This document shows, in pieces, positions 1 to 64,000 of a DNA stretch of 64,000 nucleotides (positions are counted from its first letter, which is position 1; each line of letters starts with the position of its first letter). The DNA lies in assembly GCA_016218545.1 (NCBI GenBank), contig JACRDQ010000030.1, positions 256,172-320,171 on the forward strand, given 5' to 3'. Under the pieces are notes generated by a model. That model ran no database searches and was not told the DNA's origin. It saw nothing but the letters and a program-made list of their open reading frames with translations. The DNA is from Elusimicrobiota bacterium. GTDB taxonomy: Bacteria > Elusimicrobiota > Elusimicrobia > UBA1565 > UBA9628. The translations under genes were made by a program, and so were the position numbers.

Positions 1-380
1 GCCCCACCACGCTCCCGTGGGGCCTGAGCATGGGCGGACACCCCCTCTGCACCACGCCCCATGAGCTCTGGGGCGTCCCCCTGCATCCAGCACAGCTCTA
101 CGAGGCCCTGGGCAACGCCGCCATCGCCCTGGTGCTCGTCAAAGCGGTCCTGCCGCGGGTCCGTTCCGGCCCCGGCCCGGGCCGCTGGCCCGCCGGCTCG
201 GCCTTCCTCGCCTACCTCGCCGCGTATTCTTGCCTGAGGTTCGGCGTCGAGGCCTTCAGGGGGGATGACCGCGGCATGTCGTGGGGCTTGTCCGTGGCGC
301 AGTGGACCGCAGGGGCCTGCTTGATCGCGGCCGTCGCGGCCGGAGCTCTGCTCCGGAGGAACACGGGAGGGAGAGCATGA
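1..380 (+). CDS. lgt: Prolipoprotein diacylglyceryl transferase, C-terminal fragment (5' end lies upstream of the window)
   Basis: Reading frame is open to position 1. Hydrophobic C-terminal segments and the HPAQLYEALGN motif are typical of Lgt. Stop TGA 378-380 overlaps the next start (ATGA). Confidence 0.7.
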   Translation, partial: PTTLPWGLSMGGHPLCTTPHELWGVPLHPAQLYEALGNAAIALVLVKAVLPRVRSGPGPGRWPAGSAFLAYLAAYSCLRFGVEAFRGDDRGMSWGLSVAQWTAGACLIAAVAAGALLRRNTGGRA

Positions 381-1321
381 TCGGCATCGGCAAAGGCAGG
401 CCTCGCAAGCTCGTGTGTCCTGAATCGCTCGAAGGGGTGAGGCTGGACGAATTCCTGGCCAAGGAGCTGGGCGTGAGCCGCTCCCTGGCCAAGCGCCTCG
501 TGGAGGAGGGCCTCGCGACCGTGGACGGCGGCGTCCGGGCGGCCGACCTGCGCCTGCGGCCGGGCCAGGCCGTGGTCCTGTCCGCCAGGCCCGAGCCTCC
601 GCCCGCCTTCGGCCTGGAGGGGCGCGTGCTCCACGAGGACCGCGAGCTCCTCGTCTTGGACAAGCCCGCAGGCCTGCTCATGCATCCGCTGGGCACCACG
701 TGGCTCACCGATCCCATGGCGGCCCGCTGGGAGCCGGACCAGAACCTGGCAGGGCTCCTGCAGGTCCTGCGTCCCGGCATCGTGAAGGCCCGAGTCCCGC
801 GCTGCGGCATCGTCCATCGTCTCGACCGGCAGACCAGCGGCGTCCTGCTCGTGGCCAAGACGCCCGCCGCGTACGAACGTCTGACCGGGGCCTTCAAGGA
901 CCGGCAGATCTCCAAGGTCTACCGGGCCATCGTTCTGGGCGTTCCCACGGACCGGTCGACCTCGGTGGACGCGCCCGTGGGCCGCCCTCCTGGCAGGAGG
1001 ATGGTCAGGGTGACGCCTCTGGGCAAGACCTCCGTGACGCGCGTCCGGGTGGTGTCCTCCTGCGCGTCCGCGGCCCTCATCGAGGCCCGGCCCTTGACCG
1101 GAAGGACGCACCAGATCAGGGCCCACCTGACGCACCTCGGCCATCCCGTGCTCGGCGACCCCGAGGCCCAGTTCCCGGCCGGCTTTCCGAAGCCTCCGCG
1201 CCTGATGCTGCACGCCTGGCGCGTGGAGCTGGTCCATCCCTCCACCGGCCGCAAGGCGGCTTACGAGGCGCCGGTGCCCGCTGACTTCACCTCGTTCTGG
1301 GCGCGCCTGCGGAAGGGATAG
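377..1321 (+). CDS. rluD: RluA-family rRNA pseudouridine synthase (RluD-like)
   Basis: S4-like N-terminus (LDEFLAKELGVSRSLAKRLVEEG), catalytic-Asp motif HRLDRQTSGVLLVAKT and C-terminal GRTHQIRAH. I placed the start at ATG 377 (MIGIGKG), not at the in-frame upstream extension of track ORF 281..1321. Confidence 0.85.
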   Translation: MIGIGKGRPRKLVCPESLEGVRLDEFLAKELGVSRSLAKRLVEEGLATVDGGVRAADLRLRPGQAVVLSARPEPPPAFGLEGRVLHEDRELLVLDKPAGLLMHPLGTTWLTDPMAARWEPDQNLAGLLQVLRPGIVKARVPRCGIVHRLDRQTSGVLLVAKTPAAYERLTGAFKDRQISKVYRAIVLGVPTDRSTSVDAPVGRPPGRRMVRVTPLGKTSVTRVRVVSSCASAALIEARPLTGRTHQIRAHLTHLGHPVLGDPEAQFPAGFPKPPRLMLHAWRVELVHPSTGRKAAYEAPVPADFTSFWARLRKG

Positions 1322-2768
1322 CGAAGACCGAGGCGCCTTCCGCGTCGTCGCGGAAGACCGGGGCTCCCAGGCTGGACTCAGCCCAGGCCCCGATGAGGGC
1401 TCCCATGTCCCTTGCCCCGGCCGGCACGAAGCCTCCGGGCAGGAAGGAGTGCTCCACGTGGATATGGGTGACTCCAGCCTGGCGCGAGGTCTCGACCCAT
1501 TCCCGCGGTCCGGAAGAGCCGAGCGGCGGGGGGAGGCACTGTCGTCCGGTCAGGAGCATCACCGTGTTGAACTTGAGGCTTTCGACGACCGCGTCCGGAG
1601 GGCTGTTGAGGCGGACCCACTCCATGGTCCGGGCCTGATAGGAGGCCGGCCTGGTCAGGGACGCTGACACCAGCCTTGCGTCCTGCCGGAGCGCGGCCAG
1701 GGCCAGGAGTGCCAGCGCGGCCCGGCCCAACCAGGCCTGTGCCGGCCGGTCCGAGGGGGAGAGGGACCCGATCGCGGAGGCCGCGAAGAGCCAGACCAAG
1801 GGCGCGAGGGGGATGACGTAGCGGGAGTCCTCGGGGCTCCAGGTCAAGTGCAGGACCAGGACCAGGACGGTGTAGGCGGCCATGGCGAAGACCAGGGGCG
1901 TCTCCTCCCTGGAGCTCGTCATGAGGCGCCCTGCGCCCCACGCAGCGCAGCTCGCCAGGGCCAGACCCGCGGCCAAGACCAGCCAGCCCGGAGCCTGGGC
2001 GCCGGCCAGCCCGTCTCCGAAGAAGGAGGCGATGACGGCCAGGGCGTGGCTTCCCTGCGCCCCGGGTTCGCCGAGCAGGGCGACTTGGCTGCGCCAGTTC
2101 ACGGCGTATCCGGTCGAGACCCCGGCCGCGAGCTTGTTGCGCAGGAGCCAGAGGCCAAGGGGCGCCAGGCTCGAGAGGAGGAACGCGCCCTGGCGCCTGC
2201 GGCCGGGAGTGGCGAGGGCTCCTGCGGCCAGGGCCAGGCACAGGAGGCCGCCGTGCGGACGGATGAGACCCGCCCAAGCAGCCGCGGCCCACGCGCAGCC
2301 GGTCAGGGCCCAGGAGCCGGACCGGGTCCCCAGGTCCAGGGCCATGAGCGTCAAGGCCAGGTAGGGGATGTCCGGGAGCACGAGCCCGGAGTGGCGCACG
2401 AAGACGGGAGAGAGCGCGGTCAGGCCGGCCGCTGCCAGGGGCCACGGGGCCGGCAGGAGCCTCCAGCCCAGCCGCCAGGTGAAGAAGACGGCCAGGACCA
2501 TGGCGGCCAGCGGCACGCCGCGCAGGAGGCCCCACCGCGGCTCCGCCAGCCAGACCGGGCCCAGGAGCAGCGCCGCGTAGCCTGGCAGCGGGTCGCTGAC
2601 GGGCACGCCCTGGGCGTCGGGAAGGGCGAAGCCTCCGTGCCGCAGGGAGCGGGCGAGCAGGACCTGGACCGAGTCGTCCTCGATGAGCCCCACGGGGTTG
2701 CCTTTCGAGGCCGCGAGATGAAGGCAGAGCAGCGCGGCTGCGGCCGGCAGGATGAGGCGCGTTCTCAC
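1287..2768 (-). CDS. Polytopic membrane protein, putative GT-C-fold glycosyltransferase (ArnT/PMT-like); tandem paralog of 2765..4393
   Basis: Many hydrophobic segments. The N-terminal loop GLIEDDSVQVLLARSLRHGGFALPD...DPLPGYAALLL is collinear with GAFNDDAFFILLSKSLRTGAFALAD...DPLPGFAALLL of the upstream gene, and there is a soluble C-terminal tail. Start placed at GTG 2768 (GTGA overlap with the upstream stop); ATG 2798 is the alternative. Confidence 0.55.
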   Translation of the reverse strand: MRTRLILPAAAALLCLHLAASKGNPVGLIEDDSVQVLLARSLRHGGFALPDAQGVPVSDPLPGYAALLLGPVWLAEPRWGLLRGVPLAAMVLAVFFTWRLGWRLLPAPWPLAAAGLTALSPVFVRHSGLVLPDIPYLALTLMALDLGTRSGSWALTGCAWAAAAWAGLIRPHGGLLCLALAAGALATPGRRRQGAFLLSSLAPLGLWLLRNKLAAGVSTGYAVNWRSQVALLGEPGAQGSHALAVIASFFGDGLAGAQAPGWLVLAAGLALASCAAWGAGRLMTSSREETPLVFAMAAYTVLVLVLHLTWSPEDSRYVIPLAPLVWLFAASAIGSLSPSDRPAQAWLGRAALALLALAALRQDARLVSASLTRPASYQARTMEWVRLNSPPDAVVESLKFNTVMLLTGRQCLPPPLGSSGPREWVETSRQAGVTHIHVEHSFLPGGFVPAGARDMGALIGAWAESSLGAPVFRDDAEGASVFAIPSAGAPRTR

Positions 2769-4393
2769 GGCCCGGGCTCCTCTGCGGAAAGCGCGCACGC
2801 CAGGCTCGGCTCGAGCTCGAGCGCGGCCTTGAGCCTGCGGCGGAGGATCTTGGACGACGCGCCTGAGGCGGGGTCGCGGGCATGGAGGCAGGCCGTGTAG
2901 GCCTCGAAGTAGCGGCCGGGAGCCGGGTGGTGGATGCGGAACACGGCCGTGCCTTCCCTCGGGTTCGCATAGAGCTCGGAGGCATAGGGCGTCTGGCGAG
3001 CCCAGGACTCCAGGGTGGGGAGCTTGAGGTACGGCAGTGAAGGGTAGGCGAACTCTCCGGACAGAAGGCCCCTGGAGACATGCAGGTGGGTGACCCCGCG
3101 CGCCAGGGCGGAGGCGAGCCAGGCGTGCCGGTCGTAGACGGTCAAACCCGGCGGGACCGTGCGCCGTCCCGTGAAGAGCTCCACGGTGTGGAAGGCCAGG
3201 CTCTCCACGCGCGCTTCAGCCGGGAGGTTCTCGGCCAGCCAGGCCATGGTCTCCGGCTCGAAGGCCGGCCGCGGGCCCAGCCCCCTAGCCGCAAAGCCCA
3301 GGTCATGGCGCAGGAGGGCTGCGGAGAAGGCCAGCAGCAGGAGGCCGGCGGCCAGGGGTCTGCGCTCCAGCCAGATCCTCAGTGAGGCCATGATGAGGAT
3401 GACGACGAACGGGAGCAGGGCGATGAGATACCTGGCCTCCTTCAGGGGCCAGGTGGAGTGCATGGCGAGCACGAAGATGACGTAGGTCGCCATGGCCGCG
3501 GCCGGGACGCCTTCGCTGCCCCGCGCCAGGCGCACCGAGCCGTGAGCGACGAGGGCCAGGCATCCCAGCCCGGCCGCGGCGCTCAGGGCCTCCGGGCCCG
3601 TGACCCCGGCCAGGCCCTGGCCGAAGAGCGCGCCCAGGAGCCCAAGGACATGTCCGGCCTGCTGGAGCGGGTCGGCGAACAGGAAGGACTGGGACTTCCA
3701 GTTCGCGACGAAGCCGGTGACCGTGTCTCCTGCGAGGAGGTTGCGGAGCATCCAGCCCGCCAGGGGGAGGAAGGCTCCGGCCAGGAAGGCAAGTCCGCGG
3801 CCCCACCCCAGCCTCAGCCACACGGCCATGCCCAGGCTCAGGCCGAGGATGCTGCCCTGGGGCCTGGTCAGGCACCCTAGAGCGGCGGCCAAGGACAGGG
3901 CCGGCAGGGCCCAAGCAGGACTTCCGGGAGCCAGGGCCGCGGCTCCGAGGAAGAGGGCCAGGGACAGGGCGAGATAGGGGATGTCCGCGATCACGAGCCC
4001 GTCGAGGCCCACCAGCACGGGGTTGAGGGCCACGACTAGGGCCGCGGCCAGGGCCCAGCCCGGGGAGAGGAAGCGCAAGGCCAGGCGCCAGGTCAGCCAG
4101 ACCGAGAGCAGGGCGAAGGCGACGATCATGGGCTGGAGCAGGTGCCAGCGAGGCTCGACCAGCCAGGACGGGATGAGGAGCAGGGCCGCAAACCCCGGCA
4201 GGGGATCGGTCACGGCGGCGCCGTCCGCCAAGGCGAAGGCGCCGGTCCTCAGGGACTTGGAGAGGAGGATGAAGAAGGCGTCGTCGTTGAACGCTCCCAC
4301 GGCGAAGCGCCGGGCCGCGAGCAGGTGGAGGCCTGCCAGGGCCAGGCAGGCAGGCGCCAAGAGCCATGCCATGGGGAACGCTCGTCTCTTCAT
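2765..4393 (-). CDS. Polytopic membrane protein, putative GT-C-fold glycosyltransferase (ArnT/PMT-like)
   Basis: 542-aa ORF with high GC3, many TM segments and a DD-containing first loop. Its soluble C-terminal domain (ETMAWLAENLPAEARVESLAFHTVELFTGRR...) is paralogous to the one in 1287..2768. Confidence 0.55.
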   Translation of the reverse strand: MKRRAFPMAWLLAPACLALAGLHLLAARRFAVGAFNDDAFFILLSKSLRTGAFALADGAAVTDPLPGFAALLLIPSWLVEPRWHLLQPMIVAFALLSVWLTWRLALRFLSPGWALAAALVVALNPVLVGLDGLVIADIPYLALSLALFLGAAALAPGSPAWALPALSLAAALGCLTRPQGSILGLSLGMAVWLRLGWGRGLAFLAGAFLPLAGWMLRNLLAGDTVTGFVANWKSQSFLFADPLQQAGHVLGLLGALFGQGLAGVTGPEALSAAAGLGCLALVAHGSVRLARGSEGVPAAAMATYVIFVLAMHSTWPLKEARYLIALLPFVVILIMASLRIWLERRPLAAGLLLLAFSAALLRHDLGFAARGLGPRPAFEPETMAWLAENLPAEARVESLAFHTVELFTGRRTVPPGLTVYDRHAWLASALARGVTHLHVSRGLLSGEFAYPSLPYLKLPTLESWARQTPYASELYANPREGTAVFRIHHPAPGRYFEAYTACLHARDPASGASSKILRRRLKAALELEPSLACALSAEEPGP

Positions 4394-4446
4394 AGGGCGC
4401 CGGTGAAGGGGCCTGGAACGGGTGCATTATATTAATTAGGCCGTGG

Positions 4447-4452
4447 TATAAT
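4447..4452 (+). promoter_or_regulatory. Candidate -10 box (TATAAT) 6 nt upstream of ATG 4459; implies a leaderless transcript
   Basis: Perfect TATAAT sits in the only AT-rich patch of the 4394-4458 intergenic region. No Shine-Dalgarno sequence lies between it and the start codon. Confidence 0.4.
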
Positions 4453-4458
4453 GCCTTC

Positions 4459-5097
4459 ATGATGAAGATGAGGGGTCCTCTCAAGCCGGTCTTCCTGGCC
4501 GCCGTGCTGGGTATGTGCGGCGCTTCCGCTCAGGCGGAGTCCCAGCGACGCTTCGTGAGCGGGCAGATATGGAAGAACGGCTCCCACTCCTTTTCCATCA
4601 ACGAGTACTCCCTGGGCATCAGCCTCTGGGTCAATGCCTCGGGCTCGAACCTCTATTTCAGCGGCAGGCCCTTCTCCGGTTCGGTGTGGGGCTCCGGGAC
4701 GTACATGACCATCAGCGGCTCCGGCGTCCAGGCGACCGTCAGCAAGTGGGGGAGCAACTATTCCGTCAGGGGCACGTTCCACCCGGCGGCCGGCGGGCAG
4801 GCGGTGCGCGTGGACTTCACCATGCACGCTCTGGGCCGGGAGGACGACCCGGTGCGTCCTCCCTCCTACAGCGTCTACGACGGCGCCTCGGGTGCGAACC
4901 TCAACCTCAACCCCTCGGGCGCAGACGGCTACAGCATCTCAGGCTGGGTGGATACGGAGAAGTTCGGGGCCCACGGCACCTCCCTGGTCGCGCTGGTGGC
5001 CAGCGCCAGCCTCGAGGCCAGGCCCGAGCCCAAGGCCGCGCAAGAGCCGGCGAAGCTGCCCGGGGCCAGGCTGGCCCCCCTGCCTTCTCCTCTCTAG
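4459..5097 (+). CDS. Secreted hypothetical protein (Gly/Ser-rich, probable beta-rich fold)
   Basis: N-terminal signal peptide (MMKMRGPLKPVFLAAVLGMCGASAQA). High GC3. I recognised no family motif. Confidence 0.6.
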   Translation: MMKMRGPLKPVFLAAVLGMCGASAQAESQRRFVSGQIWKNGSHSFSINEYSLGISLWVNASGSNLYFSGRPFSGSVWGSGTYMTISGSGVQATVSKWGSNYSVRGTFHPAAGGQAVRVDFTMHALGREDDPVRPPSYSVYDGASGANLNLNPSGADGYSISGWVDTEKFGAHGTSLVALVASASLEARPEPKAAQEPAKLPGARLAPLPSPL

Positions 5098-5157
5098 CTC
5101 CCCTTCGCCAGCGGGATCCTGACGCCCTGCCCCGCGCTCCCGGGTCCCGCGGCCGGA

Positions 5158-6405
5158 TCAGGCGCCATAGCGGCCGACGAGCTCCTCTTTCGTCTTGCCC
5201 AGGATCCCGTGCTTCCTGCCGACCTTGACGAAGGCCTCCAGCGCGCGGTCGAGGTGGCTCGTCTCGTGGCCGGCCGAGATCTGCGTGCGGATGCGGGCCG
5301 TGCCCGGCGGCACCACGGGGTAGAAGAACCCCACGGCGTAGACGCCCTCGTCGAAGAGGTCCCGGGAGAAGTCCTGGGAGAGCTTGGCGTTGAAGAGCAT
5401 GACCGGCACGATGGGGGTGTCGCCCTCCTTGAGGATGAACCCGGCCTCGGCGAGGCCCTTGCGCCAGTAGGCGGCGTTCCTCTCGAGCTTGTCGCGCCGC
5501 TCCGTGCTCTGGGTCAGCATGTCCAGGACCCGCAGGACCCCGGCGACGACGACCGGCGCGATGGTGTTGGAGAAGAGGTAGGGCCGCGCGCGCTGGCGGC
5601 ACATCTCCACGAGCTCCCGGCGGCCGGAGACGCAGCCGCCCGAGGCGCCGCCCAGGGCCTTGCCGAAGGTCGTGGTGATGAGGTCGACCTTGCCCCGGAC
5701 CCCGTACTTCTCCGGCGTGCCCCGGCCGGTCCTGCCGATGAACCCGGTCGCGTGGGAGTCGTCTACGAAGAGCAGCGCCCCATGAGCCTCGCAGAGGCGC
5801 TCCAGCTCGTCGAGCGGCGCGCAGTCGCCGTCCATGGAGAAGACGCCGTCCGTGATGACGACCTTGAGCCTCCTGCCCGCGTGCTTCTCGAGCAGGGAGG
5901 CCAGGTGCGCCATGTCGCAGTGCTGGTAGATGTCGCGCTGGGCCTTGCAGAGCCGGACGCCGTCGATGATGGAGGCGTGGACGAGCCGGTCCGAGATCAT
6001 GACGTCGCGCTCGCCGAGGACGGCCTCGAAGACGCCGGCGTTGGCGTCCATGCAGGAGGGGAAGAGGATGGTGTCCTCGGTGCCCAGGAACTCGGTCATG
6101 CGGGCCTCGAGCTCCTTGTGGATGTCCTGCGTGCCGCAGATGAAGCGCACGGAGGACATGCCGTAGCCGCGGGCGTCCAGGCCCGCGTGCGCCGCCTTGA
6201 CGACCTCGGGGTGGCTGGAGAACCCGAGGTAGTTGTTGGCGCACATGTTGATGACCTTCCTGGGAGAGGCGCCCGCCGGGAACTCCACTTCGATGTCCGC
6301 GGCCTGGGGGGAGCGGATGAAGCGCTCGGCCTTGAAGAGCCCGGAAGCCCTGATGCCCTCGAGCTCCTTCTGGAATCCCTGACGAACCGTCTCGGTGAAA
6401 GCCAT
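5158..6405 (-). CDS. kbl: 2-amino-3-ketobutyrate CoA ligase (glycine C-acetyltransferase)
   Basis: Collinear with Kbl along its full length: VINMCANNYLG, SVRFICGTQDIHKELE, ASIIDGVRLCKA, DGVFSMDGD, VDDSHATGF, TFGKALGGASGG (PLP lysine), RPYLFSN, FFYPVVPPGTARIRTQ. Start at ATG 6405 (MAFTETV), preceded by a GGAGG-type SD. Confidence 0.9.
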   Translation of the reverse strand: MAFTETVRQGFQKELEGIRASGLFKAERFIRSPQAADIEVEFPAGASPRKVINMCANNYLGFSSHPEVVKAAHAGLDARGYGMSSVRFICGTQDIHKELEARMTEFLGTEDTILFPSCMDANAGVFEAVLGERDVMISDRLVHASIIDGVRLCKAQRDIYQHCDMAHLASLLEKHAGRRLKVVITDGVFSMDGDCAPLDELERLCEAHGALLFVDDSHATGFIGRTGRGTPEKYGVRGKVDLITTTFGKALGGASGGCVSGRRELVEMCRQRARPYLFSNTIAPVVVAGVLRVLDMLTQSTERRDKLERNAAYWRKGLAEAGFILKEGDTPIVPVMLFNAKLSQDFSRDLFDEGVYAVGFFYPVVPPGTARIRTQISAGHETSHLDRALEAFVKVGRKHGILGKTKEELVGRYGA

Positions 6406-6602
6406 GGTCCCTCCCGGTCCTCCGCGCCCCAAGACTACCATGATTGGCCGACGGAATCAACCTCGCGCGGGGCCCTGCCCGGGGCGGTTAGGTAGAACTA
6501 CGGAGTGCCCCTTGGGGCTGCCACGGATTGTGTCCCGGCCGGGGGTTGGGGTACCATGAAGTACCGCCCGGCTCCTCGACACGGCCGGGCAGGAGGACCT
6601 CG

Positions 6603-7295
6603 ATGGACTTCTCAAAGCCGCTCTCCATGACCCCTGAAGGACTCGGTCCGCACGCGCACGCCGCCCTCATCCACCTCTCCCGCCAGGAACAGCTCTCCTT
6701 CGTCGTGCCCTATCACCGCTCAGGGCTCGAGCGCGGGGAGAAGTGCGTCTGTGTGGCCGACGCCGACGGCGTCGAGGCCCTGTGGGCCGCCTTGAGGGCC
6801 GCCGGGGTCGACGCGGCCGGGGCCCTGGCCAAGGGGCAGCTCGCGAGCCTCTCCCCCGAGGAGGTCTACCTGAAGGACGGCCGCTTCGACCCTGCCCCGA
6901 CCTTGGCCGTGTTTCGGGGAGCCATCGAGGAGGCTCGCCGGCAGGGGTTCTCCGGGCTGCGGGTTTCCGCGGACATGACCTGGTCCTGCGGCGGGGCCGC
7001 GGCCATGCCGCTCCTGGCGGACTACGAGGCCGAGGTCAACCGCCTCTTCGAGGACCACCCCTTCGGCGCGGTCTGCCAATACGAATACGGCCGCTTCTCC
7101 GCGGACGCCCTGACCAGGGTCGTCTATACCCACCCCTTGGTGATCTTCGGCGGCAGGGTGCACTGGAACCCCTTCTTCATCCCGCCGAACGAGTACCTCA
7201 GGCCGCGGGACCCCGACGCGGAGCTCACGCGCGTGCTGAGCATGCTCTGCCGGGCGTCCTCCATGCGGGAGCGGCCCGTCCCCGTCGTCGTCTGA
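6603..7295 (+). CDS. MEDS-domain protein (putative sensory/regulatory)
   Basis: HAALIHLSRQEQLSFVVPYHRSGLERGEKCVCVAD... and ...GLRVSADMTW...CQY match the MEDS-domain pattern as I know it. AGGAGG lies 7 nt upstream of ATG 6603. Confidence 0.6.
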   Translation: MDFSKPLSMTPEGLGPHAHAALIHLSRQEQLSFVVPYHRSGLERGEKCVCVADADGVEALWAALRAAGVDAAGALAKGQLASLSPEEVYLKDGRFDPAPTLAVFRGAIEEARRQGFSGLRVSADMTWSCGGAAAMPLLADYEAEVNRLFEDHPFGAVCQYEYGRFSADALTRVVYTHPLVIFGGRVHWNPFFIPPNEYLRPRDPDAELTRVLSMLCRASSMRERPVPVVV

Positions 7296-7314
7296 CGGTC
7301 GGGCCCCCCCGCCG

Positions 7315-8064
7315 ATGAGTTATAATGGAAGGGTGACCCCTGGCAAGGCCGACACGAGCGGGCAGGAGGGGATCCGCTATAAGATCCTGACGGTGGATGA
7401 CGACGCCGAGTGCCTCTCCATGCTGCGGGTCTGCCTGAGCCGAGCCGGCCACACGGTGCTGGCCGCGCGCTCCGCCCGCGAAGCCCTGCTGGCCGCTGTG
7501 GACTCCGGTCCGGACCTCGTCATCTCGGACGTCCAGATGGCGGGCGATGACGGCTTCGAGCTCTCGCGCCGCCTCAAGGCCGGCCCCGCGACCGCGCGCA
7601 TCCCCATCATCCTCCTGTCCGGCGCCAGCAAGGATGTCCGGGACCAGCTCGAGGGCTTCGGCCTCGGGGTCGACGACTATCTGATCAAGCCTTTCGAGCC
7701 GGCCCTCCTCCTGGCCAAGGTCCACGCGGTCCTGCGGCGCTACGCCGTCGCCGAGGAGCTGCGGGACGTGGTGAAGTCCAGGGGCGTGGAGCTCGACGTG
7801 CAGGCGCGCACCGTGTCCTGCTCGGGGTCCCCGGTCGCGCTCAGCCGCAAGGAGTTCGACCTGCTCATCACCCTCATCCGCAAGCGGGGCCATGTCTTGA
7901 GCCCGTCGTTCCTCCTGGAATCGGTCTGGAGCCAGGACCTCGCGGAATACAACGATCCGCGCACGGTGAAGGTCCACATCTCGTCCCTGCGAAAGAAGCT
8001 GCCGCCCGCCGTGGCGCGGCGCATCATGACCGTGCCCGGCTCCGGCTACCGCTTCGACGCCTAG
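7315..8064 (+). CDS. OmpR/PhoB-family response regulator (REC + winged-helix)
   Basis: REC domain: ILTVDDDAE...DLVISDVQMAGDDGFEL...PIILLSG...DDYLIKPF. Winged helix: LSRKEFDLLITLIRKRGHVLS...RTVKVHISSLRKKL...GYRF. The true start may be GTG 7333. Confidence 0.9.
   Translation: MSYNGRVTPGKADTSGQEGIRYKILTVDDDAECLSMLRVCLSRAGHTVLAARSAREALLAAVDSGPDLVISDVQMAGDDGFELSRRLKAGPATARIPIILLSGASKDVRDQLEGFGLGVDDYLIKPFEPALLLAKVHAVLRRYAVAEELRDVVKSRGVELDVQARTVSCSGSPVALSRKEFDLLITLIRKRGHVLSPSFLLESVWSQDLAEYNDPRTVKVHISSLRKKLPPAVARRIMTVPGSGYRFDA
7321..7326 (+). promoter_or_regulatory. Candidate -10 box (TATAAT) 6 nt upstream of in-frame GTG 7333
   Basis: A perfect TATAAT lies inside the first codons of track ORF 7315..8064. 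If it is functional, the regulator starts leaderless at GTG 7333. Confidence 0.3.
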
Positions 8065-8170
8065 GCGCCGGCGGGCTTCTGCCGTCGACCGCGTCCCTGG
8101 CTTGACCTTTTTTTTACCGCCATCCGGCACACTATGATTGGGGACGGCGGACGTCGCGCCGTACGATGCC

Positions 8171-10285
8171 ATGGAAGAAGACAAGAACAAGAAACTGGCC
8201 TTACGCATCGCCTCGTTGTTGGACGACGTCTCGGAAACGCCGGAGCCCCGGGGCTCCGGCGCTCCGAGCCAGCCGGTCATCTCGCTGAGACCCGCCGTGG
8301 TGGAGGCCCTCCCCGCGGGCGCGGATCTCGGCTCTCCCGCGGTCCAGGCCCCTTCCGAGGTCCTGGCCTCGCCCGAGGTCGGGTCCGCTGTGATGGATAT
8401 CCTGCCCATCTGGGCTGACCCCGACTTTCCTGCGGAGCAGGCCGTGCCCGCGCCGGCCGAAGGGGCCGCGGCCAGCGCGGCCCCCAAGAGGTCCGTGCTG
8501 GTGGTCGACGATGACCGGGACTACCGGCGGATGGTCCGGGCCCTGCTTTCCGGCAACGGCTATGACGTCTACGAGGCCGAGGATGGGCGCCGGGCTCTGC
8601 AGTTGATCGCGCTGCACCGTCCGGACCTGGTGCTCGTGGACTTCAACATGCCGCGGATGAACGGCTACGAGATGATCCAGGAGGTGCGGAGCCGGTTCGA
8701 GACCCGCGCCATTCCGATCATCATGTTCACCGGCGCTTCCAACCGGAGCCACCTGCGGAGCCTGGGCATGGCTATCTCGGATTTCCTGGAGAAGCCGGTG
8801 TCCAATGTCAGGCTGCTGGAGAGCATCTCCAGCGTGCTCGGCGCGGAGCCGTCTCCCGAGCTCATGGGAGCGGAGTCCGCCCCGTCTCCCCGGATCGTTG
8901 CGCCGCCGAAGGCTCCGGAGACGACGCCGTCCCCGAAAGTCGTCGCAGCCGAAACCATGGCTGAGAAGCCTCCGGCGGCGCCGGCGGAGCCCGCTCCGAC
9001 GGGCCTGCCGCCGGAGCCGCTCGAAGAAGGGGACGAGGACGGGACCGAGCTCCTGCAGATCGAGGAGGAGAAGAAGGAGGAGGAGAGGCAGGAGGTCATC
9101 AGCCTCGAGCACCAGGCCAATGAGTCCCCGGTCATCAGCCAGGTGAACCGCATCCTCGTCAAGGCCGTGGGGATGCGCGCCTCCGACATCCACATCGAGC
9201 CTCAGGAGAAGCACATCACGGTCCGCGTGAGGGTCGACGGCACTCTCAAGCTCCTGTGCACCCTGCCCCTCTCCATCCATCCCCGCCTGAGCGCCCGCAT
9301 CAAGATCATGTCCAGCCTGGTCATCACGGAGAGACGCCTTCCCCAGGACGGGCAGTTCAAGACCCAGATCAGGGGCAGCCGGGTCGAGTTCCGGGTGAGC
9401 ACGCTCCCGTGCCTGCACGGCGAGAAGATCGTCATGCGCATCTTGGGCACCAGCAAGCTCAACGCCGATCTGGCCCAGATGAGCCTCCGTCCCCGCGACC
9501 TGGGCTGCGTGGAGAGGGCGCTCAGGACCCCTCACGGCCTCATCCTCGTGACCGGCCCCACCGGGAGCGGCAAGACCACCACCCTCTACACCATGATCAG
9601 CGTCCTCAACAAGCCCGAAGTCAACATCCTGACCGCCGAGGACCCCGTGGAGTACGAGGTGCCGGACATCTCGCAGGTCAAGGTCCTGCCGTCCATCGGC
9701 CTGACCTTCGAGTCCGCTCTGCGGGCCTTCCTGAGGCAGGACCCGGACATCATGCTCATCGGCGAGATCCGCGACCTGGAGACGGCCAACATCGCGGTCA
9801 AGGCCTCTATCACCGGACACCTGGTCTTCTCCACCCTGCATACCAACGGCGCCGTCGCCACCGTGACGAGGCTCGTCCACATGGGGGTGGCGCCCTATCT
9901 CGTCGCGGCCAGCGTCAAGCTCGTGGCGGCCCAGCGCCTGGTCCGGGACCTCTGCCCGTCCTGCAAGGTCCCCGGCGAGGTCTCCGACGACGAGAAGAAG
10001 TTCCTCGCGGAGGAGGAGGTCGCCAGGCTCCGATCCGTCTGGCGGAGCGCGGGGTGTCCCGCCTGCCATCAGACGGGGTACTCGGGGCGCTCGGCCCTCT
10101 TCGAGATCATGCCCCTGGACTCGGCGGCCATGCGCCAGCTCATCTGCGCCGGAGACAAGGCGGAGGAGCTCAACCGTCTGGCCCTTGCGGAGGGCATGAC
10201 CACCCTGCGGCAAGCCGCCTTGGAGGCGGTGGCGCGGGGCACGACCTCGTTGAGCGAGGCGCTCAAGGTCATGCTGGGGGGATGA
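8171..10285 (+). CDS. Response-regulator receiver domain fused to a GspE/PilB-type secretion/pilus ATPase
   Basis: REC domain (VLVVDDDRDYRRMV...DLVLVDFNMPRMNG...PIIMFTG), then a Pro/Glu-rich linker, then the ATPase core. Core motifs: ASDIHIEP, RRLPQDGQF, Walker A GPTGSGKTTT, DPDIMLIGEIRD, TGHLVFSTLHTN, and the tetracysteine CPSC...CPAC. The canonical T2SSE N-domain is absent. Start uncertain: ATG 8171 or TTG 8138. Confidence 0.85.
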   Translation: MEEDKNKKLALRIASLLDDVSETPEPRGSGAPSQPVISLRPAVVEALPAGADLGSPAVQAPSEVLASPEVGSAVMDILPIWADPDFPAEQAVPAPAEGAAASAAPKRSVLVVDDDRDYRRMVRALLSGNGYDVYEAEDGRRALQLIALHRPDLVLVDFNMPRMNGYEMIQEVRSRFETRAIPIIMFTGASNRSHLRSLGMAISDFLEKPVSNVRLLESISSVLGAEPSPELMGAESAPSPRIVAPPKAPETTPSPKVVAAETMAEKPPAAPAEPAPTGLPPEPLEEGDEDGTELLQIEEEKKEEERQEVISLEHQANESPVISQVNRILVKAVGMRASDIHIEPQEKHITVRVRVDGTLKLLCTLPLSIHPRLSARIKIMSSLVITERRLPQDGQFKTQIRGSRVEFRVSTLPCLHGEKIVMRILGTSKLNADLAQMSLRPRDLGCVERALRTPHGLILVTGPTGSGKTTTLYTMISVLNKPEVNILTAEDPVEYEVPDISQVKVLPSIGLTFESALRAFLRQDPDIMLIGEIRDLETANIAVKASITGHLVFSTLHTNGAVATVTRLVHMGVAPYLVAASVKLVAAQRLVRDLCPSCKVPGEVSDDEKKFLAEEEVARLRSVWRSAGCPACHQTGYSGRSALFEIMPLDSAAMRQLICAGDKAEELNRLALAEGMTTLRQAALEAVARGTTSLSEALKVMLGG

Positions 10286-10286
10286 T

Positions 10287-11048
10287 ATGCCCGGCATGCC
10301 GTTGGTCGAGGCCTTTCGGGGCGACCTCACGACCCAGGAGCTCTGTCGTCGGGGACGCCTCAAGCTCAGGCGTTTCGATCCTCCCGGCTACGCGGAGGCC
10401 GTCGCCTTCTTCTCGGACGCGCGGGAAGGCGATCCGGAGTGCGCGGTCTCCGTGGCCGCCCTGGCCGAAGCCTACTCGCACTGGGGTTTCGCGAGGAAGC
10501 TCATAGGGCAGGAGAGCGAGAGCTATTTCCTCCTGGCTTTCGAGAACGCCTGCTTGGCGCTGGAGATGGCCCCTGAACTCGCCGAGACGCACCGGGCCAT
10601 GGCCGTCTGCCTGAGGCACCGGCCGCGCCGCGGCCCCGAGCAGGGACTCGCCGAGGCGTCGGCAGCGGTGAGGATCAACCCTTACGACGCCATGTCCTGC
10701 TACGAGCTCTGGCGGGCGATGGGCCATGACCCCGAGTCACCCATGATCCACAAGGCCCTGGCGCTCGATCCCGCGCTGCTGACCGTCAACAATGACCTGG
10801 CGGTGTCGCTCATGGAAGCGGAGCGCGCCCAAGAGGCCGGCTTCCATCTGCGCCAGTGCCTGCGGGTCAATTACGAGAACGCGGTGGCCCGATACAACAT
10901 GGTCCTGCTCCTCGCCTGCCGCGGCAAGACCGAGCAGGCGCAGACCCTGCTCGAGGCCTGGCTGAAGGGGCCCGATTTCGAGCCGCTGGTGCGCAGCGGG
11001 AACGCGTCGCTGGCTGACCCGCGCTCCACGGGGGGGATCCTCTTATGA
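10287..11048 (+). CDS. TPR-like helical-repeat protein
   Basis: Helical-repeat composition (AEAVAFFSDAREGDPECAVSVAALAEAY...NAVARYNMVLLLACRGKTEQAQTLLEAWL). It starts 1 nt after the upstream stop and overlaps the downstream start (ATGA). Confidence 0.5.
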   Translation: MPGMPLVEAFRGDLTTQELCRRGRLKLRRFDPPGYAEAVAFFSDAREGDPECAVSVAALAEAYSHWGFARKLIGQESESYFLLAFENACLALEMAPELAETHRAMAVCLRHRPRRGPEQGLAEASAAVRINPYDAMSCYELWRAMGHDPESPMIHKALALDPALLTVNNDLAVSLMEAERAQEAGFHLRQCLRVNYENAVARYNMVLLLACRGKTEQAQTLLEAWLKGPDFEPLVRSGNASLADPRSTGGILL

Positions 11049-13216
11049 ATCGCTTCCAATCTCCGAGCCAAGATGCCGGGGGCAAGACGCCCGATCAACT
11101 CGGCGCAGAGTTCGTCCTCGAGTTGGGAAGGGCCGTCAAGGTCGTGTCCCTGTACTACGCGAACCACCCGACCGCCCTTCAGACCCTCCGGCAAGTCCAC
11201 GCCATCCTGGAGCGGCTGTTGACCGGCCTTTCCGCGGGGCGCGTCACCTTCTCCCTGGCGGCCGGACGCTGGCTCAGGGATGGTTCCCCCCTGCCTGCCC
11301 CGGGTCCGGGCGCGGACTCCCTGCTCGGCGTGTTCGAGACCCACTCCATCGAGAGCCTCACCTTCCTGGGAGGCATCAGGCCCTTCGAGCTGGTCGCTCT
11401 GGCCGAGGTCGCGGCTTCCGTCCCGACGCGTCCGGGCCGCGCCGCGCTCCAGGAGTTCCTCCAGCAGAGAGGAGTGACCCACATCAAAGCGGACATCGAG
11501 CACTATTCCAAGGAGTCGGCTCCGCAGGGCTCGGACGGTTCCCTGGCGTCCGGCTTGCCGGCCGCCTCCTCGTCCGCTGCCAAGCCCCCTGTCGCGCCTT
11601 CCGTTCTCAGGCCTGCCGCGCCTGCGCCCGCTGGCAAGCCTTCAGCGCCTGCGTCCGCTGCCAAGCCCTCCGCGCCTGCGCCCGCTGGCAAGCCTTCGTC
11701 GCCTGCGCCCGCTGCCAAGCCCTCCGCGCCTGCGCCCGCTGGCAAGCCTTCGTCGCCTGCGCCCGCTGCCAAGCCCTCCGCGCCTGCGTCTGCTGCCAAG
11801 CTTGCCGCGCCGTCGCCTTCGGTCGCTCACAGCGTCCCGGCGCAGCCTCCCAAGCCGGCTCTCCCGCCCGTAGAGGTCCGTGCCTCCGCGGCCGGGATGT
11901 GGGGCCCGCCGTCGAGCCCTGCTCCCGACTCTCACGGGGACAGGCTTGGCGTCAGTTTCGGCAGCGTGCTTCGCAAGCTCGTGGAGACCGCGGTGCAGGA
12001 TCCCGACGAGAGGTCCCACATCTACGAGGACGTGGTGGCCATGGTCAAGGAGACCTTGGACCGCCACGTCGACCAGGCGACGCAGGCGCTCTCGGAGGAG
12101 AAGGCGCGCATCGTCAGGCAGGCCGCCAGGACCGAACGGGTGCTCACCACGGTGGCGGACGGAAAGTTCACCGTGGATAAAGAGGGAAGGGTCCTCATGA
12201 TGAACGCCAGCGCCGAGATGATCACGGGAAAGCGTCTGGCCGACCTCGCGGGCAAGCACATCACCGAGGGCGTCAAGGAGGGGGAGCACATGGTCGCGCT
12301 CGCCGAGGACCTGGCGTCCCCGGCCGTGGACGGAGCAGGGGTCACGGTCGTGGCCGATGAGGCGGTGGGCGGCGCCATGCGCCGCTCCCTGGCCCTGGTC
12401 CGAGACGACGCGGGCCGCGTGGTCGGCACGTACGCCTCCCTCCCCGACGCCGCCAAGTTCAAGGAAGCCCAGCGCCTGCAGGAGGAGTTCCTCTCCCGGG
12501 TGACGCACGACCTCCAGTCCCCGCTGGCCGCCATCTGCAGCGGACTCGAGCTCCTCGCGGACAAGGTCAGCTCCGTGGGCGGTCCCGAGACGGCCCAGTA
12601 CATCGACATCTGCATGCGCAACAGCCGTCACCTCTCGGGGATGATCCGCGAGATCCTCGATTTCTCGAAGCTCGACTCGGGCAAGATGACGGTGCACCCG
12701 GCCCCTGTCTCGGCCTCAAGCCTCCTCAAGGAGGCGGTGGAGAGCCTCCAGCCCTGGGCCAAGACCAGGAAGCTCCGCCTGGAAGCGCGTTCTGCCCACG
12801 CGGATTTCTCGGTGCTGGCGGACCAGCCGCGCGTCGTCCAGGTGCTGACCAACCTCATCTCGAACGCGGTCAAGTCCACAAAGGAAGGGGGCTCGATCAC
12901 CGTGGCGGCGGTCCCGGCAGCGGAGGACGGGCAGGGGATCTTCGCGGTGAAGGACACGGGGAGCGGGATCTCCCCTGAGGACCTCGGCCGCATCTTCGAG
13001 AAGTTCGTCCAGGTCGGGGACGGCCGCAGGGACGGGGTGGGACTCGGGCTTTCCATCGTCCAGGAGTTCGTCCGATTGCACGGCGGCGCGGTCTGGGCCG
13101 AGAGCGAGCCCGGCAAGGGTTCGGTGTTCTACTTCACGCTCCCCTTGTCGCAAGCCGGAGTCATCGGCCCCGCGGCGCAGGAGGTCCTGCCGCCTTCGGG
13201 GCGGCCCCGGCACTGA
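11045..13216 (+). CDS. Sensor histidine kinase (cytoplasmic; N-terminal helical domain, PAPAxKPS repeat linker, PAS-like, HisKA, HATPase_c)
   Basis: H-box FLSRVTHDLQSPLAAI, N-box LISNAVKST, G-boxes KDTGSGISPEDL and GVGLGLSIV. No obvious TM segments. Confidence 0.85.
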   Translation: MNRFQSPSQDAGGKTPDQLGAEFVLELGRAVKVVSLYYANHPTALQTLRQVHAILERLLTGLSAGRVTFSLAAGRWLRDGSPLPAPGPGADSLLGVFETHSIESLTFLGGIRPFELVALAEVAASVPTRPGRAALQEFLQQRGVTHIKADIEHYSKESAPQGSDGSLASGLPAASSSAAKPPVAPSVLRPAAPAPAGKPSAPASAAKPSAPAPAGKPSSPAPAAKPSAPAPAGKPSSPAPAAKPSAPASAAKLAAPSPSVAHSVPAQPPKPALPPVEVRASAAGMWGPPSSPAPDSHGDRLGVSFGSVLRKLVETAVQDPDERSHIYEDVVAMVKETLDRHVDQATQALSEEKARIVRQAARTERVLTTVADGKFTVDKEGRVLMMNASAEMITGKRLADLAGKHITEGVKEGEHMVALAEDLASPAVDGAGVTVVADEAVGGAMRRSLALVRDDAGRVVGTYASLPDAAKFKEAQRLQEEFLSRVTHDLQSPLAAICSGLELLADKVSSVGGPETAQYIDICMRNSRHLSGMIREILDFSKLDSGKMTVHPAPVSASSLLKEAVESLQPWAKTRKLRLEARSAHADFSVLADQPRVVQVLTNLISNAVKSTKEGGSITVAAVPAAEDGQGIFAVKDTGSGISPEDLGRIFEKFVQVGDGRRDGVGLGLSIVQEFVRLHGGAVWAESEPGKGSVFYFTLPLSQAGVIGPAAQEVLPPSGRPRH
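11617..11805 (+). repeat. In-frame 27-nt tandem repeat x7 encoding (A/S)PA(P/S)A(G/A)KPS
   Basis: Read directly from the sequence: gcgcctgcgcccgctggcaagccttc(a/g)... alternating with gcgcctgcg(t/c)c(c/t)gctgccaagccctcc. It encodes APAPAGKPS/APASAAKPS/APAPAGKPS/SPAPAAKPS/APAPAGKPS/SPAPAAKPS/APASAAKLA. Confidence 0.85.
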
Positions 13217-13298
13217 CGCTCCCGGCCGGCCCGGCGCGGGCCTCCGGGCGACGTCATTGCGGGGGCGGGAACAAGTATGTTACCTTGAAGCCTCCCGC

Positions 13299-14021
13299 AT
13301 GAGCGATACCTGGTACCAGGAACTGGCCCTCCAGTTCGAGGACGGCACGACGGAGTCCGTTTTCCTGGACATGACCCGCAGCGGCAGGCACAAGCCGCGC
13401 GTGGCGGCCATGCCCGCCCCGTGGACGAAGCTGGAGTTCGAGCGCTGCCCGAGCTGCACGCTTCCTCCGGAGGCGGGCTGGTGCCCGGCCGCCCTCTCGC
13501 TGGAGGAGACCATCTCCAGGCTGAGCCAGCGGACCTCCATCGAGATCGTCACCGCGACCTCGGTGGACAGCGAGAACCGCTGTACGACCGTGAAGTGGCC
13601 CCTCCAGCAGGTGGGAGCGGCCTTCGTCCAGATCGCGGTCTTCTCCAGCGGGTGTCCGGTGGGAGCGCAGTTCCGGTCCATGCTCCAGGACCTGCGGCCC
13701 TTCTCCACGACCAAGGAGGTCGGCCGCCACATCGTGCTCAAGCACCTGCTGCGCCACGCCGGCTCGGTCGATGGGGCCAAGGCCGCGGTCCTCGCGAGGC
13801 TGGGGCCGCTCCGGGAGGTCTTCGGTCAGCTCTTCAAGCGCATCCAGGGCATCCCCCGCGGGGCCTCCCAGGACGCCATCCCGAACTCGATCGTGCACGT
13901 GCACGCCATGACCCAGCATCTGGAGCTCATGGTGGAGGACCTCGTGGAGGACCTCCTCAGGGAGACCCAGGTGCCGCCGACTCCGCAGCCCAAGAAGCCT
14001 CCGCCGGATCCGTCGACTTGA
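13299..14021 (+). CDS. Hypothetical protein (Cys-containing N-terminal half, Pro-rich tail)
   Basis: High-GC3 ORF with no family recognised. Contains CPSC...WCPA and SSGCP. Start placed at ATG 13299 (MSDTWYQE). Its 3' end overlaps the convergent gene by 65 nt. Confidence 0.5.
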   Translation: MSDTWYQELALQFEDGTTESVFLDMTRSGRHKPRVAAMPAPWTKLEFERCPSCTLPPEAGWCPAALSLEETISRLSQRTSIEIVTATSVDSENRCTTVKWPLQQVGAAFVQIAVFSSGCPVGAQFRSMLQDLRPFSTTKEVGRHIVLKHLLRHAGSVDGAKAAVLARLGPLREVFGQLFKRIQGIPRGASQDAIPNSIVHVHAMTQHLELMVEDLVEDLLRETQVPPTPQPKKPPPDPST

Positions 14022-15177
14022 ACTTCCGCTGGTTGTAGTCCGCCCGCGTCACCGTGATGAACCTCTTGGTGGTGTCGCCCTTGTGGTCGAAGACGATCGT
14101 CCCCATCATGCTCTCGTGGCGGATCTCCCTGAGGACGTCGAGGAGCGGCTTGCGGCGCTCGAGCGAGACGGCCAGGGCCGAGACGACCAGGCGTCCCGCC
14201 TCGTAGGCGTAGTGGTCGAAGGTCCTCGGCCCGGCGCCGCCCTCGGGGCGCTCCCGCCGGTAGCGCTCGACGAAGTCCCCGGCGCTGGGCAGGTGCTCCA
14301 CCGGGATGCCGCCCACCGTGAAGTACGCTCCGTGGACCGCGGGGCCGGCGATCTTGAAGATCTCGGGGGCCTTGGCGCCGTCGCCGGTCATGAAGGCTGC
14401 GGTCATGCCCTGGCCGCGCGCCTCCTTGACGATGCGCCCGGCCTCGTTGTAGTCCCCGCCGAAGAAGATGCCGTCCGGCTTGAACCGGGAGGCCCACTCG
14501 ACGACTTCCCTGAAATCCGCGGCGCCCTTGGCCACGGCCTCGGCCGCCACCACGCGGCCTCCCTTCTCCGTGAAGCGCTTGGAGAACTCCTCGGACAGGC
14601 CGCGGCCGTAGGCGGTGCCGTCGTGGAGGACCGCGAAGGCCCTGAGGTTGAGGCGGTCGTAGGCGAACTCCGCGGTGAAGGAGCCCTGGATGTCGTCGGC
14701 AGGCGGCAGGCGGAAGACCACGCGGGGCCAGGACCAGTCCGGCTTGGTCTGCTGGACCGTGAGTTCCGGGTTCGTGGCCGAGGGGGTGATCATGGGGATC
14801 CCGGCCTTGGCGTAGACGCGGGAGGCGGCCAAAGAGCAGCCCGAGGTGAGGTGGCCCACCACGGCCTTGACCTTCGGGTCGGCGGCGATGCGCTCCGCCA
14901 CCCGCACGGCCTCCTCGGGCCGGGCCTGGTCGTCGAAGGCGCTGACCTCGATGCGGGTGGGGGGGAACTCGATGGGCTTGGCCTCGGCTGCGGCCATGCG
15001 CACCGCGGCCAGGAGGCCCTCGCCGTCGGCCGCCAATGGGCCGCTCAGGGGTGCTGCCACCGCGATGCGGACCGTCTTGGGCTCCCCGCCGCCGCAGGCC
15101 GCCAGCAGGGCCGCGAGCGCCAGGGCCTTGGCCCAGGCTGGCTGCGGCCGGCCGGCGGGGCGGGGGGGAGGCTTCAT
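13957..15177 (-). CDS. ABC-transporter substrate-binding lipoprotein, Leu/Ile/Val-binding (type I PBP) family
   Basis: Lipoprotein signal with lipobox (LAALLAACGGG). RIAVAAPLSGPLAADGEG, VVGHLTSG and FFGGDY are typical of LivK-like binding proteins. Its start overlaps the upstream stop (ATGA). Confidence 0.8.
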   Translation of the reverse strand: MKPPPRPAGRPQPAWAKALALAALLAACGGGEPKTVRIAVAAPLSGPLAADGEGLLAAVRMAAAEAKPIEFPPTRIEVSAFDDQARPEEAVRVAERIAADPKVKAVVGHLTSGCSLAASRVYAKAGIPMITPSATNPELTVQQTKPDWSWPRVVFRLPPADDIQGSFTAEFAYDRLNLRAFAVLHDGTAYGRGLSEEFSKRFTEKGGRVVAAEAVAKGAADFREVVEWASRFKPDGIFFGGDYNEAGRIVKEARGQGMTAAFMTGDGAKAPEIFKIAGPAVHGAYFTVGGIPVEHLPSAGDFVERYRRERPEGGAGPRTFDHYAYEAGRLVVSALAVSLERRKPLLDVLREIRHESMMGTIVFDHKGDTTKRFITVTRADYNQRKFKSTDPAEASWAAESAAPGSP

Positions 15178-15707
15178 CCCCTCAGGTAGAACCTCAGGTT
15201 CTCGACGAGGTCCACGGCCTTGCCGAGCTGGTACTGGCAGGACTCGAGCTCCTTGGCCAGCGAGTCCTCGGGGAGGCTCGCGCGCGCCTCCTCGGCCAGG
15301 AGTTTCAGCGAGGCCCCGGCGTTGACGAGGAGGCTCTTGAGCTCCCGGGTCATGACCGAGGCCGTCTGGTTGGCCGACTCCTCGCGCCGGGTCTGGTCGA
15401 GCGCGGTGTCGAAGGCCGTCTTCTGGGCCTGGGCCGCGGTCTCCTCGACCTCGGAGACCTTCATCCTGGAGGCGATGAGCGCGGCGTGCTCGCGCTCGAG
15501 GTCCCGGCGGACCTCGACGAGCTGGCTCTCGCAGCGCGCGACCTTGGCCCGGAGCTTGCCGATGAGCGCCTCGCGCTGGCGGATCGGGTCGAGGAGCTTG
15601 CGGATGCGCTCGACCGGGCCGCGGAGCGACTGGGGCAGGCGGCTGGAGAGCTCCTTGAGCGCGGCGTCGGCCCTCTCGAGCGCGGCCTGGCTGAACGCCA
15701 TGTTCAT
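15174..15707 (-). CDS. Coiled-coil hypothetical protein
   Basis: Heptad-rich, Glu/Arg/Leu-rich sequence (MNMAFSQAALERADAALKELSS...). A CATAAT box directly abuts ATG 15707, so the second ATG (15701) may be a leaderless start. Confidence 0.55.
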   Translation of the reverse strand: MNMAFSQAALERADAALKELSSRLPQSLRGPVERIRKLLDPIRQREALIGKLRAKVARCESQLVEVRRDLEREHAALIASRMKVSEVEETAAQAQKTAFDTALDQTRREESANQTASVMTRELKSLLVNAGASLKLLAEEARASLPEDSLAKELESCQYQLGKAVDLVENLRFYLRG

Positions 15708-15839
15708 ATTATGGCAAAAATACCCGGGAAAATGGGGAAAAGCCCGCCGGGTCGGGAAAAACATGATTTCCGTCATTTGAATTAAACGTCCCAAACGGAT
15801 AAAATATGTTTTGCCCTTGAGTTCTTCCGGGGCCTTCCA

Positions 15840-16805
15840 GTGCCGACCCGAACGCAGACGACGACCAGCCTCGAGGCTTCCCTGGGACGGGTGCGCGCAG
15901 GCATGCAAGCCCGCGCCAAGCGCATCTCCGGCCGCGTGGGCTCCGCCCTGGCCGAGCACGTGTCCCGGCCGGGCAAGATGCTCCGGGCGAGGTTCGCGGT
16001 CCAGGTCGGGGCCGCCCTCGGGGTGGCGCCGGGAAAGACCGAGACGGTCGCCCGCGCCATGGAGCTGGCGCACAACGCCTCTCTCCTCCACGACGATTGC
16101 GTCGACGACGCCTCCCTGCGTCGGGGCCTGCCCACGCCCAACAGCGTCTACGGCTCGACCGTGGCGCTCCTCCTGGGGGACATCGCCTTCACCCAGTCGC
16201 TCGAGGAGGCGCTCGAACTCGGCCCCAAGGCCGTGGAGCGCCTCGTGAGCGCGGCGCGCGAGATGGCCATCGGCGAGCTCCAGGAGGAGTTCCTGCGCGG
16301 CTCCGTGGACGTGACCCTCGAGTCCTACATGGGGGTCGCGGCGCGCAAGACCGGGGCCCTCTTCGAGTGGGGCGGCTTGACGCTCTCGGACCTAAGCCCC
16401 CTCGAGCACGCGGCCGCCGACCCCGCCAGGCTGGGCTCGGCGCTCGGCATCCTCCTGCAGATGGTCGACGACATCCACGACTACACCCTGACGGACGCCG
16501 TGGCCGGCAAGGAGCGGGCCAAGGACGCCAAGATCGGGCGCGTGACCCTTCCCGGGGTCTTTGCGCTCGCGGACGCCTCCCGCCGGGGGCGCTTCCTCGA
16601 GTTGTGGGCCGCGCTGCGCCGGGACCCGCGCGCCGCCTCGGACCTGGCGCGCTTCCTCGACGAGAGCGGGTCGCTCGACGAGGCCCGCGCCGAGTGCCGC
16701 AAGGTGGTCGGGACCATCCTCGAGCTGACCCGGCGCCTGCCGGTCCGGGGAGAGGTCGACGAGGTGGCCGAGTTCGTCTCGGCCATGGCCGAGAGGGAAT
16801 TCTGA
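15840..16805 (+). CDS. Long-chain trans-polyprenyl diphosphate synthase (IspB-like)
   Basis: First Asp-rich motif LLHDDCVDD...RRG and second motif QMVDDIHDY. The distances of RPGKMLRA and DDxxD from GTG 15840 match full-length IspB-type enzymes. Confidence 0.85.
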   Translation: MPTRTQTTTSLEASLGRVRAGMQARAKRISGRVGSALAEHVSRPGKMLRARFAVQVGAALGVAPGKTETVARAMELAHNASLLHDDCVDDASLRRGLPTPNSVYGSTVALLLGDIAFTQSLEEALELGPKAVERLVSAAREMAIGELQEEFLRGSVDVTLESYMGVAARKTGALFEWGGLTLSDLSPLEHAAADPARLGSALGILLQMVDDIHDYTLTDAVAGKERAKDAKIGRVTLPGVFALADASRRGRFLELWAALRRDPRAASDLARFLDESGSLDEARAECRKVVGTILELTRRLPVRGEVDEVAEFVSAMAEREF

Positions 16806-17254
16806 TGGGCTACGCCGACCTCATCCGGCGGGCCTGGCGGACCGGGCGCTTCGCCGCCTCGGTCCGGTCGTCCGGGAAGAAGGGCGCCGCGGGCGTCCGT
16901 CCCGGGGAGAGCCGCGGCTCCATCCGCGGCGAGATGGAAGAGATCGTCCGCCGCGAGTCCGCCGACGCGCTCGGCTTCCTCGCGCCGCGCGGGGAGGGAA
17001 TCATGAAGCTCGCACCGTTCGTGAAATTCCGTGAAGAGAAGTTCGGCGCGGTCCTGTTCGAGACCCGTTCCGAGAAGGTGTTCACCCTCAATCCGACGGC
17101 CGCGGACGTGGTGCGGGAGCTCCTCGCCGGCGCCTCGGAGGGCGAGATCGGAGAGCGCCTCAAGGGCCGCTACAGCGACCCCTCGGGCAGGCTCGCCGAC
17201 GAGGCCAAGGCCCTCGTGCGCCAGCTCCGCGACAAGGGGCTCATCGCGGACTAG
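16805..17254 (+). CDS. PqqD/MftB-like peptide-binding chaperone (RRE domain) with ~66-aa N-terminal extension
   Basis: The C-terminal 83 aa (MKLAPFVKFREEKFGAVLFETRSEKVFTLNPTAADVVRELLAG..EGEIGERLKGRY..........ALVRQLRDKGLI) fit the PqqD pattern. The upstream 66 codons have very high GC3, and ATG 16805 overlaps the ispB-like stop (ATGA). ATG 17004 is the alternative start. Confidence 0.7.
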   Translation: MGYADLIRRAWRTGRFAASVRSSGKKGAAGVRPGESRGSIRGEMEEIVRRESADALGFLAPRGEGIMKLAPFVKFREEKFGAVLFETRSEKVFTLNPTAADVVRELLAGASEGEIGERLKGRYSDPSGRLADEAKALVRQLRDKGLIAD

Positions 17255-17255
17255 C

Positions 17256-18254
17256 ATGGCTTCGAGGAAGGACGCGGTCAAGGCCGGAGGCCGGGCGTCC
17301 CGGGCGCCCTTGGAAGAGGCGTTGGCGCCCGGGATGCGGGCGCCGCTCTACATCGGCTGGCAGCTGACCAATGCCTGCGACCTGGCGTGCGTCCACTGCA
17401 TCGAGGAGTCCGGGCCGGGCCGCGCCTTCAAGGACGAGCTGACCCGGGAGCAGGCCTTCCGTATCCTCGAGCAGATCAAGACCGAGCAGGTGCCCTACGT
17501 CGCCTTCTCCGGGGGCGAGCCCTTCCTCCACCCGCACTTCCTGGAACTGGCCGCGTTCCTCGGAGACGCCGGGGTGTCGCTCAAGGTCGAGACCAACGGC
17601 CGCCACCTCACCGAGGCGGCCGCCTCGGCGCTGCGGGACCACGGAGTCCGGGCCGTGCAGGTCAGCCTCGACGGCGCCACCCCCGAGGCCTACCGCAAGG
17701 TGCGGCCCTCCGGCGACCACGCCCGGGTCCTGGCAGGCATCCGCCTCCTGCGCTCCAGGGGCGTGGAGGTGGAGGTCAACTTCGTCCCGACGCGGCACAA
17801 CGTCCATGAGATCGGAGCCGCCGTGGACCTGGCCTTCAGCGAGGGGGTCTCCGGCTTCTACACGGGCAGGCTCATCCTGGCCGGCCACGCCGCCAAGGCG
17901 CGGGACCTGGCCCCGACCCAGGAGCAGTACGACGCCTTCTTCGCGTGCCTCAAGGCCAAGGCCCAGGAGTACAAGGGCCGCATGACCGTGCGCTATCACG
18001 AGCTGGGCATCGCGCAGGAGGTCCGCTACCGCATGGCCAACCCCGCGGCCCTCTTCGTCATCCTGCCCGACGGCAGGGTGAAGCTCCTCAACGCCCTGCC
18101 GTTCGTGTGCGGCGACCTGCGCGAGCAGAGCCTCACCGAGGTCTGGAAGGCCTTCCTCGCGGGCTGGAAGTCGCCGCGGGTGGCCGACTTCGTCGGCCGC
18201 CTGGAGGCCGACCCCGGGCTCCTGCAAGGACTGCACCGATGGATCCCTTTGTGA
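17256..18254 (+). CDS. Radical SAM enzyme A, PqqE/MftC-like, degenerate (Cys-less) SPASM-like C-terminus
   Basis: CxxxCxxC cluster motif in WQLTNACDLACVHCIEESGPG, SAM-binding FSGGEP, and KVETNG. C-terminal remnant ILPDGRVKLLNALPFVCGDLREQSLTEVW. Only 2 Cys lie outside the cluster motif. Confidence 0.8.
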   Translation: MASRKDAVKAGGRASRAPLEEALAPGMRAPLYIGWQLTNACDLACVHCIEESGPGRAFKDELTREQAFRILEQIKTEQVPYVAFSGGEPFLHPHFLELAAFLGDAGVSLKVETNGRHLTEAAASALRDHGVRAVQVSLDGATPEAYRKVRPSGDHARVLAGIRLLRSRGVEVEVNFVPTRHNVHEIGAAVDLAFSEGVSGFYTGRLILAGHAAKARDLAPTQEQYDAFFACLKAKAQEYKGRMTVRYHELGIAQEVRYRMANPAALFVILPDGRVKLLNALPFVCGDLREQSLTEVWKAFLAGWKSPRVADFVGRLEADPGLLQGLHRWIPL

Positions 18255-19198
18255 CCGAGTCCGGCGTGGAGACCGACGGCCGCGCCGCTCCGGCCCGCGG
18301 CGGCGGGAGCGGGCGGCCGAATCTGGCCCTGCGGATGGCGTCTGCGGTGCGCTACCGCTTCTTCCTGTACGCGGGACTCCTCCCGTACTTCCTCGGCGCG
18401 GCCTGGGCCCTGCGCATGGAGGGAGCCTTCGCGCCCGGCCGCTTCTGGCTGGGCCTGCTGGGCATCGGCCTGTCCGTCGTGGGTGTTGAGTCCTTCAACG
18501 AGTACTTCGACGCGCGCATGGGCACGGACCGCGTCTTCAACCCTTCCGACGACGAGTACATCCCCGCCTGGATGCTCTGGCTGGGGGTCGCGGCGTTCGC
18601 GGCCGCGGCGTGCGTGGGCATGGCCCTGGCCCATGCCGGAGGCTGGCCCATCCTCCTCTACATGGGGCTGGGCGGCATGGCCGCGGCCTTCTACGTGGGC
18701 CCGCCTTTCCGCTGGGCCTACCTGGGCCTCGGCGAGACCTCGATCGCCTTGTCCTACGGGCCCTGGATGACCCTGGGCAGCATCCACCTGCACACGGGCG
18801 CTTTCTCCTGGCGCGGCCTGGCGGCCGCGCTCGTGCCCGGCTTGCTGGTGGCGTCGCTCGCCGTGGTCAACGAGATCCCGGATTTCCACCAGGACCGGCT
18901 CGTGGGCAAGCGCAACCTCGTGGTGCGGCTGGGCCGCAGGAACGGGGTCGCCCTGTACCTCGCCCTGGCCGGGGCGGGCTTGGCCGCGTGCTTCGCAGGC
19001 GCGGCCGCGGGCTGGTTCCCGGTCGCGTGCGGCCTGGCCGGGGCCCTGGGCCTGCCGTGCTGGTTCTCGAGCGCTCGGACCGCGGTCAAGGCGTGGGACA
19101 CGCCGCGGCTTTTCGTGCCCGCGGTGCGGGACATCGTGCAGTGCTATCTCGTGACCGTGAGCGCCTTCATCATGGCGCTCGCCGTGAGGCTGCCGTGA
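18239..19198 (+). CDS. UbiA-superfamily aromatic prenyltransferase, MenA-like
   Basis: Polytopic membrane protein. First motif NEYFDARMGTD (NxxxDxxxGxD) and second motif NEIPDFHQDRLVGKRNLVVRLG (NxxxDxxxDxxxGKxxLxVRLG) have the same spacing as in MenA. ATG 18239 overlaps rSAM A by 16 nt. Confidence 0.75.
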   Translation: MDPFVTESGVETDGRAAPARGGGSGRPNLALRMASAVRYRFFLYAGLLPYFLGAAWALRMEGAFAPGRFWLGLLGIGLSVVGVESFNEYFDARMGTDRVFNPSDDEYIPAWMLWLGVAAFAAAACVGMALAHAGGWPILLYMGLGGMAAAFYVGPPFRWAYLGLGETSIALSYGPWMTLGSIHLHTGAFSWRGLAAALVPGLLVASLAVVNEIPDFHQDRLVGKRNLVVRLGRRNGVALYLALAGAGLAACFAGAAAGWFPVACGLAGALGLPCWFSSARTAVKAWDTPRLFVPAVRDIVQCYLVTVSAFIMALAVRLP

Positions 19199-20109
19199 GG
19201 ATCGCGTCCTTCGACGTTCCCCTGGCCGCTGCCTGGCGCCTGACCGACCGGTGCGACCTCTCCTGCCGGCACTGCCTCAACGCTTCCGGGCCCAAGGCTG
19301 ACACGGCCGCCGAGCTCTCCCGGCCCGAGGCTCTCAAGCTGGCCCGGAGCATCGGCTCAGCCCAGGTCCCCTACGTCATCCTCTGCGGGGGCGAGCCCAT
19401 GCTGAGCCCCGACTTCTGGCAGGCGGCCGAGACCCTGGGCGAGGCAGGCGCGTGGCTCAAGGTGGAGACGCACGGCCAGAACCTCGGGCGCACCCAGGCG
19501 GAGCGCCTGGCCAAGCTCCCCATCCGCTCGGTCCAGGTCTCTCTCGACGGGGTCACCCAGCAGGCTTACGAGTCCCTGCGGCCAGGGGCCTCCCTGGCCA
19601 AGACCTTGGAAGCTTGCCGCGAGGTGCGGCGTCAAGGCATGCCCCTCGAGATCTCCTTCGTCCCGGTCCAGGGCAACATCCACGAGGCTCCGGCGGTCAT
19701 CGACCTGGCCCTGGACCTGGGCGCCTTCCGGTTCAACACCGGGACCCTCATCAAGCGCGGCCGCGCCGCAGCCGCTTGGAAGAAGCTCCTTCCTGATGCC
19801 GAGTCCATGGCAGGCTTGCTCGCGGTCCTCACCCGTCGCGAAGCCACCCTGGCCGGGAGGCTCGAGCTCTGCTTCAGGCCTTTCAATTTCGAAGACCAGG
19901 TCCGCGCCGAACGCGCGGAGCCCTCAGGCACGCTCACGATCCTGCCTGACGGCAAGGTCCCTGTCTCGGCCTCCTCGGACGTCGTCTGCGCCGACCTTCG
20001 GACGCAGACGGTCAGGGAGGCCTGGCGCGCTTACTTGGCGGCGCACGGCAAGGGGCCACGATCGGAAAGATGGGTCGGCTCGTGTCTTGAGCCGGCTACC
20101 CGGTCCTAG
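19195..20109 (+). CDS. Radical SAM enzyme B, paralog of A and C
   Basis: WRLTDRCDLSCRHCLNASGP, CGGEP, KVETHG, ILPDGKVPV...VVCADLRTQTVREAW. GTG 19195 overlaps the prenyltransferase stop (GTGA). Confidence 0.75.
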   Translation: MRIASFDVPLAAAWRLTDRCDLSCRHCLNASGPKADTAAELSRPEALKLARSIGSAQVPYVILCGGEPMLSPDFWQAAETLGEAGAWLKVETHGQNLGRTQAERLAKLPIRSVQVSLDGVTQQAYESLRPGASLAKTLEACREVRRQGMPLEISFVPVQGNIHEAPAVIDLALDLGAFRFNTGTLIKRGRAAAAWKKLLPDAESMAGLLAVLTRREATLAGRLELCFRPFNFEDQVRAERAEPSGTLTILPDGKVPVSASSDVVCADLRTQTVREAWRAYLAAHGKGPRSERWVGSCLEPATRS

Positions 20110-20129
20110 GCCGGGATTTAGGAGACAGC

Positions 20130-20255
20130 ATGAGAGACAAGAAGAACGTGACGGATGGAAAGGCGAAGGCCGACAAGAAGCCCGTGTGGCAGACCCCTTC
20201 TCTCGAAGAGGTCACCGAGCGTGTCATGGCCCAGCCGTACATCAGGTTCACGTGA
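20130..20255 (+). CDS. 41-aa candidate precursor peptide, PqqA/MftA-like (MRDKKNVTDGKAKADKKPVWQTPSLEEVTERVMAQPYIRFT)
   Basis: Not in the ORF track because it is too short. A GGAGA Shine-Dalgarno lies 4 nt upstream of ATG 20130. About 82% GC3. Stop TGA 20253-20255 overlaps the GTG start of rSAM C (GTGA). It sits between rSAM genes and downstream of a PqqD-like gene. The W-x2-P-x3-E-V...Y-I-x3 spacing matches PqqA as I recall it. Confidence 0.6.
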   Translation: MRDKKNVTDGKAKADKKPVWQTPSLEEVTERVMAQPYIRFT

Positions 20256-21226
20256 CGCACCCGAGGGGGGCGGCGGTAGGAGACTACCGCGCCCCCCTCT
20301 TTGTCGCGTGGCAACTCACCAACCGCTGCCGCGGCCGCTGCCTGGCCTGCTGCGAGGAATCCGGTCCGGGCAAGGGAATCCGCCAAGGCGGGTCCTGGCA
20401 GGCTGAGCTCACCAAGCAGGAAGCCCTCCGCGTCAGCCGCGACATCGCGGCCTCCGGGGTCTCCTACGTGGCGTTCGGCGGGGGGGAACCCATGGAGGTG
20501 CCGCACTTCTGGGACATCCTCTCCATCCTCTCCAAGGGCGGGGTCCGCATCAAGATCGAGACCAACGGCGGGACCATCGGCCGCTCCCAGGCCAAGCGCC
20601 TCTCCGCCTTGGGCGTGTCCTCCATCCAGATCAGCCTCGACGGCCCCACGGCCCGCGAGCACGAGGCCTTGAGGCCCGGCTCGAGCTTCAACAAAGCGGT
20701 CCGGGCGGTCCGCTGTCTGGCTGAGGAAGGGCTCGGGCCTGAGGTCGTGTTCATCCCCATGAAGAGGAACGTGGGCCAGGCCGTCAAGGTCTACCGATTG
20801 GCGGCCAGTCTCGGAGCCAGGGTGCTTGCGACCGGCCCTCTCATGCGCCTGGGACGCGCCGGAGCAGCATGGAAGGAACTCGCCCCGTCGGCCGGGCGAT
20901 GGCGGACCGCGGTCCGGGCGCTCAAGGCCGAGGCCGCCCGTGCCAAGGCAGGGCCCAAGCTCTCCATCTATCCCTGGGGCATCCAGAGGGAGATCGAGAC
21001 CAGGCTCGAGCATCCCCAGGCCATGGTCCTCGTGGTGCCTGACGGCAAGGTCAAGCTCCTCAATGCCCTCCCTTTTGCTCCAGGCGACCTGCGGCGACAC
21101 TCCCTGGCCCAGGCCTGGACGCGCTGCCTCGGAGCTTGGCGCGACCCCAAGGTGCGGGCTTTCTGCCGCAAGGCCGTGAAGGACCCCGGGCTCCTGGCGC
21201 ACGCCAACGAATGCTGGCCCGCCTAA
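20252..21226 (+). CDS. Radical SAM enzyme C, paralog of A and B
   Basis: WQLTNRCRGRCLACCEESGPG, FGGGEP, KIETNG, VVPDGKVKLLNALPFAPGDLRRHSLAQAW. There is no in-frame ATG upstream of the motif, so the start is placed at GTG 20252. Confidence 0.75.
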   Translation: MTHPRGAAVGDYRAPLFVAWQLTNRCRGRCLACCEESGPGKGIRQGGSWQAELTKQEALRVSRDIAASGVSYVAFGGGEPMEVPHFWDILSILSKGGVRIKIETNGGTIGRSQAKRLSALGVSSIQISLDGPTAREHEALRPGSSFNKAVRAVRCLAEEGLGPEVVFIPMKRNVGQAVKVYRLAASLGARVLATGPLMRLGRAGAAWKELAPSAGRWRTAVRALKAEAARAKAGPKLSIYPWGIQREIETRLEHPQAMVLVVPDGKVKLLNALPFAPGDLRRHSLAQAWTRCLGAWRDPKVRAFCRKAVKDPGLLAHANECWPA

Positions 21227-22286
21227 TCCAAGCAGGCTGAGAAGAGCGCGGGGAGCTCGCCGAGCCTGCCCGCCTCGGCGAGCTTGCCCAGGTCGAAGAG
21301 GATGAGGCCTCCGGAGCCTCCCTGCCAGGCGGCGTCGGCGGCGGCCCTGAGCTCGCCGGGTCCGAGGGGATGCTCCGCGTCTCCCACGAAGATGATGGGC
21401 CAGACCGGCTTGCCCGAATCGGCCTTGACGGCCATGGAGGCGTCCGTGATCCAGGACGCGGGCCTGCGCAGGAGCGCGTGGTACGCCATGGGCGAGACCA
21501 CGTCCGCTGCCCTGCCCATGAGGCGGTGGTCCTGGCCGAGGATCTCGAGGACGGCCCCGCGCTTCTCCGAGCGCTCCCAGGGCACGGCGAAGTAGCCCAC
21601 CAGGGCCGCGGGGTCGGCCGCGTGGACCGCGTCTGCGACCTCGCTGACGAGGCCCGCGATGCTCGCGGTCTTGAACGCGGTCCAGCGCTCCTTGTGGTCC
21701 GACAGGATCCAGCGCGCCTTCTCCCTGGCCGTGAGCTCCTCCGGGACCGCGACCCCGGTTTCCTTGCGGAACTCCCTCAGGCACACCGGGCAGAAGCAGG
21801 TCTGCTCGAGATGGGGCTCGGGGACCTCCCAGTGGCCGGGATAGCGGATGAAGTCGAGCCACACGCCGTCGACTTCCTGCTTGCGCACCAGGGACACGGC
21901 GCGCTTCTTGATGTCCAGCCTGAGCCAAGTCTGGTTGGGGCAGACGGCGGCGTACCACTTGACCTTGGCGAGGGGTTCGCCGACCTCGCTGACCGGCCTG
22001 CTCTCGGGCCGCGTCTTCCAATGACGCTCTCCCGCGAAGGCTGTGAGCTCCGCGAACACGCGGATGCCACGGCCGCGCAGGGCCTTGCGGAGGAGCGGGT
22101 CCTTGTAGCCGCCGAAGACCGCGTTCACGCCCCAGGAGGAGAGGGCCTCGGCGATCCGCTCCGGGGTCTTGCCCTTGAAGGCCGCGGACTTGGGGTCGAA
22201 GCCGTAGACCCCGCACACCGGTCCGGCGTCAGCGGCAAGAGCGGGCTGGACCGCGAGGATGAGGCCGGCGAGGATGAGGAGGAGCA

Positions 22287-22287
<1 letters not shown>
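21223..22287 (-). CDS. Secreted glycoside-hydrolase-like TIM-barrel protein (GHL-type family), hypothetical
   Basis: Short signal peptide (LLLILAGLILAVQPALA), DGVWLDFIRYPGHWE and a CFCPVC motif. It is the C-terminal third of track ORF 21223..23874. Start placed at GTG 22287, next to the purH stop. Confidence 0.5.
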
Positions 22288-26316
<4,029 letters not shown>

Positions 26317-26322
<6 letters not shown>

Positions 26323-26961
26323 GCGCGGGCGCTTCTGGATGGACTCGGCCAGGGCGGCGAGCTCGGCGCGGTGCCGGCTCTCAAGGGACGCCAGCGCGAG
26401 CCGGCGGGACTCGCGCTCGTGCGCGACCTGGTGCTCCAGCCGCTCGCGCTCCTCTTGGGCCAGGACCTGGACCTTGCGCACGGTCCGGCTGGCCGCCTCC
26501 TCGAGCGACTTCTTCAACGCCTCCAGCTCGGCCGCGTGCTCGGCTTTGAGGGCGGAGAGGCGCTCCTTGTAGGACTGCCGCAGGGAGAGCGCGCCGGCCC
26601 CGACCTCGGGGCTCTCCAGATCCTCGCGGGAGGGCGCCGCCGGAGCCTCCTCCGGGGCGGCCTCGGCCCGCGCGGTCTCCAGGCGTTCCGCCAGGGTCTT
26701 GGCAAGGACCTCGGACTCCTGGAGCTTGGCGGCGTAGTAGTTGAAGGTCCGCTGGAGGGCGCGCAGGTCCTCCAAGGCCGCCCGCTTCTCCCTGGACTCG
26801 GTCTCGGACTTGCCCCGTAGCGCGTCGCGCTCGCTCTCGACCGCCCGGATCCGCTCCAGGGCCCAGCGCAACGCCAGACGCGCGGTCTGGAGGTCCGCGA
26901 TGGCCTCGATCTCCGAGGAGTCCTTGGGCAGGAGGCGCCTGGGTTTGGGCGATTCTTCCAT
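26317..26961 (-). CDS. Coiled-coil hypothetical protein
   Basis: This is the C-terminal 214 codons of track ORF 26317..29004 (MEESPKPRR...), Glu/Arg/Leu/Ala-rich with heptad character. The rest of that ORF is antisense to speA and was rejected. Confidence 0.5.
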
Positions 26962-27089
26962 GGGAGCTAAGCCCTGGAATGGTAGCCTTTTGGTGTTAAA
27001 TTTTTTAGGTCCCTTCCCCGGGAGGGGTCCCCCCGGGGCGGACGACGCTTCTCCCGTCGACGATCCGCCTTTTGCGGCTGGGGTTTTTG

Positions 27090-27095
27090 TATAAT
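27090..27095 (+). promoter_or_regulatory. Candidate -10 box (TATAAT) 7 nt upstream of speA ATG; leaderless candidate
   Basis: The sequence reads tttttgTATAATctccgtcATG, with no SD. Confidence 0.4.
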
Positions 27096-27102
27096 CTCCG
27101 TC

Positions 27103-29076
27103 ATGGCAAAGACCACGTGGACCATCGAAGACTCGGCGCAGACCTACAACCTCAAGGGTTGGGGGCTCAAGCATTTCGGGATCAACGAGGACGGGAACCT
27201 CGTGGTCTACCCGCGCCGGACCCCGGACCGCGCCATCGACATCAAGCGGGTGGTCGACGACGTGGTCAGCCGCGGCATCAAGCTTCCGGTGCTCGTGCGC
27301 TTCCAGGACATCCTGCGCCACCGCGTGGAGCAGCTCAACCGCGCCTTCCGGGAGGCCATCGAGGAGCACAAATACAGCGGCAAGTACACGGGCGTCTATC
27401 CCATCAAGGTCAACCAGCTCCGCGAGGTCGTCGAGGAGATCCTCGACGCCGGCGAGCCCTTCCAGTACGGCCTGGAGGCGGGCAGCAAGGGCGAGCTCAT
27501 GGCGGTCATCGCCATGAACGGGACCGAGAACCTCACGGTCGTCAACGGCTACAAGGACGAGTCGGTCATGCGCCTGGCCGCGGTGGGCCTGAAGATGGGC
27601 AAGAAGGTCATCGTGGTGGTGGAGAAGCTCAACGAGCTCGCGGCCCTCGTCAAGATCTGCAAGGAGATGGGCGTGCGCCCCCTCATCGGCCTGCGCTGCC
27701 GCCTCCAGACCCAGGGCAGCGGCAAGTGGAGGGGCTCGACCGGCGACGCGGCCAAGTTCGGGCTCACCACGCCCGACATCCTGCGCGCGGTCCAGGACCT
27801 CAAGGCCGAGGGCTTGGGCGACTGCGTCAAGCTCCTGCACTTCCACATCGGCTCGCAGATCACGGACATCCAGGCCGTCAAGGACGCGGTGAAAGAGGGT
27901 TCCCGGATGTACGCCAAGCTCCGGAAGATGGGGCTCGGCCTGGAGTACGTGGACTGCGGCGGCGGACTCGGGGTGGACTACGACGGCACGCACACCACGG
28001 GCCTGCACTCCATGAACTACACCCTGCGCGAGTACGTCAGCGGCGTGGTCTACACGATGCACGAGATCTGCAAGCAGGAGAAGGTGCCCGAGCCCAACAT
28101 CGTCACCGAGTCGGGCCGCTCCATCGTGGCGCACCACTCCCTGCTCGTGGTCAACGTCTTCGGCTCCATCCAGGCGGGCTCGGCCCCCGTGGACTTCGAG
28201 AAGACCCCGGAGGAGCACGAGGTCGTAGGCGAGATGCGCGACATCCTCGAGAACTTGAGCCCCCGGAACATCGAGGAAGCCTACCACGACGCCCAGCAGC
28301 GGCGCGAGGAGGCCTACTCCCTCTTCAAGCTCGGCTACCTCGGCATGGAGGAGCGGGCCAAGGTCGAGGCCATCTACTGGAAGACGTGCCTGGAGATCCA
28401 GCGCCTCCTGCCGCGCGCCAAGTTCGTCTCGGACGAGCTGGCCGAGATGACGAAGACCCTGACCGACCAGTACCTCTGCAACTTCTCGCTCTTCCAGTCC
28501 GTGCCCGACGCCTGGGCCATCGGCCAGGTCTTCCCGGTCATGCCGGTCCACCGGCTGACCGAGGAGCCCACGCGGGCCGCCACCCTGGTGGACATCACCT
28601 GCGACTCGGACGGCAAGATCTCGCAGTACGTGGGCAAGCGCGACGTGAGCTCCAGCATCCAGATGCACCCCTTGAACGGCGACCCCTACTACCTGGCCGT
28701 CTTCCTCGTGGGCGCCTACCAGGCCAGCATGGGCGACATCCACAACCTTTTCGGCCGGGTCAACGAGGTGCACGTGTTCGAGGACGCCGAGGAGCCGGGC
28801 GGCTACTACGTCGAGGAGGTCATCCACGGCCAGACCGTGCGCGACGTGCTGGCCTCCATCCAGTACAGCGAGTTCGAGCTGGCCCGCATGGTCAAGTCCG
28901 CCATCGACGTGCAGGTCAAGGCCGGGAACCTCAAGCCCCGCGAGGGCGTGGACCTCCTCAACCAGTACGAGGCCGTGATGCAGGAGTACACCTACATCGA
29001 CCACGAGGTCTCCACCAAGACCGACACCGCGGCGGGCAAGGCTCCCGCCCCGGTCCCGGTCGCCCAGCCGGCCTAG
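27103..29076 (+). CDS. speA: Biosynthetic arginine decarboxylase
   Basis: The N-terminal YN(L/I)..WG motif region, LPVLVRFQDILRHR, and YPIKVNQ (PLP lysine) across a 657-aa length match SpeA. Confidence 0.92.
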   Translation: MAKTTWTIEDSAQTYNLKGWGLKHFGINEDGNLVVYPRRTPDRAIDIKRVVDDVVSRGIKLPVLVRFQDILRHRVEQLNRAFREAIEEHKYSGKYTGVYPIKVNQLREVVEEILDAGEPFQYGLEAGSKGELMAVIAMNGTENLTVVNGYKDESVMRLAAVGLKMGKKVIVVVEKLNELAALVKICKEMGVRPLIGLRCRLQTQGSGKWRGSTGDAAKFGLTTPDILRAVQDLKAEGLGDCVKLLHFHIGSQITDIQAVKDAVKEGSRMYAKLRKMGLGLEYVDCGGGLGVDYDGTHTTGLHSMNYTLREYVSGVVYTMHEICKQEKVPEPNIVTESGRSIVAHHSLLVVNVFGSIQAGSAPVDFEKTPEEHEVVGEMRDILENLSPRNIEEAYHDAQQRREEAYSLFKLGYLGMEERAKVEAIYWKTCLEIQRLLPRAKFVSDELAEMTKTLTDQYLCNFSLFQSVPDAWAIGQVFPVMPVHRLTEEPTRAATLVDITCDSDGKISQYVGKRDVSSSIQMHPLNGDPYYLAVFLVGAYQASMGDIHNLFGRVNEVHVFEDAEEPGGYYVEEVIHGQTVRDVLASIQYSEFELARMVKSAIDVQVKAGNLKPREGVDLLNQYEAVMQEYTYIDHEVSTKTDTAAGKAPAPVPVAQPA

Positions 29077-29087
29077 GGAGCAGCGGC

Positions 29088-29675
29088 ATGCCTGCCGCCG
29101 CCCTCCTTTTCGACCTCGACGGCGTCCTCGTGGACACCTACGGGGTATGGGAGGGCCTCGTCCGCGACACGGCCGTGCTCCTGGGCTACGCTCCTCCCGG
29201 AGCCGGGGCCTTCCGCTCCTCCTGGGGCCAGGGCATCGAGGACGACGTGCGGACCTTCTTCACCCGCCACGCCGTAGACGAGGTGCGGGCCGCCTACGAG
29301 AAGGGCTACCCCGGCCACCTCGGCAGGGTCAAGGTGATGCCCGGTGCGCAGGCCGCTCTCGAGTCCCTGCCCCAGCCCAAGGCCGTGGTCTCCAACACCC
29401 CGAGCGCCCTGGTCGGGCTCACCCTGCGCCTGGCCGGCCTGGACCGCCATTTCAAGACCGCGCTCGGGCCCGACGACGTGGGAGCCTCCAAGCCCGCCCC
29501 GCAGATGCTGCTGGAGGCCTGCCGCAGGCTCGGGGCGCGGCCCCGGGACTCCCTGATGGTGGGGGACTCCGACTACGACGAGAAAGCCGCCCGGGCCGCC
29601 GGCGCGGCCTTCGTCCGCTTCCGAGGGGACTGGGCGCCGGTCCTGACCGCTACTCGAAGTAGCCGAATTCCTTGA
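29088..29675 (+). CDS. HAD-superfamily hydrolase (phosphoglycolate-phosphatase-like)
   Basis: Motif I LLFDLDGVLVDT, motif II VVSNT, motif III/IV K...GDSDYD. It is the last 195 codons of track ORF 27072..29675. Its 3' end overlaps era convergently by 26 nt. Confidence 0.8.
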   Translation: MPAAALLFDLDGVLVDTYGVWEGLVRDTAVLLGYAPPGAGAFRSSWGQGIEDDVRTFFTRHAVDEVRAAYEKGYPGHLGRVKVMPGAQAALESLPQPKAVVSNTPSALVGLTLRLAGLDRHFKTALGPDDVGASKPAPQMLLEACRRLGARPRDSLMVGDSDYDEKAARAAGAAFVRFRGDWAPVLTATRSSRIP

Positions 29676-30537
29676 GGCTGCGCGGGTCCCTGCGCCAGTC
29701 CTTGCGGACCTTGATCTGAAGCTCGAGACGCACCCTGCGGCCGAGGAAGGCTTCCACCGCCCGGGTCGAGCGCTCGGAGAGCTCGCGGATCATGCGTCCG
29801 GCTTTGCCGATGAGGATGCCCTTCTGGGAATCGCGCTCCACGAAGACCGAGGCCATGATCTCGTCGGGCCTGCCCTTGGCCTCGCGGAAGAGCTCGATCT
29901 GCACCGCGCAGGCGTGCGGGACCTCCTCCTCGAAGAGCTCGAAGATCTTCTCCCGGATGATCTCGGAGACGAAGAAGCGCTCGTAGCGGTCCGAGAGGTT
30001 GTCGCGGTCGTAGAAGGGCTCGCCCTCGGGCATGAGGGCCTTGACCGCCTCCAGGAGCGCCGGGATCCCGTTCCCCTTCAGGGCCGAGACGCTCAAGACC
30101 GCCTTGGGAGAGAGGGCCTTGGCCCAGGCGGCTTCGACGTCCGCGAGCCCCGAGGCCTTGAGGTCCGACTTGTTCACGGCCACGATCAGGGGGATCTCAG
30201 GGTTCTTCAAGGCCGAGAGCTCGGAGACGAAGTCCGGGTCCGGAGCCGCCGGGTCGACGAGGAGCACGACCGCGTCCGCGTCGGAGCGCAGGGCGTTGCG
30301 CGCGGTCTTGAGCAGGGTCTTGCGCAGGTCGTCCTGCGGCCCGACCAGGAGGCCCGGGGTGTCGAGGAGGCAGATCTGGAAGTCCGGCCCGTTCAAGATG
30401 CCCAGGATCTTGTGGCGCGTGGTCTGGGGCTTGGCCGAGACGATGGAGAGCTTGGACCCGAGGAGCGCGTTGAGCAGGGTGGATTTGCCGGCATTGGGCC
30501 TGCCCGCGAGCACGGCGAAGCCTGATTTGAATCCCAT
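29650..30537 (-). CDS. era: GTPase Era
   Basis: G1 GRPNAGKST, G3 DTPG, G4 NKSD and a C-terminal KH domain. ATG 30537 overlaps the upstream stop (ATGA). Confidence 0.92.
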   Translation of the reverse strand: MGFKSGFAVLAGRPNAGKSTLLNALLGSKLSIVSAKPQTTRHKILGILNGPDFQICLLDTPGLLVGPQDDLRKTLLKTARNALRSDADAVVLLVDPAAPDPDFVSELSALKNPEIPLIVAVNKSDLKASGLADVEAAWAKALSPKAVLSVSALKGNGIPALLEAVKALMPEGEPFYDRDNLSDRYERFFVSEIIREKIFELFEEEVPHACAVQIELFREAKGRPDEIMASVFVERDSQKGILIGKAGRMIRELSERSTRAVEAFLGRRVRLELQIKVRKDWRRDPRSLKEFGYFE

Positions 30538-32261
30538 CAGTCCCTCCTGCCAGGATGGATGACGCCGGGACGGCGGCGAGCACCGCCGCCGGCGGGGTCC
30601 GAGCCGGCCCGGCGCAGCTTCCGGCGCAGCGCGTCGAGCCTGTCCTTCCAGAACGGCCTGCCCCGCTCCAGGACGTCGGCCTGGTCGAGCGCGGCCAGGG
30701 CCTCCGCTGCCCTGCCGGAGGCCGCGAGGTAGGTTCCCAGCTCCAGCCGCAGGATGGGGTCGAGCGGGTTGAGCCCCACGGCGCGCTCCTGGCTGGCCAC
30801 GGCCTCGGCCAGGGCGGCCGTGTCGTCCGTGGCCGCGTGGCGCGCGGCATGGACCAGGGCCAGCCCGCGCTCGGGCTCGAAGTGGGGAGGCTGGACCTCG
30901 ATGGCGGCTGAAAAGGCCCGGGCCGCCCGGTCCAGGTCGCCCGCTTCCAGAGCCGCCCGGCCTTCGACGCAGAGCCTGCTGCCCATCCACGGGGACACGA
31001 CCCAGGGCAGGCTGGCGAGCAGCAGGGCCGACGCCACGAGCGCCGCGGACTTGCGGGGGGCCCACCACGGCTCAGCCGCCGGGGCCGCGAGCAGGGCCAG
31101 GCAGAGCGCGGCCGAGAGCAGGGTCGCGAGATACTCGGCTGCCACGTTGACCACGGCGAACGAGGCGAACAAGACGAGGCCCAGCAGGAAGGGCCAGCGG
31201 TCCGAGACCGCGGCCCAGCGCCGCTTGAGGCGCAGGGCCCACCAGGCGCAGAACGCGGCCAGGCTGCCTGCGCCGATGAGCCCGGTCTCGGCCAGGGAGC
31301 CGAGCACGAGGCTGTGGCTCGCCCGCACGTTGAGCGCGGCCGAGGGGTCCCTGAAGGCAGGGTAGGCGGAAGCGAAGCAATCGGGTCCCACGCCGAGCCA
31401 GGGGTGCGCGAGGAACATCTGCCACGCGCTGGCCCACCACTTGAGCCTCACGAAGTGCCCTCCGCTCGCCATGGCCGGGCCCGCCAGTTGGAAGCTGACG
31501 TGGAGCTTCTTCCAGAGGACCCACGCCAGGAAGACCGCGGCCGCTCCTGCCGCTGCCCCGGCTCCGACGCGATGCCGGGTGAGCCAGGACTTGAGGGGCC
31601 CGAGCCCGAGCATGAAGGGCGCGGCCAAGAGCACGCAGAGCAGGCCCCAGACGGACTCGGCCAGAGGGATGCAGGCCAGGGCGCCGGCGAGTCCCATGGC
31701 CCAGTACCAGCGCGGCGCGTTCCCCTGGCCGCTGCCGCCGAAGGTCCTCGCTGCGAGAGGAGGGATCCAGGGCAGGACGAAGGCCACGGCTCCGTGGGCG
31801 TTGGGGAAGGTGCCTGGAGCCTGGTGGTTGAACGGGTCCACCACCCTGGCGTGCTGGACGACCATGACGACCGCCTCGAAGGCCAGGAAGGGCGCCAGGC
31901 AGGCCAGGAAGACCTCGGCGGCCGAGGCTTCCCTGAAGGCCCTCAAGGCCGCGAAGAAGAGGACCAGGGCGCAGAGCCAGTCCGCCAGCCCGAGCAGGGA
32001 CTCTCCGGGATTGATCGAGAAGCGCCACGAGAGCGCCATGGCTGCGGCGACCAGCGCGGCCCAGGGCGCTGATGCCACAGGCAGGCCCGGGTCCTCGGTG
32101 GACCACGCCGAGAGCAGGAGAGTCGCGGCCAGGCCGAGCAGGGCCGCGACGTAGACCGCGGTGGAGGCCCACAGGTCATGCGCTCCTTGGGCGGCTCCGG
32201 AGGCCGCGAGGAGGAGTCCCAGCAGGGCTGCGCCGGAAGCGAATGAGACCTTGCGCTGCAT
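30537..32261 (-). CDS. O-antigen-ligase/polymerase-like (Wzy_C) membrane protein with C-terminal TPR domain
   Basis: About 10 or more TM segments and a Wzy_C-type motif RASHSLVLGSLAETGLIG. The C-terminal soluble TPR region contains ALEAGDLDRAARAFSAAIEVQP... Confidence 0.7.
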   Translation of the reverse strand: MQRKVSFASGAALLGLLLAASGAAQGAHDLWASTAVYVAALLGLAATLLLSAWSTEDPGLPVASAPWAALVAAAMALSWRFSINPGESLLGLADWLCALVLFFAALRAFREASAAEVFLACLAPFLAFEAVVMVVQHARVVDPFNHQAPGTFPNAHGAVAFVLPWIPPLAARTFGGSGQGNAPRWYWAMGLAGALACIPLAESVWGLLCVLLAAPFMLGLGPLKSWLTRHRVGAGAAAGAAAVFLAWVLWKKLHVSFQLAGPAMASGGHFVRLKWWASAWQMFLAHPWLGVGPDCFASAYPAFRDPSAALNVRASHSLVLGSLAETGLIGAGSLAAFCAWWALRLKRRWAAVSDRWPFLLGLVLFASFAVVNVAAEYLATLLSAALCLALLAAPAAEPWWAPRKSAALVASALLLASLPWVVSPWMGSRLCVEGRAALEAGDLDRAARAFSAAIEVQPPHFEPERGLALVHAARHAATDDTAALAEAVASQERAVGLNPLDPILRLELGTYLAASGRAAEALAALDQADVLERGRPFWKDRLDALRRKLRRAGSDPAGGGARRRPGVIHPGRRD

Positions 32262-33523
32262 CAGCGGCTCCCCGCGGCCCGCCGGGAAGCCGCGAGGTCG
32301 TAGAGCCAGAGCGCTCCCCTCGCGGTCAGGATCAGGACGAAGGGCATCACGGTCAGCCTGTAGCGGATGACGGATTGGCTGATGGAGAAGCTCATGGTCA
32401 AGACGAGCACGAAGACCCCCATCCAGCGGACCCCGGGCCTGCTCCAGCCGAGGACGAGCCCTGCCAGGGCCAGGGGCAGGACCCAGCCGTCGGAGAGCAG
32501 GGCCAGCAGGCGCACGGCCGAGGTCCGGTGGGTGTAGGCCCGGTCGCGCGGGACGATCCTCCAGAGGCCGAAGAACCTGCCGGCGCAGTCCATGGCGAAG
32601 CTCCAGGGCCGGGCCGCGGCCAGGCGCAGGGCGGCCAGGACGTAGGCGCGGTTGCTCTCGAGCTCAGGCAGGACCGAGATCCTCTGAAACTCGGTGTCGT
32701 CTCCGGGCCTTCCCAGGATGCGGTCCTGCTCCGGCGTGCCCCGGATCTCATAGGGAACGCTGAAGGCGACGTACATCTCCACGCCGAGGGAGGTCGAGGT
32801 CGGGATGAACGCCTTCATCACGAGGGCGTTGCGGAGCAGCCAGCCTCCCATCAGGCTTCCGGCCACGAGCGCGAAGGCCAGGAGACCCTTCCAGCGCCGG
32901 GCCGGCTCCTGCTGCCAGGCCAGGAAGGCCCCGAAGGCCGCGGTCAGCGGGGTCAGGGCCGTGTTCGTGAGGCACATCCACCCTGCCAGGCCGCCTGCGC
33001 CGGCCCCTGCTCCTACGCCGCTGGAGCGGAGCGACACGAAGAAGGCAGCGGAGGCCAGGAAGGGCAGCAGGGTCTCCCGGAAGAGGAAGCCCGGGTAGTA
33101 GCAGAAGTAGGGATAGAAGCTCGCGATCCATAGGGCGGCGCGGCTCGTCCGGGGGTCGAAGATGAGCAGGGCCAGGCGGAAGACCAGGTAGACCGTGGCC
33201 GTGGACAAGGCCGCCTGCGCTGCCAGCACCGCCCAGGGGCTCTGGCCTGAGAGGGCGTAGAGGCCGGCGATGAAGAGCGGGTAGCCCGGCTCCCGGACCG
33301 CCATGGGCGCGGGAGGGACGAGGGTGTAGACCCCGTGGCGCAGGATGTTGATCCCGATCTGCTCGTAGTCCAGGCTGCCGAAGATCTGCCTGCCGTCGAA
33401 GGAATAGGCCGCGAATCCGAAGCGCAGCAGGAGCGCTGCAGCCAGGCACAAGAGGAGCTCACAGCGGCTCGGTCCTCCCGCTTGGGGGGAGCCGACGGAC
33501 CCCTCAGAAGCGTCCGGTGACAT
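32261..33523 (-). CDS. GT-C-fold glycosyltransferase (ArnT / GT39/83-like)
   Basis: DYEQIGINILRHGVYT...REPGYPLFIAGLYAL...YLVFRLALLIF is the typical ArnT/PMT_2-like N-terminal region. Start placed at ATG 33523 (MSPDASEG); the upstream 245 codons of track ORF 32261..34258 were rejected. Confidence 0.7.
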   Translation of the reverse strand: MSPDASEGSVGSPQAGGPSRCELLLCLAAALLLRFGFAAYSFDGRQIFGSLDYEQIGINILRHGVYTLVPPAPMAVREPGYPLFIAGLYALSGQSPWAVLAAQAALSTATVYLVFRLALLIFDPRTSRAALWIASFYPYFCYYPGFLFRETLLPFLASAAFFVSLRSSGVGAGAGAGGLAGWMCLTNTALTPLTAAFGAFLAWQQEPARRWKGLLAFALVAGSLMGGWLLRNALVMKAFIPTSTSLGVEMYVAFSVPYEIRGTPEQDRILGRPGDDTEFQRISVLPELESNRAYVLAALRLAAARPWSFAMDCAGRFFGLWRIVPRDRAYTHRTSAVRLLALLSDGWVLPLALAGLVLGWSRPGVRWMGVFVLVLTMSFSISQSVIRYRLTVMPFVLILTARGALWLYDLAASRRAAGSR

Positions 33524-33632
33524 GAGGAGGCAAGGGGTTCGTCGGTGGCATGGGCTGGTCGTGGAGGGGTCCGCCAGGCGAGAAAGTACCAAATCCACGG
33601 CAGGGGCGCAAACGCAGTCCTTCAGCCGTTCC

Positions 33633-33992
33633 TCATGGTCCAAGCCTGCGCCTGATATCGTCCACCCGCCGCCTGATCTCCTCCTCGCTGGGGAGCTGCA
33701 CCTTGCCTGGATCTGCCTCCGGGCCATCCGCGTTTGAAGGCCCTGACGGGTTCGGCCGTGCCGCAGGGTACTTTGCCGTGAGCTGGACGGAAACCGTGTT
33801 GAAGAGCTCCTGCCATGTGCCTCCCGGGGGAGTCTTGCCGAACTGTCCTGTCCAAGTGTAGCAGCCGCAGAGGCCGCAGTCAGGGGTCTCCAGACCCAAG
33901 GATGCAATCGGATCAGGACCCAGGGGGCATGGGCCCTGCGTTCGCCTTGATAACGGCGTTGGATTTTTGAGAGAATGAAGCGACAATCCCAT
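33633..33992 (-). CDS. Possible small hypothetical protein (CGLCGC motif); start uncertain
   Basis: In-frame ATG 33992, or TTG further in giving about 87 aa. Moderate GC3 (about 75%) in the region ...[28 protein letters not shown]...[17 protein letters not shown]. No SD or family recognised. Confidence 0.3.
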
Positions 33993-34010
33993 CGGCGGAG
34001 GTCCAAAGAA

Positions 34011-34754
34011 ATGTTCCAGAGCACGTCGTCCGTCCTCATCATCCTCGTGGTCGCGGCGTTCCTGTCCATCAAGCTGGTCAATGAGTACGACCGGGTGGTG
34101 GTCTTCGTCCTGGGCCGGCTCTGGAAGGTCTGCGGCCCCGGGCCCATCATCGTGGTGCCCGGCATCATGCGCGGCCAGCTGGTGAGCCTCCGGACCGTGG
34201 TCCTCGACGTGCCCCCGCAGGACGTCATCACCAAGGACAACGTCTCCATCAAGGTCAACGCCGTCGTCTATCTGCGGGTGGTGGACGCGCAGCGGGCGGT
34301 CATCCAGGTGGAGAACTACCTCTATGCCACGAGCCAGTGGGCGCAGACGACCCTGCGCTCGATCCTGGGCAAGTCCGAGGTCGACGAGATCCTGGCGCAC
34401 CGCGACAAGATCAACAACGAGCTCCAGCAGATCCTCGACGCCCACACCGAGCCGTGGGGCGTGAAGGTCTCCAACGTCGAGATCAAGAACGTGGACTTCG
34501 CGCAGGAGATGCTGCGCGCCATGGCCAAGCAGGCCGAGGCCGAGCGCGAGCGCCGCGCCAAGGTCATCCACGCGGAAGGCGAGCTCCAGGCCTCCGAGAA
34601 GCTGGGACAGGCCGCCAAGGTCCTGTCGGCCGACCCGGCCTCCATCCAGCTCCGGTACCTGCAGACGCTCTCTGAGATCGCGATCGACAAGAACTCCACC
34701 ACCATCTTCCCGGTGCCGGTGGACGTGATCTCGATGTTCGTCAAGAAGACTTGA
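34011..34754 (+). CDS. SPFH / Band-7 (stomatin-like) membrane protein
   Basis: N-terminal TM ([13 protein letters not shown]), then [15 protein letters not shown]...DVITKDNV...RSILG and a coiled coil [22 protein letters not shown] lies 9 nt upstream of ATG 34011; ATG 33975 is the alternative. Confidence 0.85.
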
Positions 34755-35857
34755 GCGACGCCGGGCTGTACGTCCACGTCCCGTTCTGCTCGGGGAAGTG
34801 CTCCTATTGCGACTTCGTCTCCTTCCCCGGCAGGGCGGCGTCGGTCCCAGGGTACCTGAAGGCCCTCGAGGCTGAGGCGGGGCTGCGGCCTGCCGCGCGT
34901 CCTGAGACCCTCTACGTGGGCGGGGGCACGCCCACGGAGCTCTCGGCGGAGGACCTGGCCGCGCTCCTGGGGTCGGTCCGGCGGTCGTACCCCGGCCCTG
35001 TCTTCGAGGAGGCCACGGTCGAGGCCAATCCCGAGAGCCTCACGCCTGAGAAGGCCGCGGCCTTGAGGGAGGGCGGGGTCACCCGCCTGAGCCTGGGACT
35101 GCAGACCACGGACGATCGTCTCCTCGAGCGCATCGGCAGGAGACACCGCTTCTCCGACGCGGTCCGAGCCTTCCGGCTCGGCCGGGACGCGGGCTTCGAC
35201 ATGAGCGTGGACCTCATGTTCGGCCTTCCGGGCCAGACCCTGGAGGGCCTGGAGCGGAGCCTCTCTACAGTGCTGGCCATGCGGCCGGAGCACCTGTCGG
35301 TCTACGGGCTCGACGTGCACGAGGACACGCCCTTCGGCCGGGAGGGCGTGGTCCACGACGAGGACCTGGGACGCGCCATGTTCGAGCTCGTCATCGTCCG
35401 CGCGAGAGCCGCGGGCTACCACCACTACGAGATCTCGAACTTCGCCCTGCCCGGGCGCGAGTGCCGCCACAACATGCTCTATTGGAGGAACGAGGACTAC
35501 CTCGGCCTGGGCCCGGCCGCGGTCTCCCATCAGGACGGAGAGCGCTCCACGAACTCCCCGGGCTTGGACGAGTACCGTTCCGGCGTCCTCGCGGGCAGGC
35601 GGCCCCTGGCCCATGCCGAGCGCCTGGAGGGCAAGGAGAAGCTGGGCGAGACGGCGATGCTGGGCTTGAGGCTCCTCGACGGCGCGGAGCTCGGGCCCGA
35701 GCTCGAGGAGGCGTTCGCCCGGGAGCTTGAGTCCCTGGCGGAGCGCGGCCTCATCCTGCGCGATGGGAGGAGGACGAGGCTCTCCTCCGAGGGGCTCTTC
35801 ATGGCCAACGTCGTGGCGTCCGAGTTCGTCGCGCCGTTCGCGGAGGCGGCATGCTAG
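34751..35857 (+). CDS. hemW: Radical SAM heme chaperone HemW / oxygen-independent coproporphyrinogen-III-oxidase-like
   Basis: [17 protein letters not shown] cluster motif, a HemN-like core and a HemN_C-like tail. Confidence 0.85.
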
Positions 35858-38526
35858 ACAAGACCTACGATCCCCAGCCGGTCGAGAGCAAGTGGTGCGG
35901 CGCGTGGCGCCGGAGCAAGCTCTTCGGCTCCCAGGCGGCCGCTTCCTCCGGCCCCAAGCCCTTCGTGGTCGTCATCCCGCCGCCGAACGTGACCGGCGCC
36001 CTGCACATCGGGCACGCCCTCAACAACACCCTGCAGGACATCCTGGTGCGCTGGCACAAGCTCCACGGCCGGCCCGTGTGCTGGGTGCCCGGCACGGACC
36101 ACGGCGGCATCGCGACGCAGAACGTCAAGGAGCGCCAGCTCAAGGCCGAGAACAAGACCCGGCATGACCTCGGCCGCGAGGCGTTCGTCTCTTCCATGCA
36201 GTCCTGGTCCTCCGAATGCAAGAAGACCATCCTCGGCCAGCTCGAGCGGCTCGGCTGCGGCCTGGATTGGGACCGCGAGGCCTTCACCATGGACGCGGCC
36301 CGGGCCAAGGCCGTGCACGCGGCCTTCGAGAGCTACTGGAAGAAGGGACTCATCTACCGCGGCGAGCGCATGGTCAACTGGTGCGTCCGCTGCGGGACCG
36401 CGCTCTCGGACATCGAGGTCGAGTACGAGGAGCGCAAGGGCCACCTCTGGCACATCCACTACCCCTTGAAGGGCGGGGGCGAGGGCCTGACCGTGGCCAC
36501 GACCCGGCCCGAGACCATGCTGGGGGACACCGCCGTGGCCGTGCATCCCAAGGACGCCCGGTACGCGGGCCTCATCGGCAAGTCCCTGACCCTGCCCCTC
36601 ATGGAACGGGACATCCCGGTCGTGGCCGACGACGTCGTGGAGTCCTCCTTCGGCACCGGGGCGGTCAAGGTGACGCCCGCCCACGACCCCAACGACTTCG
36701 AGATCGGCGGCCGCCACGGACTGGCCCTCATCAAGGTCATCGGCCCGGACGGCAAGATGACGTCCGAGGCGGGCGCGTACGCGGGCCTCTCCCGGGAGAA
36801 GGCCAGGGACAAGGTCCTCGAGGACCTCAAGGCCGGCGGCCGCCTCGTCAAGACCGAGGACCACCGGCACAGCGTGGGCGTCTGCTACCGCTGCATGTCC
36901 GCGGTCGAGCCCTTGGTCTCCAAGCAGTGGTTCGTGCGCATGAAGGACCTCGCGGCCCCGGCTCTGAAGGCCGTGGAGGAGGGCCGGTTCCGTATCTACC
37001 CCGAATCCTGGACCAAGCCCTACGTCGAGTGGCTCTCCAACATCCGCGACTGGTGCGTGTCGCGCCAGATCTGGTGGGGCCACCGGATCCCGGTCTGGTA
37101 CTGCGCGGCCTGCCGGGAGAAGGACGGCTACAAGCCCCAGGTGGGGGCCTCCCAGCCGGCCTCGTGCCCGGACTGCGGGGGGACGGTCCTCGAGCAGGAC
37201 CCCGACGTGCTCGACACCTGGTTCTCCTCGGCCCTCTGGCCGTTCTCCGTCTTCGGCTGGCCCGACCAGGGGCCGGACCTCTCCTTCCATTATCCCACGA
37301 GCGTGCTCGTGACGGGCTATGAGATCCTCTACCTATGGGTCGCGCGCATGCAGATGTCGGGCCTCGAGGCCCTCGGCCAGGTCCCCTTCGAGCACGCCGT
37401 CATCCACGGCATCGTCCGCGACAAGAAGGGCAAGAAGATGTCGAAGTCCCTGGGCAACGTCATCGACCCGCTCGTGATGATGGACAAGTACGGCACCGAC
37501 GCCCTGCGCTTCTCGCTGGCGGTCCAGGCCCACCCGGGCCGGGACATCCCGTTCTCCGAGGAGTCTCTCACCGGCTCGCGGAACTTCGCCAACAAGCTCT
37601 GGAACTCCACGCGCTTCGTGCTCATGAACCTGCCGGAGACCGCGCCCGAGGGCGGGCTCTCCCTGAAGGGCTTCGCCCCGGAGGCCCTCGACCTCTGCGA
37701 CCGCTGGATCCTGGCCGAGTACGCTCAGACCCTTTCCCGCTGCCGCGGGCTCATGAAGGAATACGAGGTCGCGGCCGCCGCGGACGTCCTCTACGGCTTC
37801 CTCTGGGACCGCTTCTGCGACTGGTACGTCGAGCTGGCCAAGATCCGCCTCCAGGGCGCCGACGAGGCCGCCAAGGCCGCGCCGCGCGCGGTCCTGGCGC
37901 ACGTGCTGACCGGGACCCTCAAGATGCTCCACCCCTTCATGCCCTACATCACCGAGGAGCTCTACGCGAGCCTCAAGCCCTTCGTGGGCGAGCATGCGGA
38001 CTTCCTCCTGCGGTCCGGGGCGCCGGAGCCGGGGTCCGAGTGGGAGTCCGCGGGCGCGATCCGGGAGATGGGACGGCTCATCGACGTGGTCAAGGCCCTG
38101 CGGACCTTGCGCTCCGAGATGTGCGTGCCTCCGGGCCTGAGGATCTCTGCCATCGCCGAGGGCGGGGAGTCCCGCGACCGGGACCTCCTCTTCAAGTACG
38201 GCGAGTACGTGAGGTTCCTCGCCAGGCTCTCGGAGCTCAAGCCCTCGCACGACGGCGAGCGGCCCCCGCACAGCGCCACGGCCGTGGCCTCGGGCATGAC
38301 CTTCTTCGTGCCCCTGGAGGGCGTCATCGACCTCTCCAAGGAGCGTCAGCGCCTGGAGAAGGAGGTCGGACGGCTGGAGGTCGAGGCCGCGCGGCTGGCC
38401 GCCAAGCTGGGCGACGCCGTGTTCATGGAGCGCGCGCCCCGCGAGCAGGTGGACCTCTCCCGCTCCCAGCACGCGGACGCGAACGCCCGCCTGGGCCGGC
38501 TCAAGGACGTCCTGAAGTCCCTCTGA
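35851..38526 (+). CDS. valS: Valine--tRNA ligase
   Basis: HIGH region PPPNVTGALHIGHALN, KMSKS region KKMSKSLGN, a CP1 editing domain and a C-terminal coiled coil. 891 aa. Confidence 0.95.
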   Translation: MLDKTYDPQPVESKWCGAWRRSKLFGSQAAASSGPKPFVVVIPPPNVTGALHIGHALNNTLQDILVRWHKLHGRPVCWVPGTDHGGIATQNVKERQLKAENKTRHDLGREAFVSSMQSWSSECKKTILGQLERLGCGLDWDREAFTMDAARAKAVHAAFESYWKKGLIYRGERMVNWCVRCGTALSDIEVEYEERKGHLWHIHYPLKGGGEGLTVATTRPETMLGDTAVAVHPKDARYAGLIGKSLTLPLMERDIPVVADDVVESSFGTGAVKVTPAHDPNDFEIGGRHGLALIKVIGPDGKMTSEAGAYAGLSREKARDKVLEDLKAGGRLVKTEDHRHSVGVCYRCMSAVEPLVSKQWFVRMKDLAAPALKAVEEGRFRIYPESWTKPYVEWLSNIRDWCVSRQIWWGHRIPVWYCAACREKDGYKPQVGASQPASCPDCGGTVLEQDPDVLDTWFSSALWPFSVFGWPDQGPDLSFHYPTSVLVTGYEILYLWVARMQMSGLEALGQVPFEHAVIHGIVRDKKGKKMSKSLGNVIDPLVMMDKYGTDALRFSLAVQAHPGRDIPFSEESLTGSRNFANKLWNSTRFVLMNLPETAPEGGLSLKGFAPEALDLCDRWILAEYAQTLSRCRGLMKEYEVAAAADVLYGFLWDRFCDWYVELAKIRLQGADEAAKAAPRAVLAHVLTGTLKMLHPFMPYITEELYASLKPFVGEHADFLLRSGAPEPGSEWESAGAIREMGRLIDVVKALRTLRSEMCVPPGLRISAIAEGGESRDRDLLFKYGEYVRFLARLSELKPSHDGERPPHSATAVASGMTFFVPLEGVIDLSKERQRLEKEVGRLEVEAARLAAKLGDAVFMERAPREQVDLSRSQHADANARLGRLKDVLKSL

Positions 38527-38536
38527 CCCGGCGGGC

Positions 38537-40666
38537 TCAGCGCGCGATGCGGAAGCCCACGCGCGAGTCGCCGCTCGACATGCCCTCGCGGTGCGTGGTG
38601 GTGGCCTTGGAAGCGCCGTAGCGCCAGACCCCGCCGCGGATCATCGTGGAACTGCCCGACGTGGTCCAGGCTCCGGCGTTCGAGGGCGCCCCGCTGTACG
38701 TGTCGTGGAAGAGGTCCTCGACCCACTCGTAGACGTTGCCCGCCATGTCGCAGACCCCGTGGACCGTCACGTCCCTCTTGGAGCAGGGCGGCCAGGGCAC
38801 GTTCCTGCCGCAGCCGTCACCCGCCACGTCCGTGACCGCGTGATCGCAGGTGAGGGCCTCGTTCCCCCAGGGGTACTTCCAGTCCTTCCCGCCCCCGCGG
38901 GCGGCGTATTCCCACTCGGCCTCGGAGGGCAGGCGGCCGCCCGCCCACCGGGCGAAGGCCTGGGCCTGGTCCTGGTTGATGCACACGACCGGGAGCTCGT
39001 CCTGCATGAATTGGCTCAGCGTGGCCGCCCCGAACACGGTGCAGGAGGCGTTGGTCGGGGTGCAGGCCCCGGCTCCGACGCACTCCTTGTACTGCCCCAG
39101 GGTGACCTCGGTCTTGGAGAGCTGGAACGAGGGCACGGTGACCATGTGGACCGGCTTCTCGGTGCCGTCGTCGTTGGAGCCCATCATGAACGTCCCGCCC
39201 GGAATCGGGACCCACACGATCCCGCTCCTGCCCTTGACGGGCGCGGACTTGAGCGCCTCCGGCGGGACCGTGCCCGCCGGCAGAAGGGGGGCCAGCTCCG
39301 AGAGGAAGGGGTTGTCCTCGCTCGTGCGGCCGTAGGCCTGGACGAACATCATGGCCCAGCGCTTCTTGTCCTTGTCCGGGATGACGGAGAGGCTCAGCAG
39401 CCTGCGGAGCTTGCTCCAGTCCTTGTCCCGGGCCTCGGCGCGGCGCGCGCGCGCCTCCTCGGCCGCCTTCTTGGCCTCGGAGAACTTCTTCCACTCCTCG
39501 GCGCGGCGGTTGGCTTTGTCGGCGAACTGCGGGCTCGACTGCGCCAGGGCCAGCCACCGGGCGGCCTTGTCCTCGGCCGAGGCCTCGCCCTTGTCGAAGG
39601 CGATGGCCGCGTCGTACTTCTCCAGGGCGTCCACGTCGAGGTCGCGCCAGTCCGCGGTGTCCGCGTCGGAGGCGAGGGCCTCGGGCGCCGAGACCGCGGG
39701 CACCGTGGGCAGCTCGCTGATCTGGAACATCTCCGCGGTGGAGCGGCCCGCGGACTCCTTGGCGAGGACCGACAGGTCCGGGCCGGCCTCGCCGGCCGAG
39801 GTCCCGAAGACGGCGGCGGTCTTGCCGGTGAGCTCCGGGGTCTGCTCGCGGCCCCTGAGGGTCGCGCGCAGGGCCTCGTCCGCGAAGCTGAAGATCTCGC
39901 CGGCCGTCACCTTGCCGTCGTGGTCGGAGTCGGCCCAGCCGCGCAGCGCTCCGAGGAGCAGGTAGCTGAAGGCGGGCCTCTTGGCTCCGGGGAGGGGGCC
40001 GGCGAACTGGTTGCCCTTGGCCGCGGTGAGCACCACGAAGCGCGCGTCCTGCGGAGGGGTGAGCGCGGCCAGGACCAGGGGCTGGAGGCCCTCCACCAGG
40101 GCGCCGGCCTCGGTCCTGCCTGAGAAGCACGCGTCGATGACGACGTTCACCTGGCTCGCCTTGGTCGAGCCGAGCAGGCGCAGGACCTCTCCCCTGGGGA
40201 GGCTCCGGGCGTAGAGGCTGGCGGCCTTCTGCTGGGCGTCCACGCCCACGAGGACCCCGTCCTTGGCGTCCTGGCCGGGGGCTCCGTGGCCGATGAAGAC
40301 GAACCAGAGGGTCCCTCCCTGCGCGGCGCGCACGGCGCTCTCGACCGCGGCCTGGCGGATCTCCTCGACGGTCCCGTCCGACTCGAGGAGGAGGCGGATG
40401 TTGGCGGGCTTGAGCCCCCGGGTCTTGGTGAGGTAGTCGTACCAGGCCCGGGCGTTGTCTCCGGCCCCTTTGACCGGGGACACGAACGCGTAGCGCTCGA
40501 TGCCCACGATGACCGCGGCGTCGCTCTCTCCACCGCCGATGGAGGCGGCGGGCTTGCCGAGGTCCGGCCAGGAGACCTTCGCCCACGCCTCCGGCGCGGC
40601 GCAGAGCGCGGCGGCGGCGAGCAGCAAGGTCGCGCGGATCACGCGGGGGCGGAAGGTCTTGTCCAT
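38537..40666 (-). CDS. Secreted multidomain protein: caspase-like (peptidase C14) + EF-hand-like Ca site + helical linker + FGE-sulfatase (SUMF1-like) domain
   Basis: Signal peptide (MDKTFRPRVIRATLLLAAAALCAAPEAWA). His/Cys dyad contexts WFVFIGHGAP and NVVIDACFSG. DSDHDGKVTAGEI. C-terminal GGTFMMGS...RLPSEAEWEYAARGG...YPWGNE. AAGGAG SD before ATG 40666. Confidence 0.75.
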   Translation of the reverse strand: MDKTFRPRVIRATLLLAAAALCAAPEAWAKVSWPDLGKPAASIGGGESDAAVIVGIERYAFVSPVKGAGDNARAWYDYLTKTRGLKPANIRLLLESDGTVEEIRQAAVESAVRAAQGGTLWFVFIGHGAPGQDAKDGVLVGVDAQQKAASLYARSLPRGEVLRLLGSTKASQVNVVIDACFSGRTEAGALVEGLQPLVLAALTPPQDARFVVLTAAKGNQFAGPLPGAKRPAFSYLLLGALRGWADSDHDGKVTAGEIFSFADEALRATLRGREQTPELTGKTAAVFGTSAGEAGPDLSVLAKESAGRSTAEMFQISELPTVPAVSAPEALASDADTADWRDLDVDALEKYDAAIAFDKGEASAEDKAARWLALAQSSPQFADKANRRAEEWKKFSEAKKAAEEARARRAEARDKDWSKLRRLLSLSVIPDKDKKRWAMMFVQAYGRTSEDNPFLSELAPLLPAGTVPPEALKSAPVKGRSGIVWVPIPGGTFMMGSNDDGTEKPVHMVTVPSFQLSKTEVTLGQYKECVGAGACTPTNASCTVFGAATLSQFMQDELPVVCINQDQAQAFARWAGGRLPSEAEWEYAARGGGKDWKYPWGNEALTCDHAVTDVAGDGCGRNVPWPPCSKRDVTVHGVCDMAGNVYEWVEDLFHDTYSGAPSNAGAWTTSGSSTMIRGGVWRYGASKATTTHREGMSSGDSRVGFRIAR

Positions 40667-40742
40667 GGGGGCTCCTTGTCCGACCCTCTCATTATAGGAG
40701 CGAGAGGAGGGTCCCGTCAATGACGCCGGACACGTCCGGGGG

Positions 40743-40829
40743 CTAGTCCTTGCGGAACAGGGCCAGCCAGGAGACGGTCACGATGGGGATCACGGACGCG
40801 GCCAGGAGCGCGATGGTGCGCCAGGTCAT
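40743..40829 (-). CDS. Possible 28-aa hydrophobic micropeptide (MTWRTIALLAASVIPIVTVSWLALFRKD)
   Basis: Starts 4 nt after the BON gene stop. A single predicted TM helix flanked by basic residues, with high GC3. Too short for the ORF track. Confidence 0.3.
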   Translation of the reverse strand: MTWRTIALLAASVIPIVTVSWLALFRKD

Positions 40830-40833
40830 GAGG

Positions 40834-41133
40834 TCATTCCTTGATGACGAGGTTGTCGACCACCTGCTCGACGCCCCGCGCGTCCTTGGCCGCGCGGCGG
40901 ATGGCCTCTTTCTGTTCCCAGGTGTCCACGAGGCCGGAGAGGGTCACGATCCGGGCGTGCACGTCGATGCTGACGGTGCCGGGCTTGACGCCCCGCTGGC
41001 TGGCCAGGACGCTCTCGATGTTGGCGAGGATGCCGGGGTCCGAGATGTCCGCGTCCCCGGCAGCGGGCATGCCGACGCAGGCGCACAGGCCTGCCAGGCC
41101 GGCGGCCGCGAGCAGGCGGAGGAGAACGCTCAC
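40834..41133 (-). CDS. BON-domain (OsmY-like) secreted/lipoprotein
   Basis: Signal peptide with Cys (LLAAAGLAGLCAC), then the BON pattern ...VSIDVHARIVTLSGLVDTWEQKEAIRRAAKDARGVEQVVDNL. GTG start at 41133. Confidence 0.75.
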   Translation of the reverse strand: MSVLLRLLAAAGLAGLCACVGMPAAGDADISDPGILANIESVLASQRGVKPGTVSIDVHARIVTLSGLVDTWEQKEAIRRAAKDARGVEQVVDNLVIKE

Positions 41134-41140
41134 GGAAGAA

Positions 41141-41146
41141 ATGGTA
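41141..41146 (-). promoter_or_regulatory. Candidate -10 box (TACCAT on minus strand) 7 nt upstream of BON GTG start
   Basis: The minus strand reads aaatgtTACCATttcttccGTG. This is the same 6-7 nt geometry seen at other first-in-operon genes here. Confidence 0.3.
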
Positions 41147-41198
41147 ACATTTACGGACGCCCAATGGAACCCGCTCGGGGCCTCGGGCTCCCTGGAAG

Positions 41199-43493
41199 AT
41201 GACGATGAGGATCCTGCTGGCCACCCGGAACCGCCACAAGGCGCGGGAGCTCGCGGCCATGACCGCGGGCAGCGGCGTCGCGTTCGCCCTGCTCGACGAG
41301 TTCCCAGCGTTCCCCGAGACCGTCGAGGACCTCCCCACCGTGGAGGGCAACGCCTCCAAGAAGGCCCGTGAGGCGGCGCTGCGCCTCAAGATGTGGACCT
41401 TGGCCGACGACACGGGGCTCGAGGTCGAGGCGCTCGGCGGGGCTCCCGGCGTCAGAGCCGCGCGCTTCGCGGGCCCGGGCTGCACCTACGCGGACAACAA
41501 CGCCAAGCTCCTCGCCTCCCTCCGGGGGGTGGAAGGTCCGCGCCGCAAGGCGGTCTTCCGCACGGTCATGGCCTTGAGCGATCCGGAGGGCAGGGTCACG
41601 CTCGAGGAGGGCAGGCTCCCCGGCTCCATCGCGTCCGGACCCAGGGGTTCGGCCGGCTTCGGCTACGACCCGCTCTTCCTCGTGGAGGACACGGGCCGGA
41701 CCCTGGCGGAGCTCTCCGACGAGGAGAAGAACCGGGTGAGCCACCGGCGGCGCGCCATGGAGAGGATGCTCCCTCACCTGGCGCGCGTCGCGGCCCTGGG
41801 GCTGGCGCTCCTCTGCTCCTGGACCGCCCCTGCCGCGGCGGGGCGGACCGAGCCGGGGCAGGAGACGATCTGGGACCAGATCATGGCGACCCAGGCCAAC
41901 CGCGGGATGCGGGCCGGGACCCGGCACATGGACGCGCAGCAGTATGACCTGGCCGAGGCCGAGTTCGCCAAGGCCGTGCACTCCAGCCCCAACGACGCCA
42001 ACGCCCACATGCTCCTGGGCGCCGCCTACTACTGGCGCGGCAAGGTGGACATGGCTCTCGGGGAGTTCCGCAAGGCCATCGAGCTCGACGACCGCAACGC
42101 CCAGGCCTGGATGCTCCTGGGCATCGCCATGGCCTGGAAGGGGGAGGCCCTGCCCGCGTACGAGGCGTTCCGCAAGGCGGGCGAGCTCGACGGCGCGCGC
42201 GCCGACATCCAGATGAACATGGGCTCGATCCTGGAGACCATGGGGCGCAACCAGGAGGCCCTCGGCCACTTCCGCAAGGCCGTGAACCTCGAGCCCACGC
42301 ACCCGCTCTACCATTTCCAGCTGGGCATGCTTTACCGGAGGCTCGGCCGCGACGGGGACGCCATCGAGTGCATGAAGGACGCCCTCAAGCTCTACCCGCA
42401 GTACGAGGACGCCCTCCTCGAGTTGGGGGCCGCCGAGGAGCGGCTGGGCCAGGACAAGGCCGCGTCGCACAGCTTCCGGAAGGCCGTCTCCCTCAAGTCG
42501 AAGGACGCGGTCGCCCGGTTCCGGCTGGGCAGACTCCTGCTGCGCGCCGGACAGCGGGCCGAGGCGCGGTCCGTCTTCTCCGACGCCTTCCACCTCACCC
42601 CCGAGGGCGAGGGGGGCGGCCTTCAGCTCTCGGTGGCCTATACCGGGGGCAAGAAGAAGCTCGCGGCCGGGGGCGGCGGGGGCTCCCCCTCGGGCTCCCA
42701 GCCGCCCGGGGAGCCTCCGCCTGCCGACGACCCGCTCTCCGTCTTCGCGCGCAACCTCGAGCGCATCCCGCTCGAGCAGGGCGCGGTCATGAACGTGGAC
42801 GTCGCCATGGTCCCCAAGCCCAAGCTCACCAAGGCCGACGACATCGAGAGCCGCGCTTCTCTCAAGCGCGCCCTGGAGAAGGGGATGAAGCCCGAGCGCT
42901 CCTCCATGAAGCTGGTGCGGCGGGAGTACGACCTGCCCGCGGGGCCGGAGTCGGCCCGGCAGGCCCAGATCAAGAAGATCCTCAACGACCTCTCCGACGT
43001 GGTCAAGAGCGCGCCTCCGGACTCGGACGTGCGCCTGGGCATGAACCTGACCTACAAGCGCCTCACCGACGCCGGGGCCCGGCGCGGGGCGGCCGAGAGC
43101 GCGGCCAAGGTCTCCTTCCAGCCCCGGGAGGTCGGCAACGACATGGGGCTCTGGGTCATCGGCACGGGCTGGATGACCCTCGTCGAGGAGATGCTGCCCG
43201 AGGCCGGGGCCGAGCTCCCGCGGAGCGACGACTCGGACTGGTGGGTGGCCCTGGGCCTGGGCTACGCCACCCTCGGCGACGGCCAGCGCGCCATGACGGC
43301 CTTCGAGCACGCGCTCCGGCACGACGCCCGGCATGAGGTCGCCCTGCTCGGTCGGGGCGTGGCCGCGGTCATGACCGGAGACGAGGCTCGGGCCCTGGCC
43401 GACTACCGCCGGGTCCTCCAGCTCAACCCGGCCAACCGCGCCGCGGCCGAGGGGCTCAAGTGGCTCCTGCGGCCTGTCAGGAGGAAGCAGTGA
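41199..43493 (+). CDS. rdgB: dITP/XTP pyrophosphatase (RdgB/HAM1) fused in-frame to a TM segment and a long TPR domain
   Basis: RdgB motifs: RILLATRNRHKARE, DDTGLEVEALGGAPGV, FGYDPLF, SHRRRA. No stop codon follows. Next come a hydrophobic segment (LARVAALGLALLCSWTAPAAA) and about 8 TPR-like repeats (AHMLLGAAYYWRGKVDMALGEFRKAIELDDRNAQAW...). Confidence 0.75.
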   Translation: MTMRILLATRNRHKARELAAMTAGSGVAFALLDEFPAFPETVEDLPTVEGNASKKAREAALRLKMWTLADDTGLEVEALGGAPGVRAARFAGPGCTYADNNAKLLASLRGVEGPRRKAVFRTVMALSDPEGRVTLEEGRLPGSIASGPRGSAGFGYDPLFLVEDTGRTLAELSDEEKNRVSHRRRAMERMLPHLARVAALGLALLCSWTAPAAAGRTEPGQETIWDQIMATQANRGMRAGTRHMDAQQYDLAEAEFAKAVHSSPNDANAHMLLGAAYYWRGKVDMALGEFRKAIELDDRNAQAWMLLGIAMAWKGEALPAYEAFRKAGELDGARADIQMNMGSILETMGRNQEALGHFRKAVNLEPTHPLYHFQLGMLYRRLGRDGDAIECMKDALKLYPQYEDALLELGAAEERLGQDKAASHSFRKAVSLKSKDAVARFRLGRLLLRAGQRAEARSVFSDAFHLTPEGEGGGLQLSVAYTGGKKKLAAGGGGGSPSGSQPPGEPPPADDPLSVFARNLERIPLEQGAVMNVDVAMVPKPKLTKADDIESRASLKRALEKGMKPERSSMKLVRREYDLPAGPESARQAQIKKILNDLSDVVKSAPPDSDVRLGMNLTYKRLTDAGARRGAAESAAKVSFQPREVGNDMGLWVIGTGWMTLVEEMLPEAGAELPRSDDSDWWVALGLGYATLGDGQRAMTAFEHALRHDARHEVALLGRGVAAVMTGDEARALADYRRVLQLNPANRAAAEGLKWLLRPVRRKQ

Positions 43494-44899
43494 GGGTCTT
43501 CAGGAAAGGCGCCGAGCTTCCCGGCAACATGGGTTCCTTCATCCGGCGCGTCCACTTCGTGGGCATCGGCGGGGTCGGGATGAGCGGCATCGCCGAGGTC
43601 CTGCGCAACCTGGGCTACGAGGTCTCCGGCTCGGACCTCAAGGAAACGGAGGTGACCCGCCGGCTCGCCGGGCTGGGCGTCACGGTGCGTCTGGGCCACG
43701 CCGCGTCCCACATCCGGGGCGCCGAGGTGGTGGTCGTCAGCTCCGCCGTGGGCCCGGACAACCCGGAGGTGGCCGCGGCCCGGGAGCAGGGCATCCCGGT
43801 CGTCCAGCGGGCCCTGATGCTCGCCGAGCTCGGCCGCATGAAGAAGACGGTCACCGTGGCCGGGAGCCACGGCAAGACCACCACCACCTCCATGGTCGCC
43901 ATGGCCCTGCGTTCCGCCGGGGCGGACCCGACCATGGTCGTGGGCGGGCAGATCAAGGACATCCGCTCCAACGCCCGCCTGGGCGTGGGCGACTACCTCG
44001 TGGCCGAGGCCGACGAGTCCGACGGGTCCTTCCTGCACCTCTCGCCCTTGGTGGCCGTGGTGACCAACGTGGACGACGACCACCTCGACTTCCACAAGAC
44101 CGTCGAGCGGCTCCGGGAGGCCTTCGCCGAGCATCTGCGCCGGCTCCCCTTCTACGGCGCCGCGGTGCTGTGCGCGGACGACCCTCCCCTCATGGCCCTG
44201 GCTCGCGGCCTCGACCGCCGCGTCATCACCTACGGCTTCGCGAAGTCCGCCCAGTGGCGGGCCGCGGACCTCAAGCTCGCGAGCGCGGGGAGTTCCTTCT
44301 CCGTGCTCTGCCGGGGCCGCCGCCTGGGGACGCTGCGCATGCGGGTGCCGGGAAGGCACAACGTGCTCAACGCCCTGGGCGCCCTGGCGGCCGGGAGCTT
44401 CCTGGGCCTGCCGTTCCGGCGCCTGGCCGCGGGGCTTGCGGAGTTCCGCGGCGTGGGCCGCCGCCTCGACGTCCTCGGCTCGGCCTCGGGCATCGTGTTC
44501 GTGGACGACTACGGCCACCACCCCACGGAGATCGCCGCCACCCTCGACGCCCTGCGCCTCTGGAAGGGCCGGCGCGTGGTGGTCTTCCAGCCGCACCGCT
44601 ACTCCCGGACCAAGCTCCTTGCCCGCCGCTTCGGACCCGCCTTCAAGGCCGCGGACCTCGTCTACGTCATGGACATCTACGCGGCCGGCGAGAAGCCCAT
44701 GCCCGGCGTGACCTCGAGGCTCATCCTCGACTCCCTGCGCCGGGCCCGGGTGCGCTGCGCCCCCTTCGTCTCGGCCCTGGACACCGCGCGCGAGCTGGCG
44801 GCGGGCGACGTCGTCTTGACCCTGGGGGCCGGAGACGTCTGGAAGATCGGCGAGGACCTCCTGCGGCGCAGCCGCAGCCGGTTCACCAGCCCGGTCTGA
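43490..44899 (+). CDS. murC: UDP-N-acetylmuramate--L-alanine ligase
   Basis: VHFVGIGGVGMSGIA, GSHGKTTTTSM, DDYGHHP. GTG 43490 overlaps the upstream stop (GTGA), with GGAGGA 5 nt upstream. ATG 43529 is the alternative. Confidence 0.9.
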   Translation: MRVFRKGAELPGNMGSFIRRVHFVGIGGVGMSGIAEVLRNLGYEVSGSDLKETEVTRRLAGLGVTVRLGHAASHIRGAEVVVVSSAVGPDNPEVAAAREQGIPVVQRALMLAELGRMKKTVTVAGSHGKTTTTSMVAMALRSAGADPTMVVGGQIKDIRSNARLGVGDYLVAEADESDGSFLHLSPLVAVVTNVDDDHLDFHKTVERLREAFAEHLRRLPFYGAAVLCADDPPLMALARGLDRRVITYGFAKSAQWRAADLKLASAGSSFSVLCRGRRLGTLRMRVPGRHNVLNALGALAAGSFLGLPFRRLAAGLAEFRGVGRRLDVLGSASGIVFVDDYGHHPTEIAATLDALRLWKGRRVVVFQPHRYSRTKLLARRFGPAFKAADLVYVMDIYAAGEKPMPGVTSRLILDSLRRARVRCAPFVSALDTARELAAGDVVLTLGAGDVWKIGEDLLRRSRSRFTSPV

Positions 44900-44905
44900 C
44901 GGCCC

Positions 44906-45685
44906 ATGGGAGCCAGGCTCGGCCAGCATTTCCTCAAGGACCCGGTCGTGCGCGGCCGCATCCTCGCCGCGGCGCGCATCCAGCGGGGGGACTCGGTCGT
45001 GGAGATCGGCCCTGGCCGCGGGTTCCTGACCCGGGAGCTCCTGCGCCTCTCGGACCTGACCGCGGTGGAGATGGACGAGCGCCTGGCCGAGTCCCTGCGC
45101 CTGGAGTTGGGCGCGGAGAGCGGCCTGCGCCTCATCGCCTCCGACTTCCTCAAGGTCGAGCCCGCGGCCCTGGGCAGGCCTCCGCTCAAGTTCGTGGCGA
45201 ACCTCCCCTACTCGGTCGCCACGCCTATCCTGCAGAGGATCCTCTCCTGGGACTGCTGGAGCTCCGCGGTGCTCATGTTCCAGAAGGAGGTCGCCCTGCG
45301 CATCACGGCCGGGCCGGGCAGCCGCGACTACGGGCTCCTCACCCTGTCTGCGGCGATCAAGGCCGAGGCCGAGCTCGTGGCCGCGGCCCCTGCCGAGTCC
45401 TTCTCTCCCAAGCCCAAGGTGGAGTCCGCGGTGGTGCTCCTCAGGCGCAGGGCCGCGCCGCTGGTGAGGCCCGAGCGGGAGGACGGCTTCTTCCGCGTGG
45501 CGCGCGCCGCCTTCAGCCAGCGGCGCAAGACCGTCCTCCATCCCCTGTGCGGGGGCCTGGGCATCGGCCGGGAAACCGCCCTGGCCGCGCTCGAGCGCTG
45601 CGGCATCCCGTCCCGGGCCCGGGCCGAGGAGATCCCGCTCGAGGGCTTCCTTAAGCTGGCCGACATCCTGGGCCGACCCGGCTGA
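44906..45685 (+). CDS. rsmA: 16S rRNA (adenine1518/1519-N6)-dimethyltransferase
   Basis: LGQHFL, VVEIGPGRGFLT, NLPYSVATPIL. Confidence 0.9.
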   Translation: MGARLGQHFLKDPVVRGRILAAARIQRGDSVVEIGPGRGFLTRELLRLSDLTAVEMDERLAESLRLELGAESGLRLIASDFLKVEPAALGRPPLKFVANLPYSVATPILQRILSWDCWSSAVLMFQKEVALRITAGPGSRDYGLLTLSAAIKAEAELVAAAPAESFSPKPKVESAVVLLRRRAAPLVRPEREDGFFRVARAAFSQRRKTVLHPLCGGLGIGRETALAALERCGIPSRARAEEIPLEGFLKLADILGRPG

Positions 45686-45709
45686 CGCCCGATTTTTCCC
45701 GTTCGTTCT

Positions 45710-45718
45710 TGATATACT
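45710..45718 (+). promoter_or_regulatory. Candidate extended -10 (TGATATACT) 7 nt upstream of ATG 45726; leaderless candidate
   Basis: The sequence reads ttcTGATATACTctgtgccATG, with no SD. Confidence 0.4.
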
Positions 45719-45725
45719 CTGTGCC

Positions 45726-47462
45726 ATGGGCTTCCTCATCAGGGCGGAGTTCCCGGGCAAGCCGCCGGTCACCAAGGAGCTCGTCGAGGGCGGCCACCTC
45801 GTGCTCGGCCGCGCCAAGCAAGCCACCTTCAGGATCCCGGAGGACCTCGAGATGAGCCGCCTCCACGCCGAGGTCCTCGTGGACAACGGCCTGCTCGTGG
45901 TCCGGCGGAACCCCGAGTCCACCAACCCCGTGTTCCGCGACGGCCGCCCCATGGACGAGTTCGGCCTGGCTCCGGGGGAGAGCTTCCTCATCGGCAAGAC
46001 CAAGTTCACCTTCCTCATCCTCGACGCTCCGGCCGGGGCCGCTCCCGAGGCCGTGGCTCAGTCCCCGGCGGCAAAGAAGCCCTCCGGAGGGGGCGGCGCG
46101 GCCCCGGAGCACGTCGAGCTCCTGACCATGTCCGCCAAGGACCTCTACGCCATGGGCGACCCGGCGGGGAGGCTCAAGTACTCGCATCTCCTCGAGATCC
46201 CGGAGATCCTGCGCAAGCGCGACCGCAAGGACTCCTTCGCCCGCATCGCGGCCGTGCTCCGGGACTCCACGGACGGCGTCTTCGCGTGCGTCGTCACCGA
46301 GGAGGGCGGCGTGCTCGGCGAGGACCGCTCTGCCGGGGCGGTCCGGTACCAGCCGAGCAAGACCCTCATCCGGAAGGCCTGCGCCGAGGCCCCTCAGCCC
46401 ACGGTCTACTCGTGGTCCCAGCCCGCGGGAGAGGTCGCGACGCGGCAGGCCGGGCTCGACTGGGCCGTGTGCGCCGCGGCCCGCATCCCGCACGAGCCCT
46501 CCGTGGTCTTCTACGTGGCCGGGTCCCAGTCCTCGGCGGGCTCGGAGTCCCTCCAGCGCGAGCGCGCCCGTTTCGTGGGGCTCATCGCGGACATGGTCGG
46601 CCGGAGCATGGCCATGGACCGGCTGACCACCTGGGAGGGGCGCCTGGAGCGCTTCTTCGCCGGCCCGGTGGTGAACAAGATCCTGTCCTCGCCGGATCTC
46701 GGGGACATCGAGCCCAGGCTCGCGGTGAGCACCGTGATGTTCTTCGACATCCGCGGCTTCTCCAAGCGCACCGAGGAGAAGAACGAGGACATCCTCCAGT
46801 ACATCGGTGAGCTCCGGCGCGCCATGACGGCCATGACCGCCGTCATCCTCGAGGAGCAGGGCGTGGTGCTCCAGTACATGGGGGACGGCATCCTCGCCTG
46901 CTGGAACGTCCCGTTCCAGGACCTCTCGCACGTGGACCTGGCCTGCCGGGCGAGCCTTCGCATGGCGGAGGCCTTCTCCCGCCAGACCGGCGGCTGGCGC
47001 TGCGGCATCGGGCTCCACTCCGGGGAGGTCGTGGCCGGAGCCATCGGCTCGGAGCAGGTCTTCTCCTACGGGCTGCTGGGCGCCACCGTGAACCAGGCCT
47101 CCCGCGTGGAGGGCATCACCAAGGCCCTCGGCGTCGGGATCCTGGCCACCGAGGACGTGGCCTCCAAGGTCTCCCCTTCCGTGGCCATGCCCGTGCCCGT
47201 GGGACGCTTCCGGCCGGCCGGGATGTCGTCCGCCATCGACCTCTTCGAGCTCACCCCGGCTCCGGGCGACTCCAGGCGCAGGGAAGCGTTCCAGGGAGGG
47301 GTGGCCGCGCTCAAGAGCGGCGACTTCGCCGCCGCGAGCCTGGCCTTCGGCGCCCTGCCTGCCGAGGACAAGCCCGCGGCCTATCTGCGGTCCCTGGCGG
47401 ACAAGCTCTCCAGGACCCCTCCGCGCGATTGGGACGGGGTCATCGAACTCTCCCAAAAATGA
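45726..47462 (+). CDS. FHA-domain / class III adenylate (or guanylate) cyclase
   Basis: N-terminal FHA (LVLGRAKQATFRIPEDLEMSRLHAEVLVDNGLLVVRRN.STNPVF.DG). A central GAF-like region. Cyclase domain: VSTVMFFDIRGFSKRTE, YMGDGILACWN, GIGLHSGEVVAGAIGS, YGLLGATVNQASRVEG. Confidence 0.8.
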   Translation: MGFLIRAEFPGKPPVTKELVEGGHLVLGRAKQATFRIPEDLEMSRLHAEVLVDNGLLVVRRNPESTNPVFRDGRPMDEFGLAPGESFLIGKTKFTFLILDAPAGAAPEAVAQSPAAKKPSGGGGAAPEHVELLTMSAKDLYAMGDPAGRLKYSHLLEIPEILRKRDRKDSFARIAAVLRDSTDGVFACVVTEEGGVLGEDRSAGAVRYQPSKTLIRKACAEAPQPTVYSWSQPAGEVATRQAGLDWAVCAAARIPHEPSVVFYVAGSQSSAGSESLQRERARFVGLIADMVGRSMAMDRLTTWEGRLERFFAGPVVNKILSSPDLGDIEPRLAVSTVMFFDIRGFSKRTEEKNEDILQYIGELRRAMTAMTAVILEEQGVVLQYMGDGILACWNVPFQDLSHVDLACRASLRMAEAFSRQTGGWRCGIGLHSGEVVAGAIGSEQVFSYGLLGATVNQASRVEGITKALGVGILATEDVASKVSPSVAMPVPVGRFRPAGMSSAIDLFELTPAPGDSRRREAFQGGVAALKSGDFAAASLAFGALPAEDKPAAYLRSLADKLSRTPPRDWDGVIELSQK

Positions 47463-49192
47463 CGACGGCGCCCGTCGCGGCCCTGCGCTCGAGGACACTC
47501 CGGCTCGGCCTCGTCCTCTCTTGCGCGGCCCTGCTCCCCGCTCCCTGCTCCGCCGGGTGCGACCAGGGCTCCTACGACGCGGCGTACGCCGCCTGCAACG
47601 CCGATCCCCCGGGGCCCCAGTGCGCCCCGGTCTACAACGAGATGCGCTCCGCCTGCGAGAGCGACCTCCAGAAGGCGATCGCGGCCGTGGACAAGTCCAA
47701 GCCCGCGGATAGGGACGCTGCGGTCGAGGCATTGAGCGACCTCCGCATGAAGATCTACTACGACATGGGCGGGTTCAAGAGCTACGGGATCCTGGGAAGC
47801 TCCGGCAAGCACATCACGGTCGGGGGAGAGAGCTTCAACACTTATGCGAACGAGGCGTGGGAACGCGCGGAGAAGACCTTCGACGATCACGGCTACGAGG
47901 TCTCCGATGACGGCGAGATCCTGGCCGGGCCCGGGGACGGCGAAGAGGCCGGCGACCCTGCCGCGGACCAGAAGCCCGGCGCCGCCGGCAAGCCTCGGTC
48001 CGGGGCGCAGGGTGAGGCCCAGCCGCGGAAGGAGCGGGTCGAGGCTCTGCTCGACCAAGGCAAGGCCGCGGAAGCCGAGGACCTGCTCGACGAGCTCCTG
48101 CAAGACGACCCGGAGAACCCGGAGCTCCTCGCCATGAGGTCCGTGGCCAGGCTCAACCAGGAGGACAAGTCGGGCGCTCTCTCGGATGCCAAGGCCTCCC
48201 TGAAGTCCGACCCTGAGAACAAGACCGCCCAGGAGGTGAAGGATTTCATCGAGCTCACGGGCAGAGCGGCCGGGGTGAGCCTCAAGCTCAAGGGGCCCAA
48301 GTGGGAGTCCAAGGACATGGGCTCCAGGTTCGACGGGAGCGGCGGGGACGGGGCGGCCGGAGCCGGCGGCAAGCTCATGGCCGGCGGAGGCTGGCGGAGC
48401 GGCGGCCCGAGCCGGGCCTCGGGCGGAGGCTACGACGCGGTGGACGCCGGCGGGTCAGGCTGGTCCGCCACGGGGAGCGGTCCCGGAGCAGGGGCCTATG
48501 CCCCGGGCGCGCAGGCCACCCTGCCCATGTCCCAGGGCCTGACCGGCTCGCAGGTGCTCGTGCGCGAGGCGCGCAAGAAGCTCAGGCTCGGGGACCTGAG
48601 CGGCGCCTTCCTCGAAGCCGCCCGCGCCCTGCAGGCCGACGCCAGGAACCCCGCGGCCTGGACCACGCGCGCCGCGGTGTCGAACAAGCTCAAGAACTTC
48701 GACGCCGCCATCGGCGACGCGACCGAGGCTTTGAAGCTCGAGCCCAAGAACGTGCCCGCCATGCTCGAGCGGGGCTACGCGCAGTACAACATGGGGAACC
48801 TCACGGCCGCGCTCGAGGACATCGGCTCAGCCATCAAGATCGAGCCCATGAACGCCCTGGCCTACCTCTACCGGGGCATGATCTTCGAGAAGATGACCCG
48901 CTACACCGAGGCCCTCGCGGATTACGAGACCGCGGCCCGCCTGGACCCCACGCTCCGACAGTTCTGGGAGGATGCCAAGACCCGCCTCCTGGGCGGCGGC
49001 AAGGGCAAGGGCAAGACCGGCCCAGGGGCGCGGAGGCCCGGCCGCGGGCTCTTCTGGCTCATCCCCTCGGGCCTCTCCCTGCTCATCCTCGTCATCTTCA
49101 TCCGCAGGAGGCTCAAGGAACGTGCGCAGCCGGCGGCGGAACCCGAGCCTCCGGCCGGGGCCGAGCCCGGCCAGCCCAAAGACGAGTCCTGA
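47459..49192 (+). CDS. Secreted TPR ectodomain protein with C-terminal TM anchor (paralog 1 of 3)
   Basis: Signal peptide, a Cys-rich N-domain, a Gly-rich spacer, a TPR block (...ATEALKLEPKNVPAMLERGYAQYNMGNLTAALEDIGSAIKIEPMNALAYLYRGMIFEKMTRYTEALADYETAARLDPTL), and a TM segment LFWLIPSGLSLLILVIFI. ATGA overlap with the cyclase stop. Confidence 0.7.
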   Translation: MTTAPVAALRSRTLRLGLVLSCAALLPAPCSAGCDQGSYDAAYAACNADPPGPQCAPVYNEMRSACESDLQKAIAAVDKSKPADRDAAVEALSDLRMKIYYDMGGFKSYGILGSSGKHITVGGESFNTYANEAWERAEKTFDDHGYEVSDDGEILAGPGDGEEAGDPAADQKPGAAGKPRSGAQGEAQPRKERVEALLDQGKAAEAEDLLDELLQDDPENPELLAMRSVARLNQEDKSGALSDAKASLKSDPENKTAQEVKDFIELTGRAAGVSLKLKGPKWESKDMGSRFDGSGGDGAAGAGGKLMAGGGWRSGGPSRASGGGYDAVDAGGSGWSATGSGPGAGAYAPGAQATLPMSQGLTGSQVLVREARKKLRLGDLSGAFLEAARALQADARNPAAWTTRAAVSNKLKNFDAAIGDATEALKLEPKNVPAMLERGYAQYNMGNLTAALEDIGSAIKIEPMNALAYLYRGMIFEKMTRYTEALADYETAARLDPTLRQFWEDAKTRLLGGGKGKGKTGPGARRPGRGLFWLIPSGLSLLILVIFIRRRLKERAQPAAEPEPPAGAEPGQPKDES

Positions 49193-49198
49193 AGCATT

Positions 49199-49207
49199 TG
49201 ATATGAT
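49199..49207 (+). promoter_or_regulatory. Candidate extended -10 (TGATATGAT) 6 nt upstream of ATG 49214; leaderless candidate
   Basis: The sequence reads catTTGATATGATggtcggATG, in a 21-nt intergenic gap. Confidence 0.35.
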
Positions 49208-49213
49208 GGTCGG

Positions 49214-50872
49214 ATGAGGTCCCAAGCCTCGTTGTTTTCAAGGGGCTCCCTTGCTGGACTCATCTCCGCGTGCGTCGTCGTGCCTTCTTTCGCGGCGACC
49301 TGCACCATGGAGAGCTTCTCCTCGGCCATCGGCTGCGTGTGCAGGCGTGACCTCCCGCCGGGATGGGAAAAGCCCTTCGATTGCACGGCCTGCCTCCAAG
49401 GGGTCGAGCGGCTTCGGGCCGCGTGCGAGCAGGAGTACGAGCAAGGCATGGAGAAGGTCCAGGCTGCCAAGACCCCCGCGGAGGTCGAGGCTCAAAAGGA
49501 GGACCTCTATCGGGTTGCTGAGGTCGCGAGCAGAGGCGACATCGCCTTTGACGGCCGCCAGGAGAGGGGGAGGGTCCTCGAGGACCTTGTGCTGGTGGAG
49601 AGCATCCCCGAGCCCCATCAGGTCACGGCGGACATCAACGATATCCAGCAGGGGTTGGTGGATAAGGCCAAGAACGCCCAAGTGGAAGACAAGAAGATCG
49701 AGCCGGACCCCAGCGCTCTTGAAGCGAGGAATAAGAGCCTGGGCTTGGCCATGGACTTCCTGGGGGGGGCGAACATCGCCTTGGGCGGCAAGGATTCCGA
49801 CGGCGCGGTGGAGAGGACCGAGGCGGAGAGGACCGAAGCCGTGAGGACGGAGCAGGCCAAGAAGGACATGGAGGCGGGAAACTCCGAGGCTGCCGAGAAG
49901 TCCGTTGACCAGGCCCTGGCCTCGAACCCTAAGAACCGCGAGGCCCGCGAGGTCCGGGCCCTGGCGCGGATGAACCAGGGCAAGAACGAGGAGTCTCTCG
50001 CGGACGTCCATGAACTGCTCAGGCAGGATCCCAAGAACCAGGTCGCGCTCGACATGAAGACCTACATCGAGTCCTCAGGCCGCCTGGCAGGCAAGACCCT
50101 GAGTCTCAAGAGGCCTGATTTCGGAGGCCATGCCTCGAGAGAGGGTCTGGAAGCGGGTCTTGCCGCTGCCCTGCCTGGCGCCGAGGGCCGTTCTGGCCCT
50201 GGCACGGCCGAGGACGCGGTCCAAGCCGGGGGCCGGTCCTACCGCGGCACCCTGCCCTTGTCGCAGGGGCAGACCCAGGCCCAGGTTCTGGCCAGGGGAG
50301 CCGCCAAGAAGCTCAAGATGGGAGACTTGAGCGCGGCCTTGCTCGAGGCCACGCGCTCCATCAGGGCGGACAAGGGGCATGCCCCGGCCTGGGCCCTGCG
50401 CGCGGCTGTCGCCAACAAGCTCGCCAGGTACGACGCCGCCCTGGCTGACGCGACCGAGGCCCTCAAGCTCGAGCCGGACAACGTGACCGCGCTCCTGGAG
50501 CGGGGCTTAGCCCAGTACGGCATCGCCAACTACGCGGCCGCGCTCGAGGATGTCAGCCGCGCCCTGGCGCTCGAGCCCATGAACGCCCTGGGCTACCTGT
50601 ACCGCGGCATGATCTTCGAGAAGCTCTCCCGGTACAGCGAGGCCCTGTCCGACTACGAGACGGCCGCGCGCCTGGACCCGACTCTGCGCCAGCTCTGGGT
50701 GGACGCCAAGGCGCGCCTCTCGACCGGCAAGGAGACCTCGGTCCGGCGGGGGATCTCCTCGGAGACCGTGGCCTGGCTGGCCTGCGCGGCAGCTCTGGCA
50801 TCGGCAGCAGGCCTTGCCGCGGCCCTGGTCGTGACGCGCAGGAGAGTCCGGGCAGAGGAGAGCCCCTCATGA
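49214..50872 (+). CDS. Secreted TPR ectodomain protein with C-terminal TM anchor (paralog 2 of 3)
   Basis: Same architecture as paralog 1, with a near-identical TPR block (ATEALKLEPDNVTALLERGLAQYGIANYAAALEDVSRALALEPMNALGYLYRGMIFEKLSRYSEALSDYETAARLDPTL). Confidence 0.7.
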   Translation: MRSQASLFSRGSLAGLISACVVVPSFAATCTMESFSSAIGCVCRRDLPPGWEKPFDCTACLQGVERLRAACEQEYEQGMEKVQAAKTPAEVEAQKEDLYRVAEVASRGDIAFDGRQERGRVLEDLVLVESIPEPHQVTADINDIQQGLVDKAKNAQVEDKKIEPDPSALEARNKSLGLAMDFLGGANIALGGKDSDGAVERTEAERTEAVRTEQAKKDMEAGNSEAAEKSVDQALASNPKNREAREVRALARMNQGKNEESLADVHELLRQDPKNQVALDMKTYIESSGRLAGKTLSLKRPDFGGHASREGLEAGLAAALPGAEGRSGPGTAEDAVQAGGRSYRGTLPLSQGQTQAQVLARGAAKKLKMGDLSAALLEATRSIRADKGHAPAWALRAAVANKLARYDAALADATEALKLEPDNVTALLERGLAQYGIANYAAALEDVSRALALEPMNALGYLYRGMIFEKLSRYSEALSDYETAARLDPTLRQLWVDAKARLSTGKETSVRRGISSETVAWLACAAALASAAGLAAALVVTRRRVRAEESPS

Positions 50873-53259
50873 ACCGCCGCCTGCTGCTGGCCTGCCTCAT
50901 GCTCGCCTGGGCCGGGACCGCCCGGGCCGAGTGCAGCAGGAAGGCCTACACGGAGATGAAGGACTGCGAGGTCACAGCCGCGGGGAGCCATGTCGTCAAG
51001 AATCCGGACGGCACCCAGACCACGGTGGCGGACTACGACAGCAGCGCGTGCCTGCGACTCGTGGGCGACGTGGCGGACGAGTGCGGCGAGGCCTATGACA
51101 AGGCCCTCGAGGTCCTCAAGACGGCCAAGACCGAGGCTGAGATCAGCGCAAGCGAGGCGAAGCTCAAGGAGATCGCGGACATCGTCAAGGACGTCAAGAC
51201 CATCAAGGGCGTCACTCAGGACCCGAAGAACCCGCTCATGCCCTTGTCCGAGTTGGCCGAGCTGGACACCAGCGTCATCCCGGACGCGGTCAACGCGGCC
51301 AAGGAACGCCTCAAGGCTCCAAGCGTCGGCGGAACCCCTGACCCCAACGCGGTCCCTGGCCCGGCGCTGCCGCCGGTCCAGCAGGTCAGGGACCTCATCG
51401 AGGATGGGGACACCGCGGCCGCCCTGGACAAGCTCGACGGACTCATCGGGCCCGGCACCCAGGACCCGGACCTTTTCTCCATGCGCTCCTGGGGCCTGGC
51501 CAGATCCGGGGACCGCGCGGCCGCGCTCAGGGACGCGGAGGCTGCGCTCCAGCTCGACCCGAAGAACGAGCTCGCGGGCCAAGTCAAGGCTTACCTGGAG
51601 TCAGCGGGGAGCATGGGCAAGTCCAGGGTCGAGCTCAAGGCCCCGGATTTCTCGGGCCTCTCGTCCTCGAAGGGCAAGGACTCCTCGGCATGGCTCCAGG
51701 AGGGAGGGGCCCCTTCCGGAGGAGAGTGGATGTGGGGGAGCGGAGGAGCGGGCGCTCCGCCCAGGCCCGGGGGCGCCGCGGCCCAGGCCGCAGGCGCGGT
51801 CGGGCCGGCCGAGCCGCTGCTCAAGAGTTCCATGGCGAAGTTCCGCGTGGGCGACCTCAACGGAGCCCTCCTCGACGCCACGCGCGCGCTCCAGGCGGAC
51901 AAGTCCGACCTTCGGGCCCGGGCCATCCGGGCCGCCGTGGCCAACCGCCAGAAGAACCACGAGGGCGCGCTCTGGGAGGCGGGGGAGATCCTCAAGACCC
52001 ATCCCAACAACGTCCCGGCCTACCTGGAGAAGTCCCTGGCCGAGTACGGGCTCCTCCAGTACGACGCCGCGCTCGCCGACGTCGCGACCGCGTCCAAGCT
52101 CGACCCTTCCAATGCCCTGGCCAGGGTGTATGAAGGCATGATCCTCGAGAAGACCGGACGGGATGCAGAGGCGTTCGCGGCCTACGAGAGAGCGGCCGGG
52201 CTCGACTCCGGCATGGCCCGCTGCCTTGCGGACGCACGCAGCCGGCTGGAGCCCGGAGAGGCTCCGCAGGGCTTCGACTGGAAGAGACTGGCGCGTTGGG
52301 GCGGGCCCGTCGGCCTGGCCCTGGCTTTCGTCATCACCGGCGCTTGGTGGCGCTCCTCCGGCCCGGGCGCTGCTGCGGCGGGGGCAGGGACCGCGCCCCA
52401 GTCCTTTCCGGCGCGCGCAGCGGAGGGCCTGCGGACCTCAGCGGCCACGGTGGCCCAGGCTCCGGAGGGGGCCCTGCTGGCCGGGACGTACCGCGTGGTG
52501 CGGGAGCTGGGCAGCGGAGGCATGGGCGAGGTCTACGAGGCCGTCGACGAGAAGCTCCAGCGGTCCGTGGCGCTCAAGCGTCTCAAGAGGCAGGCCTATG
52601 CCTCGCCGGAGCTCAGGGACCGCTTTTTGAAGGAGGCGCGGCTCGTGGCCAAGCTGCGCCACCCGCACCTGGCCGAGATCTTCACCGTGGCCGGGGACGA
52701 GGAGCTCTACCTGGTCTTCGAGCTCGTGCAGGGAGAGGCCCTGGACAAGACCCTGTCTCGGCGCGGCCGCCTGGGGCTCGACGAGGCCCAGAGGATCGTG
52801 GGCGAGGTCTGCTCCGCGCTCGAGTACGCGCACGACGAGCATGTCATCCACCGGGACCTCAAGCCCTCCAACATCATGTTCGACGGCGAGGGCCGCGCCA
52901 AGGTCATGGATTTCGGCATCGCGCACGAGGCGCGGGGCTCGGCCGACCTGACGCAGACCGCCGCGTGGGGCACGCCTCCTTACATGGCTCCCGAGCAGGA
53001 GGGGGGCCGCGTGGGCCGCGAGTCGGACCTCTACGCCCTTGCCGTGATGGCCTACGAGATGCTCACCGGCAGCCGTCCCTTCCCCGGCCCCTATTTCCTG
53101 GAGAAGAAGCTCAAGAAGCAATACCCGGCTCCCACCGCGGTCAACGGCACCCTGCCGAGGTCCGTGGACGCGTTCTTCGCCAAGGCCCTTGAACCCGAGC
53201 CGGAGAAGCGCTACCGCACCGCGGCCGAGTTCGCGGCCGCGTTCCGCGGCCTTGCTTGA
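50869..53259 (+). CDS. Receptor Ser/Thr protein kinase: paralogous TPR ectodomain (3 of 3) + TM + Hanks-type kinase
   Basis: Signal peptide, Cys-rich N-domain, TPR block and TM (GGPVGLALAFVITGAWW). Kinase motifs: GSGGMGEVY, VALKRL, HRDLKPSNIMF, DFGIA, TPPYMAPE. ATGA overlap with paralog 2. Confidence 0.85.
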   Translation: MNRRLLLACLMLAWAGTARAECSRKAYTEMKDCEVTAAGSHVVKNPDGTQTTVADYDSSACLRLVGDVADECGEAYDKALEVLKTAKTEAEISASEAKLKEIADIVKDVKTIKGVTQDPKNPLMPLSELAELDTSVIPDAVNAAKERLKAPSVGGTPDPNAVPGPALPPVQQVRDLIEDGDTAAALDKLDGLIGPGTQDPDLFSMRSWGLARSGDRAAALRDAEAALQLDPKNELAGQVKAYLESAGSMGKSRVELKAPDFSGLSSSKGKDSSAWLQEGGAPSGGEWMWGSGGAGAPPRPGGAAAQAAGAVGPAEPLLKSSMAKFRVGDLNGALLDATRALQADKSDLRARAIRAAVANRQKNHEGALWEAGEILKTHPNNVPAYLEKSLAEYGLLQYDAALADVATASKLDPSNALARVYEGMILEKTGRDAEAFAAYERAAGLDSGMARCLADARSRLEPGEAPQGFDWKRLARWGGPVGLALAFVITGAWWRSSGPGAAAAGAGTAPQSFPARAAEGLRTSAATVAQAPEGALLAGTYRVVRELGSGGMGEVYEAVDEKLQRSVALKRLKRQAYASPELRDRFLKEARLVAKLRHPHLAEIFTVAGDEELYLVFELVQGEALDKTLSRRGRLGLDEAQRIVGEVCSALEYAHDEHVIHRDLKPSNIMFDGEGRAKVMDFGIAHEARGSADLTQTAAWGTPPYMAPEQEGGRVGRESDLYALAVMAYEMLTGSRPFPGPYFLEKKLKKQYPAPTAVNGTLPRSVDAFFAKALEPEPEKRYRTAAEFAAAFRGLA

Positions 53260-53278
53260 ACCACGACGGAGGATCGCC

Positions 53279-54802
53279 ATGAAAGAGACAGCCGAGAAGA
53301 ACGGGACCGCCGGGGGCAAGGACGAGTACGCCCCTCCCAAAGGGTCGGTCACCTCGCACGCGTGCGTGCTGGCCGGCCGCGACCTCGAGTATGAGGCGCG
53401 CGCCGAGTGGCTGGTGCTCCGCAAGAAGGACAAGCCGCACGCCGAGATGTTCCACATCGCCTATCTGGAGAAGGGCAAGGAGCCCGGGGCCCGGCCCGTC
53501 ACTTTCGTCTTCAACGGGGGGCCGGGCGCCGCGTCCGCCTATCTGCACATGGGAGCCCTGGGCCCCTCCCGGGTCGTGTTCGAGCCCGCGGGCTCGGCGC
53601 CCAAGCCTCCGATGCGGCTCGTGCACAACGACGAGTCCTGGCTCGCCTTCACGGACCTGGTCTTCATCGACCCCATCGGCACGGGCTTCAGCAGGATGAT
53701 CGACGAGGAGGACCTCCCGAAGAAGGGGGGCGCCGAGAAGGACGGCAAGGCAGCGGAGGAGAAGCGCGACGAGAAGGAGTTCTACAAGCTCAACCGGGAC
53801 CTCGAGTCCCTGGGCGAGTTCGTCTCCAAGTTCCTCTCCAAGCACAAGAGATGGGAGTCCCCGGTCTTCGTGGCCGGGGAGAGCTACGGGGGCTTCCGCG
53901 CCGCCTGCATGGCCAAGCGCCTGCAGGAGGGCTTCGGCGTGGGCTTGAACGGGGTGGTCATCATCTCCCCTGCCATGGAGTTCACCCCGCTCAACCCCAG
54001 CGACTACGACCTCCAGGCCTGGATGGACGTCTTCCCCACCATGGCCGCGGCCGCGTCCCTGCACGGCAGGTCCAAGCGGTTCGGGCCGGACCTGGGCGCG
54101 GAGGAGGTCGCGAGGGCCGCGGAGGAGTTCGCCTCCTCGAGGATGTACCGCCTGCTCGCCCATGGAGACGCGCTGGCCGAGGACGAGAGCAAGGCGATCG
54201 TCCGCGAGATGTCCGAGATCATCGGCATCCCCGAGGACTACCTGAGGGACGCCTCCGGCAGGATCGCCCACTGGACGTTCTGCCGCAAGCTCTTGAAGGA
54301 CCGCAACCGGGTCTGCGGGCTCTACGACGCCTCCATCACCGCGGTCAACCCCTTCCCGGACCGCGAATGGGAGTTCGGCCCCGATCCGACCCTCTCCGGC
54401 ATCGAGAGGGTCTTCGCCGCCGGGATCAACACGCACCTGAGGAAGAACCTGGCGCTCGACTCGGAGCGCGACTACCATCTGCTCAGCGAGGAGGTCAGCA
54501 AGTCCTGGCAGGACGACCGCCAGCAGCACTTCTTCATGAGGCAGATCGGCGCGACCGACGAGCTCCGCTACGGCATGGCCCTCAACCCCCACATGAGGGT
54601 CTTCATCACGCACGGCTTCTACGACCTCGTGACCCCGTGCTGCTCCTCGAGCAGGCTGGTCCGCCAGATGCGGCTCGACGAGTCCCTGAGGGAGAACCTG
54701 ACCTTGAGGCACTTCAGGGGCGGCCACATGTTCTACACCTGGGAGGAGTCTCGCAAGGCCTTCAGGGCCGCCATGGCCGCCTTCTACGCTTCCGCGGTCT
54801 AG
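53279..54802 (+). CDS. Serine carboxypeptidase-like peptidase (family S10)
   Basis: FNGGPGAASAYLHMGALGP and the nucleophile motif FVAGESYGG, plus a C-terminal His context FRGGHMF. GGAGGA SD before ATG 53279. Confidence 0.7.
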   Translation: MKETAEKNGTAGGKDEYAPPKGSVTSHACVLAGRDLEYEARAEWLVLRKKDKPHAEMFHIAYLEKGKEPGARPVTFVFNGGPGAASAYLHMGALGPSRVVFEPAGSAPKPPMRLVHNDESWLAFTDLVFIDPIGTGFSRMIDEEDLPKKGGAEKDGKAAEEKRDEKEFYKLNRDLESLGEFVSKFLSKHKRWESPVFVAGESYGGFRAACMAKRLQEGFGVGLNGVVIISPAMEFTPLNPSDYDLQAWMDVFPTMAAAASLHGRSKRFGPDLGAEEVARAAEEFASSRMYRLLAHGDALAEDESKAIVREMSEIIGIPEDYLRDASGRIAHWTFCRKLLKDRNRVCGLYDASITAVNPFPDREWEFGPDPTLSGIERVFAAGINTHLRKNLALDSERDYHLLSEEVSKSWQDDRQQHFFMRQIGATDELRYGMALNPHMRVFITHGFYDLVTPCCSSSRLVRQMRLDESLRENLTLRHFRGGHMFYTWEESRKAFRAAMAAFYASAV

Positions 54803-54806
54803 CCTG

Positions 54807-54815
54807 TGGTAGAAT
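54807..54815 (+). promoter_or_regulatory. Candidate extended -10 (TGGTAGAAT) 11 nt upstream of mltA-like ATG
   Basis: The sequence reads ccTGTGGTAGAATagagttcggacATG, which implies a very short or absent leader and no SD. Confidence 0.35.
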
Positions 54816-54826
54816 AGAGTTCGGAC

Positions 54827-56104
54827 ATGCGCGCGCTCCTGCTCTGCCTTGCCGGCTTCCTGGCCGGACCTGCCCTGGCCGCCGAGTGGCCGCCCGAGGT
54901 CCCGGAGTGGGCCAGGCTGCGCGTGACGGCGCCCAAGGCCGCGGGCTCCGAGTGTCCGCCCGGCTCGCCGCGCCGCAGGCCGGTCCGGACCCTGTCCGAG
55001 GAGCCCTCCTTCGAGGTCAAGGAGCTCAAGCCCTGGGCCGAGGTGCCCCTGCCCCAAGACGACCTGGCCGCGTCCTCGGCGGTGGAGGCGGCGGAGAAGA
55101 CCCGCGCCTACTGGGCCGCCAGGCCCGGAGACGAGAAGGTCGCAGTGGGAGGCCTGACCTACACCGCGGCGCACATGGTCCGGAGCTTCTCTGCCCTGGC
55201 CGCGCTGCTCTCCCAGGGCCTGCCGGCCAAGGAGCTCAAGGCGCGGCTCGAGCGGGACTTCGACGTGTACCAGGCGGTCAAACCCGACGGCGGCCTCTCA
55301 GGCACCATGACCGCGTACTACGACCCGGAGATCCCCGTCTCAGGCGTGGGCCAGGCCGGCGTGCCCATCCACGCCAGGCCCGCGGACCTCGTCCGGGTGG
55401 ACCCTGCCTCGGGCCTGTCCTTCGACTGGGGCAGGCCCGACGGTCACGGCGGGCTCGCGCCTCACGCCTCGCGCAGGGAGGTCGACGCGGGCGCGCTCGC
55501 GGGCCAGGGGCTGGAGCTCTACTCCACGAGGCACCCGACCGACCTCCTCAACCTCCAGACCGAGGGCTCGGGCTGGGGCGTGCTCCCGGGCGGCCGCAGG
55601 GTCCGCCTGGCCTTCAACGGCGCCAACGGCCACGTGTTCAAGTCCGTGGGCAAGACCCTCATCGACTGCGGCCTCCTCCCGGCCGGCACCGGCTCCTTCG
55701 CCATCCTCGACTATCTCAAGTCCCAGACCCTCGAGCGGGAGCTGGAGCTCGTGGGCTTCAACCCGCGCTACGTCTACTTCAAGGAGGTCGCCTCGACCGG
55801 CGGGCCATGGGGCGCCACCGGAGTCGAGCTCGTGGCCGGCCGCTCCGTGGCCTCGGACCCCAAGCAGGTGCGCCTCGGCCTGGCCGGCATCCTCGTGTCC
55901 CGCAAGCCGGTCGCGGCCGAGGACGGGACCTTCCAGGGCTTCTCGGACTTCACGCGCTTCGTCTTCACCCACGACGTGGGCTCCGCCATCCGGGGCCCGG
56001 TCCGGCTCGACGTGTTCTGGGGCCGCGGGGCCAAGGCCGAGTCCGAGGCGCACCGCATGCTGTTCCCGGGCAAGCTCACCATCATCGTCCTCAAGCAGCG
56101 CTAG
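54827..56104 (+). CDS. mltA: Membrane-bound lytic murein transglycosylase A-like
   Basis: Signal peptide, an MltA-specific insert region, and a C-terminal 3D-domain-like motif FVFTHDVGSAIRGPVRLDVFWGRG. Confidence 0.7.
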   Translation: MRALLLCLAGFLAGPALAAEWPPEVPEWARLRVTAPKAAGSECPPGSPRRRPVRTLSEEPSFEVKELKPWAEVPLPQDDLAASSAVEAAEKTRAYWAARPGDEKVAVGGLTYTAAHMVRSFSALAALLSQGLPAKELKARLERDFDVYQAVKPDGGLSGTMTAYYDPEIPVSGVGQAGVPIHARPADLVRVDPASGLSFDWGRPDGHGGLAPHASRREVDAGALAGQGLELYSTRHPTDLLNLQTEGSGWGVLPGGRRVRLAFNGANGHVFKSVGKTLIDCGLLPAGTGSFAILDYLKSQTLERELELVGFNPRYVYFKEVASTGGPWGATGVELVAGRSVASDPKQVRLGLAGILVSRKPVAAEDGTFQGFSDFTRFVFTHDVGSAIRGPVRLDVFWGRGAKAESEAHRMLFPGKLTIIVLKQR

Positions 56105-56267
56105 CCTGGAATCCCCAGTTGGACGCGGGATTCGACGAAGGCTGCCGGGACATTTCTATGCAAAATCTCGCGACCGTAGCTACGGCTACGCTCGCGAGAT
56201 TTTGCGTCGACCTGTCCTCGGCATCCTTCGTCTCGGTCCACGCGCCAACTGGGGATTCCAGGCTAGC
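56100..56267. repeat. 168-bp nested inverted-repeat element (MITE-like or long structured hairpin) between convergent genes
   Basis: Perfect 23-nt terminal inverted repeats: GCTAGCCTGGAATCCCCAGTTGG (56100-56122) and its reverse complement (56245-56267). The arms pair imperfectly in between. An inner perfect 14-bp stem GCAAAATCTCGCGA (56160-56173 / 56192-56205) encloses a loop containing the palindrome CCGTAGCTACGG. GC content is locally lower. Confidence 0.75.
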
Positions 56268-56307
56268 CGAGGAGCGGCTCTTCACAAGAAGAGTCTGTGG
56301 ATAACTC

Positions 56308-56955
56308 CTAGGGCTGCTGCGGAGCGGGCACGGGCGCGGAGACCTTGCGCAGGATCTCGTCGGCCTCGCGGTGGCTGTCGCGGATGTCGCGCTCGACGTC
56401 CGCGGAGTACCGGGAGATGTCCCAGGCCTCCATGGAGAAGCCCGCGCGGCGGATGTCCCACTCGGCCCAGCGGGCCTCGCTGGCCAGCCAGCCGATCTCG
56501 CTCTCGGTCCAGGTGAAGGAGTCCGTGAAGCGGCGGGCCGATTGGATCTGCCCCGGATCGGGGCGGGCCTGCATGGCGAGGCGTTCTGCGTCCATGCGCA
56601 CGCGCTGGACCGCCCACTGCAGGTCCCGGAGGGCCCACACCGCGCGGTTGAGGTCGTTGCGGAAGAAGGGGTCGTTGTTCGGCTGGCCCGGCTGGATGCG
56701 CTGGGCGCGGCGGCGCAGGTCCTGCAGGTCGGACTTCAGGCGCTGGGCCGTCCACTGGAAGCCGCGCACGTCGGAGGCGAGGCGGTCGAGGTCATAGGCG
56801 GCCTGGAGGTTCTTCGCCTCGATGCGTTCGGCCTTGGCGGCGAGGATGTTCGCGCGCAGTCCGGTCAAGGCGGCCTCGAAGCCCGGCAGGGCCGGGACCA
56901 CGGCGGCATGGGCCGAGCAGGTCAGGGATACGAGCAGGGTAGCGACGAGCATCAT
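56308..56955 (-). CDS. Secreted Trp/Arg-rich helical hypothetical protein
   Basis: Signal peptide MMLVATLLVSLTCSAHA. Recurring W-containing helices (FQWTAQRLKSDL, VWALRDLQWAVQRV, GWLASEARWAEWDI). AAGGAGGA SD. The start overlaps the stop of the upstream REC-HK gene (ATGA). Confidence 0.6.
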   Translation of the reverse strand: MMLVATLLVSLTCSAHAAVVPALPGFEAALTGLRANILAAKAERIEAKNLQAAYDLDRLASDVRGFQWTAQRLKSDLQDLRRRAQRIQPGQPNNDPFFRNDLNRAVWALRDLQWAVQRVRMDAERLAMQARPDPGQIQSARRFTDSFTWTESEIGWLASEARWAEWDIRRAGFSMEAWDISRYSADVERDIRDSHREADEILRKVSAPVPAPQQP

Positions 56956-58145
56956 GGACGTCCTCCTTGGGGTAGGGCCGAGGGGCCCTCGGGGTCGGGC
57001 TGACGCGGAGCGGCCGGGACGGCCGCCGCCAGAGGGATCGTGAAGGAGAAGGTAGCACCCGCCCCGGGATGGGACTCCGCCCAGATGCGGCCGCCGTGCA
57101 GCTCGACGAGCGAGCGGCAGATGTTGAGGCCCAAGCCGAGGCCCTTGTTCTGCTGCCGGTCGGCGTCCTCCTGATAGAAGCGGTCGAAGACGTGCGGCAG
57201 GCCCTCGGGAGAGATGCCCTTTCCCGTGTCGCGCACCTGGAAGCGCGCGAAGGCGCCCTCGCGGCACAGCGAGATGGTCACCGAGCCGCCTTCGGGGGTG
57301 AACTTCATGGCGTTGCCCACGAGGTTGGCGAGGATCTGGTGGAGGCGGCCGTCGTCGGCCCGCACGGTCAGGCCTTCCCCGGCCCGGGCGTCGAGCTGCA
57401 GCTCGATGCCGCGGCGGCCGGCCTCGAGCTTGGAGTTCTCGAAGGCGTCGCGGACCGCGCGGGCCGCGGAGAGCTCGCCGCGGTCGAGCTCGACCTTGTG
57501 CTGCGCCAGCCGGGTGGACTCGAGGAGCTCCTCGAGGAGCACGGAGAGCCGCTCCGCGTTCCTGTTGATGGACTCGAGGTTGCGGCGGAGCTCCGCGGGG
57601 TTCTGGTCCTCGGCCTTCTGCCTCAGGAGGAAGGTGCTGTAGCCGTAGACCACGGTGAGGGGGTTCTTGAGCTCGTGCGAGGCGTCCTGGATGAGCTGGG
57701 TCTTGGCCTCGAGCTGGCGCTGGACCTTCTCGAGCATGGAGGTCTTCTGCAGCAGGGCCTTGTTGAGGCGGAAGTGCTCCATGCCGCGGCGGACGGCGGC
57801 GAGCATGGCCTCGGTGTGCACGGGTTTGTTGATGTAGTCGTAGACGCCCTCGCGCAGGGCCTCCATCGCGGAGTCCACCGAGCCGTGGGCCGTGACGATG
57901 AGGCCCACGGTCGTGGGGTCGGCCTTGCGCGCGGCCGCGAGCACGTCGAGGCCCGACATGTCCGGGAGGCGCAGGTCCGCGAGGACCATGCACAGGCGCG
58001 ATTGGGCGATGAGGCGGCAGGCCGCGGTCCCCGTCGAGGCGGAGAGGAGCTCGCAGCCTAGGGGCTTCAAGGCGGCGCGGAGGTACTTGAGGAACTCCTC
58101 ATCGTCGTCGACGATGAGCAGGGTCTCGGCTGAGTCGGCGTTCAT
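56952..58145 (-). CDS. Hybrid response regulator-histidine kinase (REC + HisKA + HATPase_c, no TM or sensor domain)
   Basis: REC domain: LLIVDDDEEFL...MVLADLRLPDMSG...LIVTAHG...DYINKP. H-box DASHELKNPLTVV, N-box LANLVGNAMKFT, G-boxes VRDTGKGI and GLGLGLNICR. Start at ATG 58145 (MNADSAE). Confidence 0.85.
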   Translation of the reverse strand: MNADSAETLLIVDDDEEFLKYLRAALKPLGCELLSASTGTAACRLIAQSRLCMVLADLRLPDMSGLDVLAAARKADPTTVGLIVTAHGSVDSAMEALREGVYDYINKPVHTEAMLAAVRRGMEHFRLNKALLQKTSMLEKVQRQLEAKTQLIQDASHELKNPLTVVYGYSTFLLRQKAEDQNPAELRRNLESINRNAERLSVLLEELLESTRLAQHKVELDRGELSAARAVRDAFENSKLEAGRRGIELQLDARAGEGLTVRADDGRLHQILANLVGNAMKFTPEGGSVTISLCREGAFARFQVRDTGKGISPEGLPHVFDRFYQEDADRQQNKGLGLGLNICRSLVELHGGRIWAESHPGAGATFSFTIPLAAAVPAAPRQPDPEGPSALPQGGRP

Positions 58146-58160
58146 CTTCAGCAGTAGTGT

Positions 58161-58222
58161 GGGTCCCCTGACCCTCCCGCGACAGGGCCCATGGGCCCAG
58201 GAGCGGGTGGGACTTTGGTCCC
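58161..58222 (-). promoter_or_regulatory. Three 14-nt palindromes GGGNC-N4-GNCCC phased at exactly 24 nt in the 5' UTR/operator region of the REC-HK gene
   Basis: GGGTCCCCTGACCC at 58161-58174, GGGCCCATGGGCCC at 58185-58198 and GGGACTTTGGTCCC at 58209-58222. Each can form a 5-bp stem with a 4-nt loop or act as a dyad-symmetric protein site. Confidence 0.5.
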
Positions 58223-58230
58223 AGGACCCC

Positions 58231-58239
58231 ATCTTACCA
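58231..58239 (-). promoter_or_regulatory. Candidate extended -10 (TGGTAAGAT on minus strand) for the REC-HK operon
   Basis: The minus strand reads gggataTGGTAAGATggggtcc. The predicted TSS lies just upstream of the first palindrome, giving a 5' UTR of about 80 nt. Confidence 0.35.
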
Positions 58240-58266
58240 TATCCCGGGGCCGATGTTGTATAATCA

Positions 58267-58291
58267 TCCGCCGCCTCGTCCCGGCGGCGGA
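58267..58291 (-). terminator. GC-rich hairpin immediately downstream of the GT9 gene stop (possible terminator)
   Basis: The 9-bp stem TCCGCCGCC / GGCGGCGGA has a 7-nt loop. It is followed on the minus strand by UGAUUAUACAACAU, which is U-containing but not a clean U-tract. Confidence 0.35.
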
Positions 58292-58293
58292 CG

Positions 58294-59331
58294 TCAGGCC
58301 GCGGGCGGGCGGAGGCCGTCGAGGACCGTCCGGAGCGCGGTGAAGGCGTCGTCGACGGAGACGCTCCGGCAGGAGTCCCAGGCCGCCGCGACCAGGCCCG
58401 TGTGCGCCGGCCCTCGCGGCCTCCAGACCTTGTCGGCGTAGCCGGAGTAGAACCCGAAGGTCGGGGTCCCGACGGCGGCGGCCAGGTGCATCGTCCCGGT
58501 GCAGTTGACGACGGCCAGGTCGAATCTGGCCAGCACGGCGGCCGTCACGCCGATGGGGCCGGGGGCGACGAGAGGGACGGCGGCGCCGGTCAGGGCGAGG
58601 ATCTCCCGGACCCGGGCCTCCTCGCCGGGGCCGGCGAGGAAGACGGGACGGACGTCAGGTTCTTTGAGCAGGCGACGGGTCAGGGCCGCGAACTTCTCCT
58701 CCGGCCAGCGGTGGTCGTATTTCTTGAAGTTGCCCGGATGGATGAGGACGTTGCGCTTGTCGGGCAGGACGCCGGCTTCCATCAGCAGCCAGCCGGCGGC
58801 CTTCTCGTGCTCGGGGCGCAGGACCAGCTCGGTCCGATCCTCGAAGACGCCGCCGAACGCCGAAGCGAGGCGGCGGTAGCGGTCGAGCATGTGCTCGGAC
58901 TCCCCGGCCGGGGCGACCTGCCGGGTGAAGGCGGCGTCGAGCCTTCCCTTGCGCAAGGAGAGCTTCTCGGTCGCCCGGGCGAGGAAGGCCAGGGCCGCCG
59001 AGGTCCTGGAGAAGGACGGGTTGAGGTCGATGAGCAGGTCCCAGCGCCGGCCCAGCAGGGAGGCGGCCAGCCGGGCCGTGGCGAGGGGACGGGCGAGGCC
59101 GCCGTGGACCGCGACCTCGTCGACGAAGGGGATGAGACGGGCTGTGTCGGCGCAGCGTTCGCCGACGACGAGCAGGATGCGGGCGCCCGGATGGGCCCGC
59201 CGGAGGGAGCGCAGGACGGGAGTCGAGATGATGAGGTCTCCCACCCTGCCGAGCCAGAGGGCCGCGGCGCTCCGGACTTGCGCCGAGGGCGCAGGGGCCG
59301 AGGCCCCCGAAGACGCGCCGATTCCGTGCAT
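58294..59331 (-). CDS. Glycosyltransferase family 9 (LPS heptosyltransferase-like)
   Basis: RVGDLIISTPVLRSLRRAHPGARILLVV... and C-terminal VNCTGTMHLAAAVGTPTFGFYSG are typical of GT9. Start placed at ATG 59331. Confidence 0.75.
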   Translation of the reverse strand: MHGIGASSGASAPAPSAQVRSAAALWLGRVGDLIISTPVLRSLRRAHPGARILLVVGERCADTARLIPFVDEVAVHGGLARPLATARLAASLLGRRWDLLIDLNPSFSRTSAALAFLARATEKLSLRKGRLDAAFTRQVAPAGESEHMLDRYRRLASAFGGVFEDRTELVLRPEHEKAAGWLLMEAGVLPDKRNVLIHPGNFKKYDHRWPEEKFAALTRRLLKEPDVRPVFLAGPGEEARVREILALTGAAVPLVAPGPIGVTAAVLARFDLAVVNCTGTMHLAAAVGTPTFGFYSGYADKVWRPRGPAHTGLVAAAWDSCRSVSVDDAFTALRTVLDGLRPPAA

Positions 59332-59347
59332 GGGGTGATTGTAACAA

Positions 59348-59911
59348 ATGATAACGACAGCTGAATTGAAGCCGGGGGTGGTCATCGAGGATGCGGGAGA
59401 GTGGCTGGAGGTCCTCCACGCGCAGCACCACCGCAAGTCCCAGGCCGCGGCCGTCTATCGCGCCACCCTGCGGAACCTCAACACCGGGGGCGTGGTGGAG
59501 CGGTCCTATTCCTCGGGCACCAAGTTCAAGGAGATCCCGGTCAACCGCCGGGAGAAGTCCTACATCTACGACGAGGGCGAGAACGGCGTGTTCATGGACC
59601 TCGAGACCTACGAGCAGGTGTCTTTCCCCAAGAAGAAGCTGGGAGAGCAGGCGCGCTTCCTCAAGGAGAACCTGCAGGTCCTGGGGGTCTACATCAACAA
59701 CGTGCTCGCCGCCATCGAGCTTCCGGCCAACGTGGTGCTCGTCGTGACCTCCACGGTCCCGGGCGTCAAGGGAGACTCGGTCTCGAACATGGTCAAGCCC
59801 GCGACCCTCGACACGGGCCTGGAGATCAACGTCCCGCTCTTCATCAAGGAGGGGGACAAGATCAGGGTGGACACCCGGACCTGCCAGTACGTCGAGAGGG
59901 TCAGAGAATAA
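59348..59911 (+). CDS. efp: Translation elongation factor P
   Basis: 187 aa with a three-domain EF-P pattern (MITTAELKPGVVIE..., ...GVFMDLETYEQV..., VKPATLDTGLEINVPLFIKEGDKIRVDTR). Confidence 0.9.
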   Translation: MITTAELKPGVVIEDAGEWLEVLHAQHHRKSQAAAVYRATLRNLNTGGVVERSYSSGTKFKEIPVNRREKSYIYDEGENGVFMDLETYEQVSFPKKKLGEQARFLKENLQVLGVYINNVLAAIELPANVVLVVTSTVPGVKGDSVSNMVKPATLDTGLEINVPLFIKEGDKIRVDTRTCQYVERVRE

Positions 59912-59915
59912 GGCC

Positions 59916-60611
59916 GTGATCAAGGCCGTCATCTTCGACGTCGACAACACGCTCACCGACTTCATGAAGACGAAGCGGGCGGCCGTGGATTCGGCCGTGG
60001 ACGCCATGATCGGCGCGGGCCTGCGGGTCGAGAAGGCCTCCATGGTCGAGAAGGTCTTCGAGATCTACTGGAAGGACGGGGTCGAGGACCAGCGCATCCT
60101 CGACAAGGTCCTCCTCAAGGAGCTCGGCCGCATCGACTACAAGATCCTCGCGGCCGGCATCCTCGGCTACCGCCGCGCCAAGTCGGGCTCCATGACCCTC
60201 TACCCCAAAGTCGAGATGACCTTGATCGAGCTCACGCGCATGGGCGTCCGGATGGGGGCCCTCTCGGACGCTCCGAGGCTGGAGGCCTGGCTGAGGGTGG
60301 TGGGCCTCGGCCTGCACCATTTCTTCGAGCACGTGGTGACCGCCGAGGACGCGGGCGCGCGCAAGCCCGCGCCCGAGCCCTTCCGCAAGGCCCTCGAGCT
60401 CCTGGGCTCCAAGCCCTCCGAGACCCTCATGGTCGGAGACTGGGCGGAGCGCGACGTGGCCGGGGCCAAGAGGCTGGGCATCCGCACCGCCTGGGCCAAG
60501 TACGGGGACACCCACGACACCCAGGACTCGGGGGCCGAGTTCGTGCTCCAGGACATCCACGGGCTCGTGGACATCATCCGCAGGGAGAACGGCGCCCGCG
60601 CCAAGGTATGA
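59916..60611 (+). CDS. HAD-superfamily hydrolase
   Basis: Motif I VIFDVDNTL, motif II ALSDAP, motif III/IV K...VGDWAERD. GTG start at 59916. Confidence 0.75.
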   Translation: MIKAVIFDVDNTLTDFMKTKRAAVDSAVDAMIGAGLRVEKASMVEKVFEIYWKDGVEDQRILDKVLLKELGRIDYKILAAGILGYRRAKSGSMTLYPKVEMTLIELTRMGVRMGALSDAPRLEAWLRVVGLGLHHFFEHVVTAEDAGARKPAPEPFRKALELLGSKPSETLMVGDWAERDVAGAKRLGIRTAWAKYGDTHDTQDSGAEFVLQDIHGLVDIIRRENGARAKV

Positions 60612-62221
60612 GGTCTGCTTCAGCGGTGTGGTGGGCGTGCGTCGTCTCAGCCGTGCTTCCGAGCCTTTCCTGGGCCATCCGCGTCGAGACCCTGACCGGG
60701 GTCCTGGCGGACGGGAGGCCCGTGGAGGTCGTGGCCGGCCAGGTCCTGGTGCGCTTCTCCACGGCCGCGGCTCACGCCCAGGCCCGGGCCGCGGCGCTCG
60801 AGAGCAGGGGCGGCCGCGACCGCGGGAGCGTGGGCGGGACGGATTGGGCCCTCGTGGACCTGCCTCCGGGCATGAAGGTCAGCGAGGGTCTGGGCTGGGT
60901 CAAGGCCCTGCCTGGCGCGCTCGCAGCGGAGCCCAACCATGTCATGCGGCCCAACAGGACCCCCAACGACCCGATCGTCTCCTCGCAGTGGGCCCTGAGG
61001 GCGGTCAATGCCTTCGGAGCGTGGGAGTATGAGACAGGAGGCTCCTCCCGGGTCACGGTCGCGGTCATCGACGCGGGCATCGACGCTGTCCATCCCGACC
61101 TGAGCGGCAAGCTCGTGGGCACGAGCCGCTTCTACGACCCTGACCTGGGCGACGGGGACCAGAGCGGGGTCAACCAGCCTCCGACTCCTGCCTGCAACCA
61201 CGCCACCCGCGTGGCGGGCGTGGCAGGCGCCTCCTCGGACAACGGGCTGGGCATCGCGGGCATGTCCTGGGGCGCGGGGCTGCTGTCCCTCAAGGTCTTC
61301 GAGGACAACGACTGCGACCTCACCGACTCCGGGTGCGGGCTCAGCGGGTGCGCCACCTCGATCGCGGCCGTGGTCGCCGCCCTCAACTACGCCAGGACCC
61401 TCCACAACACCGCGGCCATCGGCAAGATCGTGGTGAACATGAGCATCGGCGACGCCGTGACTTGTCCCGGGGCCCTGCAGGCCGGCGTCACCGACGCGGT
61501 CAACGACGGGCTCCTCCTCGTGGCCTCGGCCGGCAACGACGGCAGCGGCGTGATGTCTCCGGCCAACTGCACGGGAGTCATGCCCGTGGGAGCCACGGAC
61601 GAGAACAACGCGGTCGCTTCCTTCTCCTCGCGCGGCTCGGCCATGGCTTCCTACGGCCTGGTGGCCCCGGGCGTGATCGTGGTGACCTCGACCTTGGGCG
61701 ACACCTACGCGGGCGCGACCGGCACTTCCTTCTCCGCTCCCATGGTATCGGGCGCCGCTGCCCTGGTCTGGTCCGCCAGGCCGGAGTTCACGGCGGAGCA
61801 GGTCAAGCAGACCCTGAGGCTTTCCGCGGACAACATCGGCGCCATGGGGTTGGCGAGCGTCGGGTCACGGGTCATGGGCGATGCGAGCGGGGCAGGCAGG
61901 CTCAACGCCTTCCGGGCCATGCGCCTGGCCGTGAGAGGCACGCTCGCGGACTTCGAAGGCGACGCCAAGGCCATCGCGTTCCCGAACCCCTTCCGTCCCG
62001 GGGCCGACGGCCAGACGACCCTCACGGTCCCGCTCGAGGTCCAGGGGAGCCGGCTTTCCATCAAGGTCTACGACGCGGCCGGCAGGCTCGTGCGGGAGTT
62101 GAGCTCCACGAGCTGGGACGGCAAGAACACCGCGGGCGCGCGGGTGGCCTCCGGGGTCTACACCTTCTTCGTGAGCACGGACAAGGGCTCGGCCCTGGGC
62201 CGGCTGACCGTGGTCCGCTAG
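60608..62221 (+). CDS. Secreted subtilisin-family (S8) serine protease with C-terminal FlgD-Ig/T9SS-CTD-like beta-sandwich
   Basis: Signal peptide. Asp/His/Ser triad contexts VAVIDAGIDAVHPDL, HATRVAGVAG and GTSFSAPMVSGAAALV. C-terminal FPNPFRPG...SIKVYDAAGRLVREL...GVYTFFV... Confidence 0.85.
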   Translation: MRSASAVWWACVVSAVLPSLSWAIRVETLTGVLADGRPVEVVAGQVLVRFSTAAAHAQARAAALESRGGRDRGSVGGTDWALVDLPPGMKVSEGLGWVKALPGALAAEPNHVMRPNRTPNDPIVSSQWALRAVNAFGAWEYETGGSSRVTVAVIDAGIDAVHPDLSGKLVGTSRFYDPDLGDGDQSGVNQPPTPACNHATRVAGVAGASSDNGLGIAGMSWGAGLLSLKVFEDNDCDLTDSGCGLSGCATSIAAVVAALNYARTLHNTAAIGKIVVNMSIGDAVTCPGALQAGVTDAVNDGLLLVASAGNDGSGVMSPANCTGVMPVGATDENNAVASFSSRGSAMASYGLVAPGVIVVTSTLGDTYAGATGTSFSAPMVSGAAALVWSARPEFTAEQVKQTLRLSADNIGAMGLASVGSRVMGDASGAGRLNAFRAMRLAVRGTLADFEGDAKAIAFPNPFRPGADGQTTLTVPLEVQGSRLSIKVYDAAGRLVRELSSTSWDGKNTAGARVASGVYTFFVSTDKGSALGRLTVVR

Positions 62222-62568
62222 TGGAGGCCTTCGACGCTGCCCGCGGCCGCACCGTGGCCTCCCGGGTCGTCAAGGCCGAGGCCCTCCTCGACCGCATGCG
62301 AGGCCTGCTGGGCAAAGACTCCCTTCCCGAGGGCGAGGGGCTCTGGATCATCCCCTGCCCTCAGATCCACACCTTCTTCATGCGCTTTCCCATCGACGTC
62401 CTCTTCCTCGACCGCGGCCTCAAGGTCGTGCTGGTCAAGGAGCGCCTCGGGCCCTGGCGGCTTGCGCCCTGGCTGCCGTGGACCTGCGACGCGCACAGCG
62501 TGCTCGAGCTGGCGGCCGGGGCGCTCAGGGGCTCGGTCGAGGTCGGCGACCGGCTGGAGTTCCGCTGA
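62221..62568 (+). CDS. DUF192-family protein
   Basis: GEGLWIIPCPQIHTFFMRFPIDVLFLD...VLELAAG is the DUF192 pattern. GTG 62221 abuts the protease stop. Confidence 0.6.
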   Translation: MEAFDAARGRTVASRVVKAEALLDRMRGLLGKDSLPEGEGLWIIPCPQIHTFFMRFPIDVLFLDRGLKVVLVKERLGPWRLAPWLPWTCDAHSVLELAAGALRGSVEVGDRLEFR

Positions 62569-62671
62569 CGGCTTGCGACATTGAACCGGCGAGGCGTTTT
62601 TTAGTAAGAAATGTAAGATAAGGGCCGGGCCGCCCCTCGGGGCGGCTCCAGCGGGCCCAGGGAGAGCCAGT

Positions 62672-64000
<1,329 letters not shown>

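What the first reader, a model, noticed from the sequence alone, without database searches (positions are those of the whole stretch)
18239..19198. MenA-type prenyltransferase embedded between peptide-modifying radical SAM genes
The membrane protein carries both MenA-spaced Asp-rich motifs: NEYFDARMGTD and NEIPDFHQDRLVGKRNLVVRLG. It overlaps rSAM A by 16 nt and rSAM B by 4 nt, so it is not a chance neighbour. No other men, mqn or ubi genes are visible in the 64 kb. MenA-family enzymes prenylate small aromatic acids. In this context the acceptor could be a processed Tyr-derived fragment of the peptide.
Basis: partly seen in the sequence, partly recalled or inferred. Interest (0 to 1): 0.6.

Follow-up and report, generated by a model that had tools for sequence, protein, structure and literature searches.

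The report
Peptide-linked MenA-like prenyltransferase gene module
A membrane prenyltransferase that resembles the vitamin-K2 enzyme MenA is a fixed part of a widespread, undescribed gene set that modifies a tiny, almost invariant peptide, and it probably builds a lipid-tailed, peptide-derived electron carrier for respiratory chains.

Summary
Window 18239-19198 (+) encodes a 319-aa UbiA-superfamily protein of the MenA/UBIAD1 branch. It overlaps radical SAM (rSAM) genes by 16 nt upstream and 4 nt downstream.

It is not a housekeeping menA. It scores below every curated MenA cut-off. It sits in a seven-gene operon: long-chain polyprenyl synthase, PqqD-like chaperone, rSAM A, prenyltransferase, rSAM B, a 41-aa peptide, rSAM C.

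The operon is syntenic in all informative related loci. An rSAM lies next to the prenyltransferase gene in 126/126 loci and PqqD in 118/118. At least 245 species genomes carry a relative, mostly Elusimicrobiota.

A simpler relative (peptide, PqqD, one rSAM, prenyltransferase, with a polyprenyl synthase nearby in several loci) uses the same peptide core.

The peptide ends in VMAQPYIRFT. That tail shows many synonymous changes and almost no amino-acid changes.

Outside Elusimicrobiota the module lies beside quinone-linked machinery: NQR-type operons, complex I, complex II, CymA/MtrAB, NrfD-type molybdoenzymes and a [NiFe] hydrogenase.

No curated family or searchable paper covers it.

Best reading: a peptide-derived, polyprenylated membrane redox carrier. 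The chemistry is inferred, not shown.

The parts
15777..15805 (+). sigma-70-like promoter match in the only AT-rich gap upstream of the operon
   Evidence: TTGAAT-17-TAAAAT, 9 of 12 matches; 1 found against 0.1 expected. Consensus match only, not shown to be active.
15840..16805 (+). trans-polyprenyl diphosphate synthase, long-chain type (first gene of the operon)
   Evidence: Pfam PF00348 at 2e-40. Best NCBIfam hits are solanesyl, heptaprenyl and octaprenyl synthases, all below cut-off. Small residues at -4/-5 before the DDxxD motif (HNASLLHDDCVDD) indicate a long chain (sequence plus the established chain-length rule, own knowledge). Present upstream in the Elusimicrobia-type loci and absent in proteobacterial ones.
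16805..17254 (+). PqqD-family peptide chaperone (RiPP recognition element) with a 66-aa N-terminal extension
   Evidence: Pfam PqqD PF05402 at 3.2e-11 over residues 82-147. Below the cut-offs of the PqqD, MftB and lasso-PqqD equivalogs. Its ATG overlaps the stop of the synthase gene (ATGA). Present in 118/118 loci with enough flank.
17256..18254 (+). radical SAM enzyme A (core peptide maturase; orthologue of the single rSAM of the simpler variant)
   Evidence: PF04055 at 5e-26. CX3CX2C motif present; no SPASM cysteine set. AF2 model pLDDT 84.9; best folds are SkfB, PqqE and SuiB. Sister to the single rSAM of the simple variant.
18239..19198 (+). MenA/UBIAD1-branch UbiA-superfamily polyprenyltransferase (the finding)
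19195..20109 (+). radical SAM enzyme B (paralogue of A)
   Evidence: PF04055 at 1.8e-19. Monophyletic B group, ~37 % identical to A and C. CX3CX2C conserved.
20130..20255 (+). precursor or scaffold peptide gene, 41 aa: MRDKKNVTDGKAKADKKPVWQTPSLEEVTERVMAQPYIRFT
   Evidence: AGGAGA lies 5 nt upstream of the ATG. Found once each in 119 of 161 sources. Of 118 full-length copies, 111 have distinct DNA; there are abundant synonymous changes and almost no amino-acid changes in the last 10 codons. Gene callers call it elsewhere. 2704 peptide clusters are in the protein collection, all unnamed.
20252..21226 (+). radical SAM enzyme C (paralogue; GTG start overlaps the peptide stop, GTGA)
   Evidence: PF04055 at 3.6e-21. 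Monophyletic C group. The operon ends here; the next genes are convergent.

Best explanation
The gene encodes the dedicated membrane prenyltransferase of a self-contained pathway that processes a ribosomal peptide. It is not the housekeeping menA.

Proposed sequence of events (all inferred unless marked):
1. The ~40-aa peptide is bound through its W-x-x-P...E-[ED]-V-[ST] region by the PqqD-like chaperone.
2. The rSAM enzyme or enzymes (one in the simple variant; three paralogues A, B and C here) carry out radical chemistry on the invariant C-terminal PYIRFT core, most likely centred on the Tyr. PqqE and MftC do this in PQQ and mycofactocin synthesis.
3. The MenA-like enzyme attaches a long polyprenyl chain to the resulting aromatic group by the usual UbiA-type aromatic substitution. 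Here the chain is supplied by the co-encoded long-chain synthase.
4. Unclustered peptidases and oxidases may then trim and oxidise the product.

The product is most likely a polyprenylated, peptide-derived, quinone-like electron carrier in the membrane that serves quinone-dependent respiratory and extracellular electron-transfer enzymes.

Shown: gene content, order, coupling, conservation, family placement and neighbourhoods.
Inferred: every chemical step and the redox role.
For: Dedicated module:
- An rSAM gene lies directly upstream of the prenyltransferase gene in 125/126 loci; the 126th has a 308-bp gap. PqqD is present in 118/118.
- Three of three peptide-first look-ups also found PqqD-rSAM-UbiA.
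- Start and stop codons overlap along the operon.
- Flanking genes in the window are unrelated housekeeping genes.

Two architectures share one core set (peptide, PqqD, rSAM, prenyltransferase) and the same peptide core. A polyprenyl synthase adjoins it in the Elusimicrobia-type loci and in several simple-variant loci.

Not MenA:
- Below all curated MenA cut-offs.
- Family-specific RYRFF and NEYFD signatures.
- The only solved relative is UBIAD1.

Peptide under strong purifying selection: 118 copies, 111 distinct DNAs, VMAQPYIRFT unchanged apart from Met to Thr in two copies. PYIRFT is kept even in an archaeal-looking variant.

Peptide-maturase nature of the rSAMs: best folds are SkfB, PqqE and SuiB; best profile hits are MftC, AhbD, NirJ and PqqE.

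Long-chain synthase.

Redox role, by association:
- NQR-type operons with NqrF directly upstream.
- Complex I.
- SdhCAB/Frd.
- NrfD-type and Nar-like molybdoenzymes.
- CymA/NapC in 14 loci, MtrB in 13, MtrA-like and MtrC-like cytochromes, and a [NiFe] hydrogenase with an Isp-like subunit.
- Overall, 19/30 loci without their own synthase and 6/9 simple loci have such a neighbour.

No exporter or immunity gene recurs across lineages. The only recurrent peptidase is a caspase-like C14 gene confined to 9 related Elusimicrobia loci.

A 2026 census of bacterial quinone pathways lists only UQ, RQ, PQ, mPQ and MK. It notes that many lineages appear devoid of any pathway (PMC13386864).
Against: - No biochemical data exist, and every host found is an uncultured MAG or a metagenome contig.
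- The cluster has no hydroxylase or oxidase that would turn a phenol into a quinone, and no peptidase.
- In the window's own Elusimicrobia clade, 0 of 54 loci have respiratory neighbours. The redox link therefore rests on other lineages.
- Some of the 'NQR' operons carry an RnfC-like first subunit, so not every neighbour is certainly quinone-dependent.
- Curated PqqA models do not match the peptide.
- The W-to-Y spacing shared with PqqA is recalled from memory, not tested.
- UbiA-superfamily enzymes are not known to accept peptide substrates.
- Whether host genomes also carry Men, Mqn or Ubi pathways could not be tested.
Confidence: 0.55

Rival explanations
1. Lipidated RiPP natural product. 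The peptide is matured by the rSAMs and prenylated to give a membrane-anchored or secreted lipopeptide (signal, antibiotic or structural), not an electron carrier.
For: The layout is RiPP-like: a peptide, a PqqD-type recognition element and rSAM maturases whose best folds are RiPP maturases. Prenylated RiPPs exist (ComX, cyanobactins; own knowledge). No oxidase or hydroxylase lies in the cluster. In the window's own clade the flanks say nothing about respiration.
Against: The core is practically invariant across phyla and across both architectures, unlike the variable cores of bioactive RiPPs. There is one peptide copy per locus. No exporter or immunity gene recurs, and the only recurrent peptidase is a caspase-like C14 gene in 9 related Elusimicrobia loci. 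The synthase is of the long-chain type, typical of quinone tails. The module repeatedly adjoins quinone-linked complexes in unrelated lineages and orientations.
Confidence: 0.2
2. A third route to a true naphthoquinone. The rSAMs build a DHNA-like bicyclic acceptor from the peptide, and the enzyme acts as a MenA in the strict chemical sense, giving menaquinone or a close analogue.
For: The enzyme's nearest relatives are MenA-like proteins and UBIAD1. CymA-type quinol dehydrogenases, which use menaquinol in Shewanella (own knowledge), are frequent neighbours in proteobacterial hosts, most of which make ubiquinone (PMC13386864). The same paper reports MK measured in four species with no known MK pathway.
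Against: There is no chemical precedent for building a naphthoate from peptide residues. One rSAM suffices in the simple variant. The family is well separated from proteins that reach MenA cut-offs.
Confidence: 0.12
3. Ordinary housekeeping menA of a classical or futalosine menaquinone pathway that merely sits among unrelated rSAM genes.
For: JGI pipelines annotate family members as '1,4-dihydroxy-2-naphthoate octaprenyltransferase'. The best NCBIfam hits are MenA models. The rest of the host genome could not be inspected.
Against: It is below every MenA cut-off. Linkage to rSAM, PqqD and the peptide is invariant in 126 loci, two architectures and several phyla, with overlapping reading frames. 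The rSAMs are not MqnC/MqnE-like; their best hits are MftC, AhbD, NirJ and PqqE. No men, mqn or ubi gene lies in the 64 kb. It also occurs in Pseudomonadota, 98 % of which have the ubiquinone pathway.
Confidence: 0.04
4. The prenyltransferase makes a non-quinone polyprenyl product (for example a lipid carrier or a pigment) and is co-regulated with an independent soluble peptide-derived cofactor pathway.
For: UbiA-superfamily enzymes have many acceptor types (haem O, chlorophyll, DGGGP, DPPR; own knowledge, and the fold matches).
Against: Co-inheritance is obligate and the genes interleave: the prenyltransferase gene sits between rSAM A and rSAM B with overlapping codons. The same four genes recur in the minimal variant. 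Sequence placement is specifically in the MenA/UBIAD1 branch.
Confidence: 0.05

Closest known systems
PQQ biosynthesis core (PqqA peptide, PqqD chaperone, PqqE radical SAM)
   Same: A small peptide, a PqqD-family chaperone and an rSAM. The rSAM fold matches PqqE (6c8v, E 1.4e-15). The peptide has W-x-x-P and an invariant Tyr 17 residues after the Trp, the same spacing as in PqqA sequences recalled from memory. The product is inferred to be a redox cofactor.
   Different: PqqE and PqqD equivalog scores are far below cut-off (83 vs 381; 19.4 vs 46). There are no SPASM auxiliary-cluster cysteines (no PF13186). PqqA models do not match the peptide. No PqqB, PqqC or PqqF is present. A MenA-like prenyltransferase and a polyprenyl synthase are added.
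Mycofactocin system (MftA/MftB/MftC)
   Same: MftC is the best-scoring curated model for rSAM A and B. The peptide core is invariant, C-terminal and contains Tyr. A PqqD-like chaperone is present.
   Different: Scores are below cut-off (128 and 99 vs 265; MftB 23.2 vs 33). The core is PYIRFT rather than GVY. No MftD, MftE or MftF is present. Mycofactocin involves no membrane prenylation.
MenA / UBIAD1 (1,4-dihydroxy-2-naphthoate polyprenyltransferase, menaquinone synthesis)
   Same: Same fold, and both Asp-rich motifs have MenA-type spacing. The best profile and structure matches are MenA models and UBIAD1. It probably uses a long polyprenyl diphosphate.
   Different: It is below all MenA cut-offs. 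The first motif is NEYFD rather than NDxxD, and there is a family-specific N-terminal RYRFF motif. The gene context contains no men genes; it is always rSAM, PqqD and the peptide.
Futalosine pathway (rSAM enzymes MqnE and MqnC with a UbiA-family prenyltransferase)
   Same: Radical SAM chemistry combined with a UbiA-family prenyltransferase to make a membrane quinone.
   Different: Futalosine starts from chorismate, with no peptide and no PqqD. Its rSAMs belong to the CofG/CofH-like group (own knowledge), which is not among the best hits here.
Prenylated RiPPs (ComX pheromones, cyanobactins)
   Same: A ribosomal peptide receives an isoprenoid.
   Different: Those use soluble ComQ or ABBA-type transferases and short C5-C15 donors, and their cores vary (own knowledge). 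Here the transferase is an integral-membrane UbiA-type enzyme, the synthase is long-chain and the core is invariant.
Caldariellaquinone of Sulfolobales (own knowledge; a lead, not a test)
   Same: An isoprenoid quinone whose ring system was shown by labelling to derive from tyrosine. It is a chemical precedent for a Tyr-derived lipoquinone.
   Different: It occurs in a different lineage, its genes are to my knowledge unknown, and peptide involvement is not known.

Membership tests
UbiA prenyltransferase superfamily (PF01040) | Profile match above the curated threshold | tested here: met
   56.6 bits against a cut-off of 34.2, E 3e-15, residues 48-276.
UbiA prenyltransferase superfamily (PF01040) | Two Asp-rich motifs for Mg2+ and diphosphate binding | tested here: met
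   NEYFDARMGTD (87-97) and NEIPDFHQDRLVGK (211-224). Both are invariant or nearly so in 24 family members.
UbiA prenyltransferase superfamily (PF01040) | Multi-helix membrane fold like solved UbiA homologues | tested here: met
   The AF2 model has ~9 long helices. Foldseek matches: UBIAD1 8djk (3.7e-6), DGGGPS 7bpu/6m31, ApUbiA 4od4, all with TM-score ~0.6-0.7.
MenA (DHNA polyprenyltransferase; TIGR00751 and the NF0047xx equivalogs) | Score at or above the curated equivalog cut-off | tested here: not met
   TIGR00751: 63.3 vs 102.15. NF004751: 102.3 vs 264. All 9 other MenA-type models are also below cut-off. The same holds for family and shell relatives.
MenA (DHNA polyprenyltransferase; TIGR00751 and the NF0047xx equivalogs) | Belongs to a genome with DHNA-forming Men or Mqn enzymes | not testable with these tools
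   None lies in the 64-kb window. The rest of the 320-kb contig and the genome could not be read; look-ups of window proteins failed.
MenA (DHNA polyprenyltransferase; TIGR00751 and the NF0047xx equivalogs) | Prenylates 1,4-dihydroxy-2-naphthoate | not testable with these tools
   Needs an enzyme assay.
PQQ biosynthesis (PqqA/PqqD/PqqE) | PqqE and PqqD equivalog scores; SPASM auxiliary Fe-S cysteines; PqqA peptide model; PqqB and PqqC present | tested here: not met
   PqqE 83 vs 381 and PqqD 19.4 vs 46. Only one conserved C-terminal Cys. No PqqA hit. No PqqB- or PqqC-type Pfam domain in the window. Only the generic PqqD Pfam domain is met (43.8 vs 23.4).
Mycofactocin system | MftC and MftB equivalog scores; C-terminal GVY peptide | tested here: not met
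   MftC 128 (rSAM A) and 99 (rSAM B) vs 265; MftB 23.2 vs 33. The peptide ends in PYIRFT.
rSAM/RRE-dependent RiPP-type pathway (generic) | Short peptide gene clustered with a PqqD-type recognition element and an rSAM with a peptide-maturase fold | tested here: met
   (best folds SkfB, PqqE, SuiB).
rSAM/RRE-dependent RiPP-type pathway (generic) | The peptide is actually modified by the enzymes | not testable with these tools
   Needs co-expression and mass spectrometry.
Futalosine-pathway rSAMs (MqnC/MqnE) | Profile match to the MqnC or MqnE families | tested here: not met
   They are not among the 25 best NCBIfam hits of any of the three... of rSAM A or B, whose best hits are MftC, AhbD, NirJ and PqqE, all below cut-off. 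rSAM C was scanned against Pfam only.
Isoprenoid quinone biosynthesis (functional class) | The product is a redox-active polyprenylated ring in the membrane | not testable with these tools
   Only contextual support: a long-chain synthase and neighbouring quinone-dependent complexes.

The most novel reading that the evidence does not exclude
This module is a third, previously unrecognised origin of respiratory isoprenoid quinones. The head group would be cut out of a ribosomally made peptide (Tyr of the invariant PYIRFT core) by radical SAM chemistry and then polyprenylated by a MenA-like enzyme. It would supply the pool quinone of respiring Elusimicrobiota and other lineages that appear to lack known quinone pathways. 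In Pseudomonadota it would supply a second, probably low-potential, carrier for CymA/MtrAB-type extracellular electron transfer, NQR and NrfD-type enzymes.
Probability: 0.35. Interest if true: 0.95.

Novelty: categorically new. Interest (0 to 1): 0.86.

Why it matters
Every known isoprenoid quinone head group comes from a small-molecule aromatic precursor, ultimately from chorismate or free tyrosine (own knowledge). The 2026 census of bacterial quinones lists only the UQ, RQ, PQ, mPQ and MK (Men, futalosine) pathways. It remarks that many lineages look devoid of any pathway and that more quinones may await discovery (PMC13386864).

A peptide-derived, polyprenylated carrier would have four consequences.
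- It would add a new biosynthetic logic, joining RiPP-type cofactor pathways (PQQ, mycofactocin) to membrane lipid chemistry.
- It would correct routine misannotation of thousands of proteins as MenA, which inflates 'menaquinone' calls in metabolic reconstructions of MAGs.
- It would give a concrete, testable candidate for the missing electron carrier of respiring Elusimicrobiota.
- It would suggest a dedicated carrier for Mtr/CymA-type metal respiration or oxidation in soil and groundwater Pseudomonadota.

Even if the product is 'only' a lipopeptide, it would be the first RiPP class prenylated by a UbiA-superfamily enzyme.

Tried and rejected
Searches and look-ups that led nowhere:
- Reading the rest of the host contig or genome. 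Look-ups of window proteins, including the 100 % identical P0001, were not on record. A genome-wide search for men, mqn and ubi genes was therefore impossible.
- Literature. Combinations of PqqD, UbiA, radical SAM, prenyltransferase, RiPP, Elusimicrobia and menaquinone, the string MAQPYIRFT, and extracellular electron transfer terms returned nothing that describes this module.
- The Elusimicrobia genomics paper and its supplements say nothing about quinone synthesis genes.
- The quinone census supplements held no per-taxon data for these lineages.
- Peptide against Pfam and NCBIfam, including the PqqA models: no meaningful hit.
- Prenyltransferase against PLSDB plasmids: no match, so no cultured or plasmid-borne copy was found that way.

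Ideas considered and dropped:
- Futalosine-type rSAMs: rejected from the profile hits.
- SPASM or twitch auxiliary clusters in the rSAMs: rejected.
- A conserved tailoring enzyme, peptidase or exporter shared by all lineages: none found. There is only a caspase-like C14 peptidase in 9 related Elusimicrobia loci, a Methyltransf_11 gene in one simple locus that is generic by NCBIfam, and response regulators.
- Gln(Y-2) or Met(Y-4) as the cross-link partner of Tyr, by analogy with Glu in PqqA. This is weakened by the archaeal-looking variant VIPRPYIRFT and by Met to Thr in two copies.
Full report
**1. What is at the coordinates**

Window 18239-19198 (+) is an open frame of 319 codons.
- It carries both quoted motifs: NEYFDARMGTD at residues 87-97 and NEIPDFHQDRLVGKRNLVVRLG at residues 211-232.
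- It matches Pfam UbiA (PF01040; 56.6 bits against a cut-off of 34.2).
- An AlphaFold model built on 24 homologues (pLDDT 77.8) is a bundle of about nine long helices.
- Its best solved matches are UBIAD1 (8djk, E 3.7e-6), DGGGP synthase and the archaeal UbiA homologues.
- By sequence the only solved relative is UBIAD1.
- The ATG at 18239 precedes the stop of the upstream rSAM gene (18252-18254) by 16 nt. The GTG of the downstream rSAM gene (19195) overlaps the stop codon by 4 nt.
- Third-position GC switches frame at those junctions.

One caveat: the poorly conserved first ~30 residues leave a start at Met33 possible.

**2.

The window is ~70 % G+C. It is 100 % identical, over this gene, to an NCBI Elusimicrobia MAG contig of 320 kb.

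After the only AT-rich gap, which holds a sigma-70-like match at 15777-15805, seven + strand genes follow with touching or overlapping codons:
- a polyprenyl synthase (15840-16805; PF00348, 2e-40);
- a PqqD-domain protein (16805-17254);
- rSAM A (17256-18254);
- the prenyltransferase (18239-19198);
- rSAM B (19195-20109);
- a 41-codon ORF with its own AGGAGA site (20130-20255);
- rSAM C (20252-21226, GTGA overlap).

Convergent housekeeping genes follow: a GHL6-like protein, purH and ligA. Upstream genes are regulators and a binding protein. Pfam scans of 45 of the 49 called genes in the 64 kb found no men, mqn or ubi domain.

**3. It is not a bona fide MenA**

- All eleven MenA-type NCBIfam models score below their cut-offs. 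The best is NF004751 at 102.3 vs 264; TIGR00751 gives 63.3 vs 102.15.
- An exhaustive HMMER search of 1.84 billion representatives shows three tiers: the protein's own family (at least 50 % identity), a shell of full-length relatives at 37-45 %, and then MenA-like proteins at about 28-40 %.
- Family and shell members also fail every MenA cut-off. Only more remote proteins reach TIGR00751.
- Family and shell share signatures that the MenA-like proteins beyond them lack: an N-terminal [IV]RYRF[FL]xAGxxPY motif and NEYFD in place of NDYFD.
- No rooted tree with characterised reference enzymes was built, so the clade is inferred from scores, signatures and shared context.

**4. The linkage is obligate and ancient**

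- A scan of one genome per GTDB species found 245 stretches encoding a relative. The 80 best are mostly Elusimicrobiota MAGs. There are also Gamma- and Betaproteobacteria MAGs (Casimicrobiaceae, Steroidobacteraceae) and a Rhodopila MAG.
- All loci with enough flank show the order [synthase]-PqqD-rSAM A-prenyltransferase-rSAM B-peptide-rSAM C. The synthase is missing in the proteobacterial type.
- A metagenome scan seeded with the 37-45 % shell found a simpler architecture as well as more three-rSAM loci. It is peptide-PqqD-one rSAM-prenyltransferase, with a polyprenyl synthase downstream in several loci.
- Over the 160 loci from the two collection scans (L001-L160), an rSAM gene ends within ~300 bp of the prenyltransferase start in 125 of 126 informative cases; the remaining one has a 308-bp gap. 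PqqD is present in 118 of 118.
- Starting from the peptide instead, three of three look-ups again found PqqD-rSAM-UbiA.
- An archaeal-looking contig (TrmB, mevalonate-pathway genes) also has PqqD-rSAM-UbiA with a peptide.

**5. The peptide**

- The small ORF occurs once per locus, in 119 of 161 sources.
- Among 118 full-length copies there are 111 distinct DNA versions.
- The last ten codons (VMAQPYIRFT) show plentiful synonymous change. The only amino-acid change is Met to Thr in two copies.
- W(-22), P(-19), E(-16) and V(-14) are invariant too.
- Across all variants, including the simple type (…KIMAQPYIRFT) and the archaeal-looking one (…VIPRPYIRFT), the universal residues are W-x-x-P-x-x-E-x-V and P-Y-I-R-F-T at the C-terminus.
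- A profile search finds 2704 distinct peptide clusters in public data. All are unnamed or 'hypothetical', and none has a Pfam domain.
- Neither Pfam nor NCBIfam (June 2026), including their PqqA models, recognises the peptide.
- From memory, PqqA peptides also carry W-x-x-P with the reactive Tyr 17 residues after the Trp, the spacing seen here. This is a lead, not a test.

**6. The radical SAM enzymes**

- All three keep CX3CX2C and the GGE motif.
- None has the cysteine set of a SPASM or twitch auxiliary cluster. One C-terminal Cys is conserved in A, B and the simple-variant enzyme.
- Precomputed Pfam for 120 homologues lists only Radical_SAM and Fer4_12.
- A, B and C are each monophyletic and ~36-37 % identical to one another. 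The single rSAM of the simple variant is sister to A. The three-enzyme form therefore probably arose by duplication.
- The best curated hits are MftC, AhbD, NirJ and PqqE, all far below cut-off.
- The rSAM A model (pLDDT 84.9) is closest to the peptide maturases SkfB (8e-17), PqqE (1.4e-15) and SuiB.

**7. The polyprenyl synthase**

The best NCBIfam hits of known chain length are solanesyl, heptaprenyl and octaprenyl diphosphate synthases. The residues at -4 and -5 before the first DDxxD are small (Ser, Ala). By the established chain-length rule (own knowledge) this indicates a long product, as in quinone tails.

**8. Neighbourhoods point to the membrane quinone pool**

The window's own clade has uninformative flanks (0 of 54 loci). 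Other lineages do not.

| Neighbour | Where |
|---|---|
| NQR-type operon ending in an NqrF-like subunit, immediately upstream | L082, L084, L090, L129, L151, L156, L165, L167 |
| Complex I (nuoA-G) within 6 kb | L161 |
| SdhCAB/Frd with a Crp/Fnr regulator | L169 |
| NrfD-type and Nar/Nxr-like molybdoenzymes | L163, L165 |
| HdrB/C-like CCG proteins | L084 |
| NapC/CymA tetrahaem quinol dehydrogenases | 14 loci |
| MtrB/PioB porins | 13 loci |
| MtrA-like and MtrC/OmcA-like multihaem cytochromes | proteobacterial and soil loci |
| [NiFe] hydrogenase with an Isp-like subunit | L077, L079 |

- The Mtr, CymA and cytochrome genes are often flush against the module, on either side and in either orientation.
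- In total, 19 of 30 three-rSAM loci without their own synthase have such a neighbour, as do 6 of 9 simple loci.
- Some 'NQR' operons begin with an RnfC-like subunit, so not every case is certainly quinone-dependent.
- No exporter or immunity gene recurs across lineages. The only recurrent peptidase is a caspase-like C14 gene in 9 related Elusimicrobia loci.

**9. Interpretation**

Shown:
- a dedicated, vertically and horizontally conserved module consisting of a peptide, a PqqD-like chaperone, one to three rSAMs and a MenA-branch prenyltransferase, with a long-chain synthase adjacent in many loci;
- a peptide under extreme purifying selection;
- repeated association with membrane electron-transfer complexes.

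Inferred:
- the chaperone presents the peptide to the rSAM(s);
- the rSAM(s) modify the PYIRFT core around Tyr;
- the MenA-like enzyme polyprenylates the resulting aromatic group;
- after trimming and oxidation by unlinked enzymes, the product works as a quinone-like carrier.

Where the host has ubiquinone (Pseudomonadota; 98 % have the pathway according to PMC13386864), the module lacks its own synthase and sits with low-potential or extracellular electron-transfer modules. Where it carries its own synthase (Elusimicrobia-type), it may supply the main carrier.

I put about 0.85-0.9 on 'dedicated prenyltransferase of a peptide-based pathway'. I put about 0.5-0.55 on 'the product is a membrane redox carrier'.

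**10. Rivals**

- A lipidated RiPP natural product remains possible (0.2). The invariant core, the long-chain synthase, the lack of export and immunity genes and the respiratory neighbours argue against it.
- A peptide-based route to a true naphthoquinone is a special case (0.12).
- Housekeeping menA is very unlikely (0.04).
- An unrelated polyprenyl product co-regulated with a soluble cofactor is unlikely because the genes interleave (0.05).

**11. Novelty**

None of the seven gene products reaches a curated NCBIfam cut-off; rSAM C was scanned against Pfam only. The peptide belongs to no curated family. JGI labels the enzyme as MenA and NCBI as 'prenyltransferase'. Seven full-text searches found no description. 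The 2026 census of bacterial quinone pathways knows only UQ, RQ, PQ, mPQ and the two MK routes, and it explicitly leaves room for undiscovered quinones. A RiPP-type pathway coupled to a UbiA-superfamily membrane prenyltransferase is, as far as I can establish, without precedent.

**12. Limits**

- All hosts found are uncultured.
- No chemistry is demonstrated.
- The host genome outside the window could not be examined.
- The association statistics come from loci chosen by similarity and are not phylogenetically independent, although the variety of neighbours, positions and orientations argues against simple shared ancestry.

Noticed in passing
window 16805-17003 (N-terminal 66 residues of the PqqD-like protein): The PqqD-domain protein of the Elusimicrobia-type operon has a basic extension of ~66 aa. 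It is conserved across that clade (tblastn matches span the whole 149 aa) but absent from the ~83-aa proteobacterial and simple-variant proteins. Its function is unknown.
   Followed up: partly
L090, L165, L167, L168 (upstream of the peptide gene): The ion-translocating oxidoreductase operons next to the simple variant mix an RnfC-like first subunit (RnfC_N, Complex1_51K, Fer4) with an NqrF-like last subunit (Fer2, FAD_binding_6, NAD_binding_1). This may be an unusual Rnf/Nqr hybrid.
   Followed up: no
L166 764-910 and 929-3055: An archaeal-looking contig (TrmB, mevalonate kinase-type genes, isopentenyl phosphate kinase-like gene) carries PqqD-rSAM-UbiA. Its peptide ends in VIPRPYIRFT, so the family may reach Archaea. 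A cluster relative is labelled Aigarchaeota in NCBI.
   Followed up: partly
L007-L009, L011, L013, L022, L024, L027, L071 (downstream of rSAM C): A caspase-like Peptidase_C14 gene follows the operon in nine related Elusimicrobia loci. It is a candidate leader or trimming peptidase, but it is not conserved elsewhere.
   Followed up: partly
L139 7846-8643: A class I SAM methyltransferase (Methyltransf_11) overlaps the end of the prenyltransferase gene in one simple-variant locus. NCBIfam gives only weak, generic hits (BioC, MenG/UbiE subfamily at 23 bits).
   Followed up: partly
L109, L122, L131, L147 (directly beside the module): A ~530-aa DUF4139 protein sits immediately next to the module in four soil loci that also carry Mtr/CymA genes.
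   Followed up: no
window 33975-35857: A lone fourth radical SAM gene (368 aa, PF04055) overlaps the end of an SPFH/Band_7 gene by 4 nt. It is unrelated to the operon by position and was not characterised.
   Followed up: no
window 1287-5097: Three consecutive large ORFs (503, 542 and 212 aa) with a clear coding signature have no Pfam match at E 1e-5.
   Followed up: no
window 47459-53259: Two TPR-rich proteins are followed by a TPR + Ser/Thr protein kinase fusion (796 aa). An S10 carboxypeptidase-like gene (53252-54802) follows directly, and an S8 subtilase lies further downstream at 60608-62221.
   Followed up: no
window 38537-40666 (-): A 709-aa protein has a C-terminal FGE-sulfatase (formylglycine-generating enzyme-like) domain and a long N-terminal region with no Pfam match.
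   Followed up: no
L011, L015, L021, L025, L026, L032, L048, L060, L066 (about 44 bp upstream of the synthase gene): A small (~170-200 aa) protein that looks like a winged-helix transcription regulator sits directly upstream, on the same strand, in several Elusimicrobia loci. The window lacks it and has a divergent coiled-coil protein instead (15174-15794).
   Followed up: no

Follow-up and report, generated by a model that had tools for sequence, protein, structure and literature searches.

To our knowledge, PQQ and mycofactocin are the only known peptide-derived redox cofactors, and neither of them bears a lipid. PqqE cross-links the Glu-x3-Tyr pair of PqqA, and the mycofactocin precursor MftA ends in Gly-Val-Tyr, with the Tyr as its last residue. 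Prenylated peptides also exist: ComX is prenylated by ComQ, which is a homologue of polyprenyl synthases, and the cyanobactins are other peptides of this kind; we know of no UbiA-family enzyme that acts on a peptide. Haft described MftA and PqqA as peptides with a variable N-terminus and a conserved C-terminal stretch, comprising in MftA the last ~23 residues with a fixed C-terminus, and used this invariant-core pattern as an argument for mycofactocin (PMC3023750). The second pqqA-E-D cluster of Hyphomicrobium (PMC12423496) is a different system from the one considered here, and a search of the literature on PqqD/UbiA/radical SAM RiPP cassettes, nqr, Elusimicrobia and the core sequence found no description of the cassette or of its peptide.

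The window, i.e., the whole stretch of 64,000 nucleotides of DNA that was analysed, contains a short gene whose product shares some features of these precursors. We propose, with moderate confidence, that this product is modified by radical SAM enzymes and then polyprenylated, and that it yields a membrane-bound cofactor of peptide origin linked to quinone-dependent respiration.

The peptide gene, its operon and its family

The peptide gene is the sixth of a tightly packed seven-gene operon (15840-21226) that encodes, in this order, a polyprenyl-PP synthase, a PqqD-family protein, the radical SAM enzyme rSAM1, a UbiA-superfamily prenyltransferase, rSAM2, the peptide and rSAM3 (Table 1). The intergenic distances range from -16 to +20 nt: the ATG of the PqqD gene overlaps the synthase stop as TGATG, the UbiA gene overlaps that of rSAM1 by 16 nt, and the GTG start of rSAM2 overlaps the UbiA stop. 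The promoter match is the sole promoter-like site in 15000-22500, where 0.2 would be expected. The PqqD protein carries an N-terminal extension of ~65 aa, the PF05402 match covering residues 87-152 of the translated stretch 16790-17254.

Table 1. Predicted features of the peptide operon in the window
Feature	Coordinates	Strand	Remarks
Sigma-70-like promoter match	15777..15805	+	Just 5' of operon; consensus match only
trans-Polyprenyl diphosphate synthase, 321 aa	15840..16805	+	Pfam PF00348, 139 bits
PqqD-family peptide chaperone (RRE), 149 aa	16805..17254	+	Pfam PF05402, 43.7 bits
rSAM1 (MftC/PqqE-like, no SPASM cysteine set)	17256..18254	+	PF04055, 92 bits
UbiA-superfamily prenyltransferase, MenA-like, 319 aa	18239..19198	+	PF01040, 56.6 bits (gathering cut-off 34.2)
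rSAM2	19195..20109	+	PF04055, 70.7 bits
Shine-Dalgarno AGGAGA	20120..20125	+	4 nt 5' of peptide ATG; read from sequence
Precursor peptide, 41 aa	20130..20255	+	Conserved core with synonymous variation
Variable leader of precursor peptide			Residues 1-19
RRE-recognition motif of precursor peptide	20187-20213	+	W20-V28
Invariant core of precursor peptide	20223-20252	+	V32-T41
rSAM3	20252..21226	+	PF04055, 76.5 bits; translationally coupled to peptide gene

The peptide ORF (ATG at 20130, TGA at 20253-20255) translates as MRDKKNVTDGKAKADKKPVWQTPSLEEVTERVMAQPYIRFT; the source record carries no annotation for it, and its exact sequence was found only in a Logan assembly. The original prediction described its signals correctly: the Shine-Dalgarno sequence is placed as claimed, GC at third codon positions, put at about 82%, is 0.83 (0.51 and 0.39 at the first and second positions), which is the coding signature of a 70% GC genome, and the stop shares bases, as GTGA, with the GTG (20252) that opens rSAM3. 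As the prediction implied, a PqqD chaperone and radical SAM enzymes are encoded alongside the peptide; MftC is the family that these enzymes match best. A short ORF, an RRE neighbour, a maturase, a leader motif and a conserved core are all present, which on sequence features places the peptide in the general class of PqqD/RRE-dependent RiPP precursors.

Comparison with related genomes, by which the prediction proposed to judge the ORF, showed that it is kept and that the core VMAQPYIRFT (residues 32-41) is invariant among 66 distinct nucleotide versions. In these versions, four synonymous codons are used for each of V32, A34, P36 and T41, four of the six possible for R39, and two each for Q35, Y37 and I38, and the overlap of the peptide stop with the rSAM3 start is conserved as ACGTGA or CCTGATG. 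The invariant core with synonymous change, the GC3 signature and the conserved Shine-Dalgarno sequence and stop/start coupling argue for purifying selection, and we take the ORF to be a genuine gene under strong protein-level selection. The claim that this is a precursor-type peptide is supported: its N-terminus is variable and its C-terminal ~22 residues are invariant.

Homologues of the peptide number 12 in the protein database, and the peptide is present in 96 species genomes. The genome scan was run with the patterns RVMAQPYI and W[QE][TK]P[VSC][LI]EEV, and an apparent restriction to Elusimicrobia turned out to be an artefact of these patterns: it was overturned by homologues of rSAM3 and by a profile search, which returned 97 clusters (50% identity) at E<=1e-3. 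About 93 of the clusters are peptides of 30-140 aa, mostly 30-78 aa, with a C-terminus that is almost always [VI]MAQP[YF]IRFT. The family occurs in at least 600 metagenome stretches and extends to Betaproteobacteria (including the complete GR16-43 genome) and Planctomycetota, the core being identical in these two groups and in Elusimicrobia and the peptide being conserved across phyla at GC contents from 37 to 71%. Some clusters have Thr, Ile or Leu in place of Met33, and one coherent sublineage has Phe in place of Tyr37, so that neither of these two residues, which had been singled out as key, is invariant family-wide.

The cassette is conserved along with the peptide. The gene order is kept in ~60 Elusimicrobia species whose enzymes are merely 45-60% identical, and both PqqD and UbiA are encoded within 4.5 kb on the same strand in 70 of the 72 peptide copies that have enough flanking DNA. 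The peptide, PqqD, at least one rSAM and UbiA are common to every phylum sampled and to both architectures, the one found in the window and a minimal cassette with a single rSAM; the MenA-like UbiA prenyltransferase is thus an obligatory partner of the peptide, one that the original prediction overlooked, as it did the synthase of the operon, the spread over several phyla and the link to respiratory complexes. No PqqB/C or MftD/E/F homologues lie beside the peptide in the contexts inspected, and the inspected cassettes contain no transporter or immunity gene, no protease conserved across them, and no men, mqn or ubi head-group genes. Clustering of the flanks of Elusimicrobia loci, which is noisy owing to antisense ORFs in GC-rich DNA, gave MarR, aminotransferase and caspase-like neighbours, each only in subsets of loci; in some Elusimicrobia cassettes, the MarR regulator is upstream.

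Relation to PqqA, MftA and lasso leaders

The PqqA sequence of Klebsiella on which the original prediction relied proved correct, with a 100% match to a gene annotated as pqqA. The predicted spacing stands: in both families the stretch from W to the C-terminus is 22 residues long, with P, an acidic residue and Y at W+3, W+7 and W+17, respectively. The residue after Tyr, given in the prediction as a shared Ile, is not fixed, varying among I, F and V in eight real PqqA sequences. The E and Y are kept in all eight, and Met33 indeed occupies the position of the cross-linked Glu. The resemblance is borne out for the leader, xWxKPxΦxDΦ (hhalign P=5.3e-5, probability 67%), but for nothing beyond it. 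This leader match came from a broader alignment, a first profile-profile test with 13 Elusimicrobia-type sequences having given P=0.0087 and a probability of 4.6%. A W-anchored ungapped shuffle test against the eight PqqA sequences gave P from 5e-5 to 5e-3, which is suggestive, the anchoring having been chosen post hoc.

Membership in a PqqA/MftA family, which the prediction had put forward, did not survive. The window peptide has no match to the PqqA or MftA models at E<=1; among 45 diverse members, one matched PqqA TIGR02107 at E=0.035 and none matched MftA, and neither the peptide nor these 45 members scored above cut-off against anything in Pfam and NCBIfam. Assignment to PqqA (PF08042, TIGR02107) or MftA (TIGR03969) was therefore rejected. 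A tblastn search of plasmids with the MftA tail quoted in the prediction gave no match. Fourteen of the 45 members weakly match the leader part of the paeninodin lasso model, and the shared W-x-x-P-x-L segment is the generic PqqD/RRE recognition motif (W/Y)xxPxL, which lasso leaders have as (Y/W)-x-x-P-x-L. The best NCBIfam match of the local PqqD protein is likewise the lasso PqqD chaperone (a B1-type RRE), followed by MftB. The cassette differs from lasso systems in lacking both a lasso cyclase and a leader protease and in having radical SAM enzymes as maturases; the two are alike only in chaperone recognition.

One of the closest parallels is the PQQ system. Both precursors are short, have a conserved part of ~22-23 residues with W-x-K-P-x-Φ-x-D-Φ in the same register, place an aromatic residue 17 positions after the Trp and four before the C-terminus, and keep an invariant core, as expected of a cofactor precursor; both systems also have PqqD as a protein of its own and a radical SAM enzyme with a PqqE-like fold. 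In contrast to PqqA, the cross-linking Glu is replaced by Met (or Thr, Ile, Leu) and the Tyr can be Phe, and the PQQ system differs further in that the rSAMs here are devoid of the SPASM cysteines, PqqB and PqqC are missing from every inspected context, and a MenA-like prenyltransferase is obligatory beside the peptide. The locus resembles that of mycofactocin in that MftC is the top-scoring characterised family for all rSAMs and MftB is among the matches of the local PqqD. However, the peptide ends in YIRFT, with its Tyr four residues from the end, homologues of MftD, MftE and MftF are absent, and the rSAMs are ~320 aa long without SPASM clusters. The mycofactocin product is decorated by the glycosyltransferase MftF, to which the prenyltransferase of the cassette may be analogous.

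Radical SAM enzymes and prenyltransferase

The rSAM1 and rSAM3 proteins match the MftC model at E=4e-37 (below the model cut-off) and E=4e-31, respectively. The CX3CX2C motif is invariant in rSAM1 (64 of 64 orthologues), which has a single further invariant Cys and is the closest paralogue of the rSAM of minimal cassettes (43% identity); it is kept in 71-72 of 72 orthologues of rSAM2, where three or four more Cys are mostly conserved, and in rSAM3 it is part of an invariant CX3CX2CC (CX3CX2C in 68 of 68). Each paralogue thus has one to four further conserved Cys, and the seven-cysteine SPASM motif, including CX2CX5CX3C and serving two auxiliary clusters, is absent from all three. The Pfam SPASM model weakly matches rSAM1 alone (E=0.036), a hairpin remnant, PxGxVKLLNALPF, is retained in the rSAMs, and the scores against the PqqE model are 54-86 bits against a cut-off of 381. 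Since PqqE and MftC need the auxiliary-cluster Cys, the chemistry of the rSAMs may differ from that of both. The AF2 model of rSAM3 (pLDDT 86) has SkfB (6efn, E=4e-16), PqqE (6c8v, 1e-13) and SuiB (5v1q, 1e-12) as its top PDB matches, so its predicted overall fold resembles that of solved RiPP maturases. Secondary matches to AhbD and NirJ raised a haem- or sirohaem-type role, which was ruled out by the invariable presence of PqqD and the peptide, and a futalosine-type role was ruled out because no MqnC/MqnE-type family is among the best matches listed. The PqqA/lasso leader match, the MftC-like rSAMs and the SkfB/PqqE/SuiB-like fold of rSAM3 together suggest that the peptide is a substrate of PqqD/RRE-dependent rSAMs.

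The best NCBIfam match of the UbiA protein is DHNA polyprenyltransferase (E=3.5e-29, below cut-off). Its Asp-rich motifs FNEYxDxxxGTD and NxIPDxxQDRLVGK (NEYFDARMGTD and IPDFHQD) are conserved in 67 orthologues. The model scores do not support its assignment as a MenA equivalog with DHNA as the acceptor, being far below the equivalog cut-offs (102 versus 264 bits for the best MenA model, and 63 versus 102 for TIGR00751). The best NCBIfam matches of the polyprenyl-PP synthase are solanesyl-, heptaprenyl- and octaprenyl-PP synthases; the two motifs DDCxD and DDxxD are kept among 58 orthologues, the first of them being preceded by small residues (A and S in HNASLLHDDC), so that by established chain-length rules its product would be long-chain. 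The cassette recalls the prenylation of quinones by MenA/UbiA with an IspB-type synthase, sharing with these systems the MenA-type Asp-rich motifs, a co-encoded trans-polyprenyl synthase with long-chain-type residues and quinone-dependent complexes as neighbours, whereas the ribosomal peptide is the one product of the cassette from which a head group might be drawn. ComX and ComQ offer another parallel, a ribosomal peptide encoded beside an isoprenoid enzyme, but here the candidate transferase is a membrane enzyme of the UbiA family, the synthase is dispensable, being absent from the betaproteobacterial cassettes, and the core is invariant, whereas ComX is strain-variable.

Respiratory neighbourhoods and the proposed pathway

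Gene set and order, spread over phyla and respiratory neighbourhoods can all be observed directly in the genomes. The minimal cassette sits inside operons for the NADH:quinone reductase Nqr: the peptide-PqqD-rSAM-UbiA set lies between nqrE and nqrF or directly 3' of nqrF in at least 12 distinct metagenome loci, and about half of the minimal cassettes do not adjoin nqr. At one locus (L097), NqrC and NqrD score above the NCBIfam equivalog cut-offs, and at another (L098) the polyprenyl synthase gene overlaps the start of nqrA. At locus L130, NqrA-F-like matches lie directly upstream of the peptide and the usual PqqD-rSAM-UbiA set is missing downstream; two of the upstream genes look NuoF/NuoG-like on inspection, which makes the Nqr context of this locus uncertain. 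In three betaproteobacterial genomes, the cassette adjoins genes for a NapC/CymA-type quinol dehydrogenase, an MtrB/PioB porin and an MtrA-like multihaem cytochrome, and in two of them, GR16-43 and a Burkholderiales genome, also a molybdopterin oxidoreductase with cytochrome b (an Fdn-like module), a pair of which only the cytochrome b is seen at the Usitatibacter locus. The GR16-43 sequence is a complete genome record (CP019169.1) that is not labelled as a MAG, and Usitatibacter, a genus related to GR16-43, has named species. The Elusimicrobia cassettes inspected have no respiratory neighbours, which, like the minimal cassettes away from nqr, counts against the respiratory reading. Betaproteobacteria should already make ubiquinone, and the product of the peptide is presumably not simply "the" quinone of these bacteria.

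In the pathway that we propose, the leader W-x-x-P-x-(L/M)-E-(E/D)-V would be bound by the PqqD-family chaperone, which would present the core V-M-A-Q-P-Y-I-R-F-T with its free C-terminus to the short MftC/PqqE-like rSAMs, of which there are three paralogues in the window and of which one would be enough in minimal cassettes. The rSAMs would perform radical chemistry on the core, the likeliest target being its aromatic residue or the C-terminal IRFT; the occurrence of Phe37 and the variation of Met33 argue against PQQ-type phenol chemistry and against a simple prenylation of Tyr. The MenA-like UbiA enzyme would then add a polyprenyl chain, made in the case of the window operon by the co-encoded long-chain-type synthase, to the modified peptide or to a fragment cut from it, either of which is possible given that no protease is conserved. 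The end product would be derived from the peptide, anchored in the membrane and active, as a cofactor or an electron carrier, together with respiratory modules that depend on quinones. We infer from the association of the genes that the rSAMs modify the peptide and that UbiA acts on their product, and each chemical step as well as the redox role is to be read in the same way.

The same cassette could instead make a lipidated RiPP (a signal, an antibiotic or a surfactant-like molecule) that has no role in electron transfer and whose respiratory neighbours are coincidental. Prenylated peptides such as ComX and the cyanobactins exist, and the free-standing Elusimicrobia cassettes, some with the MarR regulator, would fit such a product. 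We nevertheless consider it unlikely because the core is identical over three phyla and ~93 clusters, whereas the cores of bioactive RiPPs are variable, because exporter, immunity gene and conserved leader protease are missing, and because the cassette recurs in the nqr operons and beside the CymA/Mtr modules. The identical core and the lack of a transporter, an immunity gene or a conserved protease make the system look cofactor-like, not antibiotic-like.

It is also possible, with a similarly low probability, that the peptide, once modified, serves membrane respiratory complexes (e.g., Nqr) as a small dedicated subunit or as an assembly factor, acting as a protein, possibly lipid-anchored, and not as a diffusible cofactor. 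The position of its gene between nqrE and nqrF is what would be expected of a subunit, and so is L130, with its uncertain Nqr context, where the peptide follows NqrA-F-like genes without the PqqD-rSAM-UbiA set. However, the same invariant peptide is encoded in Elusimicrobia and Betaproteobacteria with no nqr nearby, and a leader-plus-core layout with PqqD and rSAM partners is what processed RiPPs usually show.

We consider it improbable that the rSAMs by themselves make a soluble cofactor like PQQ or mycofactocin and that the prenyltransferase and the synthase belong to an unrelated quinone-biosynthesis module interleaved by chance. Such a scheme would account for the PqqA-like leader, the 22 residues from W to the C-terminus with the Tyr in register, the presence of PqqD and MftC-like rSAMs and a core as invariant as those of PqqA and MftA. 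Yet the peptide is linked just as tightly to UbiA as to PqqD (70/72), across phyla and in both gene orders, and the UbiA gene is interleaved among the rSAM genes with overlapping frames; furthermore, the PqqB/C and MftD/E/F homologues are missing, the Glu of E-x3-Y is absent and the Tyr is replaceable by Phe. Finally, the idea that the ORF is a chance, untranslated frame in a GC-rich spacer is hardly credible: although it is short and unannotated and GC-rich genomes hold many spurious ORFs, its amino acids stay invariant under synonymous variation and across phyla at very different GC contents, its Shine-Dalgarno sequence and translational coupling are conserved, and this conservation pattern can already be taken to refute it.

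The preferred reading, a polyprenylated peptide-derived cofactor, may extend further, and we tentatively suggest, while regarding it as somewhat doubtful, that the cassette makes a redox cofactor of ribosomal origin that would join PQQ and mycofactocin as a third class and be the first with a lipid anchor. Its head group would be formed by one rSAM and polyprenylated by a MenA-like enzyme, and it would serve Nqr-type reductases and CymA/Mtr-type conduits in several phyla, either as an electron carrier dedicated to them in the membrane or as a cofactor bound to them. The complete genome of GR16-43 and the named Usitatibacter species should make genetics and lipid mass spectrometry feasible, and the minimal cassette, with no more than four or five genes, lends itself to heterologous reconstitution. 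If the suggestion is true, the UbiA protein would be the first of its family in a RiPP pathway, and the rSAMs would form a radical SAM subfamily in which the SPASM clusters were lost but the PqqD partner was kept. The placement of the cassette in nqr operons and beside CymA-MtrAB links it, concretely and in a way that can be tested, with respiration and with extracellular or iron electron transfer, and a peptide encoded by a gene would then be the raw material from which bacteria of at least three phyla build an electron carrier or a cofactor of the membrane.

The peptide gene and its operon

The ORF that precedes rSAM3, with the translation MRDKKNVTDGKAKADKKPVWQTPSLEEVTERVMAQPYIRFT, is a real gene. 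As the original prediction had stated, a Shine-Dalgarno sequence (AGGAGA) lies 4 nt upstream of its ATG, its stop shares bases with the GTG start of the following gene and its third codon positions are GC-rich, the GC fractions at positions 1/2/3 being 0.51/0.39/0.83, a coding signature of a ~70% GC genome. A protein search returned 12 homologues with an invariant C-terminus and a variable N-terminus, and when one genome per species was scanned, 96 proved to carry the peptide, almost all of them labelled as MAGs of Elusimicrobia or Elusimicrobiota. Residues 32-41 (VMAQPYIRFT) are unchanged across 66 distinct nucleotide versions in which synonymous sites vary freely (four codons each are used for V32, A34, P36 and T41, and four of the six for R39); the stop/start overlap with the downstream gene is likewise kept. 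Elusimicrobia MAG STD1_166 has, besides its cassette copy (L035), an orphan peptide gene (…WETPVIDEVTDRVMAQPYIRFT), whose surroundings on its contig hold no match to PqqD, rSAM or UbiA.

The operon consists of seven genes spaced by -16 to +20 nt behind one promoter-like site (see the table), and none of its proteins reached an NCBIfam equivalog cut-off in the NCBIfam scan. The three radical SAM paralogues all keep CX3CX2C; the seven-cysteine SPASM set is absent from all three, which retain only the hairpin remnant PxGxVKLLNALPF. The closest folds to a confident AF2 model of rSAM3 (pLDDT 86) are the RiPP maturases SkfB, PqqE and SuiB. The UbiA-family prenyltransferase keeps the MenA-type Asp-rich motifs, and the polyprenyl-PP synthase keeps both DDxxD motifs, the first preceded by small residues, which, by established chain-length rules, suggests a long-chain product.

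The gene order is identical in ~60 Elusimicrobia loci despite enzyme identity of only 45-60%. A MarR-family regulator gene directly precedes the synthase in ~17 Elusimicrobia loci, and none is present in the window. Caspase-family (Peptidase_C14) genes, one with an ankyrin-repeat fusion, are found downstream of rSAM3 in ~12 Elusimicrobia loci; it is possible that they encode the processing protease, though they are not universal.

Features of the window and of homologous loci (L-numbers)
Sequence	Feature	Coordinates	Strand	Basis or remark
Window	Receiver, Pro-rich linker and GspE/PilB-type secretion ATPase, apparent fusion	8138-10285		715 aa; translation only
Window	Histidine-kinase-like protein	11045-13216		Between N-terminal region and sensor/kinase part, a long tandem repeat rich in Pro, Ala and Lys (…AAKPSAPAPAGKPSSPAP… repeated)
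Window	Promoter-like site	15777-15805		
Window	Polyprenyl-PP synthase	15840-16805	+	Pfam/NCBIfam
Window	PqqD-family chaperone	16805-17254	+	Pfam/NCBIfam; best score lasso-type PqqD
Window	PqqD N-terminal extension	16805-17000	+	~65 aa, Y..L....W..G; conserved in Elusimicrobia orthologues
Window	rSAM1	17256-18254	+	Pfam/NCBIfam; best score MftC
Window	UbiA-family prenyltransferase	18239-19198	+	Pfam/NCBIfam; best score MenA
Window	rSAM2	19195-20109	+	Pfam/NCBIfam; best score MftC
Window	Precursor peptide	20130-20255	+	Sixth gene, between rSAM2 and rSAM3; ATG 20130, TGA 20253-20255
Window	rSAM3	20252-21226	+	Pfam/NCBIfam; best score MftC
Window	Secreted protein	21223-22290	-	Weak similarity only to GHL6/DUF4015 putative glycosyl hydrolases; convergent with cassette end; kept 3' in syntenic loci along with purH and ligA
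L001	MarR-family regulator	5251-5766		
L030	MarR-family regulator	2243-3709		
L094	Peptidase_C14	10938-13468		Same strand, directly after rSAM3
L015	Peptidase_C14	7108-8730		Same strand, directly after rSAM3
L001	Peptidase_C14	13682-14659		Opposite strand, ~2.6 kb from rSAM3
L078	Orphan peptide gene, STD1_166	906-1004		
L091 (GR16-43)	MoxR-type AAA ATPase and ~500-aa protein flanking cassette	1416-5751		Weak VWA (CoxE-like) match also beside cassette
L092 (Usitatibacter)	MoxR-type AAA ATPase and ~500-aa protein flanking cassette	11432-15081		
L130	Peptide 3' of NuoF/NuoG-like and Nqr-like genes	10001-11438		Followed, in place of the usual PqqD-rSAM-UbiA set, by a 421-aa gene, HemN-like by N-terminal sequence only
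L109 (type II)	NuoA/NuoB-like genes	1-850		Divergently upstream; N-terminal sequences only
L109 (type II)	Hdr-like (CCG-domain, HdrA-like) genes, second UbiA-family gene, polyprenyl synthase	5075-12745		Downstream; N-terminal sequences only

Two architectures and the spread of the family

The peptide family extends well beyond Elusimicrobia. Betaproteobacteria encode rSAM3 homologues of 55-57% identity, among them the complete GR16-43 genome (CP019169.1), MAGs labelled Usitatibacter and one Burkholderiales MAG, where the order is PqqD-rSAM-UbiA-rSAM-peptide-rSAM without a synthase gene and the peptides end in ...WETPKMEDVSEEVMAQPYIRFT and ...WETPRLEDVSEQVMAQPYIRFT. When 1.84 billion cluster representatives were searched with a profile, 97 matched; ~93 of these are peptides 30-140 aa long (30-78 aa in most), nearly all ending in [VI]MAQP[YF]IRFT, and a metagenome scan found at least 600 stretches encoding AQPYIRFT. 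One lysine-rich member carries a Planctomycetota label, and the GC content of the loci measured is 37-71%.

Two architectures can be distinguished: type I, (synthase)-PqqD-rSAM-UbiA-rSAM-peptide-rSAM, and type II, peptide-PqqD-rSAM-UbiA-(synthase). Flanking DNA was sufficient for 72 peptide copies, and in 70 of them PqqD and UbiA are both encoded on the strand of the peptide, no more than 4.5 kb away. The single rSAM of type II shares 43% identity with rSAM1, 41% with rSAM3 and 38% with rSAM2; type I is therefore likely the result of a triplication, and a single radical SAM enzyme probably suffices for the essential chemistry. In Betaproteobacteria and in type II cassettes, PqqD is 83-101 aa long and has no N-terminal extension.

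Relation to PqqA, MftA and lasso-peptide leaders

The peptide had been proposed to belong with the PqqA and MftA precursors, and this holds in part. The Klebsiella PqqA used for that comparison matches a gene annotated pqqA at 100%, and in eight real PqqA sequences the claimed spacing is borne out: 22 residues separate Trp from the C-terminus in both families, with Pro, the acidic residue and Tyr in the same register. When 45 diverse members were compared profile to profile, the leader xWxKPxΦxDΦ aligned with that of PqqA (P=5.3e-5, probability 67%), and the core did not align; with a narrower alignment of the family the match was weak. With the window peptide and these 45 members, the PqqA model gave no match beyond one member (E=0.035) and the MftA model gave none. 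The likeness to MftA, in which a variable N-terminus is followed by ~23 conserved residues and a fixed C-terminus (PMC3023750), is one of architecture and not of sequence. Since 14 of the 45 members show weak matches to the leader of a lasso-peptide model, W-x-x-P-x-L is best read as the general recognition motif for PqqD-type RREs.

Two of the residues proposed to be key vary: in some clusters Met33 is replaced by Thr, Ile or Leu, and Tyr37 is Phe in four related ones (P0209, P0221, P0222 and P0224, …MAQPFIRFT), which form a coherent sublineage. W20 and P23 are family-invariant, together with A34, Q35, P36 and I38-R39-F40-T41. None of the curated Pfam and NCBIfam models covers the peptide, and full-text searches of openly accessible papers yielded no description of it or of the cassette.

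Respiratory neighbourhoods and the predicted product

The type II cassette is located between nqrE and nqrF or straight after nqrF in at least 12 distinct loci. In metagenome locus L097, NqrC and NqrD exceed the NCBIfam equivalog cut-offs, which NqrB, NqrE and NqrF approach; in L098, a polyprenyl synthase gene overlaps the 5' end of nqrA. The betaproteobacterial cassettes (3/3 genomes) adjoin genes for a NapC/NirT (CymA-type) quinol dehydrogenase, an MtrB/PioB porin and an MtrA-like multihaem cytochrome, and those of GR16-43 and the Burkholderiales genome also adjoin a molybdopterin oxidoreductase with a cytochrome b subunit; of this pair, only cytochrome b is seen at the Usitatibacter locus. 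Nqr, CymA/Mtr-type and molybdopterin oxidoreductase/cytochrome b complexes all exchange electrons with membrane quinones. Beside the cytochrome genes, GR16-43 and Usitatibacter also have a gene for a Cu/Zn superoxide dismutase.

Several features point to a radical-SAM-modified peptide bearing a polyprenyl tail: peptide, PqqD, rSAM and UbiA are tightly linked across phyla, the core is invariant, the neighbourhoods are respiratory, and the cassettes inspected hold no export or immunity genes and no conserved protease. The flanks of the Elusimicrobia loci inspected hold no respiratory-complex neighbours, and a lipopeptide with no part in respiration is an unlikely reading for a family that adjoins such complexes elsewhere. 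It is equally improbable that the peptide is a small modified subunit of these complexes. A soluble cofactor resembling PQQ would fit the PqqA-like leader and is quite unlikely for a cassette with a prenyltransferase.

In the polyprenylated-peptide scheme, an rSAM would modify the peptide, and the UbiA-family enzyme would add the chain to the whole peptide or to an excised fragment. The candidate acceptors are an aromatic ring, the invariant C-terminal carboxylate, for which esterification of the chlorophyll-synthase type is a parallel, and a group created by the rSAM. The product would then work in the membrane with quinone-dependent complexes.

Follow-up and report, generated by a model that had tools for sequence, protein, structure and literature searches.

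The mltA gene of the window, by which we mean the whole 64-kb stretch of DNA analysed, ends in a near-perfect palindrome of 168 nt. With a probability of roughly two in three, we read its core as a 158-bp non-coding copy of an IS1380-like MITE that lies between two CTAG motifs at the end of the gene (Table 1). Judged by sequence comparison, the best reading is that the element belongs to a family of hairpin MITEs with IS1380-like ends. Elements that have in common the ~20-bp termini CCTRGAATCCCCAGTTGGAC and have interchangeable interiors are found across several phyla. The family spans the Elusimicrobia, the Gammaproteobacteria and the Zetaproteobacteria, and no description of it was found in Rfam, PLSDB or the literature searched. 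The feature should be annotated as a repeat element, and neither as a gene nor as a riboswitch-like RNA.

Table 1 Features of the element and its surroundings in the window, and copies of the family at other loci (a dot marks features given without a strand).
Feature	Position or locus	Strand	Remarks
mltA (lytic murein transglycosylase A), upstream gene	54827..56104	+	Pfam MltA and 3D domains; stop abuts the element
Whole palindrome	56100..56267	.	Core plus palindromic GCTAG/CTAGC flank
Left flank CTAG	56101..56104	.	Candidate target-site duplication (4-bp CTAG or inner TA); holds the mltA TAG
Element core, 158 bp	56105..56262	.	Unit common to family members elsewhere; homologue L051:1241-1398 also 158 bp
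Left terminal inverted repeat CCTGGAATCCCCAGTTGGAC	56105..56124	+	Bounds other elements; 14/20 to IS1247-like right end CCTGCATTCCCCAAGTGGCG
Subterminal block GGATTCGACG	56128..56137	+	One side of the asymmetric internal loop; identical in L051 and L048
Inner hairpin	56138..56228	.	14-bp perfect stem and tip 56174-56191; 12 two-sided pair changes relative to L051, 0 broken
Subterminal block CGTCTCGGTCC	56229..56239	+	Opposite side of the asymmetric loop; identical in L051
Right terminal inverted repeat, minus-strand reading CCTGGAATCCCCAGTTGGCG	56243..56262	-	Inverted partner of the left repeat
Right flank CTAG	56263..56266	.	Second copy of the candidate duplication
Native spacer, ~40 bp	56267..56307	.	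Weak 6-bp hairpin CTCTTC-ACAA-GAAGAG, 56278-56293; no canonical terminator
Convergent downstream gene, secreted-looking, ~216 aa, no Pfam family	56308..56955	-	Frame set by codon-position GC
Same termini, unrelated interior	L016		132 bp; Cellvibrionales
Same termini, unrelated interior	L019		163 bp; Zetaproteobacteria
Same termini, unrelated interior	L021 (= L058)		239 bp; Sedimenticola
Same termini, unrelated interior	L025		3 copies within 2 kb
Same termini, unrelated interior	L088, L096, L042, L061		
Remnant	L052		28 bp

Perfect 23-bp termini bound the palindrome: GCTAGCCTGGAATCCCCAGTTGG occupies 56100-56122 and recurs, exactly reverse-complemented, at 56245-56267. Inside them the arms pair imperfectly, as in the 14 nt of GACGAAGGCTGCCG and CGGCATCCTTCGTC (93%), and at the center a perfect 14-bp stem (56160-56173 with 56192-56205), itself within a 33-nt arm pair (85%), is capped by a tip that contains CCGTAGCTACGG (56174-56191). 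The termini, the imperfect pairing of the arms, the 14-bp stem and its loop had been described in the initial annotation and are confirmed in the sequence. The terminal 23-mer has only two sites in the 64-kb window, where shuffled sequences lead one to expect 0. Prediction of the RNA fold, proposed at the same time as a check, gives a minimum free energy of -136.5 kcal/mol for the plus strand (z = -18) and -135.3 kcal/mol for the minus strand (z = -15), compared with about -65 kcal/mol for shuffles. The pairing of the palindrome is far above chance. A local drop in GC content had also been noted and is borne out, with about 0.57-0.60 in the element (0.57-0.58 over its whole length, 0.60 for the 158-bp core) against about 0.70-0.75 in the flanks (0.71 in the comparison with the core). 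The core, CCTGG...CCAGG, ends in inverted repeats of 20 nt, of which 18 are perfect; the right repeat differs from the left at positions 19-20 only, and the CGCG version is also present in L051. The outer GCTAG/CTAGC belongs to the flank and consists of CTAG on each side plus one extra base that pairs by chance. None of the six-frame peptides of the element is called among 5.8 billion database proteins. In being shorter than ~300 bp, non-coding and bounded by terminal inverted repeats, the element has the size and structure of a MITE. The source is a metagenome-assembled genome, and the palindrome might in principle be a chimeric inverted duplication produced by the assembly. This is scarcely credible, as the palindrome is imperfect, its bulges are kept in L051, which comes from another site and was assembled independently, and it stands in the middle of the 64-kb window with intact genes on either side.

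L051, a copy from groundwater with a different flank, is genuinely homologous to the window element. Conserved between the two are the outer arms and the asymmetric internal loop, including the subterminal loop blocks GGATTCGACG and CGTCTCGGTCC, while the inner stems have diverged. Compensatory changes have occurred in 12 of the 54 stem pairs and no pair is broken. L048 is a second copy of the L051 type with a different flank. The string of block GGATTCGACG presumably also occurs toward the 5′ side of E. coli tmRNA, a likeness that we treat as coincidence; ARAGORN detects no tRNA or tmRNA here.

Non-coding elements of 109-239 bp that end in the same 18-20-nt termini occupy unrelated intergenic positions in Cellvibrionales, Zetaproteobacteria, Sedimenticola, a further gammaproteobacterium and a number of metagenomes. 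There are at least 10 elements on at least 8 contigs and organisms and, beyond L051 and L048, at least 8 in other phyla. An identical 18-20-mer of the left terminus bounds the elements in L016, L019, L021, L025, L048, L051, L088 and L096. The GC content of the family is 0.44-0.60 irrespective of that of the host flank (0.36-0.71). Adjoining genes are housekeeping genes, with the copies 2-12 nt from their stop or start codons. Four metagenome contigs end within a copy (L042, L048, L052 and L061), as expected since assemblies break at repeats. The initial annotation had suggested a MITE-like or REP-like mobile remnant, the former on the understanding that the element is not a single copy with no relatives elsewhere. 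Related elements do exist, so that objection falls: the homologue and its second copy, the further elements with the same termini and the absence of the element from three relatives (see below) support a MITE-like remnant. The REP-like label is not supported, with no REP unit of 20-40 bp and no RAYT gene nearby. The 64 kb searched contain 1 copy, that of the window.

Wider searches with the terminus gave no match of at least 18 nt among PLSDB plasmids and one match in IMG/VR, which lies inside a phage tail-fibre-like coding region and was discarded. Most exact 18-mer matches in public collections are not elements but stem from chance or from a coding motif conserved in Acidobacteriota, and in the literature the string was found only in unrelated AAV and plant primers. 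Targeting of stop codons was also rejected as a rule for the family, as the flanking T-N-A is not the real stop codon of the neighbor in most copies.

A very stable fold with covariation, located in transcribed 3′ regions adjoining coding sequences, could also be that of a structured non-coding RNA gene or a cis-acting RNA that has spread horizontally, the DNA inverted repeats being merely the closing helix of the RNA. We consider this quite improbable. In the family the closing 18-20 bp are invariant and the interiors unrelated, the reverse of the pattern seen in RNA families. Copies are found in both orientations relative to the adjoining genes, some copies are truncated, one locus has three copies in 2 kb, and there is a remnant of 28 bp. 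Nor was a promoter-like site detected. In Rfam no family reaches its threshold: only generic long-hairpin microRNA models match, the best being a plant microRNA precursor model with 51.7 bits where 197 are needed, and there is no match for 14 related loci.

At the locus itself, the left 23-bp terminus encloses the stop codon of mltA (TAG, 56102-56104), as was claimed initially. The codon is supplied by the left CTAG, and reading the palindrome as a repeat element explains its position. The mltA product matches, at 100%, a protein with an MltA domain from an Elusimicrobia MAG. The gene that follows runs convergently, again as first described, with its stop codon at 56308-56310 on the minus strand, and closes a histidine kinase/response regulator operon (ATGA overlap at 56952-56955). 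The gene order of the mltA region is the same in two relatives, L097 and L099. The element is absent at the orthologous mltA loci of three related Elusimicrobia, the closest ones available (L097, L098 and L099; 70-80% protein identity), whose spacers cannot be aligned with that of the window, apart from a TAG-CC context common to the window and L097. A decayed copy of the element in the 387-bp spacer of L097 was considered and dismissed, with an alignment score below the mean of shuffles. A hit to Rfam 'Transposase-2' in the native spacer of the window (17.5 bits against a gathering score of 42.7) is likewise taken as chance.

L097 and L099 have GC-rich terminator hairpins at this place, and in the window the element is the sole strong hairpin between the convergent genes. 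It might for these reasons be seen as a bidirectional terminator that evolved in place and never moved. We hold this to be very improbable: it is contradicted by the existence of L051 and L048 and by the rest of the family, which lies at unrelated loci and in further phyla, the spacers of the relatives are non-homologous, a U-tract is missing, and the GC content is 10 points below that of the host. The GC-rich stem-loop with a following U-tract that defines an intrinsic (Rho-independent) terminator is not what the element has, and between 55600 and 56800 neither strand showed a terminator-like site, nor does a T-run follow the hairpin. The initial alternatives, a long terminator or a structured sRNA, are best seen as a likely consequence of the insertion and not as its origin.

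The link to IS1380 comes from the ends. Anchored at the tip, the family termini have 13-14 of 20 positions in common with right ends of the IS1247/ISPme1 group, and both begin with CC; CCTGCATTCCCCAAGTGGCG and the element terminus CCTGGAATCCCCAGTTGGAC agree at 14 of 20. For ISEcp1 ends the figure is 11-12 of 20. By our own binomial estimate, identity at 14 or more of 20 positions has a chance of ~1e-4 per comparison. Directly outside the end, T-N-A-N is found at 8 of 10 IS1247/ISPme1-group ends and at 22 of 26 family termini. The likeness to IS1380 ends is partial (70%), extends over ~20 nt, and leaves four core positions that differ consistently (CATT...AAGT in the element, GAAT...AGTT in IS1247/ISPme1). 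The window element also differs from that group in having no transposase gene, in its length (158 bp instead of ~1.67 kb) and in its interior, which is a long hairpin. Taken together, the CC start, the 14 matching tip-anchored bases and the T-N-A-N flank suggest that an IS1380-family DDE transposase, IS1247/ISPme1-like in type, may mobilize the copies in trans, and this makes the IS1380 family a concrete candidate for the mobilizing enzyme. Searches of 185,579 species genomes, the JGI metagenome set, IMG/VR and PLSDB revealed no full-length IS with the exact ends (CCTRGAATCCCCAGTTGG). No such partner lies in the 64-kb window, and no transposase gene lies near the copies except in an unrelated ISLre2-type IS beside L051. 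This ISLre2/UPF0236 transposase was rejected as the parent, as the inverted repeats of its IS, 30 bp long, are unrelated to those of the family.

The ends of piggyBac elements, eukaryotic transposons related to IS1380, read TTAA followed by CCCTAGAA. The type-B copies of the family have T(T/C)AA followed by CCTAGAATCC, and differ from piggyBac in being prokaryotic, in flanks that are T-N-A-N and not strictly TTAA, and in the lack of a precise TTAA duplication. IS1380 transposases are the outgroup of piggyBac (PMC10813416). Duplications in the IS1380 family are short, 4-5 bp, and for IS1247 an IR of 16/13 and a DR of 5 bp are given (PMC3281130). A check for target-site duplications, proposed initially, gives a divided result. 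CTAG flanks the window copy on both sides (CTAG/CTAG, 4 bp) and L021 has TTGAA/TTGAA (5 bp); these are the only two copies with perfect direct repeats, and across the family the picture is inconsistent. The other copies display the T-N-A pattern only, and no single duplication length suits all. The same T-N-A is present on both sides in 3 of 7 type-B copies, a share close to that expected by chance when T and A are given. Alternatively, the flanks of the window copy read TA/G...C/TA. The autonomous IS1247-group copies sampled are also without perfect direct repeats.

Covariation of the stems is not expected for a passively decaying MITE of the DDE type, and it counts against the best reading. 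Besides the changes between the window element and L051, it is seen in the type-B hairpin, at 17 of 46 pairs. Such covariation between homologues suggests that the fold itself is under selection, for mobility or for a role at the RNA level. It is thus possible, though we hold it only tentatively and think it rather unlikely, that this is a cross-phylum hairpin family in which selection acts on the fold, with its covarying stems and conserved asymmetric loop, in addition to the ends. If so, it would be the first family of MITEs linked to transposases of the IS1380/piggyBac-like type, which may require the entire element to be folded as an intermediate; alternatively, hosts may keep the insertions as ready two-way transcript ends that replace native terminators.

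The same observations bear on another mode of movement, in which the hairpin would move as a single folded DNA strand, as with REPIN/RAYT, IS200/IS605 ends or attC, handled by an HUH/Y1 enzyme or a tyrosine recombinase instead of a DDE enzyme. A fold that serves as recombinase substrate would explain both the compensatory changes in the two groups and the sequence conservation of the asymmetric loop, and the inconsistent target duplications would fit as well. So would the strong strand asymmetry in folding of some type-B copies (L021, -114 against -79 kcal/mol), which, however, varies among copies. We nevertheless judge this mode of movement unlikely: the termini are symmetric inverted repeats whose sequence is conserved across phyla, as fits recognition by a double-strand transposase, they resemble IS1380 ends, and RAYT, IS200 and integrase genes are absent beside every copy examined. 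As for attC, the GTT...AAC polarity is opposite to that of R''/R': GTTGGAC...CCAAC, 14-20 nt inside the ends, is the reverse of R'' RYYYAAC ... R' GTTRRRY, and no integrase or cassette array is present, so a relation to integrons was rejected. A strand-specific G-U analysis, tried as a means of choosing an RNA strand, was inconsistent among copies.

In the preferred reading of an IS1380-like MITE, the element would have inserted at GCGCTAGCC, into a CTAG made by the last sense codon and the TAG stop. Duplication of CTAG, or of its central TA, on insertion would have kept the MltA reading frame and its stop. The predicted pre-insertion site is ...AAGCAGCGCTAGCCGAGGAGC..., and the reconstructed empty site AAG CAG CGC TAG CCGAGG has the stop at the position seen in L097 (AAG CAG CCG TAG CC). 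Both convergent transcripts would then run into the element, which may fold as a hairpin of ~69 pairs at the place where two relatives have a normal GC-rich terminator. As such a hairpin can block both read-through and 3′ exonucleases, it could act as a two-way 3′-end structure; a role in termination is put forward here for a hairpin without a U-tract. If confirmed, mltA and the convergent two-component operon would show clearly how a mobile hairpin can stand in for a native bidirectional terminator.

Several known hairpin elements resemble the one described here. ERIC/IRU (127 bp) and YPAL/RU-2 (168 bp) are also small, non-coding, intergenic and MITE-like, form long stable hairpins and are co-transcribed with adjoining genes; TA at the ends and a TA duplication have been reported for them (PMC2759123). 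Homology to ERIC was rejected, as only GAATCCCCAG is in common, which is central in ERIC, whose termini are TATACCCGTCAT...; taking GTGAATCCCCAGG for an ERIC terminus is wrong, as the published consensus places it centrally. The termini of YPAL/RU-2 are unrelated to those of the element, and that it too measures 168 bp is fortuitous. REPINs, like the element, are long hairpins of two inverted halves, and their pairing reportedly appears to be maintained by selection (work of Bertels and Rainey from 2011). The element differs from them in having no short REP unit with a GTAG/CGTC head at its end, no RAYT gene near any copy, and termini that are conserved across phyla and not lineage-specific. 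Correia/NEMIS, RUP, BOX and other hairpin MITEs that act on transcripts are inserted palindromes that join the 3′ or 5′ ends of mRNAs and can terminate or stabilize transcripts. Their termini and hosts are unrelated to those of the element, and by analogy the consequence for transcripts proposed here may be the same.

We would class the palindrome at 56100–56267, core 56105–56262, as a new MITE family, and one that, judging by its ends, is probably IS1380-related. Two aspects stand out: signs of structural selection on its stems, and a candidate relationship with enzymes of the IS1380/piggyBac type. As the initial annotation had described, the termini (56100–56122 and 56245–56267) are perfect 23-nt inverted repeats, the arms continue paired with few bulges, and a perfect 14-bp stem (56160–56173/56192–56205) carries an 18-nt tip that includes CCGTAGCTACGG. 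The local drop in GC is also real, with 0.57–0.58 in the element compared to 0.70–0.75 in the surrounding region. RNA fold prediction, which the annotation had proposed as a check, gives one long hairpin for either strand, with MFE of –136.5 kcal/mol (plus strand) and –135.3 kcal/mol (minus strand) against about –65 for shuffled sequences (z = –18 and –15). The 23-mer terminus has no further site in the window even when three mismatches are allowed (chance expectation none), nor does the 64 kb hold another comparable long hairpin.

Across 185,579 species, each represented by a single genome, an exact scan with CCTGGAATCCCCAGTTGG matched 41 loci; the majority arose by chance or belong to a coding motif conserved in Acidobacteriota. 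Four genomes hold short elements bounded by the 18-mer on the left and by its inverted copy on the right. Family copies are listed in the table. The elements in L016, L019, L021, L025, L088 and L096 share the first 20 nt (CCTRGAATCCCCAGTTGGAC) and have interiors unrelated to that of the window element. Left and right family ends show a slight but consistent difference (GTTGGAC versus GTTGACC). All complete copies fold with both ends paired (z = –2.6 to –16), have a GC content of 0.44–0.60 despite host flanks of 0.36–0.71, and adjoin ordinary housekeeping genes, with stop or start codons 2–12 nt away. The window element is not a local invention: like elements occur at other loci. Most exact matches in public collections fall within GCAGGGCCTGGAATCCCCAGTTGGTCTGCTTGATCATGCC, a conserved stretch of the coding sequence of an Acidobacteriota gene (L001, L009, L017, L020, L023, L027, L030, L032, L033, L036 and many of L046–L095), which is unrelated to the element.

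Table. Family copies and genes flanking the window element
Feature	Source	Position or size	Strand	Remarks
L016	Cellvibrionales	132 bp
L019	Zetaproteobacteria	163 bp
L021	Sedimenticola	239 bp
L025	gammaproteobacterium	109 and 235 bp		plus truncated third copy, all inside 2 kb
L025 type-B copy 1		481–589		internally deleted form between two CTATT repeats
L025 type-B copy 2		~1207–1340		inverted, truncated
L025 type-B copy 3		1779–2013		full length
L088	metagenome scan	236 bp
L096	metagenome scan	155 bp
L042, L061, L048	metagenome scan			partial copies at contig ends
L045	metagenome scan			lone end
L052	metagenome scan	28 bp		remnant
MltA ORF	window	54827–56104	+	Pfam MltA and 3D domains; upstream of element
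Small protein gene	window	56308–56955	–	~216 aa; frame from codon-position GC; signal-peptide-like N-terminus; no Pfam family
Hybrid histidine kinase/response regulator	window	56952–58232		ATGA overlap with small protein gene

A genuine homologue is L051 (Hainich groundwater), a 158-bp element that aligns over its full length to the minus strand of the window element. About 35 outer nt per side are conserved, and within them the two elements have an identical asymmetric internal loop formed by GGATTCGACG and, on the opposite arm, CGTCTCGGTCC. The inner stems have diverged, being GC-rich in the window element and A/T-rich in L051 (host 50–60% GC), and still pair: 12 of 54 predicted pairs have both bases replaced, and every pair is intact. 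A second L051-type copy, with a different flank, lies beside a tRNA gene in another Hainich well (L048). In the second hairpin subfamily, type-B (L096, L025b, L042), 17 of 46 pairs are compensatory. The shared asymmetry and the co-varying stems imply a common ancestor with a maintained fold, not independent fold-back accidents. Such co-variation points to a role for the fold itself, which may be needed for mobility, as in an element moving as folded single-stranded DNA, or retained for a transcript-level effect. G-U asymmetry between strands is inconsistent across copies, thus singling out neither strand.

Full-length type-B copies (L025:1779–2013, L042:5321–5486, L088:3291–3526) have a further module in common beyond the long hairpin, made up of GTAGCGG and then a short stem-loop, (A/T)TCACC...GGTGA(A/T), which suggests an architecture more complex than two ends and filler. 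L025:1–2034 (Gammaproteobacteria MAG JBNKKI010000048.1) packs three type-B copies into host DNA of ~36% GC, and this genome looks heavily colonised. At L052:1655–1682 the TTAA-flanked mini-palindrome CCTGGAATCCCCAGTTGGGAATTCCAGG resembles the element's two ends fused with almost nothing between them, and may have arisen by internal deletion or been left behind by excision. The conserved subterminal block (C/T)(G/T)GGATTCGACG at 56128–56137, with equivalents in L051 and L048, matches a string of the tRNA-like 5' portion of E. coli tmRNA (CUGGAUUCGACGGG), and the complement of the block is similar to the T-arm of a tRNA (TCGAATCCCGC). tRNA/tmRNA prediction returned nothing at the block, and the likeness is probably coincidence. 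An ISLre2-family IS lies ~80 nt from the L051 hairpin (L051:1481–3478; 496-aa transposase, Pfam UPF0236; imperfect 30-nt inverted repeats 1481–1510/3449–3478). It was rejected as parent, its own ends being unrelated to the element's.

A 100% match to the window's MltA, on a 320-kb contig, shows that the window derives from an Elusimicrobia metagenome-assembled genome. The three nearest MltA homologues (80, 78 and 70% identity) lie at syntenic loci in other Elusimicrobia (L097, L098, L099) that share the order mltA, small secreted protein, HK-RR, glycosyltransferase, EF-P, and the element is absent from all three. The L099 spacer (108 bp) holds a GC-rich two-way terminator hairpin. That of L097, the 80%-identical relative, spans 387 bp (L097:5378–5764) with a textbook terminator at its end (AAAAAAAACCGCCCGCGGGATATCGTCCCGCGGGCGG) and ~300 bp of other sequence; alignment of the element to this spacer gave no significant similarity. 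The C-terminus of MltA falls at one and the same position in the window and the relatives (...VLKQR*, ...VLKQP*), and L097 and the window share a TAG-CC context, so that a plausible ancestral site, ...AAG CAG CGC TAG CCGAGG..., results when the element is taken out together with one CTAG. With the same ends at other loci, a homologue in L051 and absence from three relatives, the annotation's reading of a MITE-like remnant is the one favoured. In its workings the element is comparable to ERIC, YPAL, Correia and other hairpin MITEs, though it has no homology to them; in ERIC, GAATCCCCAG is central, not terminal. An attC site (motif polarity is reversed), a REP/REPIN with nearby RAYT and, by Rfam search, membership of any Rfam family were rejected.

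The conserved core starts with CCTGG (56105) and ends with CCAGG (56262), with CTAG on either side, which would fit duplication of 4 bp, or of TA alone inside a CTAG target. Family-wide, the four outer bases read T-N-A-N at 22 of 26 termini (CTAG at 3). Within a copy, the left and right flanks mostly differ; L021 is perfect (TTGAA/TTGAA), and three type-B copies have the same T-N-A on both flanks. The IS1380 family, placed next to piggyBac (PMC10813416), was suspected on account of the CC at the tips of its ends and the 4–5-bp repeats that it generates; IS1247 has 1672 bp, IR 16/13 and DR 5 bp (PMC3281130). We compared real ends of ISEcp1, IS1247-like, ISPme1-like and ISSsu5 elements (plasmids) and four IS1247-group copies (IMG/VR). 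IS1247/ISPme1-group ends read CC-N-R-CATT(C/T)CCCAAGT, and the right-end form CCTGCATTCCCCAAGTGGCG has 14/20 tip-anchored identities to the window terminus, compared to 11–12/20 for ISEcp1. T-N-A-N stands directly outside CC at 8 of 10 IS1247-group ends (TTAA, TCAA, TTAG, TCAG, TCAT). In the sampled autonomous copies (L103, L104, L106, L107) the 4–5-bp flanks of the two sides are non-identical, as in the hairpin family. This is unexpected, given the 4–5-bp direct repeats listed for IS1380; possible reasons are one-ended transposition and a preference for palindromic targets. No IS with the element's exact ends was found in the 185,579-species genomes, metagenomes, IMG/VR or PLSDB plasmids, nor a transposase in the window's less typical stretches. 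An IS1380-family transposase as mover is a reasoned lead, not proof.

Codon-position GC upholds the convergent setting, with mltA (TAG stop at 56102–56104) facing the small protein gene. The native spacer (56267–56307, ~40 bp) has a weak 6-bp hairpin only, and in a pattern scan of 55600–56800 neither promoter-like nor terminator-like sites turned up. Transcription of both convergent units has to run into this inserted, foreign-looking palindrome. Its RNA would form a hairpin of ~69 pairs hindering read-through and 3'–5' decay, and would thus substitute for the GC-rich terminator of relatives; lacking a U-tract, it is not a canonical intrinsic terminator. The ATGA overlap (56952–56955) indicates translational coupling of the hybrid kinase with the downstream small secreted protein, a pair also kept in L097 and L099. 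Just upstream of the kinase gene start (58232), a 36-nt imperfect palindrome (58160–58223; 75% complementary, arms overlapping) could be an operator or attenuator.
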